Below the pieces are notes generated by a model. That model had not been told where the DNA came from, did no database searches, and saw only the letters and a list, made by a program, of their open reading frames with translations. Positions 1-64,000 of a DNA stretch of 64,000 nt are shown one piece after another. Where the stretch lies: positions 1,054,001 to 1,118,000 of the forward strand of contig NW_026782016.1 of the NCBI RefSeq assembly GCF_031769215.1, in the 5' to 3' direction. Each line of letters starts with the position of its first letter. Positions within the stretch are counted from its first letter, which is position 1. The position numbers and the translations under genes are program-made. Source of the DNA: Ylistrum balloti (Eukaryota).

Positions 1-652
1 CCCATAAGAGCTGGACATGTTTGATTCTCGCAGGTTACCCTGATGCTATCATTGTTGTTAACAGGTTTCTCACTTGGAAACGTAATACTGTTTACTTGGA
101 TGACAAAGATTTACATGGCGAGAGTCGTCGATGAAGCAGAAGATGCTTACTCTTCTGAAACACCAAACCTTATTCTCCTTGTACATTTCAGTAGTCTCTG
201 TATAAATCTTTCTTTTGATCATATATATTGCCGTATTTCAAACGAAACTGTATTTGAATTATGACTCTAATATTATTTTCTTTGTTTTTATCGACACGAA
301 ATTATATTAGTTATATGTAATGTTATACGACTTCAAGCAGTACTGGATATTATTCAAGATATCTTAACAAATGATCGTAAAAACCTAGAAAACCTGATTT
401 CGCTTCGATAAAGTAAAAAAGGAATTGAAATATCATAACAAAATGATAGAACAACTTTGAGACCAGTCTATGGAATCGTCACTTTGGAAACTTAGTTTTT
501 TCCATTATATTTACTGGGGAAAATGTAAACATTTGTAGTCATCGCTCATTGAAAAGAAAGCGTAACGGTAATCATGCAAAACGAGTAATTGTGTGGCCAA
601 CATCAGCTATCAACAGATGTTTATTTATCAATAAAAAGCAGAAACAGTCTTT

Positions 653-3206
653 TCATGTCGGTGGATTGACATCATAATCAAACATATGAAAATCCATTTT
701 AAACATTTCCTGGATCTGTGCAATTATTCGCCTTGGAATGTCTGCATAAGCCTTTACTAAAGCTTGTCTACGTTGATCCTTCCTCTCTACGCTGGATAGA
801 GGGTTCGTATACATTGCTGTTAAAACAGCTTTGATGAATTCGTCAACATTAACATCGCCCTTTTCCTGAAATGATGACAATGGAAAGGAAATATTTGTTC
901 TAATATAACCTTGTATCTTGAATGCTTCCCACATTTTCATAAAGTAGGCTAGTTTGTTACTACAGCATTGTTGCATCACATTGCGATCAATTGCCTGCCA
1001 CATCGTTTCTATAACCCCCTCCATTGTTTTATTTGTACCAGATCCATGAAACATTTTCGTTAGTGTTGTTTTCATTTCCCTACTAATATTCAGTTTATCT
1101 ATAATGTTCTCCGTATCTCTTGTCAGTGTCTCTTGCTTTATTACATAATTGTAATCTACATCACAAACTCTACATAAAGTGTAAACTGGACACCAGTGAC
1201 GGTTGATAGATCTTCCTTGAAGAGCATTTGTGGTTACACTTTCTACAAAATCTTGGAAAGAAATGTCATATCCACATTCACCAGCATCAGTTATAAACAG
1301 CCCTTTACCTAATGAGCGCGCTAGTGATTTAGCACTTGAAGCAAATCTTAAGAGGTAGAACTTGTCTATAAATGCAGAAAAAAGTCTTGAATATGGATCT
1401 CGGGAAACGACAACACCTTTCGTCCCCAGTGATTGATGATTTGGTGATAACGATATGGTAAGTTCGTTACTTATGCCGTGTATCTTGCTCCTGGAAATGC
1501 CAAATGCTTTAGTAGCCGGTATGCCTTTATCGACAATTAAAAGCACAATAGCCCAAAATGTACTTCCGGCTTTTGCAACTTTACAAATGCTTACGTTTAG
1601 TTTCGTTGATTGGAAAAATATTGCTCGACCTTGCCAATATTTGATTTTGTATTTGTCTATCAGATCAGTTCTGTCACATCCTTTCTGCAAATGGGTGACA
1701 CGATCATTCCATGCTTTCATTGTGCCTGTAGGATCGTCAGTGTAATGGGTATCCGTCTTGGTCTGATGTTGTTTGAATGCAATGTCCCTGACTGGAAGAA
1801 ACAGATATAAGTGTTAATTTAAAAAATTGGCATTTGATAAAAAGTTGACTATTGACGCCATATGACGCCATTATATTATGTATTACAGGTTTGCTGCTAT
1901 CATACACAAAATACTTTACTGTGATTTGCAGTGCTTAGACAAGAGGAAATCAGCAAAACAAATATCGACGAACACTGCTTTATCTTCTAAGAGACAGAAA
2001 ATAGCACAGGTCGCACTAAGATTTGACAAACTGCTTTGAGGTTAAGATATGTAACACCTTCTTTACGATTGTAATGATACTTTGATATGGTTCAATGACT
2101 GCAAATCGAATATGTGAAATGATTGGTCTCTTACATTGGTACCGCAGGCACACCAAATATTAACAGGGATGTTTTATCCCGTTTTATTGGCATTGGGAAG
2201 GAAATAACAGCTTACCGTAATTCAATCAATTTACTGAAACTATTCTAATACCCAAATATTGAAATGGATTACTGATGTTAGACACAATAATCGATTTCCT
2301 CAGGATAGTATCTTATTATGATCATGGACCATCTTCAGAAAAAAAATCCGTGGAGAATAGAATATATAACCTGATATCTAGGCATTGATTTATAACACAA
2401 AAACACTTCTTAACTAGATAATATCAGTTGTACAAGACAATACTACATGTTCGTAATGACCCATCACGTTCAGAAAGGAAAGGCATTGACATGAAAGAGA
2501 TAACCACACTTTAATCTCTAGTGAATCAATCATAACACATATACCGATCAATTGTGTTACAGTGCAATTAGCCATCCCCAAAATTCCCATTAGCATATCG
2601 AAAATTATTTTAATAAACTAAGGGCTTACGTGTATTTAACCCTACCTTGTTTGTCATCGAGAAATTCCCCATGTGCCGCGATAATTGAATATATATGCTA
2701 CGATATCTATATAGTATATATTGATGTGACATCCCTGTTCTGTCTTTTGTATTGAAAGACCATATCTCCATCTACAAACTCATTGCTCTCGATCATCAAG
2801 CAAGATGAAGTTCTTCCTACGTAGAATACCAAAAGACACTAATACCGAAAATGGTAATGATAGTGATCAAATTAACCCTAGGGATATGCCCATATAGTTA
2901 GTAAAATGCATTTTGTTTATTTCCTTTACAATATATGTACGTCGTATTTGTATCTAATCTAATCATTTCAGTCGTGCTTCTAGATATGTTTGCGTCTTGT
3001 CTAAATTTAAATCGTGTATTTGAATTCTAGTATTTGCTTTAATAAAAAGACACAGTTTATATATACTGTAAATAGAATTATGTTACATGAAATGAATGGA
3101 TCATTTACTCACCATCTTCATATTTAAGTTCACAGATATAAAAGAAACAAAATAAAATCACGGATATACATCCAACAACAGCACACCTGTATCTAGCTAT
3201 CCCCAT
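653..3206 (-). CDS. Carbohydrate sulfotransferase (Sulfotransfer_2; CHST11/HNK-1ST-like), copy 1; 2 exons, ~410 aa
   Basis: Exon 1 is 3206-3113 (MGIARYRCAVVGCISVILFCFFYICELKYED, a signal anchor; donor G|gtgagt, phase 1). Exon 2 is 1791-653 (acceptor tttcttccag, frame open into the 355-aa ORF). Family motifs: 5'-PSB CKVAKAGSTFW, 3'-PB SRDPYSRLFSAFIDKF, HWCPVYTLCRVCDVDYNYVIKQETL and terminal YKMDF-like MFKMDFHMFDY. Confidence 0.9.
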
Positions 3207-3904
3207 CGTATCAGACGAGACGACCAATATAATGTAGATATAGATGGTCTGTTTGACTATAATATGAAACGGTCAGCATTGGTAGTCAATCAATACAAAT
3301 CACACACTGCTAAATAGAAGTATACAGAACGGGACAGTTATTTATATATATATATAATAAGATTAGACTCAAATTCGCAAACTGCAGCTCGTTGACATAG
3401 TTAATCCAAGTGGAGTTCTTGTAGTTAACTCAAGCTGTTACATTTTAAGATAAAACTAAAACGTAACCAAAGGGATTTTAGACAAATCCTATTGATAAAC
3501 ATATACAAGATTTAAACACATGGGGATAGTCCAAATGTACATGAAACACAAATACGTGTAGCCTAGGGAGATTGTAATTGATCACTTTATATTGATTCAG
3601 TAATCGGTTTTGGTGAGGTTTAGTGGCATCACGTGATTTTGACACATGATATCAGTCTTATGAATACCAGAGGTAAATGTGTAAGAATCAAATGCACGTG
3701 TTTTATATTCAGGGACAGATGTGCATGTGCATGTCGATTTATGACATTATTTGTATTATAACTGTAAAATAAGTATATGCCCATAAAATAAATGAAGTAT
3801 TTAATCAGCCGACGATTAACGACAGAAATCTTTCATATAGCCCCCATATAACAGTTGACAGCAACCATCCATCATCATTTAGATTTCAACACTTGTCCAC
3901 CATC

Positions 3905-5565
3905 CTTTAGATCACACCAACTGTCCACCATTCTTTAGATCACACCAACTGTCCACCATCCTTTAGATCACACCAACTGTCCACCATCCTTTAGATCACA
4001 CCAACTGTCCGCCGTCCTTTAGATCACACCAACTGTCCACCGTCCTTTAGATCACACCAACTGTCCACCATCCTTTAGATCACACCAACTGTCCACCATC
4101 CTTTAGATCACACCAACTGTCCACCATTCTTTAGATCACACCAACTGTCCGCCATTCTTTAGATCACACCAACTGTCCGCCATCCTTTAGATCACACCAA
4201 CTGTCCGCCATCCTTTAGATCACACCAACTGTCCGCCATCCTTTAGATCACACCAACTGTCCGCCATTCTTTAGATCACACCAACTGTCCGCCATCCTTT
4301 AGATCACACCAACTGTCCGCCATCCTTTAGATCACACCAACTGTCCACCATCCTTTAGATCACACCAACTGTCCACCATCCTTTAGATCACACCAACTGT
4401 CCGCCATTCTTTAGATCACACCAACTGTCCGCCATTCTTTAGATCACACCAACTGTCCGCCATCCTTTAGATCACACCAACTGTCCGCCATCCTTTAGAT
4501 CACACCAACTGTCCGCCATCCTTTAGATCACACCAACTGTCCGCCATTCTTTAGATCACACCAACTGTCCGCCATCCTTTAGATCACACCAACTGTCCGC
4601 CATCCTTTAGATCACACCAACTGTCCACCATTCTTTAGATCACACCAACTGTCCACCATCCTTTAGATCACACCAACTGTCCACCATTCTTTAGATCACA
4701 CCAACTGTCCACCATCCTTTAGATCACACCAACTGTCCATCATCCTTTAGATCACACCAACTGTCCACCATCCTTTAGATCACACCAACTGTCCACCATC
4801 CTTTAGATCACATCAACTGTCCACCATCCTTTAGATCACACCAACTGTCCACCATCGTTTAGATCACACCAACTGTCCATCATCCGTTAGATCACACCAA
4901 CTGTCCACCATCCTTTAGATCACACCAACTGTCCACCATCCTTTAGATCACACCAACTGTCCACCATCCTTTAGATCACACCAACTGTCCACCATCCTTT
5001 AGATCACACCAACTGTCCACCATCCTTTGATCACACCAACTGTCCACCATCCTTTAGATCACACCAACTTTCCATCATCCTTTAGATCACACCAACTGTC
5101 CACCATCCTTTAGATTACACCAACTGTCCACCATCCTTTAGATCACATCAACTGTCCACCATCCTTTAGATCACACCAACTGTCCACCATCCTTTAGATC
5201 ACACCAACTGTCCATCATCCGTTAGATCACACCAACTGTCCACCATCCTTTAGATCACACCAACTGTCCACCATTCTTTAGATCACACCAACTGCCCACC
5301 ATCCTTTAGATCACACCAACTGTCGACCATCCTTTAGATCACACCAACTGTCCACCATCCTTTAGATCACACCAACTGTCCGCCATCCTTTAGATCACAC
5401 CAACTGTCCACCATCCTTTAGATCACACCAACTGTCCGCCATCCTTTAGATCACACCAACTGTCCACCATCCTTTAGATCACACCAACTGTCCGCCATCC
5501 TTTAGATCACACCAACTGCCCACCATCCTTTAGATCACACCAACCGTCCATCATCCGTTAGATCA
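3905..5565. repeat. 28-bp tandem satellite/minisatellite, ~59 units (ctttagatcacaccaactgtccaccatc)
   Basis: Directly visible head-to-tail units with period 28 (3961, 3989, 4017...). There are no spacers. Variants are mainly ccacc/ccgcc and atc/att. Confidence 0.98.
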
Positions 5566-5932
5566 AATCACTTGAAAATGATCAATTAAATTATATTTTC
5601 ACTGTATGACATTCTAAAGACGTATCCTTACTAAAGATTTTTGTGTATTACCAGCTCATGAACTGCCAACGGTATAAGAATACCGAAAGCTCTCCGTAAG
5701 TTAGAGATAAGTGTCCAAGCACAGTGCTACTAAGCAATTGTTTTGGTCCTGACAGTTACTGTATGATACTAACCTTTTGGAGTACCAAGATTTTTGCGGA
5801 GTAAAAAATAAATCAAAGTACCGAAAGTACTGAAAGGCTAAACGTATTGAAAAATGTTCACAAATAACCGCTAAGCTATATTACTTTCCCCATACTCCTA
5901 CACTTTGGAGCCAAGATCGGTAAATTTTGTCT

Positions 5933-5982
5933 GAAAGGCCGTCGCAATAGGCTATTCGTATTGAGAACGTTTAGTCTAAAAA
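5933..5982 (+). repeat. 50-bp hairpin-containing element end; inverted copy at 9777-9826
   Basis: gaaaggccgtcgcaataggctattcgtattgagaacgtttagtctaaaaa is the reverse complement of 9777-9826 with about 5 mismatches. Confidence 0.8.
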
Positions 5983-6159
5983 CAGAAAGATACAAACTTT
6001 ATTTTAGAACATGCCGCAATCAACACTTTGTTTGAAACCTTGATTAATAAGAGTGAGACATTAATGTACATATTTGAATGTCTTTCTTTTCAGGAATTAT
6101 GTTATTACAAGGTAAAACCTTTTCCGTCCTATTCAGTAGTAATCCTTTTATAACAATAT

Positions 6160-7668
6160 TTAGGTAGGTGGATCAATATCATAATTAAACAAATCAAAAT
6201 CCATTTTATACATTTGCTGGATCTGAGCTATGATTCGTCTAGGCATGTCTGCATAAGCCTTAACTAAAGCTCGTCTACGTTGATCCTTCCTCTCCACGCT
6301 GGATAGAGGGTTCGTATACATTTCGTCTAAAATAGCTTTGGTGAAGCCATCGACGTTGACATTGCTACTCTCCTGAAATGATAATGGAAATTCTGCATCC
6401 GTTCTGATATAACCTTGTAATTTAAACCCGTCCCATAAGTTCATGGCAAAGGCGAGTTTGTTGCTACAAGACTTTTTCATCAAAGGAGTATCAAAATCAC
6501 TCCACATTGTTTTTAAGACTACTTCAATCGGTTTCTTAGAATCAGATCCATGAAACAATTTCCACAGAGTTGCTTTTATTTCTGTAGTGGTCTTTAACTT
6601 TCCAATGATGTACTCCGTGTCTCGAGTTAATGTTTCTTGTTGTATAATGTATTGATACCCTATATCACAGGCTTTACACATTGTGTAAATAGGACCCCAA
6701 TGTCGGTCTATGTGTCCCCCTCGCAATCCATTTTTAGTTTCTTTATCCACAAACTCATGAAAGCTGATGTCAAAGCCGCACGGTCCCGCTTTCGTCATTG
6801 ACAATCCTTTTTGCAATGAATTCGCTAAATTATTAGAATATTCGACATTTCTTAGTAGAAAGATTTTGTCTACGAAAGCAGAGTATAATCTTGCATACGG
6901 ATCTCGAGAAACAACAATTCGGCTGGACTTCAATAACTCGTTATTGGACTGGACACGTTCCCCTTTAACCTTGTAATGTATTTCATGCCTTGGCGTGTTA
7001 AGTATACGTTCAGCTGATAAAGGTGTTTCTAGCATTAGAAACAATATAGCCCAAAGCGTACTACCAGCTTTGGGTACTTCACAAATACTAAAGTGATATT
7101 TTTTGAAGTATAGCAATTCTGTTTGACTTTGTCTGTTTTTAATAATGTATTTGTTCCTCTCCTCAGTCTTCTCACAGCCCTTCCTCAGGTGCTGAGTTCG
7201 CTCAGCAAATATTTTCTCCATCTTCATCGAGCTAACCTCTCTGTAATTGCGGCCCGACTGAACTTTCCTGTCTGAAAATAACAACATTTAAAGCTTAGAG
7301 GATGACATCGTTTGTGAATATTATTGCACACTGTGACTATGTACAACATATACTGTGAATATAGCTGTGCCATTTTGTGTATATGATTGTCTGTGAAATG
7401 TAACGTGAATACTTGAATTATTGTATTTTGCATATAATGTAAATATTTGTATGATTGCATATACATTCTGGTAATGAACACGTATTTAGTGAGTATTTGT
7501 GTTCTGATGAGTATTTCGATCTAAGAGTTTCTTATCAAGATGAGTTAATTGCCAAATACACATGTTAATCAGATACTCACATAGCGCTGTAAATATTCCG
7601 AAGTTGTAGTAAAGAAGGCCCAAAGATACCGTGGTATACACGACGTAAAGAAAACGCATCTTCTTCAT
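6160..7668 (-). CDS. Carbohydrate sulfotransferase (Sulfotransfer_2; CHST11-like), copy 2; 2 exons, ~399 aa
   Basis: Exon 1 is 7668-7581 (MKKMRFLYVVYTTVSLGLLYYNFGIFTAL, a signal anchor; donor T|gtgagt, phase 1). Exon 2 is 7271-6160 (acceptor ttgttattttcag). Motifs CEVPKAGSTLW, SRDPYARLYSAFVDK and HWGPIYTMCKACDIGY. Intron phase is the same as in copy 1. Confidence 0.92.
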
Positions 7669-9776
7669 TTGGTTATTTAGATAAAACACTGAAACGACTG
7701 CCAACTATTTTGGTGTGTACTGAACCAAATGAGCTATGCTGTTTTTTTTTCTAATAATAAGTTCGGAAAAGAAGACAGTGTCATTTTGTGTTTAAGGCCA
7801 TGCCTATTTGTTTTTTTTGTTACTCAGAGTAAATGAGTAGTGGATAAACCATATAAGACGGTTAAAGTATCATAGAATATGCACCAATGTGTTCACTTCT
7901 TTCAAATAGTGTAGTGGAAACTTTGACATTTTAAAATATGCCTTTTATTCACTAAGAATGTTTGCTACATGTTTGCCAGGATACAAGTTGGAAGTTGCTG
8001 CCATGTCTGCTTGGATGTTCTGATGTCACCACTCCACCGAATTCTACAGTTTTCAGATCCAACTAACAATTTTTCGAATTCTTTAAAATAAAGTAAAGAA
8101 ATAAAAAAAAGTTTAACACTAATAATGAAATTCAGATTCGTTAGGGTCAATATCAGCACAACAAAGTTTCTTCCCATTTTAAACGGCTGTATTTTCTACA
8201 TCTAGCAGAACTGATAATATTAAACGGCACCGCTATACACTCTGTGATAGTGATAGCGAAAGGGTAATAATAGTGTCACTGCTAATAATATGGTATAGAT
8301 GGGAACACAAGCATGGGACTCCTTTTAATTCTTTTTGGATGAAGTTAATAAAACATCTCAGAATCTGTCAATCTAGCGATAAGAATTATGAAATTATCTT
8401 AGTATTACCTTTTTACGCGGTATAAATACGTATGCATATCGTTACAACTTGTTTCCAATTTCTTTATTTCAAATAATGTATGTTTAAGACGCTTTCTCGC
8501 GTTTAATCAAATTATATACAAATTTTCTAAGAATTGGTTCACATACATAAATGTATATATCATGATTTGGATACTGGATAACAAATCTCACTTTTGAGTG
8601 GCTAGGATAGGAATTAAGTATCAAAATTTGAAGTCCAAAGTTTTCCAAAAAAAGTAGTAGAGGTGACATTTTGATTGAAGTACATGTCTAATGTCTTATA
8701 ACCACCAAAAACGGCATCCACTGCATTGTAGTTAACAACATATGGCCTAGAATGTTTAGTCGTTCTTCAGGTACGTATTTGGTGCCCTATTGCCGTGATG
8801 TTATCGTTTAACATGATGTGCTTGTTTGCCGTTAGGCTGCTAATTTAAGATTCTACAATTAAAATATATGTACATGCTTTGAAAAAAAATGATGTTCGTA
8901 TGCCCGAAAGTTGTTTTCACATATCTGAAATATCTAATGTTAATGACCGTAAGGTAGAAGTCGCTGAAGGCTATACTTAGGTTGACTACGGAAAGGTGAT
9001 ATTTTAGATAACTTCATTTACCCAGGACTTCCATTATGGCAAGCTTGTAACACTTATAAGTGTAAAATTAAAACTAAACCATACATTAGTCATGTAATTT
9101 TTTTCCCCGAAAAATCTTATATAGGAACCAATTCCAGCCCCAGGTGAAACGTACAAAAATCTTAGACGGAGACAAATGCTACAATCCGGTGAAACACAGA
9201 CAAAACTTAGATTGGGATAAATTCGGCCAGCAGGTAAGGTAAACGAATCAAACAGAAGAAATATTATCATATAAATCTACACGTAATAACAGCGAAATAA
9301 ACACATATACATTAGCAATATTCATGAACTGCACGATTCAAAGGAAAAATATGTTTCTTCTTTACACTGAAAAAATCATAAATAGTGATTTATCTAATAT
9401 TAAAGCATAAGACAAGAAATATACCGTTCTCTGATATCGTTAATGATACTAAAAGAGAGAACATCTTATCTTCTTTGATAATATGGACACAGTAGAGAAT
9501 TATATATATATATTTATATTACAAAGTTGATATTCTCAATGTCCGAAAATCGTCTAGCCAAGACTTACTATAACTGCCCCACCATCATATCACCACGATT
9601 TTCATATGAATGGCGAGGATGCATATATTTATATACATGTATATCTAAAACAGCAGATATGTCAGAATTAACTTTACTATAAAATATAGAAAAAATGTTC
9701 CGGATCAATATCACAAATACCGGGACTTATACACACAAATCATTCAATAAAATCTCAAATGTTTACCGAGATGTTC

Positions 9777-9826
9777 TTTTTAGGCTAAACGTACTCCGTA
9801 CGCATAGCCTATTGCGACGGCCTTTC
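9777..9826 (-). repeat. Inverted partner of 5933-5982
   Basis: tttttaggctaaacgtactccgtacgcatagcctattgcgacggcctttc, with an internal stem taggcta..cgtac..gtacg..tagccta. Confidence 0.8.
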
Positions 9827-10425
9827 CTGGCCTTCTCATTGGCTAAAATATCGAAAAGAGTTAGAGCCCTCTAGCGGCAATTTTCTGTGTAAATGATGCC
9901 GCGATCTTTCAAATCGCTATTTTAAAAGCCTCCAAAATTAGTTTTTAAATAAGAATACGAATTACTATATATTTCAGTGTGGTTGAACTATTGATAAATT
10001 CTGAACAATATATTTTACGGAATTCTCGACATGACGTAAGCGTACAGAACACTGTACGTGCGAGTTGGCGCCATGATAAGAAGCTAGTCTGGGGGCTTGG
10101 TTTGAATTATCAACTAACAGCACTTATAAACAAACAAAACTTACAAGCAGAACATCAATTTTGCTTTAATCCTTGACTTTGTGGCGAGATCGTCTTAATA
10201 TATAACATCACTTTACCTCATTAGACGTCACAATATTGGACTGTTCGTCCCACGCGCACACCCGCCGATATGACACTTTTTCAGGTTTTTCACACCCACC
10301 GCCATGACACTTTTTTTCAAGTTTACTACTTTCCTCAACCACGAATATAATTACAATACGTAAGGACTATTACTTTGCAATATATTTATATATATACGGA
10401 CGGTTTGAATTGCTATTTTATTGAC

Positions 10426-10426
<1 letters not shown>

Positions 10427-10476
<50 letters not shown>
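10427..10476. repeat. (TG)25 microsatellite
   Basis: Perfect TG run. Confidence 0.99.
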
Positions 10477-10478
<2 letters not shown>

Positions 10479-12319
10479 CCTAGAACTATGCTAATATCAA
10501 TAGCATACTTCGTTTCATTAGCTTACAGTATAATTTTGGTGATAATTTCTGCTATATGTTGGTTTCAACCGGTATACATTTCTTTTCTTTGAAGAGAAGT
10601 ATATATCAATATCTATATAGTATAAAGTTTAAATGTGGAGGGCAAAATCAATGTGCCATTATTAACTCAAGTCGTAACATTATTGTCCATATGCTGTTGC
10701 CAAGCAAAGCTCAATGGATACAGTCCATCGCTCCCGTCCGTAACGAGTTAAGGTCTTTTTTTTTAATGTTGTCCTGACAACCATATAACTCAAAGGCTTA
10801 GTTTGTTGATCAAGCTCGCGTATCGCTCGATCTAAGTATTTGTTTGCTACAAAACTGATCAATGACCTATACTAATAACAATTTTGTTGCCATGGTGATA
10901 TTGATCGGTTTTGCATTTTCAAATCATCCTAAAGTTACCGTGAAAAATCATCAAATCTGTACAATGTAAATTACTATGCTAGCTGAACCTCAGAGAAATC
11001 CTAAATCCATTATATAGTACATCGTCCGAGTCACTATTAATGTCACTCAGACTGATCAAATTATCGACCGTCAATAGTTCTTTCTTGCACAAGCGTTTCC
11101 TGACTAAACTCTTCAACGCTTTCAGAAAATTGTTCTTGATGGAATCCTTTATTGACGTGAATTCTGTGCTGACTTAATGCCATACATCCCGGTTGACACG
11201 ACAGAATGAGAAGCTTCAGATTCCAAAAGTTTATTTACATATAAGGCCACGTGGATGGGACTCGCCGGCAGAGTAGAAAAAAAAATGAAATCTACTACCT
11301 CCTTTCTCTCACATCATGTTTCTCGACCCTATGTCTTCAAAACCGACTAGAAGATCAATGCGAAATGTAAATGTGCTGATTATCCAAAACTGATGTTGTT
11401 TCTCTTCCGAAAGATGTAACATCTACATGTCACAGACTTTTACATTCTTTAAGATACCCATACAATTTTAATTTTCGCACCGTGTCACAAACCAACGTTG
11501 ATGGGGACACTTGCCAATCGTTAAACCCCACCTGTATCTTTATTGTAAGAAACAGTTAGTGGTCTTACTTAACTACATCTCTACAAAGTGGGGTTGTCTC
11601 GTGAGGACTTCTTATGGGACAAATTGTCACATTGGTATTGTTCCGACATTGGAAGTTTCAGTCGTCCAAAACTTTGGTAAAATTGACGTCACCTTTCTGG
11701 CGCTAATAGCTTAATATATTGTCCAGTCGCCATTGTCTTGGGATAATACAATTTCGACTTTGTCTACCGATCAAGTTTTAGTAACGTACATGTTTTATAA
11801 GTAGAACATTGAAATTAACGTAAAGAAAAGAGGTATGTTCTCATGATATTGCAAAAGAAAGTACTTGTAGAAGGCCTACTCTGTTTTTAAAAGAAATACG
11901 AAACACGTATTTTAAGATCATACTTTGCCTATTAAAAGAAAATGAATGAAAATTAAAACATTTCTCAAATTTCATATTCCAACAAAAAAAGAGTTACAAA
12001 TGTGTCGCAAATATGCATTTGTATAAACATATTAAGTCATTTAAAATAAATAATTACATATGTATACGAGTCGACTATTGATTTATATTATTGTCAGCTG
12101 TAAATAGAAATACTCCTCTTTTCTTAGCTTCTTCAATATCTTGTCTTTTAACAACAACACAATCAGCAAATCACTATGCCCATGAACACTGCTAGACGAT
12201 TGCAATTTTGTTTAAAATCTGTTTTGTGCTATCTTTAAGAAAGATGTTAAAAGTGAAGCAGAAAGATTCAGGTAAGTAATTAGTAAATATTTTATACAGT
12301 CCGTGGCGAGGGAACATAA

Positions 12320-13150
12320 CAATGAACAAAATTTGTGAGAACGAACAAATACTTTTCTAACAAGCAGTGTGGTTCATGCCTGGAAGACATGTTTGCAAAT
12401 ATTCGAAGTCTTGGATAAATGGAGAGAAGTTCTGGATAAAGAACTGGTTCACGGGTACATGTGGACTCATCTTCAATGGCATTTGAAAATAGCAAAATAC
12501 ACAAAAGCATTTTAGATTGAGTCTACAAGTACCTGTGGTTATATACATGAAGTCTGTATTTATATGGAGCTACCGGGAAGCTTTTGATGCAGTTCCAACA
12601 CAACAAACTCCTTAATAAATCAAAAACACATAGTTTATATTGAATGATCTTCTGGATATCGACATTCATGATAGGCTGACAACAAGAGCATCTGTAAACG
12701 GTGTATATTCCGAGTGGGCTAAACTTTAAAAAGTTACATCAGTCATCCCTCAAGGCTCCAGTTGCTCGGGCCAGTGATATTTGTATTTTTTAGTAATCTC
12801 CTTCGAGCGGTTCGGCCGGATCTATACCTATTTGCAGATGACATCAAATATTTTATCAACAAAATAAGAATAATGATGATAATTAACACACAAATAGGAC
12901 AGTGTCGAACTTCAAAAAGATCTCGAGACAATGTGTAAGTGGATTAGCACATTGTTACTTAGCATACAGACAGAAAACTAGCAGAGGGCAAAATGAATAT
13001 GAGCCAATCTAACCTCTCGGTGGAAAATATAGTGGTAACAGAAGATTCATATCTATCATTCGATGAACACATGATCAGCAAAAGTTACAAAAAAAAAAAA
13101 ACAACACAGAAAAAATCTTCATTCGAACTTCTCCGGAGGACATGGATATA
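12320..13150 (+). mobile_element. Decayed CR1/L2-type non-LTR retrotransposon, reverse transcriptase fragment
   Basis: Frameshifted but ordered RT motifs: KQCG(F)MPGR...QIFEVLDKWREVLDK, Y(R/K)EAFDAVP, IPQGS.LGP, YLFADDIK, KDL..MCKW, and L.FDEH. Multiple stops and indels. Confidence 0.75.
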
Positions 13151-14446
13151 CACGAGTACAGTAGACAGCGGCTGTGACTAATTGCCAGTCACGTGTGGGC
13201 AGCTATCGTTTCCGACGGTGGGGCATGGGGGCCTACTACAAATTTTCATGCATTTTTTAACCGTACCGAATGTGAACAATTAAGTAGATACACCTAATTA
13301 TTTTATTCTTTGATTCTTTTATAATGTGTAAATTATTGTGATCAGCTATATCTATGTTCGTGAAAGTGAAAATGAAAAACACCCGTACACATGTGTGTCT
13401 GTTTTCCTTGTATCAATGATATGCAAGTATTCTAGGTACGTGTTCTAAAATTAGCCTGGTTGGTAAAACCCGACCTTGACATTCGGAGAAAATACCGTGG
13501 ACGCACCTGACAGTTGCGCAGGGCCTGAACCAGGACTTCAAGATCGCCACTGTGGATGTATCCACATGCCAAAGAAATGCTCTGACATAGTGAGTAAATT
13601 AAGAAATAATCTAAATCAAGTGAAATAGTGACGGACATGATGAATATAAAAATGAGAAGCATATTAACATATTAGTTCCTGTTCTGCACCCTTTGGTTTA
13701 TTAGCGCCTTATTGCAGGTTATTAATATAAACAATTGAGATATTTATATATTTCAGTCCAAAGATATTACTTATAGAAGTTTAATATCTTTCAATTCTTA
13801 AAGTTTTGCGCGTAATTATCGATATAAACGAGAAAAAAACCATGTATCCTATATATCCCTTGTTAAAACGAAAGTAGATTGGGTATCATGGACGAGGTCT
13901 CGCCAGCTACGTTAAAGAGGGCGAATTCATTGTCGAATTTGTAATGTTGTTTCCGGGCATAAACATCATATCAGTGGGCTGATTCACTCTGGTCCTTCAT
14001 TTTTTTGTTTCATTGTTTACAACCAACCAGTTAGAAACTTGTTTCTCACAATTTACATAAAATCAGAGAAAATATATCACATGTGTTATATATGTCTCTG
14101 ATGAAATTAAAAAAAAAAAGAAGAAATTGTCTTTGAATGAAACATCAAATAACAAGCTGAAAGGTTCCGACATTTATTCGCAAGTTCATTTTAAAATTAA
14201 ATTCCTCATATATTGTATGATGAGGAATTCTGACTTTCACTTGTGACCAGGACAAAAATAGAATTGTAGGTACACAGACTAAACTAGAAGGTGACAGTAA
14301 CATTAGGTGAGTCTCCCTCACCCTGATGTGGTCACAGGGACACGATGAACAACACATCAACACAGGTTGTCTTGCCTTTCAGTTGCTTTTACTTTACAGC
14401 TGGGATGGTCTGTGGTACCGAATGTAAACAGGAAAGGAGTACTGTA

Positions 14447-14500
14447 CCTCTGCCAGGGATCAAACTCACGACCCCTGACTTCTGGTCCACTGCTCTAATA
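14447..14500 (-). mobile_element. tRNA-derived SINE head fragment
   Basis: Minus strand reads agagcagtggaccagaagtcaggggtcgtgagtttgatccctggcagagg, with a B-box-like gagtttgatcc and the same 3' end as 15341-15405. Confidence 0.4.
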
Positions 14501-15085
14501 ATCATTCCCTCTTGTAGGAAGCTAGAAGACAACCGTATCTCTATGTATAGTACTATGTACAACCTGCCACAATGACATGTATCAGAAAACATACATACAT
14601 GTACAGTACAGTACATAAGTTGTATGCTTTATACATTTTTCGCCATTATAGTATATGACATCTGAAGTACACCTTTTATAAATGTAAAGCATTGCTATTT
14701 TTCTTTTCTCTGTTGACAGTAACCTGTAACCATTCTAATAATACATATATAATTTCAAATATGTAACATCTCAAATGTCCAAAATATGTCAATATGGTGA
14801 AAACAAGACATAAAAATCTTCCATCTGTTTAGAAACATTATAAATTAGCAAATTTTACATGGGGCAAAAATTAATCAAAGCATGGATATTTTAGAGAGAG
14901 GGGAGACAACTTCCAGCATAGATTCAGATCTAGAAGACTATATCGAAAGAGAGAATATCAAGGTACTTTCTTATTGTATGCTGAGAATGTGACATGTTTG
15001 AAGACATTTATCCAACTATTTACAGCTGTTGTCTGTGATGGAGATACTGGTGTTCATTACCACTCAGCTAGAGATAACTTCTCTT

Positions 15086-15175
15086 TAGCTTGATTGGTGG
15101 AGCATTAGGCTAGTAAGCCAGGGGTACTTGGTTCAAATCCTAGTGGAGGCAATGAAATATATAATAACCTCTGTT
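15086..15175 (+). pseudogene. tRNA-Thr(AGT)-like pseudogene/SINE head, copy 1
   Basis: A-box-like tagcttgattggtggagca, anticodon loop CTAGTAA, B-box ggttcaaatcc. The acceptor stem pairs poorly. Confidence 0.55.
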
Positions 15176-15340
15176 TCATTGGTACCCATGTAGGGACCCT
15201 GGAATAATACTTCGCATTTCTTTTGCAAGTACCTCTGTAACCCCTGGGCACTCCAGGACGAGCTATTTCCTAGAGGGGAAGTATGTAACCCTGGTAAACA
15301 CTAGCAGCAAAATACCACTCTGCCAAAGAAAAGTTTTCCT

Positions 15341-15430
15341 TAGCTCGATTGGCTGAGAGTCAGACTAGTAAGCCAGGGATTCAGGGTTTGAATCCTAGCA
15401 GAGGTGTTGAAATATATAATGACCTCTGTT
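15341..15430 (+). pseudogene. tRNA-Thr(AGT)-like pseudogene/SINE head, copy 2 (255-bp tandem unit)
   Basis: tagctcgattggctgagag..CTAGTAAgccagg..ggtttgaatcc, followed by the same aaatatataat(a/g)acctctgtt tail as copy 1. Confidence 0.55.
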
Positions 15431-16416
15431 ACACTTATTTAATTCAGTACATTGCTTCTGATTAATTTAAACATCAGATGGGTTTGAAGGTTGATGATGA
15501 TGTTGAGTGACTTTTGTCTGAATAGCTAGCTCTTTAGGAAACTTTTTTCATGTTTTAAAAAAATGGTTTGAACACCTTCTGATATTTTTTCATTAATTGT
15601 GATATGACTGTAAAGTTAAATATGTCAGTCATTTGATCAAATTAGATAAAGAACATCCTGATGTGAATCCCAAGGACTCCAAATTGCATTAGAAACGGAT
15701 GATCTAAATAAGACGAATAGAGGAAAATCTCTTAAATATATTCTCTGGTGGTCTGGTCTCTGTTGGCAAAAGGGGTATGACACTAAAAGACAAAAAGAGG
15801 TAAATGCATGGATGTAGATCTTGAATGATATAGATTTACTCTTGAGGAAACAGGACTTAAAATTTAAAAATGGCTGGTTATACCTGATCTGCACGTAAAT
15901 TGTGACAAAACGTCTTTAGCATCCTTGGGTGAAGAGGTGTAACTTTGTATAAAAGGAGGATTCATGGTTCATGCTAGGGTAAAAAGAGGAAATAAAGGTA
16001 AAGAATTCTTTTGTTTGGATCATGGGATTTGGAACTTTGGAGTGAGAAGCAAATTCTTGGATGACACGGAATTGCAACCCCTCCACCTTTATCAAAGAAT
16101 CTCCATTGACCCTTCATAAGGGCACAGCAGCAGTGTTAGATAGTATATGAAAATCTTTAAAACATGTTTTTTGTTTATATACAGAAATAGAATTTTCACT
16201 AAAGATAACCAGTTATCTCATAGGGGGGAACGCAGACTTGACTCCCTCTCATTTAATACATGTATTATGCAATAGTTCTTTGAATTCTTCATACTGATTT
16301 TAATATTATTTTTGCTGTAATCAAGTTCACAGTGCCAGTAATACACACAATTGAGTTTACTCTGTACTTGTGTTTTTTTTTTTATCTTGCAGTGATAATA
16401 AGTATAAGTGACAAAG

Positions 16417-19400
16417 ATGGCAGATTGTGAGAAATTGTTAGTTGCAGCTATAGACTTTGGCACTACCTATTCAGGCTATGCATTTTCATTTCGACATGAC
16501 TTTGAAAACGACCCGTTGAAGATCAGTGCCAGTACCTGGAATGCGGGGTCAAGGGCATTAGTGTCCCTGAAAGCTCCTACAACAGTGCTCCTGGACAAAA
16601 ATGAAAAATTCCACTCCTTTGGGTATGAAGCTGAGGACCACTACTCTCAATTAGCAGAAGATAATGACCATTTAGATTGGTACTACTTCCGCAGGTTTAA
16701 GATGATGCTTTACGGCAAAGAGGGTAAAGGTGTAAGTATGATATTTGCCCCATCAAGATATGAAGCTTTTTAATCATGTTATGTATTGATTGAATTTGTA
16801 AAATATCTAAGGAATGATCGGATACATTTTGAAGGAGGATATCATGAGATTAAATATAGAGTGAGTAGAGATGACATTGTTTGAGTAAAGCCTGTGGAAA
16901 ATGTAGTGATTCATTACATGTAGTAACTCTTATTCAAGTAAGAGATTGTAATATGTCATTTATATTCACCATGAATGACAGAGCATTTCAAACATCATAT
17001 TGCATGCTCATGCAAAAGTCAGCTCTGTCTTTTATAATGTCCATAAATGCCTTAACAAGAGTATTGAATTCTTCACATTACCTTCTGATACATATAGCTT
17101 GATCTAAACTAAAAAAGTATTTTTCATCAATAGTGTACCTTGTAATCTATCATGTGAATCAAGCATTGCTGTGTCCATAGCGGAAATAAAGACATTGTGA
17201 TAGTCAAGCACTGTGTGTCATTTATCATACTCTGAATTCCACTTCTTTCTTGTTAGTTATCAATCAAATGTTCTTGTTTTAATGTAACGATACATTTCAT
17301 TCATAACATTATGGTATTTATCTGTATACAAAAGTAAAGCCAGTATAGATTCATTTTAAAATTTGCCATTTTGTACAGGGCCTGTCAAAAAAAGTGATGC
17401 TGAAAGATATCCGAGACAGAGAACTTCCTGCCTTGAAAGTGTTTTCAGAAGCCATAAAATATCTGAAGGGACATTTGCTGATGGCTCTAGACAAGAGAGG
17501 AGCAGGTGTTAAGGAATCTGAAATTGAGTGGGTACTCACAGTACCTGCTATCTGGAATGATCCTGCAAAACAGTTTATGCGAGTAGCTGCTGAAGAGGTA
17601 TGTATTTAACTTTTGCCCAGTCTTTACAGCAAGTGATATTATAACATGCTGGGATGATGTCTGAAGTTAATTCATTATTGCCTTTTACGGTATGTTTTTT
17701 TTTCTTCTAAATATTCTCCGTTCTGGAACCAAAACCTCTTGACTGATAAAAGTACACTATTGGTCAGTATATTACGATAAAGATTAATGTCAATTTTAAT
17801 TGAAATTCTCTTGGAATCATATACCAGAAGGTAGATGTGATAGAGGAAACTTATTCTACACCAGTCCTGTAGATAGTCTACATTTACAAGTCATTCATTC
17901 ATTACATCACTGTAGAAAAATACTTAAATGAAAATTATAAAAATCTTCAAACAGCATCTTCTGACTATCTAAATACCCAAGGGTTTTGATAATCAGCTAG
18001 TAGCTTTGCTTTGATTAAAGTGTTTTTGGTTGTTCAAATAAATGACCTTGACATATTTATAAGGGAGAAGGGCTCAGATTATGTAAAAAAAAACAAATCA
18101 AAATTTTGTATTCTAGATACATGTCAGTGATTTCATGTGAAGAAAACCTGACCAATTACAGACTGATATGCTCCTTTGATGACTACAAAGGAGCGATACC
18201 CATCTTCAAAGCCAGTACAACATACTATAAGTGATATCCAGATTTGTTTAATGTACATCAAATGATCAAATTAGTTTTCTCGCCTTACCCAATCTTAAAT
18301 TTTGCTATGGGATGTTCAAGGACTGCAGGAAGTGATAGTGAGCAAAATCTCTGGAGTAATGAGGAAACTTTAAAGGTCACACAGGTCAAATGTGATTGAA
18401 TCTTTAAACAACCTTTATTGAATAACCAAAAGAACAAGGGTAATTTTTTGTCAGCAATATGCTTGGGTAATGGACTTTTGAGTTTGTATAAATAAATTAC
18501 CTTAATTGATTTTCAACTTGATCATTAGTAAGGGGTTAAGTATCTGAATATAGCCAAGTGAAGTCATTGAAATGACCAAGAGACAATAAAGATCGTCTAA
18601 AAGACACACAAATGAGTAGCAAAAAATATGGTACCAAAGACATAAAAGTGAGTATTGCCTCAAAACAAAATCAGAAGTAGTAAAAGTAGCTCCAAATAAT
18701 GAATTACTGCATCATACATGTTGTTCGTATAGGTCTTGTCAATAATACTAAGGGCCTTATTTTCGAAACTTTGGAGGGAAATGGCAACTGAGGAAAATGC
18801 AAATTAGTAAAAAAAAAAATCTAAAAATCAAAATCTGAATCTAGATGAAGGGGCGCACTAGCCCTAATAATTTTTGTTATTTTCCCTATTAAGGGTTAAT
18901 ATCAGAAAAACGTAAGGTGAATGATACAGGAGTCTTGCTGAGCACCAGGTTGTACCTTAAATGCCAAGGAGTGCAGGAACTGACATTATCAGTGTTAGGT
19001 TTATGTAAATTGTTTATTTGTGCAGGCTGGAATCAAAGGTGACCAGTTGAAAATTGCCCTTGAGCCAGAAGCTGCCTCACTGTATTGTAAAAATCTACCA
19101 GTGGAAAAGTTGGGTGGATCAGGACAGGGCTTCACCTGTTTTTCCAAGGGCAGCAAATATCTGGTGCTGGATGCTGGAGGTAGGTTAAAATGTTCAAATG
19201 TTCCTTGAAACAGGTTTGTTTCATTAGCATCCTCTCTGTAAGCTATGTAATACAGCACACAATGTATTCAGAGAAAAACAGCTTTATATATGAACTCTTG
19301 ATCAAATCAAATATTTAAGCTGAATTTCTGTCTCCTTTTGTCAGCTATAATCATTGAAATTTGCATTCCGAGGATAACATAAAAGTGTCTGAAAGGTATT

Positions 19401-22400
19401 TAGAATGTATCATATAGGTCTAGGAGTTAAAAGGAAATCTTGTTCATGGAAATAGGTAAAATAAGTGTGGTGATTTCCTATCTAAAACAAACATGTGTAT
19501 AACTGTGGTTTACCAGCATCTAGAGAGGATTACATAGATAAAACAAACTGGTCCTCTGTTATATTATAAAGGAGGATTAACAATTTTTGTGTATACCTAA
19601 CAATATAATAATGACAAACATAGAAACCATGTCCTTCCCTGTTAAATGAAAGCTGTATAGAATAGCAGAGCATCAAATTCTTATATAGTTACAGTTGTTG
19701 AAACTGTCGCACTGTTTCCTATGTCAGAGAGACTTTAATACAATCCAAATTCGCAATTATTGCATGTGCAATAATACACAAGGCAAAATGTCATACATCC
19801 CAGACCTGTTCATTAGGTGTTGGGTAACACCACTAGTGAGGTATAAAGATCTTTGTATAGTCTAACAAATTATGTACAATGTAAAAAGAGAGATCGGTTA
19901 CATGTACTATAGGCTTTAAGCCCCTAAACTGCTGTGACAAGAACACTGACTTGTCATTATTGTGCATTGTCATGAAGTCATCTTAGACTAACAGGTGTGT
20001 GTACAACTGCCAGCCAGTGATGAAGTTGCAGACCAAAAGTTGTAATTATATATATATATATATATATATAAAACCTTGTTAGAATCTATTTACATGATTG
20101 CAGCACTTAGCAACTGGTTCAGAATAGCACAAAACTTGTACCAGGGACACCAAATCCTAGACCAAGCAGACAGATGGTGATCAAGTTTGTCTGTTCCTAT
20201 GACATTGAAATCTGTGTTGTGTTTCACTAAGAATTTTCCTTTGGTCTGGCTAACACCCTCATATCCCTTTAATCTGCAATGCCAAAATTATTATTACTAG
20301 CATTTAAGTAGAGAAATTGTCATGCACAACAGATGTGTGTCAGTAAAATCTATTATTTAAACAGATTTGAAATGAAATCTTAAAATCATAACTAATAAAT
20401 ACAGGTTTTTTCTTTTGTTTCTCAGTATTAGGAGGTACTGAAAATTAACATTAGTCAGTTTGAGTATTTATGAGAGTGTTACTTGATATTTAAACAACTG
20501 ACACTAATAAAGCAGTTATTCAATATTCAACAGCTTTTTCCTTATAACACAATTTTTTGTGTAAAATGTTGGCAACTGACAGACAAACTGATAATACTAA
20601 GTGCAAGGTTTTACAAGATGTGGGCTTATGAATACAGTGAGGAAGTTGTATGGCCATCATGATGATATCATTAGGAAATGTTCTATTTCCTTGTACAGTT
20701 TGCTAATTGCTTGGTAATAAGTTTGCCTGGTGGTTCCCTTATATACTTTATTCCCATATATCAGTTGTTGTTGATGAAGCATGAGGCACTCATTCTTTCA
20801 GAACAACTAATCTTATTTTCATTGTAGCTTCTCGGAAGTCTCCATGTCAATATTTCTTCTATTCATTTTGGTCTTAGTCGCATCAAATTTGAGTTTAGAT
20901 TAAGGTCAATTTTACATGTAGGTATTCCCTTTGTTGTAACAGCTGATTCATGATAATGTAACAAGACGTGTCTACTATACTGGGGTTAAATGACATGTAT
21001 ATCACAGTAATGTGCACATATATTGTATATCAAACATGTCACATATAGGGAAGTTATAACCACAGTGAAGTTGGAAAGACAAGTATCTGAATGTTGCGCA
21101 TGAAGCAAAACTTTAATGTACAATGTATATATTCTTCCTGCTTTACAAGGTGAAATTTGAATCATAAATAGTATTGTCACCACAAAATAAATGGTATGGT
21201 GACGGTTCTAGACAGAATGTGGCCACGTGTCTTTATCAATATGATAGCTGTTGGAGAGGATGTTTTGTTCTCTGTGACCAGCCTTTGTATTTGTTTCAAG
21301 CTTTAATCTGTGATGATTTATTGCGTTGTCATATTTCCTTTTCTCTTTTCATTATTGTGATGTGTAATTCCTTAGAAGAACTGACAGCTGGTCATGCCTA
21401 ACATCACACATGCACATAAATAGTTCACAACTTGTGTTTCTCTACAATTCTGTGTCAACAAAAATATGTCGTTTTTTTTCTAAAATCCCAAGGAAAGTAT
21501 TACAAAAATATGTTAAACGGAGCAATTTAAACATGTGTTTTAATTAAAGATATTTTTCACCTGCATATCATGTTATTCTTTAGTGTATTTATTGAGTGAT
21601 TTAATCACTAGATATGAGCTAAAAGATAGTGGTATTAAAGAAACAGAATCTGTGACAGTAAAATCTCTACAGCTGTTGAAATGTTACTTATCACTTGCTA
21701 TAAGGAATAGATTGTCTCCTCTTAAAACTTGTGGATGTGCATGTACATAGAGATTAATAATGTACGTAGGGCTGTTAGGAGAGGTACTATATCTGCCCCA
21801 AAGTGCATGAAAGTGTTACTGTTCTCAGTATGTCTGGAGTTAGATATTTATGTTGATAAAGTGGCGATGTGTTTAATAATATATAGAGTTATCTGGAGAG
21901 GTGCATGTCTCTAATCTGTGATGAAACAAAGTGCTTGGAAATGTTACTATTCACAGTATATGTCAGGAATTAAATATTTTCATTGATAAATTGGCAATAT
22001 AGAAGGTGTTTAATAATGTATGGATGGTTTAATAAATAGAGGTGCATGTTATCTCAAATCTCCAATGAAACATTTTTGAAGGTTTAATCCTAAATATCAA
22101 TAAATTTGCTAGAATATCCTCTTGTATACTTGTCTGGTGAAGGATATGCTGATAAAGGACGATGATATTCAAATGTATACTGAAGTCTAAGGGAGAGCAT
22201 ACAGTTGCCGCTTTGTCCATCAATCCATATGTCTGTTTGTTCGTCCATTTGTCAGTCCATCTGTCATAATTTTTGTCCGGAGCTTAACACAAAACCTATA
22301 ATAGGTATCAACATAAAACTTCATAGGTAGATTGATCTCGACAAGAAGAAGTGCAGTGCATAACAAGAATCATCTCTCTCTTTTGCATAATTTAGGGGTT

Positions 22401-24756
22401 CTTGTCCTTTAATATTTTTCATACTTAAAATATTTCCCATTCGGTAAGCATCACCCATCCCTGACAACCCTTGTCATCAGTTTAGGTCATAAGAAAGATT
22501 CTAGATCAATATTTATTAAAAGCAGAAATATTGAAAAAAATTGTTTTTTCAATATTAAAAATATTAATTTGTGAAATTGCTGAAATAAATAAAATGACTC
22601 CTCCAGGTGACCCTGAAACACTGTATTTTTTCCCTGTTTTCAAGCAATCTATCGCAGCATGTTGGCATATCTGCAAGAAAATGTTATTTTAATTGTGGAA
22701 AATACACAGACGACCCATCCAAAATATCAATATTATTGTTGCCTGGTTGAAAGTGCTATTTACATGTACATGCACTTTACTTCATTAAATCTCAAGAATT
22801 CTTGTATTATAGTTATATTTTGCTTGTGAATACCATATAACCCATGGTTCAGAATAAGTACAAGTACTTGAATTTCTTATGAAATTTCATGTATGGACAG
22901 TTATGAAAGTTACTGTATTATAGGGCTACTGTACTTCCTCATCATGATTTTGACCTTTGATTCGATCACTGGATTTTCCTCTCTTAGGTTTCCAACTTTA
23001 GGTCCTAGAAGGAAAAAGCAGTTGTATGATGCAATTGCATCAATTATTTTATTTAACTACTACGGTATATCTAATATGTAACCAACAGTTGTGTGTGTTT
23101 TTTTGACAATTTTGGTTAGGTGAAACACTCTCAGTACAGTTCAAATTGAATATAATTATGGCTTTTGGGTATTTACTAAGCCAAAAAGTTCATGTGTTCA
23201 CACAGGCTTAATAAATATGAACCACATATGACATGGTGTACTGTAAACCAGGTCTATGTATTTCATATGTTATGTAAGTGGTCATGTAGTCTGTTTGCTG
23301 AATTACCTTTAAACTCTGAAGAGGTTCAAGGTTCTTGACTCTTGTTAAAATAAATGTATAAACTACTAAGTCTACATATGAAGCTGCTGGTGCAGCAAAA
23401 ATAAGCTTGTGTTCAGGAAAGCCACAGGTAATCATAGATTTTTGTTGTTTGATAGAACTATTTCAGAACACCATAATTACCAACATACATTTAAAAAAAC
23501 TAACATTCTGGCCTTAAAATTATCATACCACCAAGCGTCTCCTGTCCTGTACATTTACATGGACACGCTATTGAAATAAATCAAACACTGAAAGTAATTC
23601 AAAGCATTTGCGTTCCACTTTAAACTGTTGTCTTAACAAAGCAAGTGTTTTGAAGACAGAGGAATCCTAATGGTATTCACTTTCTGCAGGAGGAACGGTT
23701 GACATCACTGTGCACGAAGTTGAACAAGATGGACATCTCAAAGAACTGGACAAGGCCAGTGGAGGATCCTGGGGAGGGACTACAGTGGATGAATCATTTC
23801 AACAAATGCTAATAAAGATTGTTGGGAATGAGGTCATGCAGGAATTTCGCAGTGAAAACACTTCTGATTTTGTCGACATGTTTAGAGAGTTTGAGACTAA
23901 GAAACGTACAGTGGATCAAACAACGAAAAATAAGGTAACGATGAAAATCCCCATTGCGCTTAAGGAACTTTTTGAGACAAATACAGGTGAAGACTTAAAT
24001 GAAACCATCGAGCAGACAAATTATAATGGCAAACTTGTGTGGAGTGGGGACAAACTCAGAGTTCATCCAGAAACATTTCGCCAGTTGTTTTCCATGGCGC
24101 TAGATAGTACAATTGAGCATGTACTGGGTCTAATTGCCCAAAAGTCATGTGAACGCACAAGTACAATCATCATGGTTGGGGGATTTTCTGAATCACCACT
24201 ACTACAGTCCAAGATTAAAGAGAGCTTCAGTAAAATGCGTGTCATTATCCCACCAGATGCAGGACTGTCTGTCCTCAAGGGAGCAGTCATTTTTGGTCAT
24301 ACGCCCAGAGCAATCAAAGCCAGAAGGGCCAAGTACACATACGGGGTTGGTAGTAATAGCAAGTTTGATTCCAAAATTCATGATGAGAGCAGAAAGTTTT
24401 TCAATGAAGATGATAAGACTTACTACTGCAGAAATACCTTTTCTAAACATGTCACCAAAGGAGACCTTTTGGAAATTGACGTAGCCCAGAGTGATCAGCC
24501 TTACAGTCCAATGAGTTTAACTCAAACATCAATCATGTTCCCATTCTTTGTATCGGATGACACCAATCCAAAATATTGTGACGAACCAAACTGCGAGCAA
24601 ATTGGGAAAATGTCTGTAAATATACCTAAAGGAAATAAAGTCTCTGACAGGACAGTACGTGTCAAGTTGATCTTTGGAGGAACGGAAATCAAGGTTGAAG
24701 CTACCGTAGAACATACTAAACAAGTAACGGAAGCAACACTGAACTACTTGGATTAA
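16417..24756 (+). CDS. HSPA12A: HSPA12-type atypical Hsp70 (H1, using terminal exon 4a); 4 exons, ~584 aa
   Basis: Exons 16417-16731, 17379-17597, 19026-19179 and 23690-24756, intron phases 0,0,1, all GT-AG. A 5'-UTR acceptor ends at 16392. Motifs VAAIDFGTTYSGYAF, WVLTVPAIW, ALEPEAAS.YC, VLDAGGGTVDIT and MVGGFSES are typical of HSPA12. Confidence 0.93.
20046..20070. repeat. (TA)n microsatellite in H1 intron 3
   Basis: About 12 TA units. Confidence 0.9.
22175..22440 (+). mobile_element. Degenerate non-autonomous DINE/HINE-like repeat in H1 intron 3
   Basis: gagagcatacagttgccgctttgtcc followed by a decayed (GTCC/GTCT)n tract and ...aaaacttcataggtagattgatc; this resembles the microsatellite-plus-core layout of mollusc Helentron derivatives (from memory, not searched). 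Confidence 0.4.
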
Positions 24757-24810
24757 GAAATGAAGGATAAAGTCACCAAAACCTTTGTGTAAATGTGATT
24801 TTAGTTCTGT

Positions 24811-25375
24811 TATTATCTCAGCTGGTCTTAAGGACCAGTCAGTTTATGCCATGGCATGGCATCCGTTGTCCATCCAGTGTTCGACCTTCAATTTTTTTCT
24901 ATAAATTGCTAATAGTCATGAAATCATGGTTACAAGACCTCTAGGGCCTGAGGGTCTAGGTCAATTAGGGGAAACAGGGAAAATCTTTAAAATCCTACTC
25001 CTGTTGTGGGAATGATCGCATTGTGACAAAATTTGGTATGGAGCATTGTTGAGTGAAAGGAAATCAATTTTGTATAAATGATATGGGGCTGGCCTTTTGG
25101 GACTGGAGAGGCAGGGCCCATTAGGGGAAATATAGGAATGACTGGATTTTGCCCATATTTGGATTGAAGCATTGTTGGGTCATTTGAAAACAATTGTGTA
25201 TAAGTGGTAGGTCCTGACACCCTAGGGAAGTAGGAGCAGGACTCATGATACAGAAAATAGAACAAAATCCTTCTTTTGTATGAATCAGACCAATTCTTTC
25301 TAAATTTGGTCTGAAGTATAACTGGTTTTACTCACCCCACGAGGGACAGAGGGTTGGGGCACATTCGGAAAATAC
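24811..25375 (+). mobile_element. Non-autonomous Helentron (HINE/DINE-like) element
   Basis: 5' tattatctca, perfect hairpin ctggtc-ttaag-gaccag (24822-24838), then a decayed gtcc microsatellite and GC-richer core segments (aaatttggt..., ggggc..). Right boundary approximate. Confidence 0.55.
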
Positions 25376-27611
25376 GTGCGTTGCACAATTAATGATCAAT
25401 TACACTTTTCTTCTAACTTATATAACTTTTATCTGGAAATTTAAATTTTGGTGTAATTGTTCTTTCTGGTTTATCAAATAGTAAGGTCCGTTTGATCTCC
25501 ATAACTACAAGTGCATCATCCTTATAGTTCTTGTCTAGGGTATCGCAAGTGGAGTACAGTATATTTAGTTTGAAATTTAAATGGGTTGACTGAATAAAAT
25601 AGAACTTAACAGTGTAATTGTTGGAGAAAGGATATAAGAAACTCGCAAAACCAAGCAATATATGAAAATGTAGGACTTTTGATATACTAAGTGTATACAA
25701 ATATAACGTACTTATGGAAAAGAAACTTTGAAGTACTTTAGGTATTTAAGTCATTAATGAGAATATTCTAAATGTGTATACATACATATATTAGGGTGCG
25801 AAGGCGAAATTAATCAATTATATTATATAAGATATTATATCATGCAATTCTCTATTAGCGAAAGCGCTTGATCTTTTTTTTTCTTAGTCAATTTGATTTG
25901 ATTATTCACATTGATTTGAAGCTTTTGTCAAACGTATATGGTCTGCTATATTTTTTTCAGGAGCTATTATAATGACTCGATAAGTTTTGCTAGTTTTGAT
26001 ATGCTATTGTGATATATATAAGTTTCGTTTTCATCTCATTATCACATTTGCTTATGGGTGATAGCTACTGAGGGAATATTTTCTTTATATGGAAATTATT
26101 CTTCGACTAGGGATAATTTAATTCTGTATTATTACTCGATATTGAGCATGTGATCCCAGGGGTAAAAAAGAAGGAGATTCATTAGAGGCAGGATATCATA
26201 AATAGACTGGAAGAACACAGTTTAAACAAAAGCACAAATATCCAATGAATAGATGTGGGCCAGAATTATGGTGATGAAAACTAATTAAATATTATGGACT
26301 TTATGTTTCATTAACATGAAATTTTTATCTTAATCGATTTTCAAATTTGTGCTTGTATACAGTTATATCAATAAAGAATAAATGTATTGAAAACATATTT
26401 GCGTAAATTTTCTTTGTATGATTTTGAGCATGACATGCATAAATTATGAGACTATTTTCCATGTGCTTTTTTATTCACTATTATGTGAGCTTTGCCTCAT
26501 TTCATTGTAAGCAGTATTGGAATCATGTTTTTTCGTTATTTCTCCTGTACAGTTATTATATTTTTAGAAAAGCCTACATGAGATATAAAATAACACCTGC
26601 CAGTTAAACGTATTTGCAGTAATGTTTTGTTTCTTTTTTTTTTTTTTGCAAACTTGAAAGAGTAAATAGCTTTTTTTCCCAAAAGTGTTCAATTGGAATT
26701 AAAAATTAATACTACATATACACGCTTGGTAATGAGATAAACTAAAATGGAGAACAGTAAGACCTACTTTTGCAATTGAGGAAAGTAAACAGACTCATTT
26801 GTTCAATGCATTAAAAAGGGAACTACAAGAAAATGCTATATTACAACATGAAAGATAATTTGATCAGTTCTATAAAGTTACATTAGCATGAAAGGAGAGT
26901 GTACGTTACCAATCTGAAAAGGACATAAAGGAAATATATTATTCTGCATTGACAAATACATTGCTGTGGTTTTCTTGTTTGATTCATTAGTATGATTGAG
27001 ATAAAAAAGGTAATGTGTCCTAGCCGAAGGAAAAAATATGATGAACATATGGATATACATTTTCGTTGGGCGACTTATGATTTGTTCTGTTAAGACTTTG
27101 CTCCTGTTTCAAAACATTGAGTTGTAAATACGATTCTTACTTCATGATAATAAAGAAGGTGTAACACTGGTTTTGTATTTTGCTCCTATATATTGATCAA
27201 TGGCTCTTGATCATATGATCGATACCCATGGCGATATATGGATCAATATTGGAATATATTTTCCTGGAAAGCGATGCTTATAGACATTGTGAATTCTATT
27301 GCTCCTGATGTTAGGGATTCTATGTGGGAAGGATGATGTCTATTTCATTATAGAAAATAACACTTTTTCATATACAATGTATATCATTTATACATGTGTT
27401 TCAAATGATGGTATTTTTAGCATGGATGGCATTATGGATTTAGAGGTCAGAGATGTCAAATCGGCTTGTCCTTTAGTCCCCGATATGCATTTATGAAATA
27501 TGTATTTTTTTATTTGTTTACCTGGCCATTTTCGTGTCTGTATCATAATAACATGCAAAAGAGCTTCGTTTAACAAGAACTGTCTTAATAAGTCGTCCCC
27601 CTTTTCTGAAG

Positions 27612-28625
27612 CAGAACGTACTAATGTAGCTGTTCTGGAAATACAAGCAGACGGCTGTTCCAAAGTTCTTGAGACGGACCGCCAGTGGTCATTATGAATG
27701 AAGAACGTCACTGATGTGTTTCCCAGCATATCGACAGAGATTGGTGTAATGAAAGAGTTTGAGTACAATTATATTGAAGATTACAATAGCATGATTCAAG
27801 AGTTTTGTTGTAAACTGAAGCAAGTAGATTTGTGTTCTAGCCGGGATTTTACATTCAAAATTCCATTTGCTCTCTTAAAGATTTATGGTAAAACTGCATT
27901 AGGTAGTATGAAGAAGGCTATCGTTAAAGCAAACCTGACCGGGAAAATAGGTTGGATAGCAGACAAGATGAAAATTGAGAAAAACACATTTTTAAGGTTA
28001 TGTGCAAATGCTCTGGATAGTACCATATTGTTTATTCAAAGTAGTTTGGCAGGTCAGTCTTGCACAGGTACCAAAATAGTCTTAATGACCGGAGATTTAT
28101 CTGAATGTCCATTACTGCAGGCAAGCATGAAGTTGGTCTTTGGTATGATGAAATTCATGTTTCAATATTCTTTCCCTTGTGCTGCTAACATTGGTGCAGT
28201 CTTCTATGGACACACTCCTTTAGCTGTTGAGCCTGAGTTTACATATGGATTTCGTACTAATGCAATTTTTGATCCCAAAATTCATCCCGAGAACAAAAAG
28301 ATCTTTAACGAGAAAGACCAAACATATTATTGCCGAAATGCGTTTTCTAAACAGACAACCAGGGGAGAAATGCTGGGAATCAACATGGCCTAGAGTGACC
28401 AGCTCTATCACAATACATTTCTTACAGAACTCTATCACACTCCCTGAATATATCTCGATTGACAAAAATCCTAGATTTGTTGATGAACCATATTGGATTA
28501 CATTATTTAAAACACGATAATGATATGGCAATACATGTCCTGTTCCTGTTTGCAATAGCGGAACTCAGAATTGTAACCATTGATTGTTCTACTCAGGAGT
28601 TTACTGTGCACAGGCTTTCTTATCC
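27612..28625 (+). pseudogene. Decayed HSPA12 terminal exon (4b)
   Basis: Position-equivalent phase-1 acceptor (ccttttctgaag|CA). Collinear with exon 4a along its length (FDPKIHPENKKIFNEKDQTYYCRNAFSK vs FDSKIHDESRKFFNEDDKTYYCRNTFSK). In-frame TGA at 27695, TAG at 28391 and frameshifts after ~28430. Nucleotide-binding motifs are eroded. Confidence 0.85.
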
Positions 28626-30099
28626 ATCTACCTGGATGCGCATGGAAGCATGGAACAGAAGCTTGAATGAGAGCATGTGTAGAACTTCGAATGATACAGT
28701 ATCCTTAACCAGCAGCAGACCATGTCCGTCATACCGTTACCATGACAGAATTCGAAGAACTATTTATAGATAACGATATTTTTCCTCGTGATGCAGGTTA
28801 ATTTACGTAACCAGATAATTGCACAGTAGCTTGCCCTTTCGGGGCTCCTCATGGGCATTTTCGGAGTCTCTGTATAAATATTTCTTTTGTTCATATGATT
28901 TCGTTGAGCTTGTATTTGGGTTTGTTGTGGTTCCCGTTGACAAAACAGTATTTTCTTTATTGTCTATGTCATAATGAGTCAATATTGCCTTAATATACAA
29001 AATATCCATCGTATAAGTATTATTTACATTAATTAATTAATTACATTTCATTCTGTATGTAGAGATCTAAAATGACAATTTATCTTACATTGTTTTGTCG
29101 GCGTTTTGGTTGTTGCTGGTTAGACACATAACTTATATTTGCTGATTCCAACAATTCCACCTCTTAAGATGAAAAATCTACACATGGAATTGACACACAG
29201 ACTGATCTTACTTGTCAATATGTGATATTTGTTGGTCTGTGCGAGTTGATGAGTATATGGTAGACATTTTACAACAAAAGTAATTGTATATGCATCAAAA
29301 ACATAACTTCAATAGCTGTCCTGTTAAAATGAACTGTCAAAGTGTTTTTAAAATGTTGTATTACAATAGTAAAAAATAAATGTCGACATATGGCCATATT
29401 ACACAAATATTTATGTTCTTTCATTAGATAACACTGTGAAGTCTAATACGAGACATTCAATAATCATCAAATGATGTTTCTTGCCTACTTAAATTATACA
29501 TGTATATATAATGATTTTGTTTGTCCATTTTTGGTTCCAATGTTCATGCGAAATTCATTTATTTTCAAAGTTTTTTAAGTGTCATTGACTTACACCAGGC
29601 TTTGAGTTCCTCTTTGGTATCGGACATCTTTTTATTTGTGTCAGATTGTGTTGTTTAATGTGTGCCTTACCAGACTTTCAATGTGCGAACGTATGAGAAC
29701 ACAAAAAAGCGAATTTCGTACTTTATTAAATGGGGTGTGCGTCACAGTTTTTCACTTTCCGTCTTGGTGTGTTTGTGCCTGCCTGCGTGTGTGCGTCTGT
29801 GTCCGTCTGCTTGTGTGCATGAGTGCGTGTATGCGTGCAAATCTCTGGACAGATTTCTTTCATATTCACACGAAAACATAACATTATCAGATTATAATGT
29901 TTTTTCATTGGTTGTATGCAAAATGCAGCTTTCCGATTAATTGATTCTTCTTTTCGTTTCTGGTGTAACACAATGACTAAACACAGTGTTTACTTGGGTT
30001 GACCGAAACGTTTATTTCATCGTATAGTGGTTTTCCATAGTTAGTACTTCGCGTTAATATCCATTACAAAAGATAGTTCCTGATCAACATACAGCAGCA

Positions 30100-30729
30100 T
30101 GTCATGGCACCAAAACTAAACACCTGTGTAAGGCAGATAAAAACTAAACACCTGCCCGTCCATATCAAAGAGTTCCATACAAAGGTTCATGGGCCAACTT
30201 GGCCAGGACCCGCTCCGTCTCCACGTCCGACTCCCAACTCTCTCTAGCTACTCGATCCCAGACTCAACTACACTTCTGCTGGCTATTATCTTTGTATAAA
30301 TAATACCCAAATACTTAATTTAAGCCTAGTCCCAATTGGACAACAATAACCCAGCCCCCGGAGCATCTAATTATGAAGGCACGTGCGACTAGGAGTACCC
30401 GTTATCAACTTCCCATCTTTGATCTACCTTATACATTGTTTCTTATCTTGTTTACTTACAAATGTGTTCGCCAGCGCGAGGCATACAAGAAAGCATCTAT
30501 CTGTCCTGATCAATCATACTGGCGATATTCTGCCACGGTGCTTCACCACTTGGGTACACACCCCGCCCGTTATCAGGCGTGCATCACTATCTATCACTCA
30601 CGGGATCTTTTCCTCGGTCCAGCATTAACTGACTTTTGACCTGATGTACTTTAAACTAAGATGCTGCTCTCTACGATACACACCATTCCAAAACTACCAT
30701 TAAACCCATTTTTTACTCATTTTGTTACA
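30100..30729. mobile_element. Candidate solo LTR (Gypsy-like), ~630 bp
   Basis: Starts TGTCATGG and ends TTGTTACA, GC-richer than flanks, tataaata inside, attaaa ~25 nt before the end. Flanks (cagca/ctgga) are not a clean TSD. Confidence 0.4.
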
Positions 30730-32150
30730 CTGGATGAAACCAACTTGATAATGATTGGAGGAGGCAATGTCAATATGCCACCTTGCAGTGGGTCGTCTAT
30801 TGGAACTTTGTTTATATGAATGGAATATATGTTTACACATTCACACCATGTGTGGATACTGTCATTCAAGAATTTAAACAAAAAAACCAAACTACAACCA
30901 TCATAAGATATTTAAATATCTAACAATGTACACAAACAATAAACGACAAATTAATAGCGTATTTAATATATGTTTGTTATTTTGTGTTTTACGCATTTCT
31001 GTTTGCAATGAATTCGGAATGACTGAACATGACCCGAATTAGCTGTGAATGATGTCACATTATATTATGTCATCTGTTGTGATTTGTTGTACAATAATCC
31101 TCCATTAGATTATCAAATTTATACATCTATTTGTTAGTTTTGTTTTTAAAACATATCTAAGAAATTAATTATAAACTTTGAAGAAAAAGCAAATTGATCA
31201 TGAATGGCTACGTGCATTAATTCATTATGATATTGATGGCAGGATGTATAGAGATACGATACAACAACAAAATCAAAGTAAGTTTGATTCACATTTCATT
31301 TCTTGTGAAAGTGCCAAATGATTAATTTTCAAGAACACTTGCGTTTTTACACCTGCTATTATCTTAATACATATATACAAGTTTAAGCAAGGGCGGGATC
31401 ATACCTAAGACACTACAGAAGTGTACCAAAGACAACCATATTGGCAGTACACTTTACCAGTTAGAAGTAGATTTAAGTCAGTCAAACCTTGAAACAAACT
31501 GCTTCCTGTTGTTATTTGGTCCTTCTACGACGACGAAAGTACAAATGTTAAACAAGCATGTACGCTTAAACATGAATCTTAGTCACTCTTGTTGGTCTAC
31601 ATCGGAGCATATGAGGGATAATACGAGGGAAGAAAACCAAAGTACTAGAGCATGGTTATATTACCCCCGGATCCGTTAGTCCTCTGCCAAAATTTACACG
31701 GATAAGCGATAAAAGACATATACATGAAAGACAAAATTAATAATTTATGATTATATGTAATATATGACAGATTTTGATATAAGCTGCATCATACCGCTGT
31801 TCTACTTCAGTCCTTCCTCTGGATTGATAAGTCATCCATCTCTGACCAGTAACACTGTAACTATAACTTTGTGTGTCTTTAGTTTAAAATTTTCTGTTCT
31901 TATTAACAGTTACTTCTATAATTGTACAGCACAAGTGCTTGAATGTAATAGTAAAACACTCAATAAATTCTATGTGTTAAATTTCGTAATTCACATGTAT
32001 GATGTGTTATGCACATGTTAGATTTGTTAACTTAATACCGAAAAATATAAAACTACATTCATTTTAATCAATTAGTAGTATATACGGTTATAAATAACCA
32101 AAGTCAGCAAATTGTGAATTAAAATTCGTTATCATTTTTTGCACTTTAAG

Positions 32151-33217
32151 GTGGAACGGTTGACATCACTGTGCACAAGGTTGAGGATGACCTGACACTT
32201 ACGGAGCTGGCCAGAGCCAGTGGTGGAGCTTGGGGTGGAACACAGGTAGACGAGGCTTTTAAGCAAATGATCATTAAAATTGTTGGTAACCCGATTATGC
32301 AAAGATTTAGTCGTGAGCAAACATCCGATTTTGTGGATATGTTCAGGGAATTTGAAACAAAAAAGAGATGTAATGTTGAAGGGACGCTATCAAAAAAGGT
32401 GACAATGAAAATTCCTATCGCTTTGAAGGAAATGTTCGAAGAAGAGACAGACGAGGATATAAAAGAAGTTGTGCTGCAAAGTTCTTACACTGGAAAACTT
32501 GAATGGGTTAATGATAAAATCCGGATAGCACCTGAGACCTTCAAGTCACTGTTTAACTGTGCTGTAGCTGATACAGTGTGTCACATCCAAAATCTCCTCA
32601 GCAAACCTACCTGTGAAGGAACGAAAACAATCCTCATGGTCGGGGGATTCGCAGAATGCCCTCATCTGCAGAAGGGTATTCACGAAGCTTTTCCACACTT
32701 ACGAATAGTCATTCCATATGAATGTGGATTATCCGTTTTAAAAGGGGCTGTGATATTTGGACATCGTCCAAAAACAATTTCCGCACGAAAAATGAAATAT
32801 ACGTATGGCATTGCAACAAACAAGAAATTCAAGCCATTCAGACATGATCCTAACAAGAAAAAAACCTTGAAAGGCGTTGATTACTGTACAGAATTATTTG
32901 ACCAGCATGTGAGGGGTGGAACAACTGTGAAGTATGATGAAATTCAAAGCGACCGCAAATACAACCCATTATATGATGACCAAACGACCCTCGATTTTCC
33001 TGTGTACCAGTCCACAGATGATGACCCTGAATATGTCACTGACAAGAGTTGTGAATATATAGGGAATATGTCCATTGACATACCAGATGCCAGTGAAGGA
33101 ACTAGCAGAGCGGTCCGTGTCAGGATGATCTTCGGTGACACAGAGTTAAAACTGGAGGCAACACAAGAAGGCACAAACAATAAAACAGTAGCTAAATTCA
33201 ACTTTCTTGGAGATTAA
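32151..33217 (+). CDS. HSPA12A: Intact HSPA12 terminal exon (4c) with no exons 1-3 of its own
   Basis: Acceptor tttttgcactttaag|GT GGA ACG GTT GAC (phase 1). 1067 nt, the same length as exon 4a, open to TAA. Motifs GGTVDIT, SGGAWGG and MVGGFAEC. AATAAA at ~33284. Confidence 0.85.
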
Positions 33218-33749
33218 CGTGTTCTTGGATTGGATCTTTCATACAAGTTGTCTTCCTCATACATATTATCCGTTTATGATTTGAATAAAAGAGGGATATC
33301 CAAATTCATATCAATGTTATATTCGATGGTTCTGTAAATTTTTGAAATTCAGTATCTTCAATGTCTTCTTTGAGCACAGTGGCATGGGACAGAACTACAG
33401 ATGTACTTTTTTATAAACATGTTGGTGTTATTTACTGTCGGTGTCATAACAACAAACCCAGCTTAATTAACTTTATGTAAATCATTTTAGTGAAAAATGC
33501 TCAAACCAGGTAAGTGTAAATAAGAACGGATGTTTCTTTTCGACACATTTTACAGATGTGTTTTTCATTGGTTTTGATTTAGTTGATAATGATGGTATTC
33601 ATTGTTTTCTATTACATCTATGTCATTTTTTCTGCTATATATTAGCATGCATCTTGATACCATGTTAATGAGATGTGAAAATCCTATACACTGTACTTCG
33701 CATTGCAATATAGTACATCATAATAAACTATAAATAATCTAAATGATGT

Positions 33750-34880
33750 TTATTGCAAATGACATTGACCTATATTCCAGGTCATTGGGACAAATATGTT
33801 AAAGCCTTAAAACGCATTCTGATAATAAATCATAGGTCGCAGCGTATTTTTTGTATAAGTTTCTAGAAATAATCCTGACAGCTTCACGAAAAAAAATTAC
33901 CTTGATATATAGTTCAAGGTCACAATGATCAAATTTCTTGAGCATTTTTAAAAGAACTTCCTCCGACGGACCAAAGGCCCAGAAACATGATATTTGGCTG
34001 ATATTTTCCTAGTATGTATCCTTACAACGTTTTGCAAAAAGAAATAACCGTGACTGATATGCAAGGTAACATAAGTCAAATTTCTTAAAACATTATAACG
34101 ACTTCTTCTGATCAACCAAAAGGCCTAGAAGCATATTTTACTAGTAAGTTTCTCTGAAGAAAACAAAAGTTTGTGAAAAGAAACAAAATTGAACCATATT
34201 CAAGGCCACTGCTCAATTTTTTTCAAAACCTGTAGAAGATTTCTTCTGGTAAACCAAAAGCCTGAGAAGTATATTTTGCAGACAATTCTGTGGGTTGAAA
34301 CTCGAGGGTTGTGAAAAGCAATAATCTCTACCCCCTTCAGGATTACAGGGGTCAGATTTGTGAAATCCTTTACACAACTTCCTCTGACAAACCAAAAAGC
34401 CCAGAAGGATGCTATTCGGCTGATATGTTCCTAGAAGTTGTGAAAAGAACGACTTTGACGTATACTTAAGGTATCAAGGGCTGAATTTGTTACAACCCTA
34501 AAATTACTTCTTTTGATTAGCTGACAGGCCTAGAAGGATGATATTTGGCTGATGTGTTCCAAGGGCAAAGTTTGCTGAGAAATGAGCTTGAACCATATTC
34601 AAATCCGCAGGGGTAAAAAAATAGAAATTAAATTTGCCTATAATCCATGTCATTATTTAGACATGAGTGTTAGAAGCTTGTTGCCGGAAGTGGATAAAAA
34701 TAGATTGGATGTGCCCACTTTGGATGCCAATGATGTACTGTTAATTATTTGAATAAAAATGGAATAACAGAAGACCGGTTCATGGCTATTTGACCCCTTG
34801 TATTGAATTTGAATTGGATCAAGATTGTGTTATTTTTATTAAAATTTGAAATATTCAGGTGAGCGATAAAGGTCTAATGT
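33750..34880 (+). mobile_element. Degenerate HINE-like element with ~130-145-bp internal tandem cores
   Basis: Recurring acttc(c/t)tctga..aaccaaaaggcc(c/t)agaag at ~33956, 34102, 34243, 34377 and 34506, ending in caggtgagcgataaagg. Boundaries approximate. Confidence 0.5.
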
Positions 34881-35390
34881 TTGTTTTGAATTACACACAG
34901 TTTATATTTGCATTATTTTGTTATTTATGATCAAATTCAAAATCATTGACATTTGTTCAAGATAACATGAGTAACCCTTTCTTGAGCATTGTACACAATG
35001 CTCACAAAGGAACACATGCGATAGTTAAAGCAAATGTACATTCCATACATGTTAAACTATTTGAAGTTCTTATCAGAAAATGAATGAATATTTAAATAAA
35101 GCATGCCATTCGTAATTTCTAGAATCAAACTTTTTTTTTTAAACCCACGTTGATTACATGTTCAAGTTCTGGTTAGGTAAAAACATGATTTACTTTTTTG
35201 CTTCAAAACATTTCTTCTAACAGAGAAAATTGTTAATCTTTCAAAAACCACGCTCACAATGTTTACCAATGAAAACTATGAAAAAATAGATAATGAATGA
35301 AAAATGAATTGCTGATAATTTGCTAATTGCTTTCATAATTGGTTTATTTATCACTGTTCATGAATGTTCCTTCACAAACTCTGGCATGAC

Positions 35391-38300
35391 TTATATTTCG
35401 TAACAAAGACCACAAGAACAAGTGGAAGCGAATTCAGAGAATTTGAAAGCGAAATAGCCGGTGTGTGTGGTAGAGGAGGAACGCCTTCTCCGATCTGGGC
35501 TTTCTTGATCCTCGATGAGGGCGTCAGTGTTACACAGATTAGGATCGTCCTGAATTATGTCAAAGTAATAATCTTTGTCCGGAATGAAAAAGTCACAGAA
35601 CACGAGAAACCTTTGTGTAAAGACTCCACTTTCCGAACATCGCGAGGCATTGTCACAGCAATATTCCCTATAAAACAACAATTGAATGCACATTTTATCA
35701 TTGAAATAAAATGTCCGTGAAAATTTTAATCAATCGCTTGATATTTAAAAAACTAACGGGAATGATTTTTTGATATTTCGTATATTGCCAGTGATATGAT
35801 AGAAATATTCTGTTCTGCAAAACTGTGTACCCTCTTTTACGGAAATATCCCTTTCCTGGTTAAATTGACCATTCAAAACGATACTTTTAGTAACAAAATC
35901 TAGGGTCACATACTGTGTCTTCGCCTTTGAAATGCATGCAAAAGTTTGATAGGGTACAGAATGTTTTACTTTTTTCCAGGGTAATCAAAACATGGAAACG
36001 ATTTATATCTAGCCACATTAAAAGCATAAATTTGCAAAAACTGTTTAATTGGAACGTCAAAAATATGTATTCTACAAGTTATCAAAACTCTATCAAAACC
36101 TATTCATAGGGAAGTCGTCATACGGACAATTAGCATTGTAATCAAAGCTAATAAAAAGCAAGCATTGGTTTATTTATAGAAAACAATATCCATATGTTAT
36201 CTATCCTGTATTTACCTTGTGCAGGTTATCTCCTGCACATTTTGCAGATCCGGTCTTGCTACCAAACACAGTACTTTACCGTCATGTTTGAAATATCCAT
36301 GTATTTTCTTTGATTCACTTGGACAAACAGGCGTCCCCCTGTTGTAAAATATTTAGGTGTAAAAGTAAATATAATTGAATATAATATATATATATTTATT
36401 TAATTTTTATTGTTTACCGGTGTGTAAACTGCATTTTTACAGCGATTTTAAATGATGCGCATTAGCGCGTCGTGTTGAAAGTATCGGTTAAAATATGCAG
36501 AGTACACAATAGTTAACAACAAAAAGAAAACTTAGGTTTTATATTACATTTTGACGGTTATTTGTATGCACTACTTAACACGTATGAAATGATAATTGTC
36601 ATCTATTTGGGGACGTTATGCACACTGACGGGCCAGCCCGACAACTCATGGAAAAGCAAAATATTTTATTCTATGTTGGTGTTAAAGGTTGTCAGACTTG
36701 TTGTTTTACCCAAGTGTAACAACACTTTCGTAGTTAAGGTTAAATAGGGGATAGTCTCCTACGTGTACACACTGTGCCACGTACCATTCTGTATGTATGT
36801 CATAAGCCCTATATATGTCTGCAAATAACGAGATTATTTCCGTTATGCCTATTTATCTTTATCAATAAGAATTTCTAAATGTTCTCATCCGCAATTAACT
36901 ACACATGTTATAGCAAATATTCCTGTTCACTGGTTTATATATAAACTTACGTTGATGGATGCGGATCTTCCTCCTCAACCTTTGACAGTCGATGTATATA
37001 GCTAAACGCCCTGGAGTTCTCACGAAGTCTCGACGTCATCCTTTCCCTACATTTCAATGAACACGTGGATTTTTTGCTGTATTGTCTGTTTATTTAAAAC
37101 ATTTCGCGTTGTAAAAAGAAGTTCATATATTTTCATACGTATACAGAAACTTAGTAGTTTATGAGAGTGAATTATTTGAAGATCAATGAATATATCGTAA
37201 CGTGCATAGATTAAACCATTCACTGTACCACAGGAACTTGGCACGAATTTCTTACCCTCGGATCATTTGTATTACAAATTTATTAAAGACCTGCTTCAGT
37301 ACTTACAGTGTATTTCTTCTAACATTTACAACAGAGAGACACATTTACCACAGAGAGACACACTTATCCCTGAGACACTTTTATCCCAGAGACACCACAG
37401 AGAGACACCCTAAGCACAAAGAGACATACCACAGAGAGACACACTTATCCCAGAGACTCATTTACCACAGAGACACATACCACAGAGGCACATTTACCAC
37501 AGAGAGACACATTCATCCCAGAGACACCACAGAGAGACAAACTTAACACACAGAGACTCTCTTACCACAGCGAGACACACTTATCACAGAGAGACACACA
37601 TACCACAGACATATTTACCACAGAAATATACTTACCACAGAGATACACTTACCATAGAGACATACTTACCACAGAGATACATTTACCACAGACACATTTA
37701 CCACAGAGATACACTTACCACAGAGACATACTTACCACAGAGATACACTTACCACAGAGACACATTTATCCAAGAGACACCATAGAGAGACAAACTTAAC
37801 ACATAGAGACACCCTTACCACAGCGAGATACACTTATCACAGAGAGACACACATACCACAGAGACACAAATATACTTACCACAGAGAGACGTTCCTACCA
37901 CAAAGATACACTTTCCACACAGACACATTCACCACAGAGACACACTTACCACAGATACACATTTACCACAGAGATACACTTACCACAGAGACACGTTTAC
38001 CACAGAGAGACGCGCTTGCCACAGAGAGACACACTTACCACAGAGATACACTAACCACAGAGACACATTTACCACAGAATGACGCACTTACCACAGAGAG
38101 ACGTGCTTACCACAGAGAGACACACTTATCCATGAAACACCACAGAGACAAACATATCACACACAGACACCCTAAGCATTTGGAGACATACCAAATAGAG
38201 ACACACTTACCACTGAGAAAAATATTCCAGAGTCCGTAAAGGTTCATATACATAGTTCTTTTTGTCCACCTCCGTTTTGTCCACGTATATAACGCCACAA

Positions 38301-38413
38301 TCGTCCTCGCTTTGATCGGAGCCAGAAGAGATGCCGACACAAATACAAAAGAGGATGGCTAACCCAAGTGGTGATGTCTGATATGAAAGATTAAGGTTAG
38401 AGTTCCGAAACAT
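35391..38413 (-). CDS. Secreted Cys-rich protein, Spaetzle/neurotrophin-like cystine-knot candidate; 4 exons, ~232 aa
   Basis: Exons 38413(or acceptor 38377)-38211, 37046-36951, 36338-36216 and 35667-35391. All introns are phase 2 with strong GTAAGT/GTAAAT donors and YAG acceptors, and they join without stops. Signal-like LAILFCICVGISSG; domain PVCPS...LVARPDLQNVQEITC...CC...TQRFL...FSEFASTCSCGLCYEI. Confidence 0.75.
37325..38210. repeat. ~17-19-bp AC/AG-rich minisatellite (cacacttaccacagaga) in an intron of the cystine-knot gene
   Basis: Dozens of degenerate units, with a larger internal block duplication (~37520-37610 vs ~37770-37860). Confidence 0.92.
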
Positions 38414-39885
38414 ACATAAGTAGAGGCTAGTTATGAAGTATACCTAAGACAAAACTATTAAATTTTATTTCACGACAAGATGATAAAGAAAAAGTAGACA
38501 TAACTTAAATCCCCTATAACGCAATAATGATAGTAAATTATTGTTTTTAATCATTGCATGATATACAACTAATTCTGTTCGTATATATGTATTTATATAT
38601 ATATCATTATTACTCCTTATATATGTCGAGATGTCCTTCAAGAGTGTTTAAATATTTTGAAATAAATTCAATGTACTTCAAGTAACATTGTCTATTCTCA
38701 AGCAGTTGACTCTGTGTGAGTGGAGGTGGTGGTGTGTGCGTGTGTGTGTTAATTTCATGATGACCCTGTGCCATTTAAATTGAATCCTCATCCATAATAT
38801 TTACCACAGCGGCATGAATACAACATCTTAAAAAAAAAATACTTCGTATTGCACTTTCGCGTAATTGGCCAGATATGTGTAAAACAGATCTGATTGGCTG
38901 AAATTACGCGACATCACAGAACACTAGCACGAGCACATTTTTACGTAATGTTTTAAAGAAATACCTGCTCACTTATTACATTTTCCATTATATCCTCATC
39001 ACATTAAACTTAGAAAAAGGTTTTATATTGAGCATCTTTAAATGTATACTTCTAGATACACAGCAAGCTAAATCATACCTGCACTATGTACTTCATCGTT
39101 GTTCAATATGTCACTTTCTTGCTGTAGATAGATTGACACGTAGATTTCAGCAGATTAACGCCAAGATAAACAAAACGAATGCCATGTAGATTTCAGGAGA
39201 CATCATGGAAAAAGTACAGCCCACTTGCCAACCTGTTTATGATTCTATATTTGTGTTTGAAATTATTTTATCCGTTCAAACTGTTTGTATTGAGAAGTCA
39301 TTGTTTTAAATCATGCCTTAGGTACGTACTATCTATACTCGTTTGATGTCTTTAAAAGTTCAATGTATTTTGTATGTACTTGCCGAGAGAGAAGTTTGAA
39401 GAAGTGTAATGATCACTTTAAAGGTAATTATTGTTGTTTTTTTGTATATTAAGAGGTAGTTACGAAACCGAACACGCCTCAGGGCGCTCCGCATTTGTAA
39501 ACACATTTTCCTTTTACTTGTATCAAAGGATATGTAACGCTTCAAGGTTATAGTGACTCTAGATAATCTTACTTCTAAATGGATCGTGTGTTATAAAAAC
39601 TATAATGACTAAAGAACACATTTGGCATAAATACATTTTTCTTAACAAACTAGCCAAAATGAAAAGTACGTTTTCTCTCGCATCTCAAATTAGACCAAGT
39701 CCGCGTCGCACGCCGATTAAGAGCGACAAATAATTCTTGTTTGATTTAATTTGATCTGTTGCATCAAATCATACAAAGGGATGGGGCAAAGATATCAAAC
39801 TTATATTAAGCCTTTCCCCAACAATATTTAACATTTTTTGAAAATTATTAATTCTAGTTATAATATTTATTTTATGTATCAACAA

Positions 39886-40289
39886 TATTATTATTATTTT
39901 TTTTATTACATACTTAACGGCCCGTCAACACATAAAAGGCCATAAGGGCCATCAAACAGTAAAACACACAGCGATCCAAAAGGAAATAACATTAAACAAA
40001 CCAAAAGGTAAAAGACAAATGTTAAAAACCTTAAATGGGTATGTTAACACAAACGATTAAAACGGAACGTCATAGTCTATTATATAGACCAACATCTTTC
40101 AGATAATGTAGAATTTTACAGATCTCAACAGTTTCAAAAAGGGATTTTGGACATGTAATGTTACGATAAAAACGTTCTCGAGTAGACAGAGGGTCACTAC
40201 AGTCCAATAAAAAATGCTTAACGGTGAATGGCTCATCACATCTTATGCACCAAGGATTATCTTCGCCTTTCAACATATATAAATGTGTA
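39886..40289 (-). mobile_element. 5'-truncated Nimb/I-clade LINE 3' end with 12-bp TSD
   Basis: ORF2 C-terminus THLYMLKGEDNPWCIRCDEPFTVKHFLLDC...LKDVGLYNRL* (C-x2-C-x7-H-x4-C), short 3'UTR, A/(TAA)n tail. Identical atgtatcaacaa at 39874-39885 and 40290-40301. Confidence 0.88.
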
Positions 40290-43200
40290 ATGTATCAACA
40301 AGACATCTTTTGTAACGGACAAAAAAAACGTCCTGAGTTGCTGTATGGAAGATGGTGATCAAAATATCAAAAATGTTTTATATCAACCATGTAGATATAT
40401 TTTTTAGATATATATATAGAGAGAGAGGGGGGTTGAGATTGCATAAATATTTCTCGTCGACTAAAAGGCTAAAAGCATTTATCATACTCATTACCATATC
40501 TATATACATGTATAACCAAAAATGTTCAATGATAAAAAAACTGTTTCAATATCATATCAGAACATGTGGTCATTTAGAATTTGAATGTACGCCGTTTTCC
40601 TTTTTCTCTTTATATGTGTATATCTCTGTAAATCTCTGTCAAAAAATTCTACATTTCTAAAAACAATAACGGCATCACACAAACTCTACACATCAAATGT
40701 TACGCGCGGAATTTCAATCTCAGCAATATCACAACCCAAGTACATCCTTTACATTACAGATACAGCGATATAAATCCCGCGTGTAGCACCTCTATTTCAT
40801 TACTGCTTTGACTTTTATCATGGGTTCAGTTCCCGATGATAAACTTTGATGAAATTCAAAGGATATAACATTAACGTTTGGGTTTGTTTCAATTCTCATA
40901 CTAATTTTACGGTGACGATAAGCCACCTTGAATTACGGATTTGCTGGCCATATGACTAACCCTGATTATACTTGATGGGAGGTCGATCAATCGGTGCTGA
41001 CCAGTTGGGGAAATGGTCTTCCATAACTATCCCTTGCTGTTGTAACATCTACACTGCCATATTGCCGATCCTCCAAGTAAATAAAAACAACACAAAAACC
41101 AAATGTAAAAGAAAACAAAAAGAACACAGCACATATCAACAGAATAACCATTTAAACTAAAAGCACACAAAGGATAAGCGTCTATTGCTTTCTTATCAAC
41201 CCAATGAAATAACACCTGTTTTTATCAATAAATGGGGAATTTGCTGTAGGAAAACTGAAATCAGCTTGGTCGAAAGTTGTCTTTGTAGGTCTCGTCGTAG
41301 GAAAAGATCGATTTAAGCAGTTAATCAGCGAAAAACTATTCTTCATGACTTTAAAATTGCCAGCCTTTCCAATGCAATTCAAGTGTTAGATCTTTCCGAT
41401 TTCCATATTAAGAATTTCCCATTTCTGTATGATAATATTTCTACTTTTTTTTTAAAATAATTCTATTTCCGTGCGTGTTAACGCCTGCTAACAGATGAAA
41501 TAACAAGACAGGTTTTCGCCGCAAAAATGCCAGTGAATGTAGGCTAAGGGAGAGTTTGGTGTTCACCACTATGATCTCATCATGGCATTTCTCTGTGTAC
41601 GATATAAAGCTAGATGTTTATGATGACCGTTAGTATATTATGTTGTTAACCTTTTTTTCAGAACGCATCACTTCTCACATGCATTGACTTAGCTGTATTT
41701 GACTTTTACTCTCTCGGAACGTCTAGACTTTCTTTACTTGGACTTTTGAAAGGGTCTCCATATATGTATTTTCTTTGTTTCTGTTTTGCCGTCGTTTCAT
41801 CACTTTTTAATCTAAATCAGCTTGACGTATACCCAACTTATAAATATATTGATATCTATTGTTTTGACACAAGTACGTCTATCGTTTTGTGAACCAATTC
41901 TATGTACATGTTTACCGCACACATCTATTCTGCATTCAAAACAACATTTCCCGTGTCCACACTCTCACACAAGTAGTTTTCAATGTCATATAGAGTTTAA
42001 TATAAGAAGGTACATTTCTATTGGTCGATTACCGATTAATCATAATGAATTACTAATATGTCACTTCAGTTTTTTTTGTCTTAATAAGGTGACGAATATG
42101 TCAAGTGACATAACAGCTGGTGTAATGCCATTTGCGAACACAAACCATGAAAACAATGACTGGGTTAAGAAGAAGGATTTCACACAGTGTGTGCAATAAA
42201 CTGTGTTTGAAACACTTATCAGCAGAAAGAGATGGCAAAACAAATATATTCTAATGAGAAAGTTAATGTTACTCGTTTTAAATCTTATTACGTATTCCAC
42301 AAGAAAAATTAAATTGATACTATCTGTGAATATTATATTTGCAGACATTGCTTAAAGTGTATTAAATATTTCTAATCCTTATCTTATCCAATGTACCTGT
42401 CTTACACTAAAAACATAACGCATGATCGATGTGAATACAAGTTAAACAGGCATTACTGATGTTGTTTCTCAAAGACCCTGAATTACCGGTTTTTAGTTCG
42501 ATCTTTGAAATGCAATTACACTATTTCATTTTCTAACTTCGAGTTATCTCCCTTATACCATTAGGTTTGGAGAAGGAATGGGTAGGGGAAGGAAAAAGAG
42601 AATGCATTGTTTCCGATTTTTATTCAGTTATCTGATTGATATGGTTCAGGCACACATATAGGAAAATGAGGTTAATATGAGTTTACAAGTTCTCTTTGTC
42701 TTGAATCGGTTACAACATCAGGAAAAGTCGAATTTCACTGATTTAGTCAAAAGGGAATCAAATGCGAGTTCTGAAAATAAAAAAAAAAATAGTCGATATT
42801 TCATAATGCATCGATATGTAGGTATGTAGTAAAACCGTTACATAAAAGCAAGCATATTCTTAAAACATATAAATGTACATGTATTTATAAAAAAAAAATC
42901 GTTGCCACGGTGATATAAACAAGAGGCCAAATTGGCTCGTATCTCTCTCCCCTATACAATGTAAAAAAAGAAATAGATAAAAAAAAAATCTAAAACCTGT
43001 CAATTATTATGATTCTTTGAGCTGAAGTTGTCAGGGTTTTTTTCTCATAAATTTAGCCAATTTGACAATAGATTAAGGTTATTTCTGTCCACAAACGTTG
43101 TTGGGCTTCAACCAACGAACATAACAGCCAAATATCATGATTCTAGGTCTCATGGTTATTACGGATTGGTCGTTTTAAGGGAATCTAACGCCATAAAGAC

Positions 43201-43603
43201 GCATGATAGACGTCGCACAATGGTATATGAGCCAAGTAAGCCGAGCAGGTTATTCAATAAGAAACCCTTATCTGTTATATATATGTCCTTTTCTAACGAC
43301 GTCCTAATTAGGAACATAGCAAACAGCTACAACCGATAAACTATACTTTCGTTTGCTACCAACCTACTTGATTTTCGTACATTGAGTTTTATCATTATTT
43401 TGAATAAGCATAATTGTTTGATAGAGCAAAAATCACTTTCAAGCAATACTTCTATAATACGAAGACTGTCGTAATAGAATATCATATTCAGAAACCTTTA
43501 CAATATCTCATAGTCTGATGGCAGACAGGACATATTATCTCTTATATAGCATTCAAAGTCACGAAATACAACACATTCAGCAGGCAGAGTATGTTTATGT
43601 TTT

Positions 43604-43816
43604 CATAATTGTGGGATAGGCTGAATTTTCCGTCATAATTGTGGGATAGGCTGCACTTTCCGTCATAATTGTGGGATAGACTGCACTTTCCGGTATAATT
43701 GTGGGATAGGCTGCACTTTCCGTCATGATTGTGGGATAGGCTGCACTTTCCGTCATAGTTGTGGGATAGGCTGCACTTTCCGTCATGATTGTGGGATAGG
43801 CTGCACTTTCCGTCAT
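43604..43816. repeat. 30-bp VNTR x7 (cataattgtgggataggctgcactttccgt)
   Basis: Units at 43604, 43634 ... 43784; this explains the TESAAYPTIM repeat ORF. Confidence 0.97.
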
Positions 43817-44080
43817 TATTACAATATTATACAATTTACTATGAATTTACCCTTTCCGGCAGTTAAGGCCTATATGCCTAAACGTATACAAATTTTCGAT
43901 TAGGTAACATGATGGTATTCTAGAGGTGAATTATTATACAAAATATGCCAGTACAGTTTTCCTAATTTTTTTCTCTCTCGGGAATTTCATTTATATAATT
44001 TATAAAAATTCTATCATATAGATCATTTCAATGCCATGGAAATGCGTTTAATCTTAGTTTGCCAAGAACAAAAATATTGA

Positions 44081-47000
44081 TTACTCCAAAAGTTCGAACT
44101 GCGCATTTGTGGTTTTCTCGGTTTTTTTCACTTTTGCCTCCACGGATAGCTCTGTGCCACCAAACTTAAGTCTTGCCGATACTACTCGGTCCGATGCAGG
44201 GACATCCATTGGAAGATCCACCAGCATCTTTCCGATATATGTACAATTATCAGTCTCACAGTACTTAAGCTCATCTTTCTCGGATATGTAAACTCTCAAG
44301 ACCATTTTCGTAGCTTCATCAGTCAACGGGTGATAATCTTGAGGCTCGGTTGCTTCCCCTATGTCAACTGACTGTCCTCTAGCAACATGCTTGCTAAACC
44401 GATCATCACAATACAATTTCCCTTTTACTGTTGATTTCTTATTCTCTGGATCACCCTGCCTGAACTCTTCTGACACTTGAATACCGTAAGTGTGTTTCAT
44501 CACACGCGTAGAAATTACTTTAGTGTTAAATCCGAATAGCACTGCTCCTTTCAGGACCGACAATCCAGCATCCTGGGGAATTACGATTTTCTTCGAGTGA
44601 CCGAATCTTTCTTTCACTGCATGTCGTAGCATTGGAGACTCGGAAAACCCTCCAACCATCAGAATAACAGATGTTCCAGCCGCGTTTTCTTCATCAAAAA
44701 TTCGTTCGACGTGTTCTACGATCACCTCGCATGTAGTTTCGAACAATGCCTTTGCTTCAGAGGCATCGACTCTGATTTTGTCGCCGATCCATGCAATTTT
44801 TCTTCCTTTTCGTCCCTGCGACAAGGATTCGCGTAGCCCCTCCCCTTTCATGTCCTGGTAGACCTCATTAAGAGCTATTGGGACTTTGAATGTGACTTTT
44901 TGGTCGAGTTCCGGCGTGATAGTTCGCTTCTTGATTTCGAATTCACGAACAATATCTAAGTAGGAATCTCTATGGTTTAATTTAAATGCGTCCCATACTT
45001 CGCCGCCAACCAAGTCTATGAGAAACTGTTCATATGCCTCGTCTACTCTGGTTCCTCCCCAGTCTCCGCCGTTCGCCATATATACCTGGTGGAGAGATCC
45101 GTCGCTCTGAACCTGTTGTACAGTGATATCTACTGTTCCACCTAAAACCAAAGAAAGTATATGTGGACAACAAGTTAACTATCATCTAACAAATAGTTTT
45201 CATTTTCACAAAATGCTATATATTTTTTCTCTTTTAATAAACAAGCCCATGATATTATCTTTTATGCTGTAACGTATGACCCTACAATTTTAAAGACGAT
45301 ATTCAAAAATATTTTTCTTCAATACAGGTCAAAATCGGTTGATATTGGGTTACTGAAAAATGGTTAATGTATTAAAATCAGCTATTCTTATATATTTACA
45401 TGTATCGTTCATTAGCCAGATTTCCGTGATGAATATCAAAGATATACAGAATGTATGTAAACTATAACAAAAGACAATGTATTGTCTTTACAACGGCAAA
45501 GACAAGCGGACACTAATTGTCCGAAATCACATCGGACACTCACCCCCTGCGTCCAGCACCAAATACTTGGTACCAGGACATATTGCTTCTAAGCCAGCAA
45601 TGTTTTCGTTTTCTCTGTGTTGTTCCTGTCCACGCTTTCCTATCGGAATGTGCTTGCAGTATATCGATGCCGCCTCCGGCTCCAGAGCTATGTCAAGATG
45701 GTCAGATCTGATGCCGGCCTAATGAACAAGTACATTTTATAAGCGGTTATTATACACTCAATCAATGTGTGTTAAAATGATTTGAGCAACAATTGTTTGT
45801 AATACGCCTATGTCGTTCTAGTTCGAAACATTTAAACAAAAACAAACAAAAAGACATTGTGTCACTGTTTGTGCAGACTTCATTATGTCATTTCAGTAAT
45901 GTTCATAATAATCTTAAATATTTCAGCGATGCCGAAAATCTTCTTTCAGTCAAATGACGAATTATTTAGAATTAAGCTTGGTAACTTATGAAACAGATAA
46001 GGTAATGCATTATTTGCTATTACGTAATTTCCAGAGAAAGAGTTCCTTTTGAACCCCCACCCAAAATGACTACCAGTAGGTTATAATAAGTATCTAAAAG
46101 GGTTTCTTGTAAGGGGTACCAAGAAAAATTGGGGCATGGTCTTAAAATCAACCCTTTCAGACACTTGTACTATATTTACCAGGTATAATAACCCATTGGT
46201 AGCCACTTTGGGTTGGGGGAAGGGGGGGGGGGGGTCAAAAGGATCCAGATGATTGCTAATTTTTTCACGGTACATTAGACACGCTTTAAGGAAGCCCCTA
46301 TCTTTAGCGTACCAAACAACAACAACAACAACAATAAAAAAAGTCTGCGACGTGTAGGTGACCGTTCAGTCAACTGGATATCATACTACGAAAACAAAAC
46401 AAAAAACACCCACAAACAAGAGACAAACAACAAAAAGAAAGTTCAAAGGAGGGGAAATGGTGAAGAGAAATGACCAAAACGAAATAACGGAAGCCAGTTG
46501 TACGAGATATCATGTCCTCTGTCTGTACCTGGCATCCAAAAAAGGAAAACAATATCATACATATCATAGGCAATCATACTTGTTTGGCAGCTTCTCTCAT
46601 AAATTGCTTGGCTTTATCAGACCAGATGGCTGGAACAGTAAGAACCCAATGGACCTCCTCGTCTTTGATACCTTCACTGATTGATCGCTCATGCATTGCA
46701 CGAAGCATGTGTCCACGTAGGTAATGGATGATCGCCGTAAATACATCCATGGCATTCATAATATTACCCTTGTCATCCTCGAGTGTGCACTGGCGAGAAA
46801 TATTCTAAAACGAGTACAAACGTTAAGAAAAATTTAATTAGGATGTATTTATTCATAAGATAAAATATCAAATATTACTACATATATAGTGGTGGAAGGC
46901 GAATGTGACCGGGGACGAACATGTATTACTGTATCAGCGATCTATATTATATTAGATATAATTTATTAATGACAATCTTATGTTTATTGTAGGTCTACGA

Positions 47001-48092
47001 GAGTATCAGTCAGATACTACGCAACTCATTGACATAGTATGCTTTCTATATTCTAATAGGATATATTGTGCAAACACATGCATTCTCAGTTATATTTACG
47101 GCCAATAAAAACATGGCAACAGAGATATTCATACTGACACGTGTACAGGCAAGGGGAAGTTAAATCGACAGTACATATTCGCAATGACACGTATACAAGT
47201 AATACATGTACACATAATTCCAGCGACACGTGTACAGGTGACACCTGTACTCATATTTCCAATGACGCATGTACACATATTCCAATGAAACCTAATCAGG
47301 TGACATATGTACACATAATTCAGTGACACATATTCAAGTGACACATGTATACATATTTCACGTGACCCGTGTACAGTTGACTTGAAAACACACAGTGACA
47401 CATGTACAGGTGACACCTGTATTCATATTTCAAGTGACACGTGCACACATGAAAAATAAGCTGACGATATAGGTGTTCCAATGACTCATTTGCAAATGAT
47501 TCTGAAATAATCCTTGTGTGTATTGGTATATGCATGTTTCACAGATCCTGGATATTTCACAGGTAAAAAGAAAATCGAAATGAAATAAACTAATACATTA
47601 TACATTATCTGGCGATTTTTGAGACTAATATTAAATTTCCTATTTCAGTATCTAATATACTGTATTTTATCAGAAACCCTGTGGGTTCTCGTCCTGTGGA
47701 GGGATACAAACTACACTGAAGGAAAAATCGTGCATACGATACTTGTTTTAAATGTATGAAAATATTACCGGGTTCTTATACAGCATCATCTTGAACCGCC
47801 GGAAGTAGTACCAGTCGTGGAACTCATTGTCATTGGTTAGGTCAGCATACTTGTCTTCAGCATCGAACCCAAAGGAATGGAACTTCTTATCTGGGGTGAA
47901 AAGTGCGCATGTCGAAGTTTTAAGAGAGACTCCAACGCTTGATCCACTGTTCCAGATGTTTCCTTGGATGCGGAGTGCGTCGTTCGCACAATCATTTCGG
48001 AATGCGAAAGCATATCCGGAATAAGTGGTGCCAAAATCTATAGCGGCTACTATAATCTTTTCAACGTCATCTTCCTCTAAATATGATGCCAT
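44081..48092 (-). CDS. HSPA12A: HSPA12-type atypical Hsp70 (H4); 4 exons, ~594 aa
   Basis: Exons 48092-47769, 46804-46580, 45718-45544 and 45141-44081, phases 0,0,1, GT-AG. Motifs IVAAIDFGTTYSGYAF, WVLTVPAIWS, LEPEAASIYC, LDAGGGTVDIT and MVGGFSES. Confidence 0.95.
47130..47460. repeat. Degenerate palindrome-rich minisatellite (gtgacac(g/a)tgtacag) in H4 intron 1
   Basis: Recurring gacacgtgtacaggtgacacctgta-type units. Confidence 0.7.
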
Positions 48093-48173
48093 GGTGAAAA
48101 GCTCCTGTGGTTTGATAAAATAGTTATTTAATGTATATAACTAGAGTGCTCATTAGTCCAACAATAATGATTT

Positions 48174-48465
48174 AAATATAGATACATTGGGCATAGCCTA
48201 GTTCACTGTCACTTAGCAACACCTTGTTAACCCCACATTGGCTTTTTATTATAACTACTGAAAAAAAATTGTTTTTTGTTCATTTGATGGTTTATTTAAC
48301 TGTAAGATATGTTTTTAATTTCATAAATAGATACAAAGTAACTCTCTCTGTAAGGGTGGCCTTTTTCATTCATATTCATTGTTGTGTCGTTTCTTGTCGT
48401 AGTGTGCAGATACATAAATATAGATACATTGTGCATTGCCTAGTTCACTGTCACTTAGCAACACC
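48174..48465. repeat. 50-bp direct repeat pair (48174-48223, 48416-48465) upstream of the H4 ATG
   Basis: aaatatagatacattg(g/t)gcat(a/t)gcctagttcactgtcacttagcaacacc, 2 mismatches, 242-bp offset. Confidence 0.9.
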
Positions 48466-50268
48466 ATCGGTCTACCAAATAAACACGGCATTGAAGAAAA
48501 CGTTAGGTGTTTAAATGAATTGATCGAAAAACAAACAAACGAAAAAGCTTTAAACTGGTATCCAGTGGAAATAAAAAAACTTGTTTGGAAGCATTGTACA
48601 TTATAACATGTTTTTTTTTCCGAACAGTATATCTTATCAGACGTCATACATATTTAAGTATCTATTATAGTAATGGGGATATCAGACTATTCAAGGCACA
48701 CAGTGATCTGTAACAATATTTCTGGGTAATGAGGGTTTGTATAGTACACTATAACTGGTAAAGAGGTCCAACGAAATGCTAGAGGAATATTCATCATCCT
48801 CAGAAGATATTCGTACAAATAATGTTCAATTTTTACATCTTTAGTATCAAATTATCTGAAATACATAACCTACACCGAAATACTGCACACTAAACTTACA
48901 CGCCTGTCGGTCACTGTGAAGTGAAAGAAGACCGGCGAATTCTCCGTTAGGGCTATATATCTGTTTGCTGAAACCAAGGTCAATTAATATAAATCAAGCT
49001 AACTATAGCACTATCGTATTTAGTTGGTTCCCTTTACTAGACTATTATAAATGTAGTATACTATACAATCCGCCATCTCTAGAGACATTGTTACAAGCCC
49101 CTGTGATGGCACACAACGTGTATAAACACGCAGACTACATAATGTATTCAATATACAAAACGAAAGTAGATACTGCATACGGAAGTTAAAAAATAGAAAT
49201 TCTAAGATGTAGAAGAAATGATACTATTTTCAATATGTTATGTTCGTCGAATCTTACTTTTCTCATTCACATTTTCTAGTTTCGTTTATTTTATTCATCT
49301 CTATTAATTCATATGCTTATTTATACACATGTGTACGTGTGGAAGCTAGGACGAGCATCGCCATTGATTTCCTATCGTTTTATTCGAGGTTGTTTACCGG
49401 GAGCAGAAATCTCACACACTTTAATGATATGTTGCACAAACTGTTACTCACCCGTCCCAGAAAACTGTGTACACGCCTGTCTCCCACTATTCAAAGTGAA
49501 TCCTTCCCTTTTAAATTCCTGATTTGACAATTCACTTCCCAGTTGCCCAGGTATACGTCATCACAATGTCGGGTATCGGGAATAAATTGACAGTTGCACG
49601 CCTCAGAGGACAGCGTTTTAACTTCCCACTTTCGATTTATATATACATTACACAGCTAATATCCCGAATATCGTTTCTGTCCGACCAGGGCTGTTTTTAA
49701 TTTTCCGTCTGTGCTTACTTGTATCATATGTTGCACTGTGTAATTAAATTCGAGGTTGATATTCTATGTGCAGGTTAAGAATGGATTTTTCGAAATTTCA
49801 TTTTGTAAGTTGTGTATGTGATGAAACTACGATAGAGGGTATGAATTCAAGTTACATATGTACACATATGTAAGTTACTTCAGTTATCCGATATAACTTC
49901 GATGCAAAGGCCACCCAACAAAAAATGAGTAGTTACACACAACGTACATATACTTAATGATCGATGTACGTATGTACGCAATGAAAACATCTTCCATACC
50001 TGAATATAAGAGAGATATTTAATTAAGATAGATACCTGATATATATAAAGGGATTCTGTGTGTAGATAATGGTGGTAGGGATTCTGTACTGTTGTGAAAG
50101 TATACATAATTCTATAGAATATATATATAGCACAACAACGAAATAGTACTGATTACCATCAGCAGACTTCCTTGTATGTGAATCCTATCCGTCACCAAAA
50201 TCTTCTACTCCCCTCGGTTGCATTCGAAAATGTCTCACATAAATGTAGGCTGTAGCAGTTGTGTTTAA

Positions 50269-50517
50269 GGTAGACCGATCGTTATATCTATAAAACATGG
50301 TATTGTTTTAGGCAGACCGATCATTATATCTATAAAACATTGTATTGTTTTAGGCAGACCGATCATTATATCTATAAAACATTGTATTGTTTTAGGCAGA
50401 CCGATCATTATATCTATAAAACATTGTATTGTTTTAGGCAGACCGATCATTATATCTATAAAACATTGTATTGTTTTAGGCAGACCGATCATTATATCTA
50501 TAAAACATTGTATTGTT
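50269..50517. repeat. 42-bp VNTR x6 (ggcagaccgatcattatatctataaaacattgtattgtttta)
   Basis: Units at 50269, 50311, 50353, 50395, 50437 and 50479. Confidence 0.97.
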
Positions 50518-51922
50518 GATCTTACTAAATCCATTTACAACATTAAACTACCTAGCCCTAGTCCTAATGATTCACATCTCACATCCCCTATCCTTATGAC
50601 TGACTGCTGAATCCTTGTTCTGCTTGTAGTATTTACCATGTTGTCACTTTCCCGACTCGCCTTGGATCTTATCGGGGTGTGCATATGATATGTAATTATC
50701 TCAATAATGCTTTTCAATTTCCAATTTGCCCTGCAGACTTAGACTTCTGCATGGTTTGAAAAAAAATAATCATGCGTCGCTTCTCCAAGGAAGACTTCCA
50801 AAAGTATAAGTGCTCTTGTAACACCGGATAAGTACGTTTCATCAGATGTGAGGATCAAGGTTGTGGTGTGAGATATATGTGTTGACGAAAAGAAAGATGC
50901 GTGTGATCGCTGATATTGACATTGTGCGTGTTTGTGTTTTTTCCTGTACTTTGTGAGAATACAGTAGATTACAATGAATTTGATTGTAGACAACTTATGA
51001 GTTCCTCTTAGGTACCAAATTACAGGGGATCATGCTCATCAATACTTGGAATATTCACTTGCTTTATTTCAATACTGACATTTTAGTATCTAAAATCTAA
51101 ATTCAATCATCTGTCAATCACTGTTGTTTTTTTTTTCAACTCGATGGAGGAATCTTCAACAGTTCAGTATTTTGTACAATACTTTAAATATGAAATTACA
51201 TTCCACTCTCCAAGCCCGTCCTGTTTCAGTGGTTATACCGGACCAATATAGGGAGCGCTCCCTTATTTGGCAATAAGAATTGGGATACGTTAAAAGGTTA
51301 CGATACACAAGTCTGTTTATTCTAAAATCCCACTTGAATGCACTGTGTCCGAGGGTAATTGTTGAGAAAACACGAAATTTATCCATCAGAACGAGTCTAT
51401 GAATTACTGAAACTCCAGAGTGTTGTGTGATCGGTCTGTATCTGTTGGTCTTCAGTGGAATCTAATGGATATTGCAATGGGTATCATTCCTTTCAGAAAA
51501 CAATTCCCCCATCCACACATGTACCTCTTTTACCAATATTTTCTAAAATAGAACGTAATAGTTTCATTTCTTCAAACAACACAAGTGGTGTGATTTTTCC
51601 AATTCGAACTATATTTTGCCTTGTCTGATTTACTTTAACCGAATTGTTACAATATATAATTAATGACCGTCTGACTGTGTAAAAGTCACTGTCCATATAG
51701 ATCCCTACGAGTAGACATTTTGGATTGAACATCTACAAATGTGTAGACAACGTTCTACGATTTTGATGGCAACAATTCGACGAAACCATATAAAATGTTT
51801 GTTAAATACTTACACTGTAGTCTGTACTTTTACCCAATATTCATATTTCACATTGGATTAATAATATCAATTATATAAGATGTAATTAAGTTCGTTACTC
51901 TCAGATTATGTGAAAGTTTATC

Positions 51923-51960
51923 ATTATTATTATTATTATTATTATTATTTATTATTATTA
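51923..51960. repeat. (ATT)n microsatellite
   Basis: About 12 units with one interruption. Confidence 0.9.
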
Positions 51961-52019
51961 ATATTACCCTTTAAGAACATTTACCGTAAGGGTAATCATT
52001 AGTTGGTCTGAACTAGGAG

Positions 52020-52154
52020 AGGGAGATGCAGTAACCCATAAGTATGGGATTAATACAGAGAAATTAGGGAGATGCAACAACCCATAAGTATGGGATTAAT
52101 ACAGAGAAATTAGGGAGATGCAACAACCCATAAGTATGGGATTAATACAGAGAA
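52020..52154. repeat. 46-bp tandem repeat x3 with internal palindrome cccata-ag-tatggg
   Basis: Units at 52020, 52066 and 52112, with no spacers. Confidence 0.95.
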
Positions 52155-52485
52155 TTGATTGGTACTGTTTTATAATTAACACTATGTAAGCTGAATCCCA
52201 TTACACGTGTAATGCACGGGCATGCATTTCATGGATATCATTCGCTAATTTAACTGACATTCTAAGTTTGCCATGACGACTTGAACGTAAATTCGACATC
52301 AAAGACTTAGATTGCGTTTGTTATTTCGATATAAAGAAAATATTGCACATTTTTCTTTAAATTTCCCCTGTACTAGACAGGTAATTATGAAATCGGTAAC
52401 ATCTTATTATTTCATAAGTATAGCATTGTAGAATTTCATATAAGGGCAGTATATATGCAGTAATAAACTGCAGCTGACAGAGTTT

Positions 52486-55400
52486 CTATTCTAGGAGACG
52501 AAACTCGGCATGTGTTGTCTGATTCGTAGCCATGACTGTGGCACGTACAGACAGCTCCGTTCCCCCGAACTTCATGTTGACTTTCACGCCACGGTCAGAT
52601 GTAGGCACGTCCATTGGAAGACAAACTAGCAATTGTCCTATATATGAACACAGTTCTGTATCACAATACTCTGGGTCATACTTGTCTGTTATATACACTT
52701 TAACAGCCATTTCCTCCCTGTCGTCCAAAGGATGATAGTCTATTGTCTGTGTTTCTTCATCAATACGTACGGACTGACCTTTCTTTACATGCTTGGAGAA
52801 CCGGTCTTCGCAGTACAGTTTACCTTTAACCATAGTTTTAGTAATGTCAGGGTCCAGATTTTTCCTGAACAGAGAAGATGATTGTATACCATACGTGTGT
52901 TTCATTACACGAAGAGATACAACCCGAGTATCAAACCCGAACAGAACTGCTCCCTTTAAGACTGAAAGCCCCGCCTCTTCTGGAATTATCACCCTTTTCG
53001 TGTGACCGAATCTCTCTTTGATAGCATTGCTTAGCATTGGAGACTCAGAAAACCCTCCAACCATCAGAATATCGGATGTTCCAGCCGTTTCCTCCTTATC
53101 AAGAATTCGTTCGACATGCGCTACAATCAATGCACACGTTGTTTCGAAAAGTTTCTTTGCTTCTGTGACATCGACACGCAACCTGTCACCTTTCCAGATA
53201 AGTTTTCGGTTTCTGTGATGACCCTGTGTGGTACTGAGTGGGCTATTTTTCATTTCTTCATAAACGTCACGGAGAACAGGTGGAACAGTAAAGGTTATCC
53301 TATTTTCAATATCTGGAGATATAGTGCGCTTCTTTGTTTCGAATTCACGGAAAATATCAATATAGGAATCCATGTATTTAGCTTTGAATGCCTCCCAAAT
53401 GTTCTGACCTACAAGCTCTTCTAAAAATGCCTCATACGCCTCGTCCACTTTGGTCCCTCCCCAATCTCCTCCGTTTGCCATATACACCTGATGGAGAGTA
53501 CCATTCTCTTGAACCCTCTGAACGGTGATGTCAATTGTGCCACCTGAAATTGAAATGAAAGTGGTATGAAAGTAGAGTGGCTATAACGACCCGATTGTTG
53601 TAAGAAATCCAGTCATAAGCAGGTTTAGCGGCTTCTGTCGTCAACTTTCACGGCTCCTTGAGTTAAATTTGACTTCTTATATCATACAGGCCGTAACACC
53701 GTCAAAGTGAGGAAATTGGACACAGATTGTACACCTTAGTCATGACTTTGTTAATGAACTAGCCTCTAGTGAATAAATGGCGGCTCTTACGGAAGAAATT
53801 GGTCTTGAATTTGCCAATAATTAGATTTACAGTCCATATTTTGTAAAAGTAAAAATAAATATTAGCATCTCGGATTTGTTTTCTATTCTGGTGAGTTACA
53901 TTCCTAGTGACATAAATATATGGGGTTCTTTGGGTTTGGTATCCACGGCAACTTTCTATTAGCCTAACATATCCTAACACCACAGGTAATTACGACATTC
54001 TTACTAATCAATGGCCAATCAACAGATGTTATGGAGGTTTATGACCGATTTCCTTATTAGTGTAAACATAACCATTTATCTATAAGAAAGTCACGGAAGA
54101 CCGAAAATGTCAGTCAGTAGGATATATGTATATATCTCAGTCAGCAATAGTCTATGATTCTGTGTCCATAGTTACAGGATAATGTCACTCTCATATCATA
54201 TATGAATAAAATATTCCAATGCTAATTAACTGTAACTGAAAAGAGTTCTCCACAACCAATCCGCTGTTTTTCTTGGACCTTCCATATGGAGACATTAGAG
54301 AACTATGTTATTCCCAACAAATACATACCTGTCCGATTCCACATACGTTTGTTCACAGAAAATACAAATCTTCATCGTTTTGTAAGTTTGTAGAGCATGT
54401 GTACTGTACAACATGTGTTACCACGAAGGGAAGGGAACCTTGAGCAAGCGGGCTACACTTGCATAAGGTTCACTCCCCTTAAATAGGCTATACAAGCAAC
54501 AACGTAGACAATCAGTTGCTCAGTAAAATATTAAATTAAGTCAATAGTTTAAGAGTATACGTACCGCCTGCGTCCAGTACCAAGTATTTGGTACCAGGAC
54601 ACATCGCCTCTAAGCCAACACCTTCTGCGCCATGCGTCTCCTGCCGCTCTCTCCTGCTCACAGATATGTGCTTACAGTATATAGATGCAGCCTCTGGCTC
54701 CAAGGCAATATCAAGCTGATCAGAATGTATTCCAGCCTGAAAAAAATGTTCAGCTTGTATTCTTTTAAATTTCAAACCAAGACGCTGTCGTGAATTGCAC
54801 ATTGGTGAGTAACACACAAAAAGATGAAATCACGAAGGTCAGTTTCATTAATTTTTGGCAATATTGTATATGATTCTTCTGAAATTGTATTAAGGGGTGT
54901 TGTTCACGCCAGTGCCTTTGTTTTTTCAGTTATGGCCTATGTTTCTATCTACAACATTGAAAGTCTTGCACTTTGCTATAATGTACTCTTATCTTTTAAA
55001 AAAAATCGAATGAATCGTTATTATTTACAACGTAAAGCTGTTCACATGATTTAATTCAAACCAAAAAAAAGAAGTACCTTCTTCGCTGCCTCTCTCATGA
55101 ACTGTTTGGCCTGGTCAGACCAGATGGCGGGGACAGTCAGTACCCAGTTAATTTCATTCTCTTTTATTCCAACATTTGCGACACGTTCGTTGATGTTTCT
55201 CAGTGTTTCTTGCCGTAGATAGCTAATAATTGCCGAGAACACCTTTATCGCGTTCATAGATTTTCCTTTGTCGTCTTTAAGAATGGAATGCCAGGTAATA
55301 TTCTGTAGAATATCAATAAGGTGGTTATGAAATGTATGTGATAAGGACAAAGTGTACATGCAGGTTAATACTTTAGAATTATTTATCAAAACAATACTTA

Positions 55401-56053
55401 TACGGATGGATCATGAACTGAAGACTTTGAGGAACTATTCGACTGCAGTCAGCATTAGGATGCTTTTACACACCACTGACTGTATGCACCACTCGATCAC
55501 CTGTCTTATGTAGCTAAAAGATATGACGAATATCAGACTACATCTAAAAATATATATACCTTTTTGGAACTCTCTGTTACCTCTGATTTTTTAATTTTTT
55601 TTTTTTTTTATGGAAGAAGCACAAATTGTCCACCATACCAAATTTGCTTTCTGTCCTGTTTACATGTTCAATGACGCACATTATTCAAACAGGACATGCA
55701 CTTAGCAGTTTATGCTAAGATTGCTCATTACTTACAGGGTTGTTATAAAGCATCATCTTGAATCGGCGAAAGTAATACCAGTCTTGGTGCTCGTTTGTAA
55801 GCGTCAACTCCGCGTATCTGTTCTCAGCGTCGTATCCAAAAGAGTCGAACTTCCCTTGTGGATTGAAGAGTACACATGTTGGAGCTTTTTGGGAACATCC
55901 ATTTTTAGACATGATACCATAGATCCGAAGACTATGGTGATCGGAAGAATAATCTTTCTGGAAGGCGAAAGCATATCCGGAATATGTTGTTCCAAAGTCA
56001 ATGGCGGCGACTACCAGCTTCGTTTTACTGACCTCTTCTGCGCATGTTGCCAT
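52486..56053 (-). CDS. HSPA12A: HSPA12-type atypical Hsp70 (H5); 4 exons, ~590 aa
   Basis: Exons 56053-55736, 55302-55078, 54736-54565 and 53543-52486, phases 0,0,1, GT-AG. Same motifs as H4, and closest to H4 (NGGDWGGT.VDEAYE, LPMDVP.SDR). Confidence 0.95.
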
Positions 56054-59000
56054 GGTGACGTTCTAAACTATGTTGAAGTATATCTCTTACTGATGTTTAC
56101 CATTTCATTTTTTTCTGAGAAGTAAAATCGAAGCAGAAAAAATACGTTTATTCCTATCTTATACATTGGATTTTAACATTTTGATATCAAAATTGGTTTT
56201 ATCGGAAGATCTATTTTATCACTTGTGTCTCAAGATTCTCGAATACTCATGTGTATGTGTTTACGTTGTTTGATATATGTCTTGTTTCACTGTGGCGTCA
56301 GGTGCAACCATACCTAGATTTTTCACCGTTGTCGTCATTAGAGTTAATAATATAGATATGCGTTGGTTGCTTTTACCTACCTTATGCCAACTAAAAAAAC
56401 TTTCCTATCCATTAAATTACATGTAATTTGATGCTGTGTAGTCATAGATATTTCGGTATCATGCTATACTATATAATCGTGCATTGTTAAAACCTACTTT
56501 GAAAACAAATACGCAGTTTGAAAAAAAAAATCAAATCGCGTTGATTTTGGGACAAGCTCACCGCGCATTGACATTTTTCAGATCACGTCAAAAATTCAAC
56601 GTTCTTTGTTATTTCAATTTCCTAAAAGAAAGGGTCAAGTTTACGTCCTATGATGGTTTTTCAAAGTTGTTTATGAAACATGATATTGTAGCCCACTGTA
56701 GGCACTGTTAAATCAATTTCCTTGTCTCTTAGGGGTAAATTATCTTGAAGTCTTTTTTTTATTAATTTATTGTTTATTACTTTTTGTAATCTTCAAAAGT
56801 CGCTAAGGTTAAGCCATCAGAATCTTATAAACAATGTTGTAGATGCAGACCAAGCCAAGACACTCCAATCCAATCAAACATGGATTATGCTAAATAACGT
56901 ACAATGCGATCTACATAAATTTCATTGCGCACGGTACATGTATACTACGACACTTTCGTGACAAGGGTATGCTGATCAGTCGACCATTACGAACATTGTG
57001 TATTCGTAAAATGAACTCGCTTATATGTCGAAAAATAATCGAAATAGGATGTAGATGTTTTATTTTCGCATTTTTAAAGACTGCATATAACAGAGTTGTT
57101 CCCCGCCCCCGTTTCACACCCCTAATACTGTCACCACAAATTCCTGAAATGTTCAATATCGAAAACGAAAGTACACGATCAATTATGAGGTTTAGCTATC
57201 TTACCGTGTTTTCTGACAGTCACAAATCGTCACAGGATTACATTGTCATGATATCGAGCTCATCATCTCTGTTTGGGCACTGCTTGCAGGAGACGGACGT
57301 CAATGACATTGTCACTGGTGCATAGTTATAGTACGATGTAATTCCGGGTAGGTTAGTTTGTAATTCAAGTCATGTGGGTGTATCAGTTTTATCGGGTACA
57401 CATACGTTTGACCTACATTCCGGTAACTTACGTGTGTACATACCTTACAGTTAGCCATGCAACACCATGTGTAAACAACCAAGACACACTTGATAAAATT
57501 AGACAGAAGTGTAATCGGATTCGTAACATTATAGCTGATCAGTGGAATGCTGTTGATAAAGTTTCTACAAAGAATGGGGACAAATTTGGGTTACAATTAG
57601 AATCTTTCTACATGTATATCACATACGTGGAAGGATGGCCATATTAACATCCAGCGCTTGGTTTTTACCTACGGTATTCTTGAACATTCAAGGTTAATCA
57701 ATCTATTTATCTTCTGTTCATTTCGGTTCAGTTATTTTTAGTTTTGTCTCATTATCGTTAAAATCATTTTTATATAGGTACATATCTTTATTCCATAAGG
57801 TAGACTTTCATTAATTCTTAATCAGATATAAGTTTTTCGGGTTTTTATGCTTGTTCTTTACCTCCTTAAAATAGGAAATATTGTTTCTTTACTTTAACAA
57901 AACTCAGAACTGAACTGTTAGTAATATATATTCACTCTCTGAACATAAGGTTGAGCTCCTTCTGTAAAGCATTCCTGATTAAAAGTGTATTGTGATGGAA
58001 GTTAAAGATATGAAATCTAAAAAATACTGTATTTTGAAATGAAAAAAATGCAAGCGTCTATAAGACATAAATACTATGAAAAATATTGCAATAAAGACAC
58101 ACAAGATAATTAAAATGTCGCAAAACAGTTGTTTATCATCGAATGCATTATGCCGCCAAGAACCTTCAGTTTAGAATTTTGTTGGCAACTAAGAGAACAG
58201 GCGGCCAAAGTAACCATTTGAGAGAAGGAAAATGTTGCAGCAACTGGTAATTCAGCGATTTACAACGCATTACAAAAGTACTTAACAAGTTGTTCGCTTT
58301 AGATTTAAGGGATATGAAGTAAATCAGTCATGACAATTATTGTAATACAATCGTTACAAGTCATCTTAGTAAGATGTTTTCCTCCATTATGAATAAAAAA
58401 ACCTGTGAATTTTATGGTATAGAAATTAAGTATTTTTGTATTTGTTTTAAGTAATGACGTATGTTTGAAAACAAAATACATAAATCAAGTTTTATTTTTG
58501 TAAACATGAATGTATATAGTGTAATTTGTATCTGATGTATAGTTGGTGTATTTTTTCATTTATTTATTTATTTATTTATTTATTTATTTTTTGACATAGT
58601 TTACTTGAATCCAACTCTGTGAAATTGACATACCCGAAGGCACCTGCGTGAGAGTTAGTTATGTAGAGATAAGGTTCTATATTCCCTAACAAAGTAAATA
58701 ATTTACAGATTCTCATGAAAGCCAGATTAATTGGAAATGTAGCTATTTGTGGTACAGTCACATAGTCCTCTTGGATGCGATAGGACTTTCGTGTTGTCAG
58801 CTTTCCTCTTCACCACAAACATATCTATATGTGTGTACCATTGTCGTTTAGGTGTTAGGTACACAAAACATGCCACTCGGTCCCTGGGTAGATAAACACA
58901 CAGAGAGATTAATGGGTGTGTGTCGTGAGCAGTAGGGTCTCTTCAAGCCCTGACCGTAAAAAAATAATGATCGAAACCAAACCTCTGCTGTTTGTTCTCC

Positions 59001-59151
59001 TCTTCTTATCCTAACTTAAGAAGTACTTTCTACTATATCGTCTTCTTAGAAGGACTGGACATGAAATTTAGTACAATCGATCGTTTTAGTGCTCAACTGA
59101 TTTTCAAGAAAACAATTTGTCAGTTTTGTACTGCAATTTTGTTACCTTTAA

Positions 59152-59350
59152 AAGATAAAGTTTTGTTATTATTGTTGGGACGATAATGAATCTGATTGAC
59201 TCTTTCAGAGATAAATATGATTGTTTGTTTGGGCGGTTATTAAACTGATTAACTCTTTAAGAGATAAATGTGATTGTTGTCGGGACAAATATAAAACTTA
59301 TCAACTCTGTAACAGATAAATGTGATTGTTGTTGGAACGATAATAAAACT
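59152..59350. repeat. Degenerate ~53-bp tandem repeat x4
   Basis: gataaa(t)gtgattgttgt.gggac...aaac..aactct recurs at ~59154, 59208, 59262 and 59315. Confidence 0.65.
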
Positions 59351-59976
59351 GGTTTGTATGTCATGATTTGTAATTGTTTACTAGAAACTGCTTTCCTTAA
59401 TAAGATCATTCTGTCAAATAATGACAAAGCAAAACGTTTTGTCAGGGTTTGTGATAATAAGAAAATAGAACTTATGGTAAAACAATAAAAACTTCGAAGA
59501 TCTGCGGTAGGTGTAAGATTATGTATAAACCCAATCTGAAAGTGAAACTTATCTGAAAATACAAATAGGATTAAGATTATTGTTTTCTGAAAAGATTCTA
59601 ACATAACTGACGGTGAATACGGGACTAATACTGTCCTTGATTGATAAATTTGATATATTTGATAGTTGTGGTTAATTGTCGGGACGTTTTATTGAACTAT
59701 ATTGGAATTTCGACTTAAACTAAATTCACAAAGGTGTGTTAGGGATATTTCTTTTATTTCCTCTTCCGTGTATGTGTCGCTACTGCATTGAATCGTACAT
59801 CAGAAATATTTTGTATTTGGAGATTCGTTAGAAGTTGGCTTGGTGTTTGGGAAACGAATGACGTTTCATGATAACTCCGACTGATCCATACAGCACGATC
59901 TGCCTATATAATTAAGATATTTGGTCAAAGTTTACACTATGTTGTTTATGCTAAATAAAACATACACAATAACATA

Positions 59977-60140
59977 CAGTCGAACCTCGTTAACTTGTAT
60001 AAATCGAAATCCCCATTTATTTCGAAGCATTTCGTTGGTCTCTGTCTCACTTTACCCAGAACATTCGGACTTGCTTAAATCGAATACTCGGTTATCTCGA
60101 AGTTTTCTCACCATGGTCCCGCCGAGGTCGAGATAACGAG
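59977..60140 (+). mobile_element. Tc1/mariner-pogo-type MITE with truncated right TIR
   Basis: TA|CAGTCGAACCTCGTTAAC left end, internal tcgaa repeats, right end ...tcgagataacgag lacking the final gttcgactg. Confidence 0.6.
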
Positions 60141-60544
60141 CTGCGATCATTTAAAAATGGGCCTGCGATCTTCTGTTAGAAAATGGCATTGACGATGTAG
60201 CTACCAGCCAATGATCAATTATCATTACACATTATTGATCTGTGTACTTATATCTAGTCTACACATTAAACACTATGATATAAAAGCATGGTTTATACCG
60301 GTATGTACTAATTTGGATTTTCGCTCGCGCAAACCTTTGTCATATCCAAGTACTCTATAAGAAAAAGTATGGGAAACGTTTAAATGCTTAAACGTGTATG
60401 TTAATTTTATTAATATCAGACCACCTCTCATTGTTCACAATCTCGCCACTCGTACCTTACAAGTAATAACAACTAAATTATTATCAAATAATATCAAAAA
60501 TTTAATAAATAGAAAAGCAAGCATCTGTTCAGAAAGCAACTCTA

Positions 60545-62604
60545 TTATCTTCGATGACACATATGTTTACATTTAAAGCACAACGCGAGTGAAGCCATAA
60601 TTAAAATAAGGACACATATGAACGCATACGAAGCGATGATCTGATATGCGGCAAAGAGGTACACTGTTCTGTCACACCAATTACTCGGCTCATGTAGAAG
60701 CTGTTGATAGTGGGGCTCCCAGATATCAAACACCCAAAACGTCCCCGCCACCAGCCAAGCGAACAGAAATGTCGTCAGCATCACATCCATCATTCTGAAG
60801 GTTCGTGACGCAAATGCTCCGTCGCCTTCATGCGCATCGTAAAACGAATCAAGTTCTTCATAACGTTTGCTTTGAATATTATGCCACACTGTTCCAATAA
60901 TCTTTACCATGCCGAAACATCCACCGACCAATAAGTACACAGGAATCTTTCTTTGTCGCGGACATTCATTGAGGTATTTCACACCTATTTAAATGAAATG
61001 AATAAAGATAACAACAAGAATGAAAAGCTCAAGGATTGCAATTAATGCGGCTGCTCTATATGATACACGTTGTTGCTAAACAAGGTGCTGAATTACCCTT
61101 GCCGATAACACTTTCACATTTACTGATCAGACTGCCAATGAAACAATCCTAAAAAAATCTAAAGAAATCATCGGCCCTCCTGCATTAGAAAACCTCTAAC
61201 ATGTAGGTATGATTTTACACTATGAGAGTATCAAATTTGTCGTATATCTTTTGAAGTTAAAACATTTTTAATTAATAGGCAATTATATGTTTAGGCAAAT
61301 TCCTGATTCATCATCACAGACGAAGATTGTCTTTCGAAGCATGGAATATGAATATTGTTACTAGTCACCTTGAGATTAGTTTATTTCAATTTTATTTATT
61401 TATCTATTCATTTTTTATTAATCTATTTATTTTTCGGGTTGTCTTTCTTTGACAACGATCCTGTGTACTACATCTACCCAAATATACCATTGATACAGGT
61501 TCTTGTACATAATATTTGAAAACATGCTTATGGCTGGTTAACTCTAAACATACTAATGATAAAACATTTCTAGGAAATGAATTGAAGCGGATGCTGTTGT
61601 GGGTAGTACTTATTGTTGATATTTCTAGGTAAATGTAGCAGGGAAAAAATATAAGATTTTTCTCGACCAGGATTATATTGTATGACCCTTCTCTGTAAGG
61701 ACTTGAGTATTTGGTTTCTTTTAGTGTATAGCCACAAGGATAACATGCCGTGGTACCACATTACGTTGCCCTAGAATACTTTACTTACCGACGGAGAGCA
61801 TGGTAATAGGTAGCGCCGTGGATATTCCGACAAGTACGGTTATGAAGGCTGAAAATGCCAAAAAAATAAATATGCATTACTGAGTATCTTTGATAAATAA
61901 AGACAATAAAATAATGTTAGGTTTATCAAACTGACCACCCAAGGCCTCCAGAACATACAGGTTCGACAGATCAGGATGGCCATTTTACCTATTTATTGTT
62001 TGTACTAACATCTCTTATTGTGATGTATAGAAAAAATACCACGTGTCTTCACCTATCCTCTCCTAATATCATTCAACTCTGTGATAATGGTCCCACTTAT
62101 ATGGCATATCGACTGGACAACTTTAATATACCGGTGTTTGACACATTTATGTTTATCTCATGTACTAACGACAGGTAAATCAACCGGTTTGAGGTAATTA
62201 TAACTTATCGTATGTTGGTTATTGTTAAACTTGTTAAACGGTGAGATAGAAAAGAACCACTCATCTTTTTTCTGATATTAACACTCTGAGTAAGATGTTT
62301 GCGTTCAGTAATCTGCATAAGTCTCATACTCGAAAAATTATGGATCATTTTCCTTTTATATCAATCAACTATAAGGTGACCAATCGAATTCATCCATGTT
62401 AAGCGCATGGCTGACTGTCTCACCTGTATGGCAAATAAGTCTGCCACTTCGACAAATAAAATCACATGCACCAGTAGCTTCGGCTTTGGCTTCCTGTATT
62501 TGGATGAATATAGCACCATAGTTTCCCTGTTCTGTGTCCACTGATTTACCTCTGGATGACCAGTCTAGTGTTGTTTTACACAGTTCTCGCTGATCGTCGA
62601 AAGA
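60545..62604 (-). CDS. TMEM272: TMEM272-like multi-pass membrane protein; 5'-partial model
   Basis: Exons 62604-62424 (phase 0 in, 1 out), 61848-61789 (TM: FITVLVGISTALPITMLSV) and 60984-60545, joining in frame. Hallmark G-VKYLNECPRQRKIPVYLLVGG, WLVAGTFWVF and WCDRTVYLFA. The ATG exon was not identified. Confidence 0.78.
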
Positions 62605-64000
62605 CTGCAATAGTAAAACAATTCCTAGAACATACCTTAACACGTGCTAAAAATCAACAATTTAAAACTGACTTCTTTTTTTAAATCAACAGTTTCATTG
62701 GTCAGTGTAATAAAATCAGTCAACACAGTTCATGTGTAATATTGCATTGCCGTGAAGGATGTGAATATCGATGCTTTTACAATGCTTTTCACTCGCTATG
62801 TTGTTCCTTGCCATTAAAACAGCTACCTTGTTATGGACACAACACATTTTCTACTTGTGACTGAGATATCTTTATTTGGGGATGGGGGGGGGGGTTGTCA
62901 ATGATTAAAAGCTATTACTTTTGCTTTTAGCATCTCAATTAGGATTGTGAAGGAACATATGTTTAGAGAATGATATACGATTTGTACTTTAATTTGCTGA
63001 GAATATAACATAAGCCTGTTACCAACGGATTATATAAACGGTATTAAATCCAAAATGTCGTCCATTATTTTTCACATGCAGATATCACCTAATTGTACTG
63101 GATATTACTGGATTGTTTACAATAATGCAATTATATCGATGACGTGGTCTAGCTAACCATTCTATCAGCAAATTATCGTATTTTCATCAAACTGTTTTTA
63201 GTTTTCAGGGTGAATGTTTTCATAATATTTCGCCGTGTTTACAATGCAATACCTCATTACGAACTCAGCAGAGGTTAATCCGAATCTCAGAGGGAGCTTC
63301 CGAACGACAATGAGTTAATTGGATACCAACAAAACGTACTACGTCGGTGAATCTTAAAGCCACAATGGCCCCATTTTATCAGACGGTATTTGCATTGAAC
63401 CCAAACAGCTAACAATCATGTTTTAATATTTTTTGTTTTGCCTTTTTTTTCGAAAATTGACAGCATCTTAATTATTCGATGCTGGAATAATTAAGTGATA
63501 AAGCGCCAAATTGTCACCACTACCACTCTTATATTATATACCATTATATATATCGCTGTCATTCTGTTTCTCAGGATTAAAAAAAGTGTGACTGATATTA
63601 ACGGTATCATACTCTAAACGATGAGACTCTTTGTTATTACAGAATCACGGGCGCTATTTCACAACGCTTTAGAAGAATCAAGACTCCTAACCCGAACGAT
63701 TCATATCATGTGCAAGCGAGCGTTTTAATTTCGGTTTTTGCCGAGCATGCCTGTGACTAATAACGATCCCGTTACATGTAACCTTGCCTTGGTTTGAACT
63801 AGTCATTAACATGATAACTTGAAATCATTGTAACGCATGTTTTTATACTCTTAAGTTTAGGAGTCTTTACAAACTGGTTTTGATAATGCATGGGTTATAT
63901 AGGTAACGATCATATTTGCTCTACTCTTTCTCATCTTATGTCATCAAACTGATGTCACTGGTCCTTTGGATGATTTATATTATCAACGAATTCCCTTTCT

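What the first reader, a model, noticed from the sequence alone, without database searches (positions are those of the whole stretch)
16417..33217. One HSPA12 N-terminus, three tandem terminal exons: candidate mutually exclusive last-exon Hsp70 locus
Seen: the plus arm has a single set of exons 1-3 (16417-19179) ending in a phase-1 donor. Three homologous copies of the ~1.07-kb terminal exon follow (4a 23690, decayed 4b 27612, 4c 32151), each with a phase-1 acceptor at the equivalent position. I found no intact DFGTT, WVLTVPAIW or LEPEAA exon between 24756 and 32151, although the two minus-arm paralogs each carry all four exons. Exon 4c is only roughly half identical to 4a by eye, yet it has the same 1067-nt length, no stop or frameshift and intact GGTVD/VGGF motifs. 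That pattern argues for purifying selection and therefore expression. Inference: exon 3 splices to either 4a or 4c, so one gene makes two Hsp70s that share NBD lobe I but differ in lobe II and the whole substrate-side C-terminus. HSPA12 expansion in bivalves is established; diversification by alternative last exons is not something I know to be described.
Basis: partly seen in the sequence, partly recalled or inferred. Interest (0 to 1): 0.78.

Follow-up and report, generated by a model that had tools for sequence, protein, structure and literature searches.

The report
Scallop HSPA12 gene, two alternative last exons
One scallop Hsp70-family (HSPA12) gene carries a single set of front exons and two intact, diverged copies of its large last exon, so it can make two chaperones with the same front half and different back halves; this layout is conserved in four scallop species and is already in their RefSeq annotations, so it is real but not a new discovery.

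Summary
The window is Ylistrum balloti. Exons 1-3 (16417-16731, 17379-17597, 19026-19179, ending in phase 1) occur once on the + strand. Three homologous terminal exons follow: 4a (23690-24756), a decayed 4b (about 27612-28490) and 4c (32151-33217).

Profile searches find no second set of exons 1-3. Exons 1-3+4a equal XP_060065858.1 (isoform X1) exactly. The same record already carries a second 584-aa product that ends at 33217, which is exons 1-3+4c.

Pecten maximus, Argopecten irradians and Mizuhopecten yessoensis have the same layout and annotated X1/X2 pairs. Within each of the two X1/X2 pairs I compared (P. maximus, A. irradians), the N-terminal 229 aa are identical and the C-parts are 55-57% identical.

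4c orthologues show dN/dS of 0.06-0.13, the same as 4a. That constraint includes the 36 codons tested, which all lie before 4c's first Met at codon 39, and the phase-1 acceptor is conserved. A 55-nt intron element just upstream of 4a is 79% conserved, against about 40% for other intron flanks.

A probable RNA run holds pieces of 4c. No exon 3-4c junction read could be obtained here.

Best reading: alternative last exons that arose by tandem duplication.

The parts
16393..16731 (+). Exon 1. An acceptor at 16392|16393 is followed by 24 nt of 5'UTR, then the ATG at 16417 and 315 nt of CDS (105 aa, with the DFGTT phosphate-1 motif). The donor is at 16731|GTAAGT.
   Evidence: An acceptor just upstream of the ATG is present in all four scallops, which implies a further non-coding 5' exon upstream.
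17379..17597 (+). Exon 2, 219 nt, phase 0/0 (WVLTVPAIW region).
   Evidence: The size is identical in four species.
19026..19179 (+). Exon 3, 154 nt. It ends in a phase-1 donor inside the DAG|GGTVD phosphate-2 loop.
23633..23689 (+). Conserved intronic element immediately upstream of the 4a acceptor. It holds a purine-rich TTGAAGACAGAGGAA stretch, a CTAAT branch-point-like site and the pyrimidine tract. It is a candidate splicing-regulatory element for the 4a/4c choice.
   Evidence: 42 of 64 aligned columns are invariant and mean pairwise identity is 0.79 across four scallops. Every other intron flank shows 8-10 invariant columns and 0.38-0.46 identity. No conserved RNA structure was found.
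23690..24756 (+). Terminal exon 4a (proximal), 1067 nt. It encodes residues 230-584 of isoform X1: NBD lobe II, the linker and the SBD-beta-like domain.
   Evidence: Exons 1-3+4a are 100% identical to XP_060065858.1. dN/dS against orthologues is 0.07-0.13.
27612..28490 (+). 4b, a decayed third copy of the terminal exon (pseudo-exon). It has two in-frame stops, a frameshift, lost ATPase motifs and a missing 3' part.
   Evidence: An orthologous relic lies in M. yessoensis at L004:25591-26247. The probable RNA run has no coverage of it.
29963..30731 (.). High-copy dispersed repeat inserted between 4b and 4c. It is not part of the gene's coding capacity.
   Evidence: Word depth in whole-genome contigs is 500-3000 here against 9-16 in the flanks, and contigs break at its edges.
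32151..33217 (+). Terminal exon 4c (distal), 1067 nt. It encodes residues 230-584 of the second isoform.
   Evidence: The ORF is clean and joins exon 3 in phase 1. The record has a second 584-aa product ending exactly here. It is 78-79% identical to the C-parts of the X2 isoforms of three scallops. dN/dS is 0.06-0.13. Pieces 32221-32382 and 32690-32868 are present in run X2, which holds no intron or repeat sequence.
33284..33289 (+). AATAAA poly(A) signal 67 nt after the 4c stop codon.

Best explanation
This is one Ylistrum balloti HSPA12-type Hsp70 gene with two alternative last exons.

How it works. Transcription starts upstream of 16393, and exons 1-3 encode NBD lobe I. The phase-1 donor at 19179 is joined to one of two acceptors. 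Joining to the proximal acceptor at 23690 (4a), with the transcript ending after 4a, gives isoform X1. Skipping 4a and the dead 4b and joining to the distal acceptor at 32151 (4c) gives the second isoform.

The products. Both proteins are 584 aa. They share residues 1-229 and differ from the GGTVD phosphate-2 loop onward, that is in NBD lobe II, the interdomain linker and the beta-sandwich substrate-binding-like domain. They are 61% identical in lobe II and 41% identical in the C-terminal domain.

Origin. The array arose by tandem duplication in the scallop lineage. Either the terminal exon alone was duplicated, or whole genes were duplicated and the downstream copies later lost exons 1-3. One copy, 4b, has died.

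Regulation. The choice is probably controlled at the proximal 3' splice site, where a 55-nt intronic element is conserved.

Shown here: the anatomy, the conservation, the selection, the existing annotation, and the presence of 4c sequence in a probable RNA run. Inferred: actual use of the junction in Y. balloti, the regulation, and any functional difference between the two proteins.
For: Anatomy and phases are.

Annotation. The window is identical to JAUZWB010000294.1. That record carries two called 584-aa products, 16417-24756 and 16417-33217. Exons 1-3+4a equal XP_060065858.1, 'isoform X1'.

Other species. P. maximus (XP_033742410/411), A. irradians (XP_069129616/617) and M. yessoensis (XP_021355916, X2) have one set of exons of 315/219/154 nt and two terminal exons 10-16 kb apart. 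Within each of the two X1/X2 pairs I compared (P. maximus, A. irradians), the N-parts are 100% identical and the C-parts are 55-57% identical.

Selection. dN/dS is 0.06-0.13 for 4c and 0.07-0.13 for 4a. The first 36 codons of 4c, which precede its first Met at codon 39, have dN of 0.01-0.11 with dS of about 0.7 to saturation. The AG|GTGGAAC acceptor is conserved, and in-frame stops lie 4-43 nt upstream of it.

No alternatives upstream. There is no relic of exons 1-3 and no conserved block in the 4a-4c interval.

Phylogeny. The 4a and 4c clades are sisters (SH-aLRT 95) within bivalve HSPA12.

Regulatory hint. The intron element upstream of 4a is conserved.

RNA. Run X2 holds 4c exon pieces and most of 4a, but no intron, no 4b and no high-copy repeat, so it is probably RNA.

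Domains. The exon 3/4 junction falls in the DnaK DLGGGTFD-equivalent loop. The AlphaFold model (pLDDT 89) matches NBD plus SBD-beta of DnaK and BiP over its full length.
Against: No read or contig spanning the exon 3-4c junction was seen. The single read-laying run returned contigs only, and the X2 pieces lie inside the exon.

No Logan-derived protein spans the junction, and none carries a 4c-type C-part from a transcript. 4c may therefore be weakly or narrowly expressed.

The evidence behind the Gnomon X2 models could not be inspected here. In the later-annotated species they could have been propagated by protein homology.

No canonical AATAAA or ATTAAA lies within 400 nt after the 4a stop in Y. 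balloti.
Confidence: 0.88

Rival explanations
1. 4c is a separate transcription unit. A promoter, and perhaps a short non-homologous first exon, in 24757-32150 would drive an N-terminally different or truncated protein that lacks NBD lobe I.
For: No junction read was obtained. The 4a-4c interval is 7.4 kb and could hide a small exon. HSPA12 genes in this cluster are otherwise compact, independent units of about 4 kb.
Against: The first 36 codons of 4c, which all precede its first Met at codon 39, are under purifying selection. The phase-1 acceptor sits in exactly the family position in five taxa. No block in the interval is conserved between the four species apart from the 4b relic and repeats. 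A protein starting in the phosphate-2 loop would lack half of the ATP site. The annotations in four genomes join 4c to exons 1-3.
Confidence: 0.06
2. 4c is a silent duplicate, and the X2 isoforms are artefacts of the annotation pipeline, for example homology-chained models.
For: No 4c-type transcript-derived protein is in the large protein collection. 4c coverage in the probable RNA run is low (depth 3-4.5).
Against: A 355-codon ORF is kept intact in four species whose synonymous sites are at or near saturation. Its dN/dS of 0.06-0.13 equals that of 4a. The neighbouring 4b shows what a silent copy looks like: stops, a frameshift and lost motifs. 4c exon pieces are present in a run that lacks all intron and repeat sequence.
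Confidence: 0.04
3. An assembly collapse removed a second set of exons 1-3 that really lies upstream of 4c.
For: Short-read contigs break at the high-copy repeat at 29963-30731, so that stretch is not independently bridged.
Against: Four independently assembled genomes show the same layout. The window and three of the four loci have no gaps; L004 has one N run, at 36652-40713, which lies outside the gene. Whole-genome contigs from three runs agree with the window on both sides of the repeat.
Confidence: 0.02

Closest known systems
[quoted passage not shown]
   Same: These are the same gene. Exon sizes are identical, the N-terminal 229 aa are shared, and the two C-terminal variants are orthologous to 4a (82-85% aa) and 4c (78-84% aa).
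   Different: Nothing differs in kind, because the window is the Y. balloti member. This analysis adds the decayed third copy, the selection estimates and the conserved intron element, none of which is part of the annotation.
Alternative last exons (alternative splicing coupled to alternative polyadenylation), including homologous duplicated terminal exons, as set apart from true mutually exclusive exons by Hatje et al. 2017 (PMC5740500)
   Same: Upstream exons are shared. There are two terminal exons, each with its own acceptor and stop codon. A canonical poly(A) signal was found after 4c only. Only one terminal exon can be in a mature mRNA.
   Different: Here the two terminal exons are paralogous, equal in length and phase, and very large at 355 codons, so they replace 60% of the protein, including half of an ATPase domain.
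Mutually exclusive exons born by tandem exon duplication (Kondrashov and Koonin 2001 and Letunic et al. 2002, cited from my own knowledge; review PMC9013439, found but not read because one search failed)
   Same: The alternatives originated by tandem duplication, have the same length and phase, and are used in a one-or-the-other pattern.
   Different: Strict mutually exclusive exons are internal and rejoin a common downstream exon. These are terminal, so exclusivity follows from polyadenylation and not from a splicing incompatibility. No docking/selector-type RNA structure was found.
Tandemly expanded HSPA12 genes of bivalves (e.g. PMC11268181, PMC10939072, PMC11750468)
   Same: It belongs to the same subfamily, has the same four-coding-exon structure and sits in a tandem cluster.
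   Different: The described expansion is by whole genes. Here the diversity comes from extra terminal exons that share one promoter and one N-terminal half.

Membership tests
HSPA12 subfamily of Hsp70 | Hsp70/actin-fold ATPase domain recognised by family profiles | tested here: met
   Pfam PF00012 scores 42.9 bits for X1 (cut-off 20.6) and 27 bits for the 4c-type P. maximus X2. phmmer hits the DnaK and BiP NBDs.
HSPA12 subfamily of Hsp70 | Phosphate-1 (DFGTT), phosphate-2 (DAGGGTVD) and adenosine (VGGF) motifs present | tested here: met
   All three are present in exons 1-3+4a and in exons 1-3+4c. They are invariant in a 50-sequence alignment. They are lost in 4b.
HSPA12 subfamily of Hsp70 | Closest named relatives are HSPA12A/B, not canonical HSPA1/5/8/9 | tested here: met
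   [quoted passage not shown] The rest are unnamed or 'hypothetical'. None is labelled as a canonical HSPA1/5/8/9.
HSPA12 subfamily of Hsp70 | Overall fold: NBD followed by a beta substrate-binding-like domain | tested here: met
   The AlphaFold model has pLDDT 89 and pTM 0.87, and residues 438-579 are all-beta. Foldseek matches full-length and lid-truncated DnaK and BiP with TM up to 0.63-0.68 over about 600 columns. There is no alpha-helical lid.
Alternative last exon (ALE) gene | One set of upstream exons and two or more terminal exons, each with its own 3' splice site and stop codon | tested here: met
   The same holds in three other species.
Alternative last exon (ALE) gene | Each terminal exon has its own polyadenylation site | tested here: inconclusive
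   AATAAA lies 67 nt after the 4c stop. No canonical hexamer lies within 400 nt of the 4a stop in Y. balloti, although P. maximus, A. irradians and M. yessoensis have one within 400 nt after 4a. No 3'-end data were available.
Alternative last exon (ALE) gene | Transcripts that join the common donor to each terminal exon | not testable with these tools
   Only contigs were available. The probable RNA run X2 holds 4a and internal pieces of 4c but no junction. Both products are annotated, but I could not see the evidence behind those annotations.
Mutually exclusive exon cluster (strict sense) | Homologous exons of the same length and phase, in tandem | tested here: met
   Both are 1067 nt with phase-1 acceptors, and they are 52-53.5% identical in protein.
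Mutually exclusive exon cluster (strict sense) | Internal exons that are both spliced onward to a common downstream exon | tested here: not met
   4a and 4c each end in a stop codon and are the last coding exons. I therefore do not file this as a strict mutually exclusive exon cluster.

The most novel reading that the evidence does not exclude
Scallops keep a regulated switch, at least as old as the common ancestor of these four scallop genera, that mounts two different 'lobe II + substrate-binding domain' modules on one shared Hsp70 lobe I. The switch would be controlled by a conserved intronic element at the proximal terminal exon. This would be a way of diversifying a chaperone's client or nucleotide-cycle properties within a single gene. 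I found no description of it for any Hsp70-family member in the literature searched.
Probability: 0.6. Interest if true: 0.5.

Novelty: new member of a known kind. Interest (0 to 1): 0.38.

Why it matters
Bivalve HSPA12 expansion is usually counted gene by gene. This locus shows that some of the diversity is made by alternative terminal exons, which share a promoter and half of the ATPase domain. Gene-family counts and expression studies that collapse isoforms will therefore miss or merge two proteins that are only about 53% identical over 60% of their length.

The locus also offers a natural domain-swap experiment. The same lobe I is paired with two lobe II/SBD modules, each under strong constraint. 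In addition, a sharply conserved 55-nt intron element is a ready candidate for studying last-exon choice in molluscs.

The isoforms are already in RefSeq, so the advance is in interpretation and not in discovery.

Tried and rejected
(1) Junction evidence from public reads. Both run searches and the single read-laying run were used. Runs X1, X3 and X5 turned out to be whole-genome contigs. X2 is probably RNA but gave only two internal 4c pieces, so no junction was seen.

(2) Junction-spanning protein fragments from transcript assemblies. A word search with M. yessoensis X2 residues 130-330 found no scallop fragment crossing residue 229/230.

(3) P0004/L005, the closest non-annotated 4c-type hit. 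I hoped it was a transcript, but it is a genomic contig with the intron and acceptor intact.

(4) Hidden or decayed exons 1-3 between 4a and 4c. tblastn and per-exon HMMs with filters off found nothing.

(5) A conserved RNA structure at the 4a acceptor element, of the docking/selector type. The consensus fold was only -4.7 kcal/mol with no covariation, so I rejected it.

(6) Tandem or inverted repeats that might explain the 4a-4c interval or the high-copy repeat. Nothing informative was found.

(7) Literature. Six searches found no paper describing alternative terminal exons in HSPA12 or Hsp70. The call to read the review PMC9013439 failed on a malformed search term and was not repeated.

(8) dS between 4a and 4c is saturated, so the duplication cannot be dated from synonymous sites.
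Full report
**What is in the window**

The window has no gaps. The mechanical ORF list shows two 348-aa open frames on the + strand, at 23710-24756 and 32171-33217, and a broken one at 27698-28393.

tblastn within the window finds the N-terminal exon three times: 16408+, 48068- and 56053-. It finds the large terminal exon five times: 23710+, 27632+, 32171+, 45121- and 53523-. Exons 2 and 3 have one + copy and two - copies.

Reading the splice sites gives these exons:
- Exon 1 CDS is 16417-16731.
- Exon 2 is 17379-17597.
- Exon 3 is 19026-19179, with a phase-1 donor.
- 4a is 23690-24756.
- 4c is 32151-33217.

4a and 4c are both 1067 nt, and both begin with AG|G(A/T)GGAACGGTTGAC. Joining exons 1-3 to 4a or to 4c gives a clean 584-aa protein in each case. 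4a and 4c are 52-53.5% identical in protein. Their DNA similarity stops at the exon borders.

**No second N-terminus**

I built per-exon profile HMMs from 67 full-length homologues and searched them with all filters off against every open stretch of at least 12 codons in all six frames. They recover the three known copies of exons 1-3 at E-values of 1e-20 to 1e-54. Between 24757 and 32150 they find nothing better than E = 3.7.

Cross-species blastn of the interval shows only the 4b relic and repeat families.

**The third copy is dead**

4b (about 27612-28490) has two in-frame stops and a frameshift. GGTVD has become ERTNV, VGGF has become TGDL, and the last 55 or so codons are missing.

M. yessoensis has an orthologous relic at L004:25591-26247. 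It shares the ERT replacement of the GGT motif. This suggests that the ATPase motif of 4b was already lost before these two lineages split. P. maximus and A. irradians show no 4b at E <= 0.01.

**Identity of the locus and what is already annotated**

[quoted passage not shown] It returned 'isoform X1' of the same genera and of Ylistrum balloti at 53-54%.

My exons 1-3+4a model is 100% identical to the Y. balloti X1 protein, XP_060065858.1. The encoding record is JAUZWB010000294.1 of GCA_031769215.1. It is identical to the window over 28,340 bases. It carries two called 584-aa products that share a start. In window coordinates one runs 16417-24756 and the other 16417-33217.

The loci of the other three species show the same thing:
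- One set of exons of 315, 219 and 154 nt.
- A 4a-type exon and a 4c-type exon 10-16 kb apart.
- Two annotated products with the same start.

Within each of the two X1/X2 pairs I compared (P. maximus, A. irradians), X1 and X2 are 100% identical over residues 1-229 and 55-57% identical afterwards.

**Selection**

| Comparison between the four species | dN/dS | dS |
|---|---|---|
| 4c orthologues | 0.06-0.13 | about 0.8-2.1 |
| 4a orthologues | 0.07-0.13 | about 0.8-1.7 |
| Shared N-part | 0.03-0.16 | about 0.6-2.9 |

For the A. irradians-M. yessoensis 4c pair dS could not be estimated because it is saturated.

The first in-frame Met of 4c is codon 39. The first 36 codons, all upstream of it, have dN of 0.01-0.11 against dS of 0.7 to saturation. 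The acceptor is conserved to the base, while the intron in front of it is not, and in-frame stops lie 4-43 nt upstream. 4c is therefore translated from an upstream exon in phase 1. The only phase-compatible coding exons on this strand are exons 1-3.

A fifth, more distant 4c-type exon with the same acceptor lies on a genomic Logan contig of unknown organism.

**Age and origin**

In a maximum-likelihood tree of the C-terminal parts, the four 4a sequences form one clade (SH-aLRT 100). The four 4c sequences plus the unknown contig form another (99). The two clades are sisters (95), nested among other bivalve HSPA12 proteins. The window's minus-arm paralogs lie far away.

The duplication therefore happened in the scallop lineage before these four genera diverged.

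The spacing is 3.9 kb from 4a to 4b and 4.5 kb from 4b to 4c. This is close to the size of a whole compact HSPA12 gene in the minus arm (3.6-4.1 kb). I cannot distinguish duplication of the exon alone from whole-gene duplication followed by loss of the downstream copies' first three exons.

**A regulatory hint**

The 60 nt of intron upstream of the 4a acceptor have 42 invariant columns and 79% mean pairwise identity across the four species. That is as high as the coding exon itself. Every other intron flank of the gene, including the one upstream of 4c, has 8-10 invariant columns and 38-46% identity.

The element (23633-23689) contains a purine-rich GAAGA(C)AGARGAA stretch and a CTAAT branch-point-like site. 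No conserved secondary structure was found.

From general knowledge, conserved intron sequence next to an exon is a hallmark of regulated alternative exons. That this element sets the 4a/4c ratio is my inference.

**RNA evidence**

Runs X1, X3 and X5 are whole-genome data. Their contigs cover introns evenly.

Run X2 has 19 Mb of contigs. It holds 87% of the sampled words of 4a. On the laid stretch it holds only two perfect pieces inside 4c, at 32221-32382 and 32690-32868. It has no intron, no 4b and none of the repeat, which is 50-200 times over-represented in the genomic runs. X2 is therefore most likely RNA, and 4c is present in it at low depth. No junction could be read.

No transcript-derived protein spanning the junction exists in the protein collection.

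**What the swap does to the protein**

The exon 3/4 junction falls inside DAG|GGTVD, the equivalent of DnaK DLGGGTFD. The NBD alignment to DnaK ends near residue 428.

The AlphaFold model of X1 has pLDDT 89 and pTM 0.87. It shows an all-beta domain at residues 438-579. Foldseek aligns the whole chain to NBD plus SBD-beta of DnaK, BiP and Ssb, best to ATP-type docked states, with no helical lid.

4a and 4c are 61% identical in lobe II and 41% in the C-terminal domain. At 43 positions each clade is fixed for a different residue. Both keep the GGTVD and VGGF motifs.

**Comparison with what is known**

The architecture is the alternative-last-exon class. Hatje et al. 2017 explicitly set homologous terminal-exon candidates apart from true mutually exclusive exons, because terminal exons are chosen through cleavage and polyadenylation (PMC5740500). 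It fails the strict mutually-exclusive-exon definition because there is no common downstream exon.

The protein is an HSPA12-type Hsp70 by profile, motifs, relatives and fold.

Six literature searches found nothing that describes alternative terminal exons in HSPA12 or any Hsp70. The bivalve Hsp70 family papers they turned up are whole-gene surveys by title and abstract. I opened only PMC11750468 (N. subnodosus) and PMC11988029 (C. angulata), and neither links splicing to HSPA12. The isoform pair itself is already present in four RefSeq annotations.

**Verdict**

It is better worded as alternative last exons derived from a tandem duplication. It is a real, conserved and selectively maintained feature, but the gene models already exist. 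Novelty is limited to recognising the pattern, the dead third copy and the conserved intron element.

Confidence in the model is 0.88 and interest is 0.38. The scan's other notes on this genome concern neighbouring genes only.

Noticed in passing
window:29963-30731: A dispersed high-copy repeat lies between 4b and 4c. Word depth in three whole-genome runs is 500-3000 here against 9-16 in the flanks, and contigs break at both edges. No terminal inverted or tandem repeats were found, so its class is unknown.
   Followed up: partly
window:24938-25139 (also 25009-25083 / 25135-25209): A roughly 120-nt repeat unit lies just downstream of 4a. It has several copies in the equivalent position (1.8-4.6 kb downstream of the 4a exon) in A. 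irradians, M. yessoensis and P. maximus. It could be a shared satellite or transposable-element family, or a conserved feature of the region after 4a.
   Followed up: no
L004:25591-26247 and window:27612-28490: The dead terminal exon 4b is orthologous between M. yessoensis and Y. balloti. Both copies have ERT in place of the GGT phosphate-2 motif, and both have lost the second G of VGG. P. maximus and A. irradians have no detectable 4b.
   Followed up: partly
L005:1-1381 (Logan SRR27895284): A genomic contig of unknown organism carries a 4c-type terminal exon. It is 62% identical in protein to 4c and 51% to 4a, with the same phase-1 acceptor. It sits as sister to the scallop 4c clade, so the 4a/4c split may predate Pectinidae.
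   Followed up: partly
L001:46048-46308 and L003:37713-38685: In P. maximus and A. irradians the next HSPA12 paralog starts 8-9 kb downstream of 4c on the same strand. In Y. balloti the next paralogs are on the opposite strand, beyond a gene noted by the scan as Spaetzle-like. The cluster has therefore been rearranged between genera.
   Followed up: no
window:6417-7221 (= L002:1-805, minus strand): A Sulfotransfer_2 (PF03567) gene lies upstream of the HSPA12 gene in Y. balloti. The same family lies upstream in M. yessoensis (L004:1-196), so synteny is conserved.
   Followed up: no
window:4001-6000: This stretch is a composition outlier, with GC 0.445 and GC skew -0.525 against about 0.35 and about 0 elsewhere in the window.
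   Followed up: no
window:16380-16392: A 3' splice site lies 24 nt upstream of the ATG. It is present in all four scallops, so the gene has at least one further non-coding 5' exon and its promoter lies upstream of 16393. I did not locate it.
   Followed up: partly

What the first reader, a model, noticed from the sequence alone, without database searches (positions are those of the whole stretch)
35391..38413. Hidden Spaetzle/neurotrophin-like cystine-knot gene nested between the two HSPA12 arms
Seen: four small minus-strand exons join through three phase-2 introns into ~232 aa: signal-like segment, ~70-aa pro region, then a domain with 11 Cys. The ORF track shows only unlinked pieces and misses two exons. 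Established: the Spaetzle domain runs PLC.S..K...IVN...Q.IQIEEC..PC...C.Q....F.IPSCCKC. The spacing here (PVCPSESKK..LVA..LQNVQEITC..CC...TQ...FSEFASTCSC) follows it. Inference: this is a secreted Toll-ligand or neurotrophin-like cytokine, a class poorly defined in molluscs, sitting inside a stress-gene cluster. Caveat: the knot Cys normally just before Q (CxQ) reads FTQ here, so the knot connectivity may be atypical. The odd Cys count could allow a covalent dimer.
Basis: partly seen in the sequence, partly recalled or inferred. Interest (0 to 1): 0.7.

Follow-up and report, generated by a model that had tools for sequence, protein, structure and literature searches.

The report
Scallop-only cystine-knot cytokine-like gene
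This is a real scallop gene, already in RefSeq as an "uncharacterized protein", for a small secreted protein predicted to fold like cystine-knot signalling proteins (Noggin, IL-17, coagulogen, Spaetzle, NGF), but it belongs to an unnamed family found only in scallops and cannot be called a Spaetzle or neurotrophin.

Summary
They reappear exactly in RefSeq XP_060065913.1 (LOC132546221, Ylistrum balloti, 226 aa), so the gene is not hidden.

The start codon is probably wrong. RefSeq and the Pecten maximus orthologue both use an 18-nt coding micro-exon (window 39096-39079) spliced to 38377.

The gene is one of about 10 paralogues in this genome. It has 1:1 orthologues in four scallop genera and keeps its place beside an HSPA12 gene. 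A profile search of 1.84 billion proteins found 11 representatives; the 10 whose source I looked up are all from scallops.

No sequence method links it to a named family:
- Pfam gives nothing at E<=10.
- A PDB profile search gives nothing relevant.
- hhalign against genuine bivalve Spaetzle/neurotrophin and against scallop Noggin alignments gives probability 0.3%.

Two confident AlphaFold models (pLDDT 76 and 86.5) match almost only cystine-knot cytokines. Noggin, IL-17F and coagulogen tie at Z 5.3-5.7. NGF scores 3.7. Solved Spaetzle is not in the top 50. Spaetzle clusters lead only in the ESM Atlas.

Verdict: the cystine-knot cytokine fold is supported, and Spaetzle/Toll-ligand identity is not. 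The "pro region" is more likely an integral helical cap. The likely cleavage site is a multibasic motif inside a disordered finger loop. No RNA data were available.

The scan noted two other cystine-knot-like genes elsewhere in this genome.

The parts
39079..39096 (-). Probable true first coding exon. Its 18 nt encode MKYIVQ and are followed by a GT donor.
   Evidence: A pattern search finds ATGAAGTACATAGTGCAG followed by gtatga. It matches the N-terminus of RefSeq P0001. The P. maximus orthologue has the same 18-nt first coding exon.
38378..38413 (-). This is most likely intron sequence ending in the acceptor ...tcatatcag.
   Evidence: The stretch is in frame here, but it is absent from RefSeq P0001. 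In P. maximus a stop lies two codons upstream of the acceptor.
38211..38377 (-). Coding exon 2. It holds the hydrophobic core of the signal peptide (LGLAILFCICVGISSG) and the start of the N-terminal segment, including the conserved Cys and the EPLRT motif.
37322..38128 (-). Minisatellite inside the intron, about 46 copies of a 17-19 bp unit. Each unit repeats the exon's donor context (ctgtGGTAAGTgt).
   Evidence: Tandem Repeats Finder and the sequence itself. DNA contigs of run X1 show length variants here.
36951..37046 (-). Coding exon 3. It encodes the helical part of the N-terminal segment.
   Evidence: AG/GT borders. Modelled as helices 56-71 and 73-84 with pLDDT 90-95.
36216..36338 (-). 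Coding exon 4, the first half of the knot domain (GTPVCPSESKKIHGYFKHDGKVLCLVARP...ITC). It is the best conserved part of the family.
   Evidence: Homologous exons lie upstream of the paralogous last exons: L004 at E 3e-14 and 58% identity, L002 at E 4e-6. Invariant C99, G108, C118, P123 and C133.
35391..35667 (-). Last coding exon plus the stop codon. It holds CC-x5-C-x13-C, a roughly 44-residue disordered acidic linker, then the GYFAF... strand ending in CSCGLC.
   Evidence: Long strands 143-161 and 206-222 in the model.
35481..35492 (-). Codons for RRRR (residues 194-197 of P0001), a candidate furin-type cleavage site inside the finger-loop linker.
   Evidence: The sequence itself. 12 of 14 linker-bearing family members have KR or RR in the linker and 7 have a multibasic R/K-x-K/R-R type site. 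pLDDT is below 50 at residues 194-202.
32171..33217 (+).
Evidence: 40% identical to the minus-strand ORF 44081-45151.
44081..45151 (-). Context: last exon of the minus-strand HSPA12-like gene. The cystine-knot gene lies downstream of it on the same strand.
   Evidence: The same order, an HSP70-like gene and then the orthologue on the same strand, is seen in P. maximus.

Best explanation
A five-exon gene (window 39096 to 35391, minus strand) encodes a 226-aa secreted protein. It belongs to a scallop-restricted multigene family that adopts the cystine-knot growth-factor/cytokine fold.

Shown:
- The gene model is conserved in four scallop genera.
- Ten Cys are conserved across the family, arranged as C-x18-C-x14-C-x4-CC-x5-C-x13-C ... 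C-x-C-x2-C.
- The models are confident, and their structural neighbours are almost all cystine-knot cytokines.

Inferred:
- After signal-peptide removal the N-terminal segment (one short strand plus two helices) stays packed on the knot, as in Noggin and coagulogen. It is not shed as a propeptide.
- The protein acts outside the cell as a ligand or ligand-binding protein, probably as a dimer, as such proteins usually are.
- A furin-type protease cuts at the multibasic site in the disordered loop at the tip of the second beta-finger. This would give a two-chain form held together by the knot disulfides.

The receptor or partner is unknown.
For: Gene model:
- The model is identical to RefSeq XP_060065913.1.
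- The orthologue in P. maximus has the same five exons and the same HSP70-family neighbour.
- A 100/100-supported clade holds one orthologue per species.

Family:
- About 10 loci in this genome, partly in tandem, share the exon phase.
- The family alignment has 10 conserved Cys, eight invariant and two in at least 90% of rows.

Fold:
- AlphaFold gives pLDDT 76.4 / pTM 0.72 for P0001 and 86.5 / 0.80 for the linker-less paralogue P0011.
- Foldseek matches sclerostin (prob 0.99), PDGF-B (0.98) and PDGF-A precursor (E 7e-3).
- VIA gives Noggin Z 5.4-5.7 (108-110 residues), coagulogen 4.8-5.3 (126-131 residues), IL-17F 5.4, SOST 4.5 and NGF 3.7.
- In the ESM Atlas, Spaetzle clusters reach TM 0.42-0.51 over residues 41-226, and the nearest feature clusters are all in the cystine-knot clan.

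Other features:
- The N-terminus is hydrophobic and ends in SSG|S.
- Basic sites are common in the linker.
Against: - There is no RNA evidence for expression or for the junctions.
- All structural scores are modest: Z<6, TM mostly <0.5, Foldseek E>1e-3. They cannot choose among the cystine-knot subfamilies.
- No sequence method links the family to any known cystine-knot family.
- Cleavage at the loop, dimerisation and ligand function are inferences only.
- One subfamily lacks the linker entirely, so loop cleavage cannot be essential to the fold's function.
Confidence: 0.6

Rival explanations
1. It is a true Spaetzle/neurotrophin orthologue or paralogue: a pro-cytokine cleaved before the knot whose dimeric C-terminal domain binds a Toll-like or Trk/p75-like receptor.
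For: - Spaetzle clusters are the top shape matches in the ESM Atlas: TM 0.42 with my model and 0.51 with the Atlas's own model.
- The nearest feature cluster for P0001 is a molluscan cluster in which 15% of members carry PF16077 (score 0.91, 186 shared features).
Against: - PF16077 and PF00243 give nothing at E<=10.
- The Spaetzle HMM finds only another locus in this genome.
- hhalign probability is 0.3%.
- NGF scores only Z 3.6-3.7 and solved Spaetzle is absent from the top 50.
- The orthologues have no basic site before the knot...PHPSTGTPVC...SVGTPVC...PAGMPVC.
- The N-terminal segment is modelled as part of the fold.
Confidence: 0.12
2. It is a Noggin-like or Trunk-like protein: a dimeric cystine-knot antagonist or ligand of the BMP or Torso type that keeps its N-terminal helical part. 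The variable insertion at the finger tip would parallel the 'noggin-like' genes.
For: - Noggin is the top solved-structure match for both models, spanning the helical part and the knot (Z 4.8-5.7, 107-110 residues).
- Atlas features of P0005 are nearest an arthropod cluster named 'Spaetzle domain-containing' in which 53% of members carry the Noggin Pfam family.
- Noggin-like protein 5 is the second shape hit.
- The total length is similar, and the C-terminal pattern CxCxxC resembles Noggin's CxCxC.
- This genome's own noggin-like gene (L012) has an insertion of basic residues at the equivalent finger tip.
Against: - The Noggin Pfam family PF05806 gives nothing on the proteins. In the genome it finds other loci only.
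- hhalign against the scallop Noggin/noggin-like alignment gives probability 0.25%.
- The Z scores tie with IL-17F and coagulogen.
Confidence: 0.12
3. It is a coagulogen-like defence protein: a haemolymph precursor in which proteolysis exposes a surface that drives self-association (clotting or immobilisation) rather than receptor signalling.
For: - Coagulogen gives the longest structural alignment, 126-131 of 175 residues at Z 4.8-5.3 and TMq 0.44. It covers the N-terminal strand, the helices and the knot.
- The family members carry basic sites in the linker.
- The family is expanded in tandem and lineage-specific, as defence genes often are.
Against: - There is no sequence similarity.
- Coagulogen's cuts flank the helix, whereas here the conserved basic sites lie in the finger loop.
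- The linker-less subfamily has no such site.
- There are no expression or protein data.
Confidence: 0.05
4. It is a gene-prediction artefact or a decaying pseudogene with no product.
For: No RNA run holds it. All family members are computational predictions named 'uncharacterized'.
Against: - The frame is open and all splice sites are canonical.
- 1:1 orthologues at 48-58% identity in four genera keep every core Cys.
- Exon structure and synteny are conserved.
- The fold prediction is confident.
Confidence: 0.04

Closest known systems
Noggin / noggin-like proteins (Pfam PF05806)
   Same: It is a secreted protein of about 230 aa with an N-terminal helical part packed on a C-terminal cystine knot. 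Noggin is the top solved-structure match (Z 5.4-5.7). The chain ends in a cluster of three Cys. A variable insertion sits at the tip of the second finger, as in noggin-like genes.
   Different: Neither HMM nor profile-profile comparison finds any similarity. The Cys number and spacing differ: 10 conserved against 9, and CxCxxC against CxCxC. BMP binding is untested.
Horseshoe-crab coagulogen (PDB 1aoc)
   Same: It gives the longest structural superposition, 126-131 residues covering strand, helices and an NGF-like knot. Both are precursors with internal basic sites.
   Different: There is no sequence similarity. Coagulogen has 16 Cys and is cut on both sides of the helix, while here the candidate site is in the finger loop. 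Clotting is untested.
Spaetzle / neurotrophins (PF16077, PF00243)
   Same: The fold class is the same. Spaetzle clusters lead the ESM Atlas shape and feature searches. The first-Cys region has a similar look (G-x-P-x-C...).
   Different: There is no HMM hit and hhalign gives 0.3% against genuine bivalve members. The genuine scallop gene is elsewhere (C380). It is about 150-170 aa, with KR before the knot and seven Cys. Here no cleavage site precedes the knot, and solved NGF scores only Z 3.7.
IL-17 family (PF06083)
   Same: IL-17A and IL-17F dominate the Foldseek list for the full-length model, and IL-17F reaches Z 5.4. The family is expanded in molluscs (PMC11087794). Both have C-x4/5-C ... 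C-x-C motifs.
   Different: There is no HMM hit. By my own knowledge, IL-17 has only two of the three knot disulfides and no helical N-terminal cap.

Membership tests
Spaetzle (PF16077) | Match to the family HMM at or above its cut-off of 27 bits | tested here: not met
   There is no hit at E<=10 for the four exon translations or for 10 full-length family members. A genome-wide scan with PF16077 finds only C380:813663-813944.
Spaetzle (PF16077) | Profile-profile similarity to genuine bivalve Spaetzle/neurotrophin proteins | tested here: not met
   hhalign of A3 against A5 (11 bivalve proteins carrying PF16077 and PF00243) gives probability 0.27% and E 0.23.
Spaetzle (PF16077) | Cystine-knot fold of the C-terminal domain | tested here: met
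   The structural neighbours of both models are almost all cystine-knot cytokines. Spaetzle clusters lead in the ESM Atlas. The disulfide topology itself was not checked.
Spaetzle (PF16077) | Prodomain removed by cleavage at a basic site directly before the knot | tested here: not met
   The four orthologues have no Arg/Lys motif there except LGR-P in P. maximus. The segment is modelled as packed on the knot at pLDDT 90-95.
Spaetzle (PF16077) | Binds and activates a Toll receptor | not testable with these tools
   This needs binding or signalling assays.
NGF/neurotrophin (PF00243) | HMM match and close structural match to NGF | tested here: not met
   There is no Pfam hit. NGF chains score Z 3.6-3.7, below Noggin, coagulogen, IL-17 and SOST.
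Noggin (PF05806) | HMM match, or profile similarity to scallop Noggin/noggin-like proteins | tested here: not met
   There is no Pfam hit. The genome scan finds other loci. hhalign of A3 against A6 gives probability 0.25%.
Noggin (PF05806) | Overall architecture: helical N-terminal part on a cystine knot | tested here: inconclusive
   Noggin is the top VIA match over 107-110 residues, but at Z 4.8-5.7 it ties with coagulogen and IL-17F.
IL-17 (PF06083) | HMM match | tested here: not met
   There is no hit at E<=10. Structurally IL-17F reaches Z 5.4.
Cystine-knot growth-factor superfamily | Two long beta-hairpin fingers held by three disulfides, one of which threads the ring made by the other two | tested here: inconclusive
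   The fingers and the Cys placement fit: strands 143-161 and 206-222, and 10 conserved Cys. Foldseek probability is up to 0.99 for sclerostin and 0.98 for PDGF-B.

The most novel reading that the evidence does not exclude
This is a scallop-specific family of cystine-knot cytokines with an activation logic not described for this fold. The N-terminal helical cap is retained, and maturation is by a furin-type cut inside the finger-2 loop, giving a two-chain disulfide-held ligand. The HSPA12-linked member, kept in synteny for the whole scallop radiation, would act as a stress- or infection-induced signal.
Probability: 0.15. Interest if true: 0.6.

Novelty: new variant of a known kind. Interest (0 to 1): 0.42.

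Why it matters
Bivalve immunity and development rely on many Toll-like, IL-17 and BMP receptors whose ligands are mostly unknown. An unnamed family of about 10 genes, conserved across scallops, with a confident cystine-knot cytokine fold is a concrete set of candidate ligands or antagonists. They can be expressed and tested against those receptors.

The result also shows that sequence-only motif matching to Spaetzle is unreliable here. The genome has a genuine Spaetzle/neurotrophin gene at another locus.

Tried and rejected
- Pfam on each exon and on 10 full-length relatives gave nothing at E<=10.
- A word-index protein search with the last exon was blank because of its length limits.
- A PDB sequence-profile search gave only a spurious TRIM21 hit at E 0.064.
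- hhalign against one scallop Spaetzle domain, the bivalve Spaetzle/NT alignment and the scallop Noggin alignment gave probabilities of 0.25-0.5%.
- The search for RNA runs gave none. The one run found is DNA contigs that cover introns, so the junctions and expression could not be tested.
- Pfam on the flanking large ORFs gave no hit at E<=0.001.
- A literature search for the family's accession numbers gave no papers.
- I considered whether LR-T before the helices and GR-P/S before the knot mimic coagulogen's two cleavage sites. I rejected this as weak. The window's own protein has TGT-P at the second site, and Pro follows the Arg in several members.
It was sent to no search or folding tool. 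Searches were done exon by exon, and through the public protein P0001, which has the same junctions.
Full report
**Observation**

On the minus strand, the segments 38413-38211, 37046-36951, 36338-36216 and 35667-35391 are each bordered by AG and GT. The three introns are phase 2. Joined in a script, the segments give an open frame of 232 codons with 14 Cys, 11 of them after residue 100. So the sequence facts in the finding are correct.

The joined model was not sent to any search tool. I searched exon by exon and then worked with a public protein that carries the same junctions.

**The gene is already annotated, and its start differs**

A profile of the last exon and its four best paralogous exons (A1) was run against 1.84 billion representative proteins. 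It found only 11 proteins. The best, P0001, is XP_060065913.1, "uncharacterized protein LOC132546221 [Ylistrum balloti]", 226 aa.

Its N-terminus is MKYIVQ instead of MFRNSNLNLSYQ. I found the matching 18 nt at window 39096-39079, followed by GT. The acceptor is the ...tcatatcag that ends at 38378.

The Pecten maximus orthologue (P0014) maps to its genome as five coding exons. Its first is also 18 nt (MKRAMK), and a stop lies two codons upstream of its second exon. All four orthologues begin with MK.

Either way the N-terminus has a single hydrophobic core (LGLAILFCICVGI) followed by SSG|S. This looks like a signal peptide. SignalP was not available.

**RNA evidence**

No RNA run holds the stretch. 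The one run listed consists of DNA contigs that cover intron sequence. Junctions and expression remain untested by reads.

**A scallop-restricted family**

- In this genome the family profile finds about 10 loci: C159 (this gene), two on C61, three on C308, one on C173, about three on C599 and one on C605.
- Paralogous last exons have the same phase-2 acceptor. Homologues of the preceding exon lie upstream.
- Every family member whose source was reported is a RefSeq/GenBank "uncharacterized" or "hypothetical" protein of Ylistrum, Mizuhopecten, Pecten or Argopecten. The source of P0010 was not looked up.
- A maximum-likelihood tree puts the window's protein in a 100/100-supported clade with exactly one protein from each of the other three genera (48-58% identity). 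A linker-less subfamily likewise has one member per genus.
- The P. maximus orthologue lies just downstream of an HSP70-family gene on the same strand.
- The gene is therefore real, old within scallops and constrained. At the level sequence searches can reach, it has no relatives outside scallops. One caveat applies: the exhaustive search used only the last exon.

**Family anatomy (A3; residues numbered on P0001)**

| Residues | Feature |
|---|---|
| 1-25 | Signal peptide |
| 26-95 | N-terminal segment with a conserved Cys-Gly, the motif EPLRT and two helices |
| 96-160 | G-x-P-x-C ... G-Y-W/F-K-x-x-G-x-x-L-C ... P ... C-x4-CC-x5-C-x13-C |
| 161-204 | Acidic linker of 7 to 93 residues across the family |
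| 205-226 | GYFAF-x-x-D-x-F-P-x-x-C-x-C-x-x-C |

- Ten Cys are conserved. Eight are invariant: C99, C118, C133, C139, C145, C159, C218 and C223. C138 and C220 are present in at least 90% of rows.
That comes from the alignment register: invariant C159 lies 10 residues further on.
- The odd-Cys argument also fails. The mature chain here has 12 Cys. The linker Cys is absent from the P. maximus orthologue. Totals across the family range from 11 to 17.
- Twelve of the 14 linker-bearing members have KR or RR in the linker, and seven have a multibasic site. Here it is RRRR at 194-197, window 35492-35481.

**Sequence-based classification fails**

- Pfam gives no family at E<=10 for the exons or for 10 full-length members.
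- The family profile finds nothing relevant among PDB sequences.
- The Spaetzle HMM finds one locus in this genome, on C380 (37.7 bits). Its relatives are bivalve proteins of 130-190 aa that carry both PF16077 and PF00243. They have a KR site before the knot and seven Cys. hhalign between that alignment and this family gives probability 0.27%.
- The Noggin HMM finds noggin, a noggin-like gene and a weaker third locus elsewhere. hhalign against them gives 0.25%.

**Structure-based classification succeeds at the fold level**

AlphaFold2 with the 18-sequence alignment gives pLDDT 76.4 / pTM 0.72 for P0001. Residues 41-90 and 101-160 have block means of 89-96, and 211-220 has 92. The signal peptide and linker are low. 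For the mature linker-less paralogue P0011 it gives 86.5 / 0.80. Both models show a short N-terminal strand and two helices, then short strands and two very long antiparallel strands.

- Foldseek against the PDB returns IL-17A/F, VEGF-B, PDGF-A precursor and sclerostin for P0001, at E 0.05-0.2.
- For P0011, Foldseek returns PDGF-A precursor (E 7e-3), sclerostin (prob 0.99, TMt 0.61), PDGF-B (0.98), Noggin, NT-3 and coagulogen (TMq 0.44).
- VIA-align over about 48,000 representative chains puts coagulogen (Z 5.1 and 4.8; 127 and 126 residues) and Noggin (Z 4.8 and 5.4) first for both models. Then come SOST, IL-17A, Gremlin, vWF-CTCK, IL-25, Norrin, PDGF, VEGF, NGF (3.6-3.7) and PTTH (2.9).
- The second look at Foldseek's top 1000 gives Noggin 5.7, IL-17F 5.4 and coagulogen 5.3 (131 residues). 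No Spaetzle entry appears among the 50 rows shown, which reach down to Z 4.1.
- In the ESM Atlas, a Spaetzle-5 cluster is the first shape match (TM 0.42). With the Atlas's own ESMFold model, a mosquito Spaetzle cluster reaches TM 0.51 over 155 residues.
- The language-model feature searches list only Spaetzle, Noggin/Trunk-like, PTTH-like, NGF/BDNF and IL-17-tinged clusters, at scores of 0.88-0.91.
- All scores are modest, so the subfamily cannot be chosen. The near-exclusive return of cystine-knot cytokines from two predictors and four search methods makes the fold assignment solid. I could not inspect coordinates, so the threaded disulfide is not verified.

**Mechanism**

What is shown:
- a conserved gene for a small protein with a signal-like N-terminus;
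- ten conserved Cys;
- a predicted cystine-knot cytokine fold with an N-terminal helical cap and a disordered, often multibasic finger loop.

What is inferred:
- The protein is secreted.
- The 70-residue N-terminal segment is not a shed propeptide. No basic site precedes the knot in the orthologues, and the segment is modelled confidently on the knot. Only Noggin and coagulogen align across it.
- It acts extracellularly as a ligand or ligand trap, probably as a dimer.
- Furin-type cleavage in the loop would give a two-chain, disulfide-linked form.
- The linker-less subfamily shows that the loop is not needed for the fold.

Published work groups NGF, TGF, PDGF, Spaetzle, Trunk and IL-17 as one cystine-knot superfamily, notes its tolerance of sequence divergence, and notes large IL-17 expansions in molluscs (PMC11087794). 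This fits an orphan, lineage-specific offshoot.

**Comparison and novelty**

The family works like a cystine-knot cytokine, but it fails every sequence-based membership test for Spaetzle, NGF, Noggin and IL-17. It is best described as an unnamed, scallop-restricted variant of the cystine-knot cytokine kind. No paper mentions its accession numbers.

The scan's earlier notes record two other cystine-knot-like genes elsewhere in this genome (s1-238026, s1-234347). By their descriptions (three exons; mussel relatives or no relatives) they are different genes. I did not test them.

**Verdict**

Interest is moderate.

Noticed in passing
window 37322-38128: The intron after the signal-peptide exon holds about 46 tandem copies of a 17-19 bp unit, and each copy carries a consensus 5' splice site (GGTAAGT). 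The array begins as a continuation of the real donor at 38210. DNA contigs of run X1 show length variants here (a 341-bp skip and a 34-bp back-step). It could offer many cryptic donors.
   Followed up: partly
G000:C380:813663-813944 (L010): The genuine Spaetzle/neurotrophin gene of this scallop scores 37.7 bits with PF16077. Its bivalve relatives (P0019-P0029) carry both the NGF and Spaetzle Pfam families and have a conserved KR site before the knot.
   Followed up: partly
G000:C538:114964-115566 (L011), C538:141954-142610 (L012), C177:997457-997699 (L013): A Noggin gene and a noggin-like gene lie 27 kb apart. The noggin-like gene has a basic insertion of about 30 residues between two late cysteines. 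A third, short Noggin/Trunk-like ORF of 153 aa lies on another contig.
   Followed up: partly
G000:C308:5489-26990 and C61:675640-699122: Paralogues of the window's gene lie in tandem clusters, three on C308 and two on C61. This suggests recent local duplication of the family.
   Followed up: partly
P0002 and P0004 (Argopecten irradians RefSeq models): P0002 starts with a second partial copy of the knot domain and has no signal peptide. P0004 carries a 140-residue N-terminal extension ahead of the signal-like segment. Both look like fused or mis-started gene models.
   Followed up: no
window 4001-6000: The composition profile shows an outlier here: GC 0.445 against about 0.35 elsewhere, and GC skew -0.525. 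I did not examine it.
   Followed up: no
window 27698-28393 (+): A 231-aa ATG ORF lies inside the plus-strand HSPA12 gene region and has no Pfam hit at E<=0.001.
   Followed up: no
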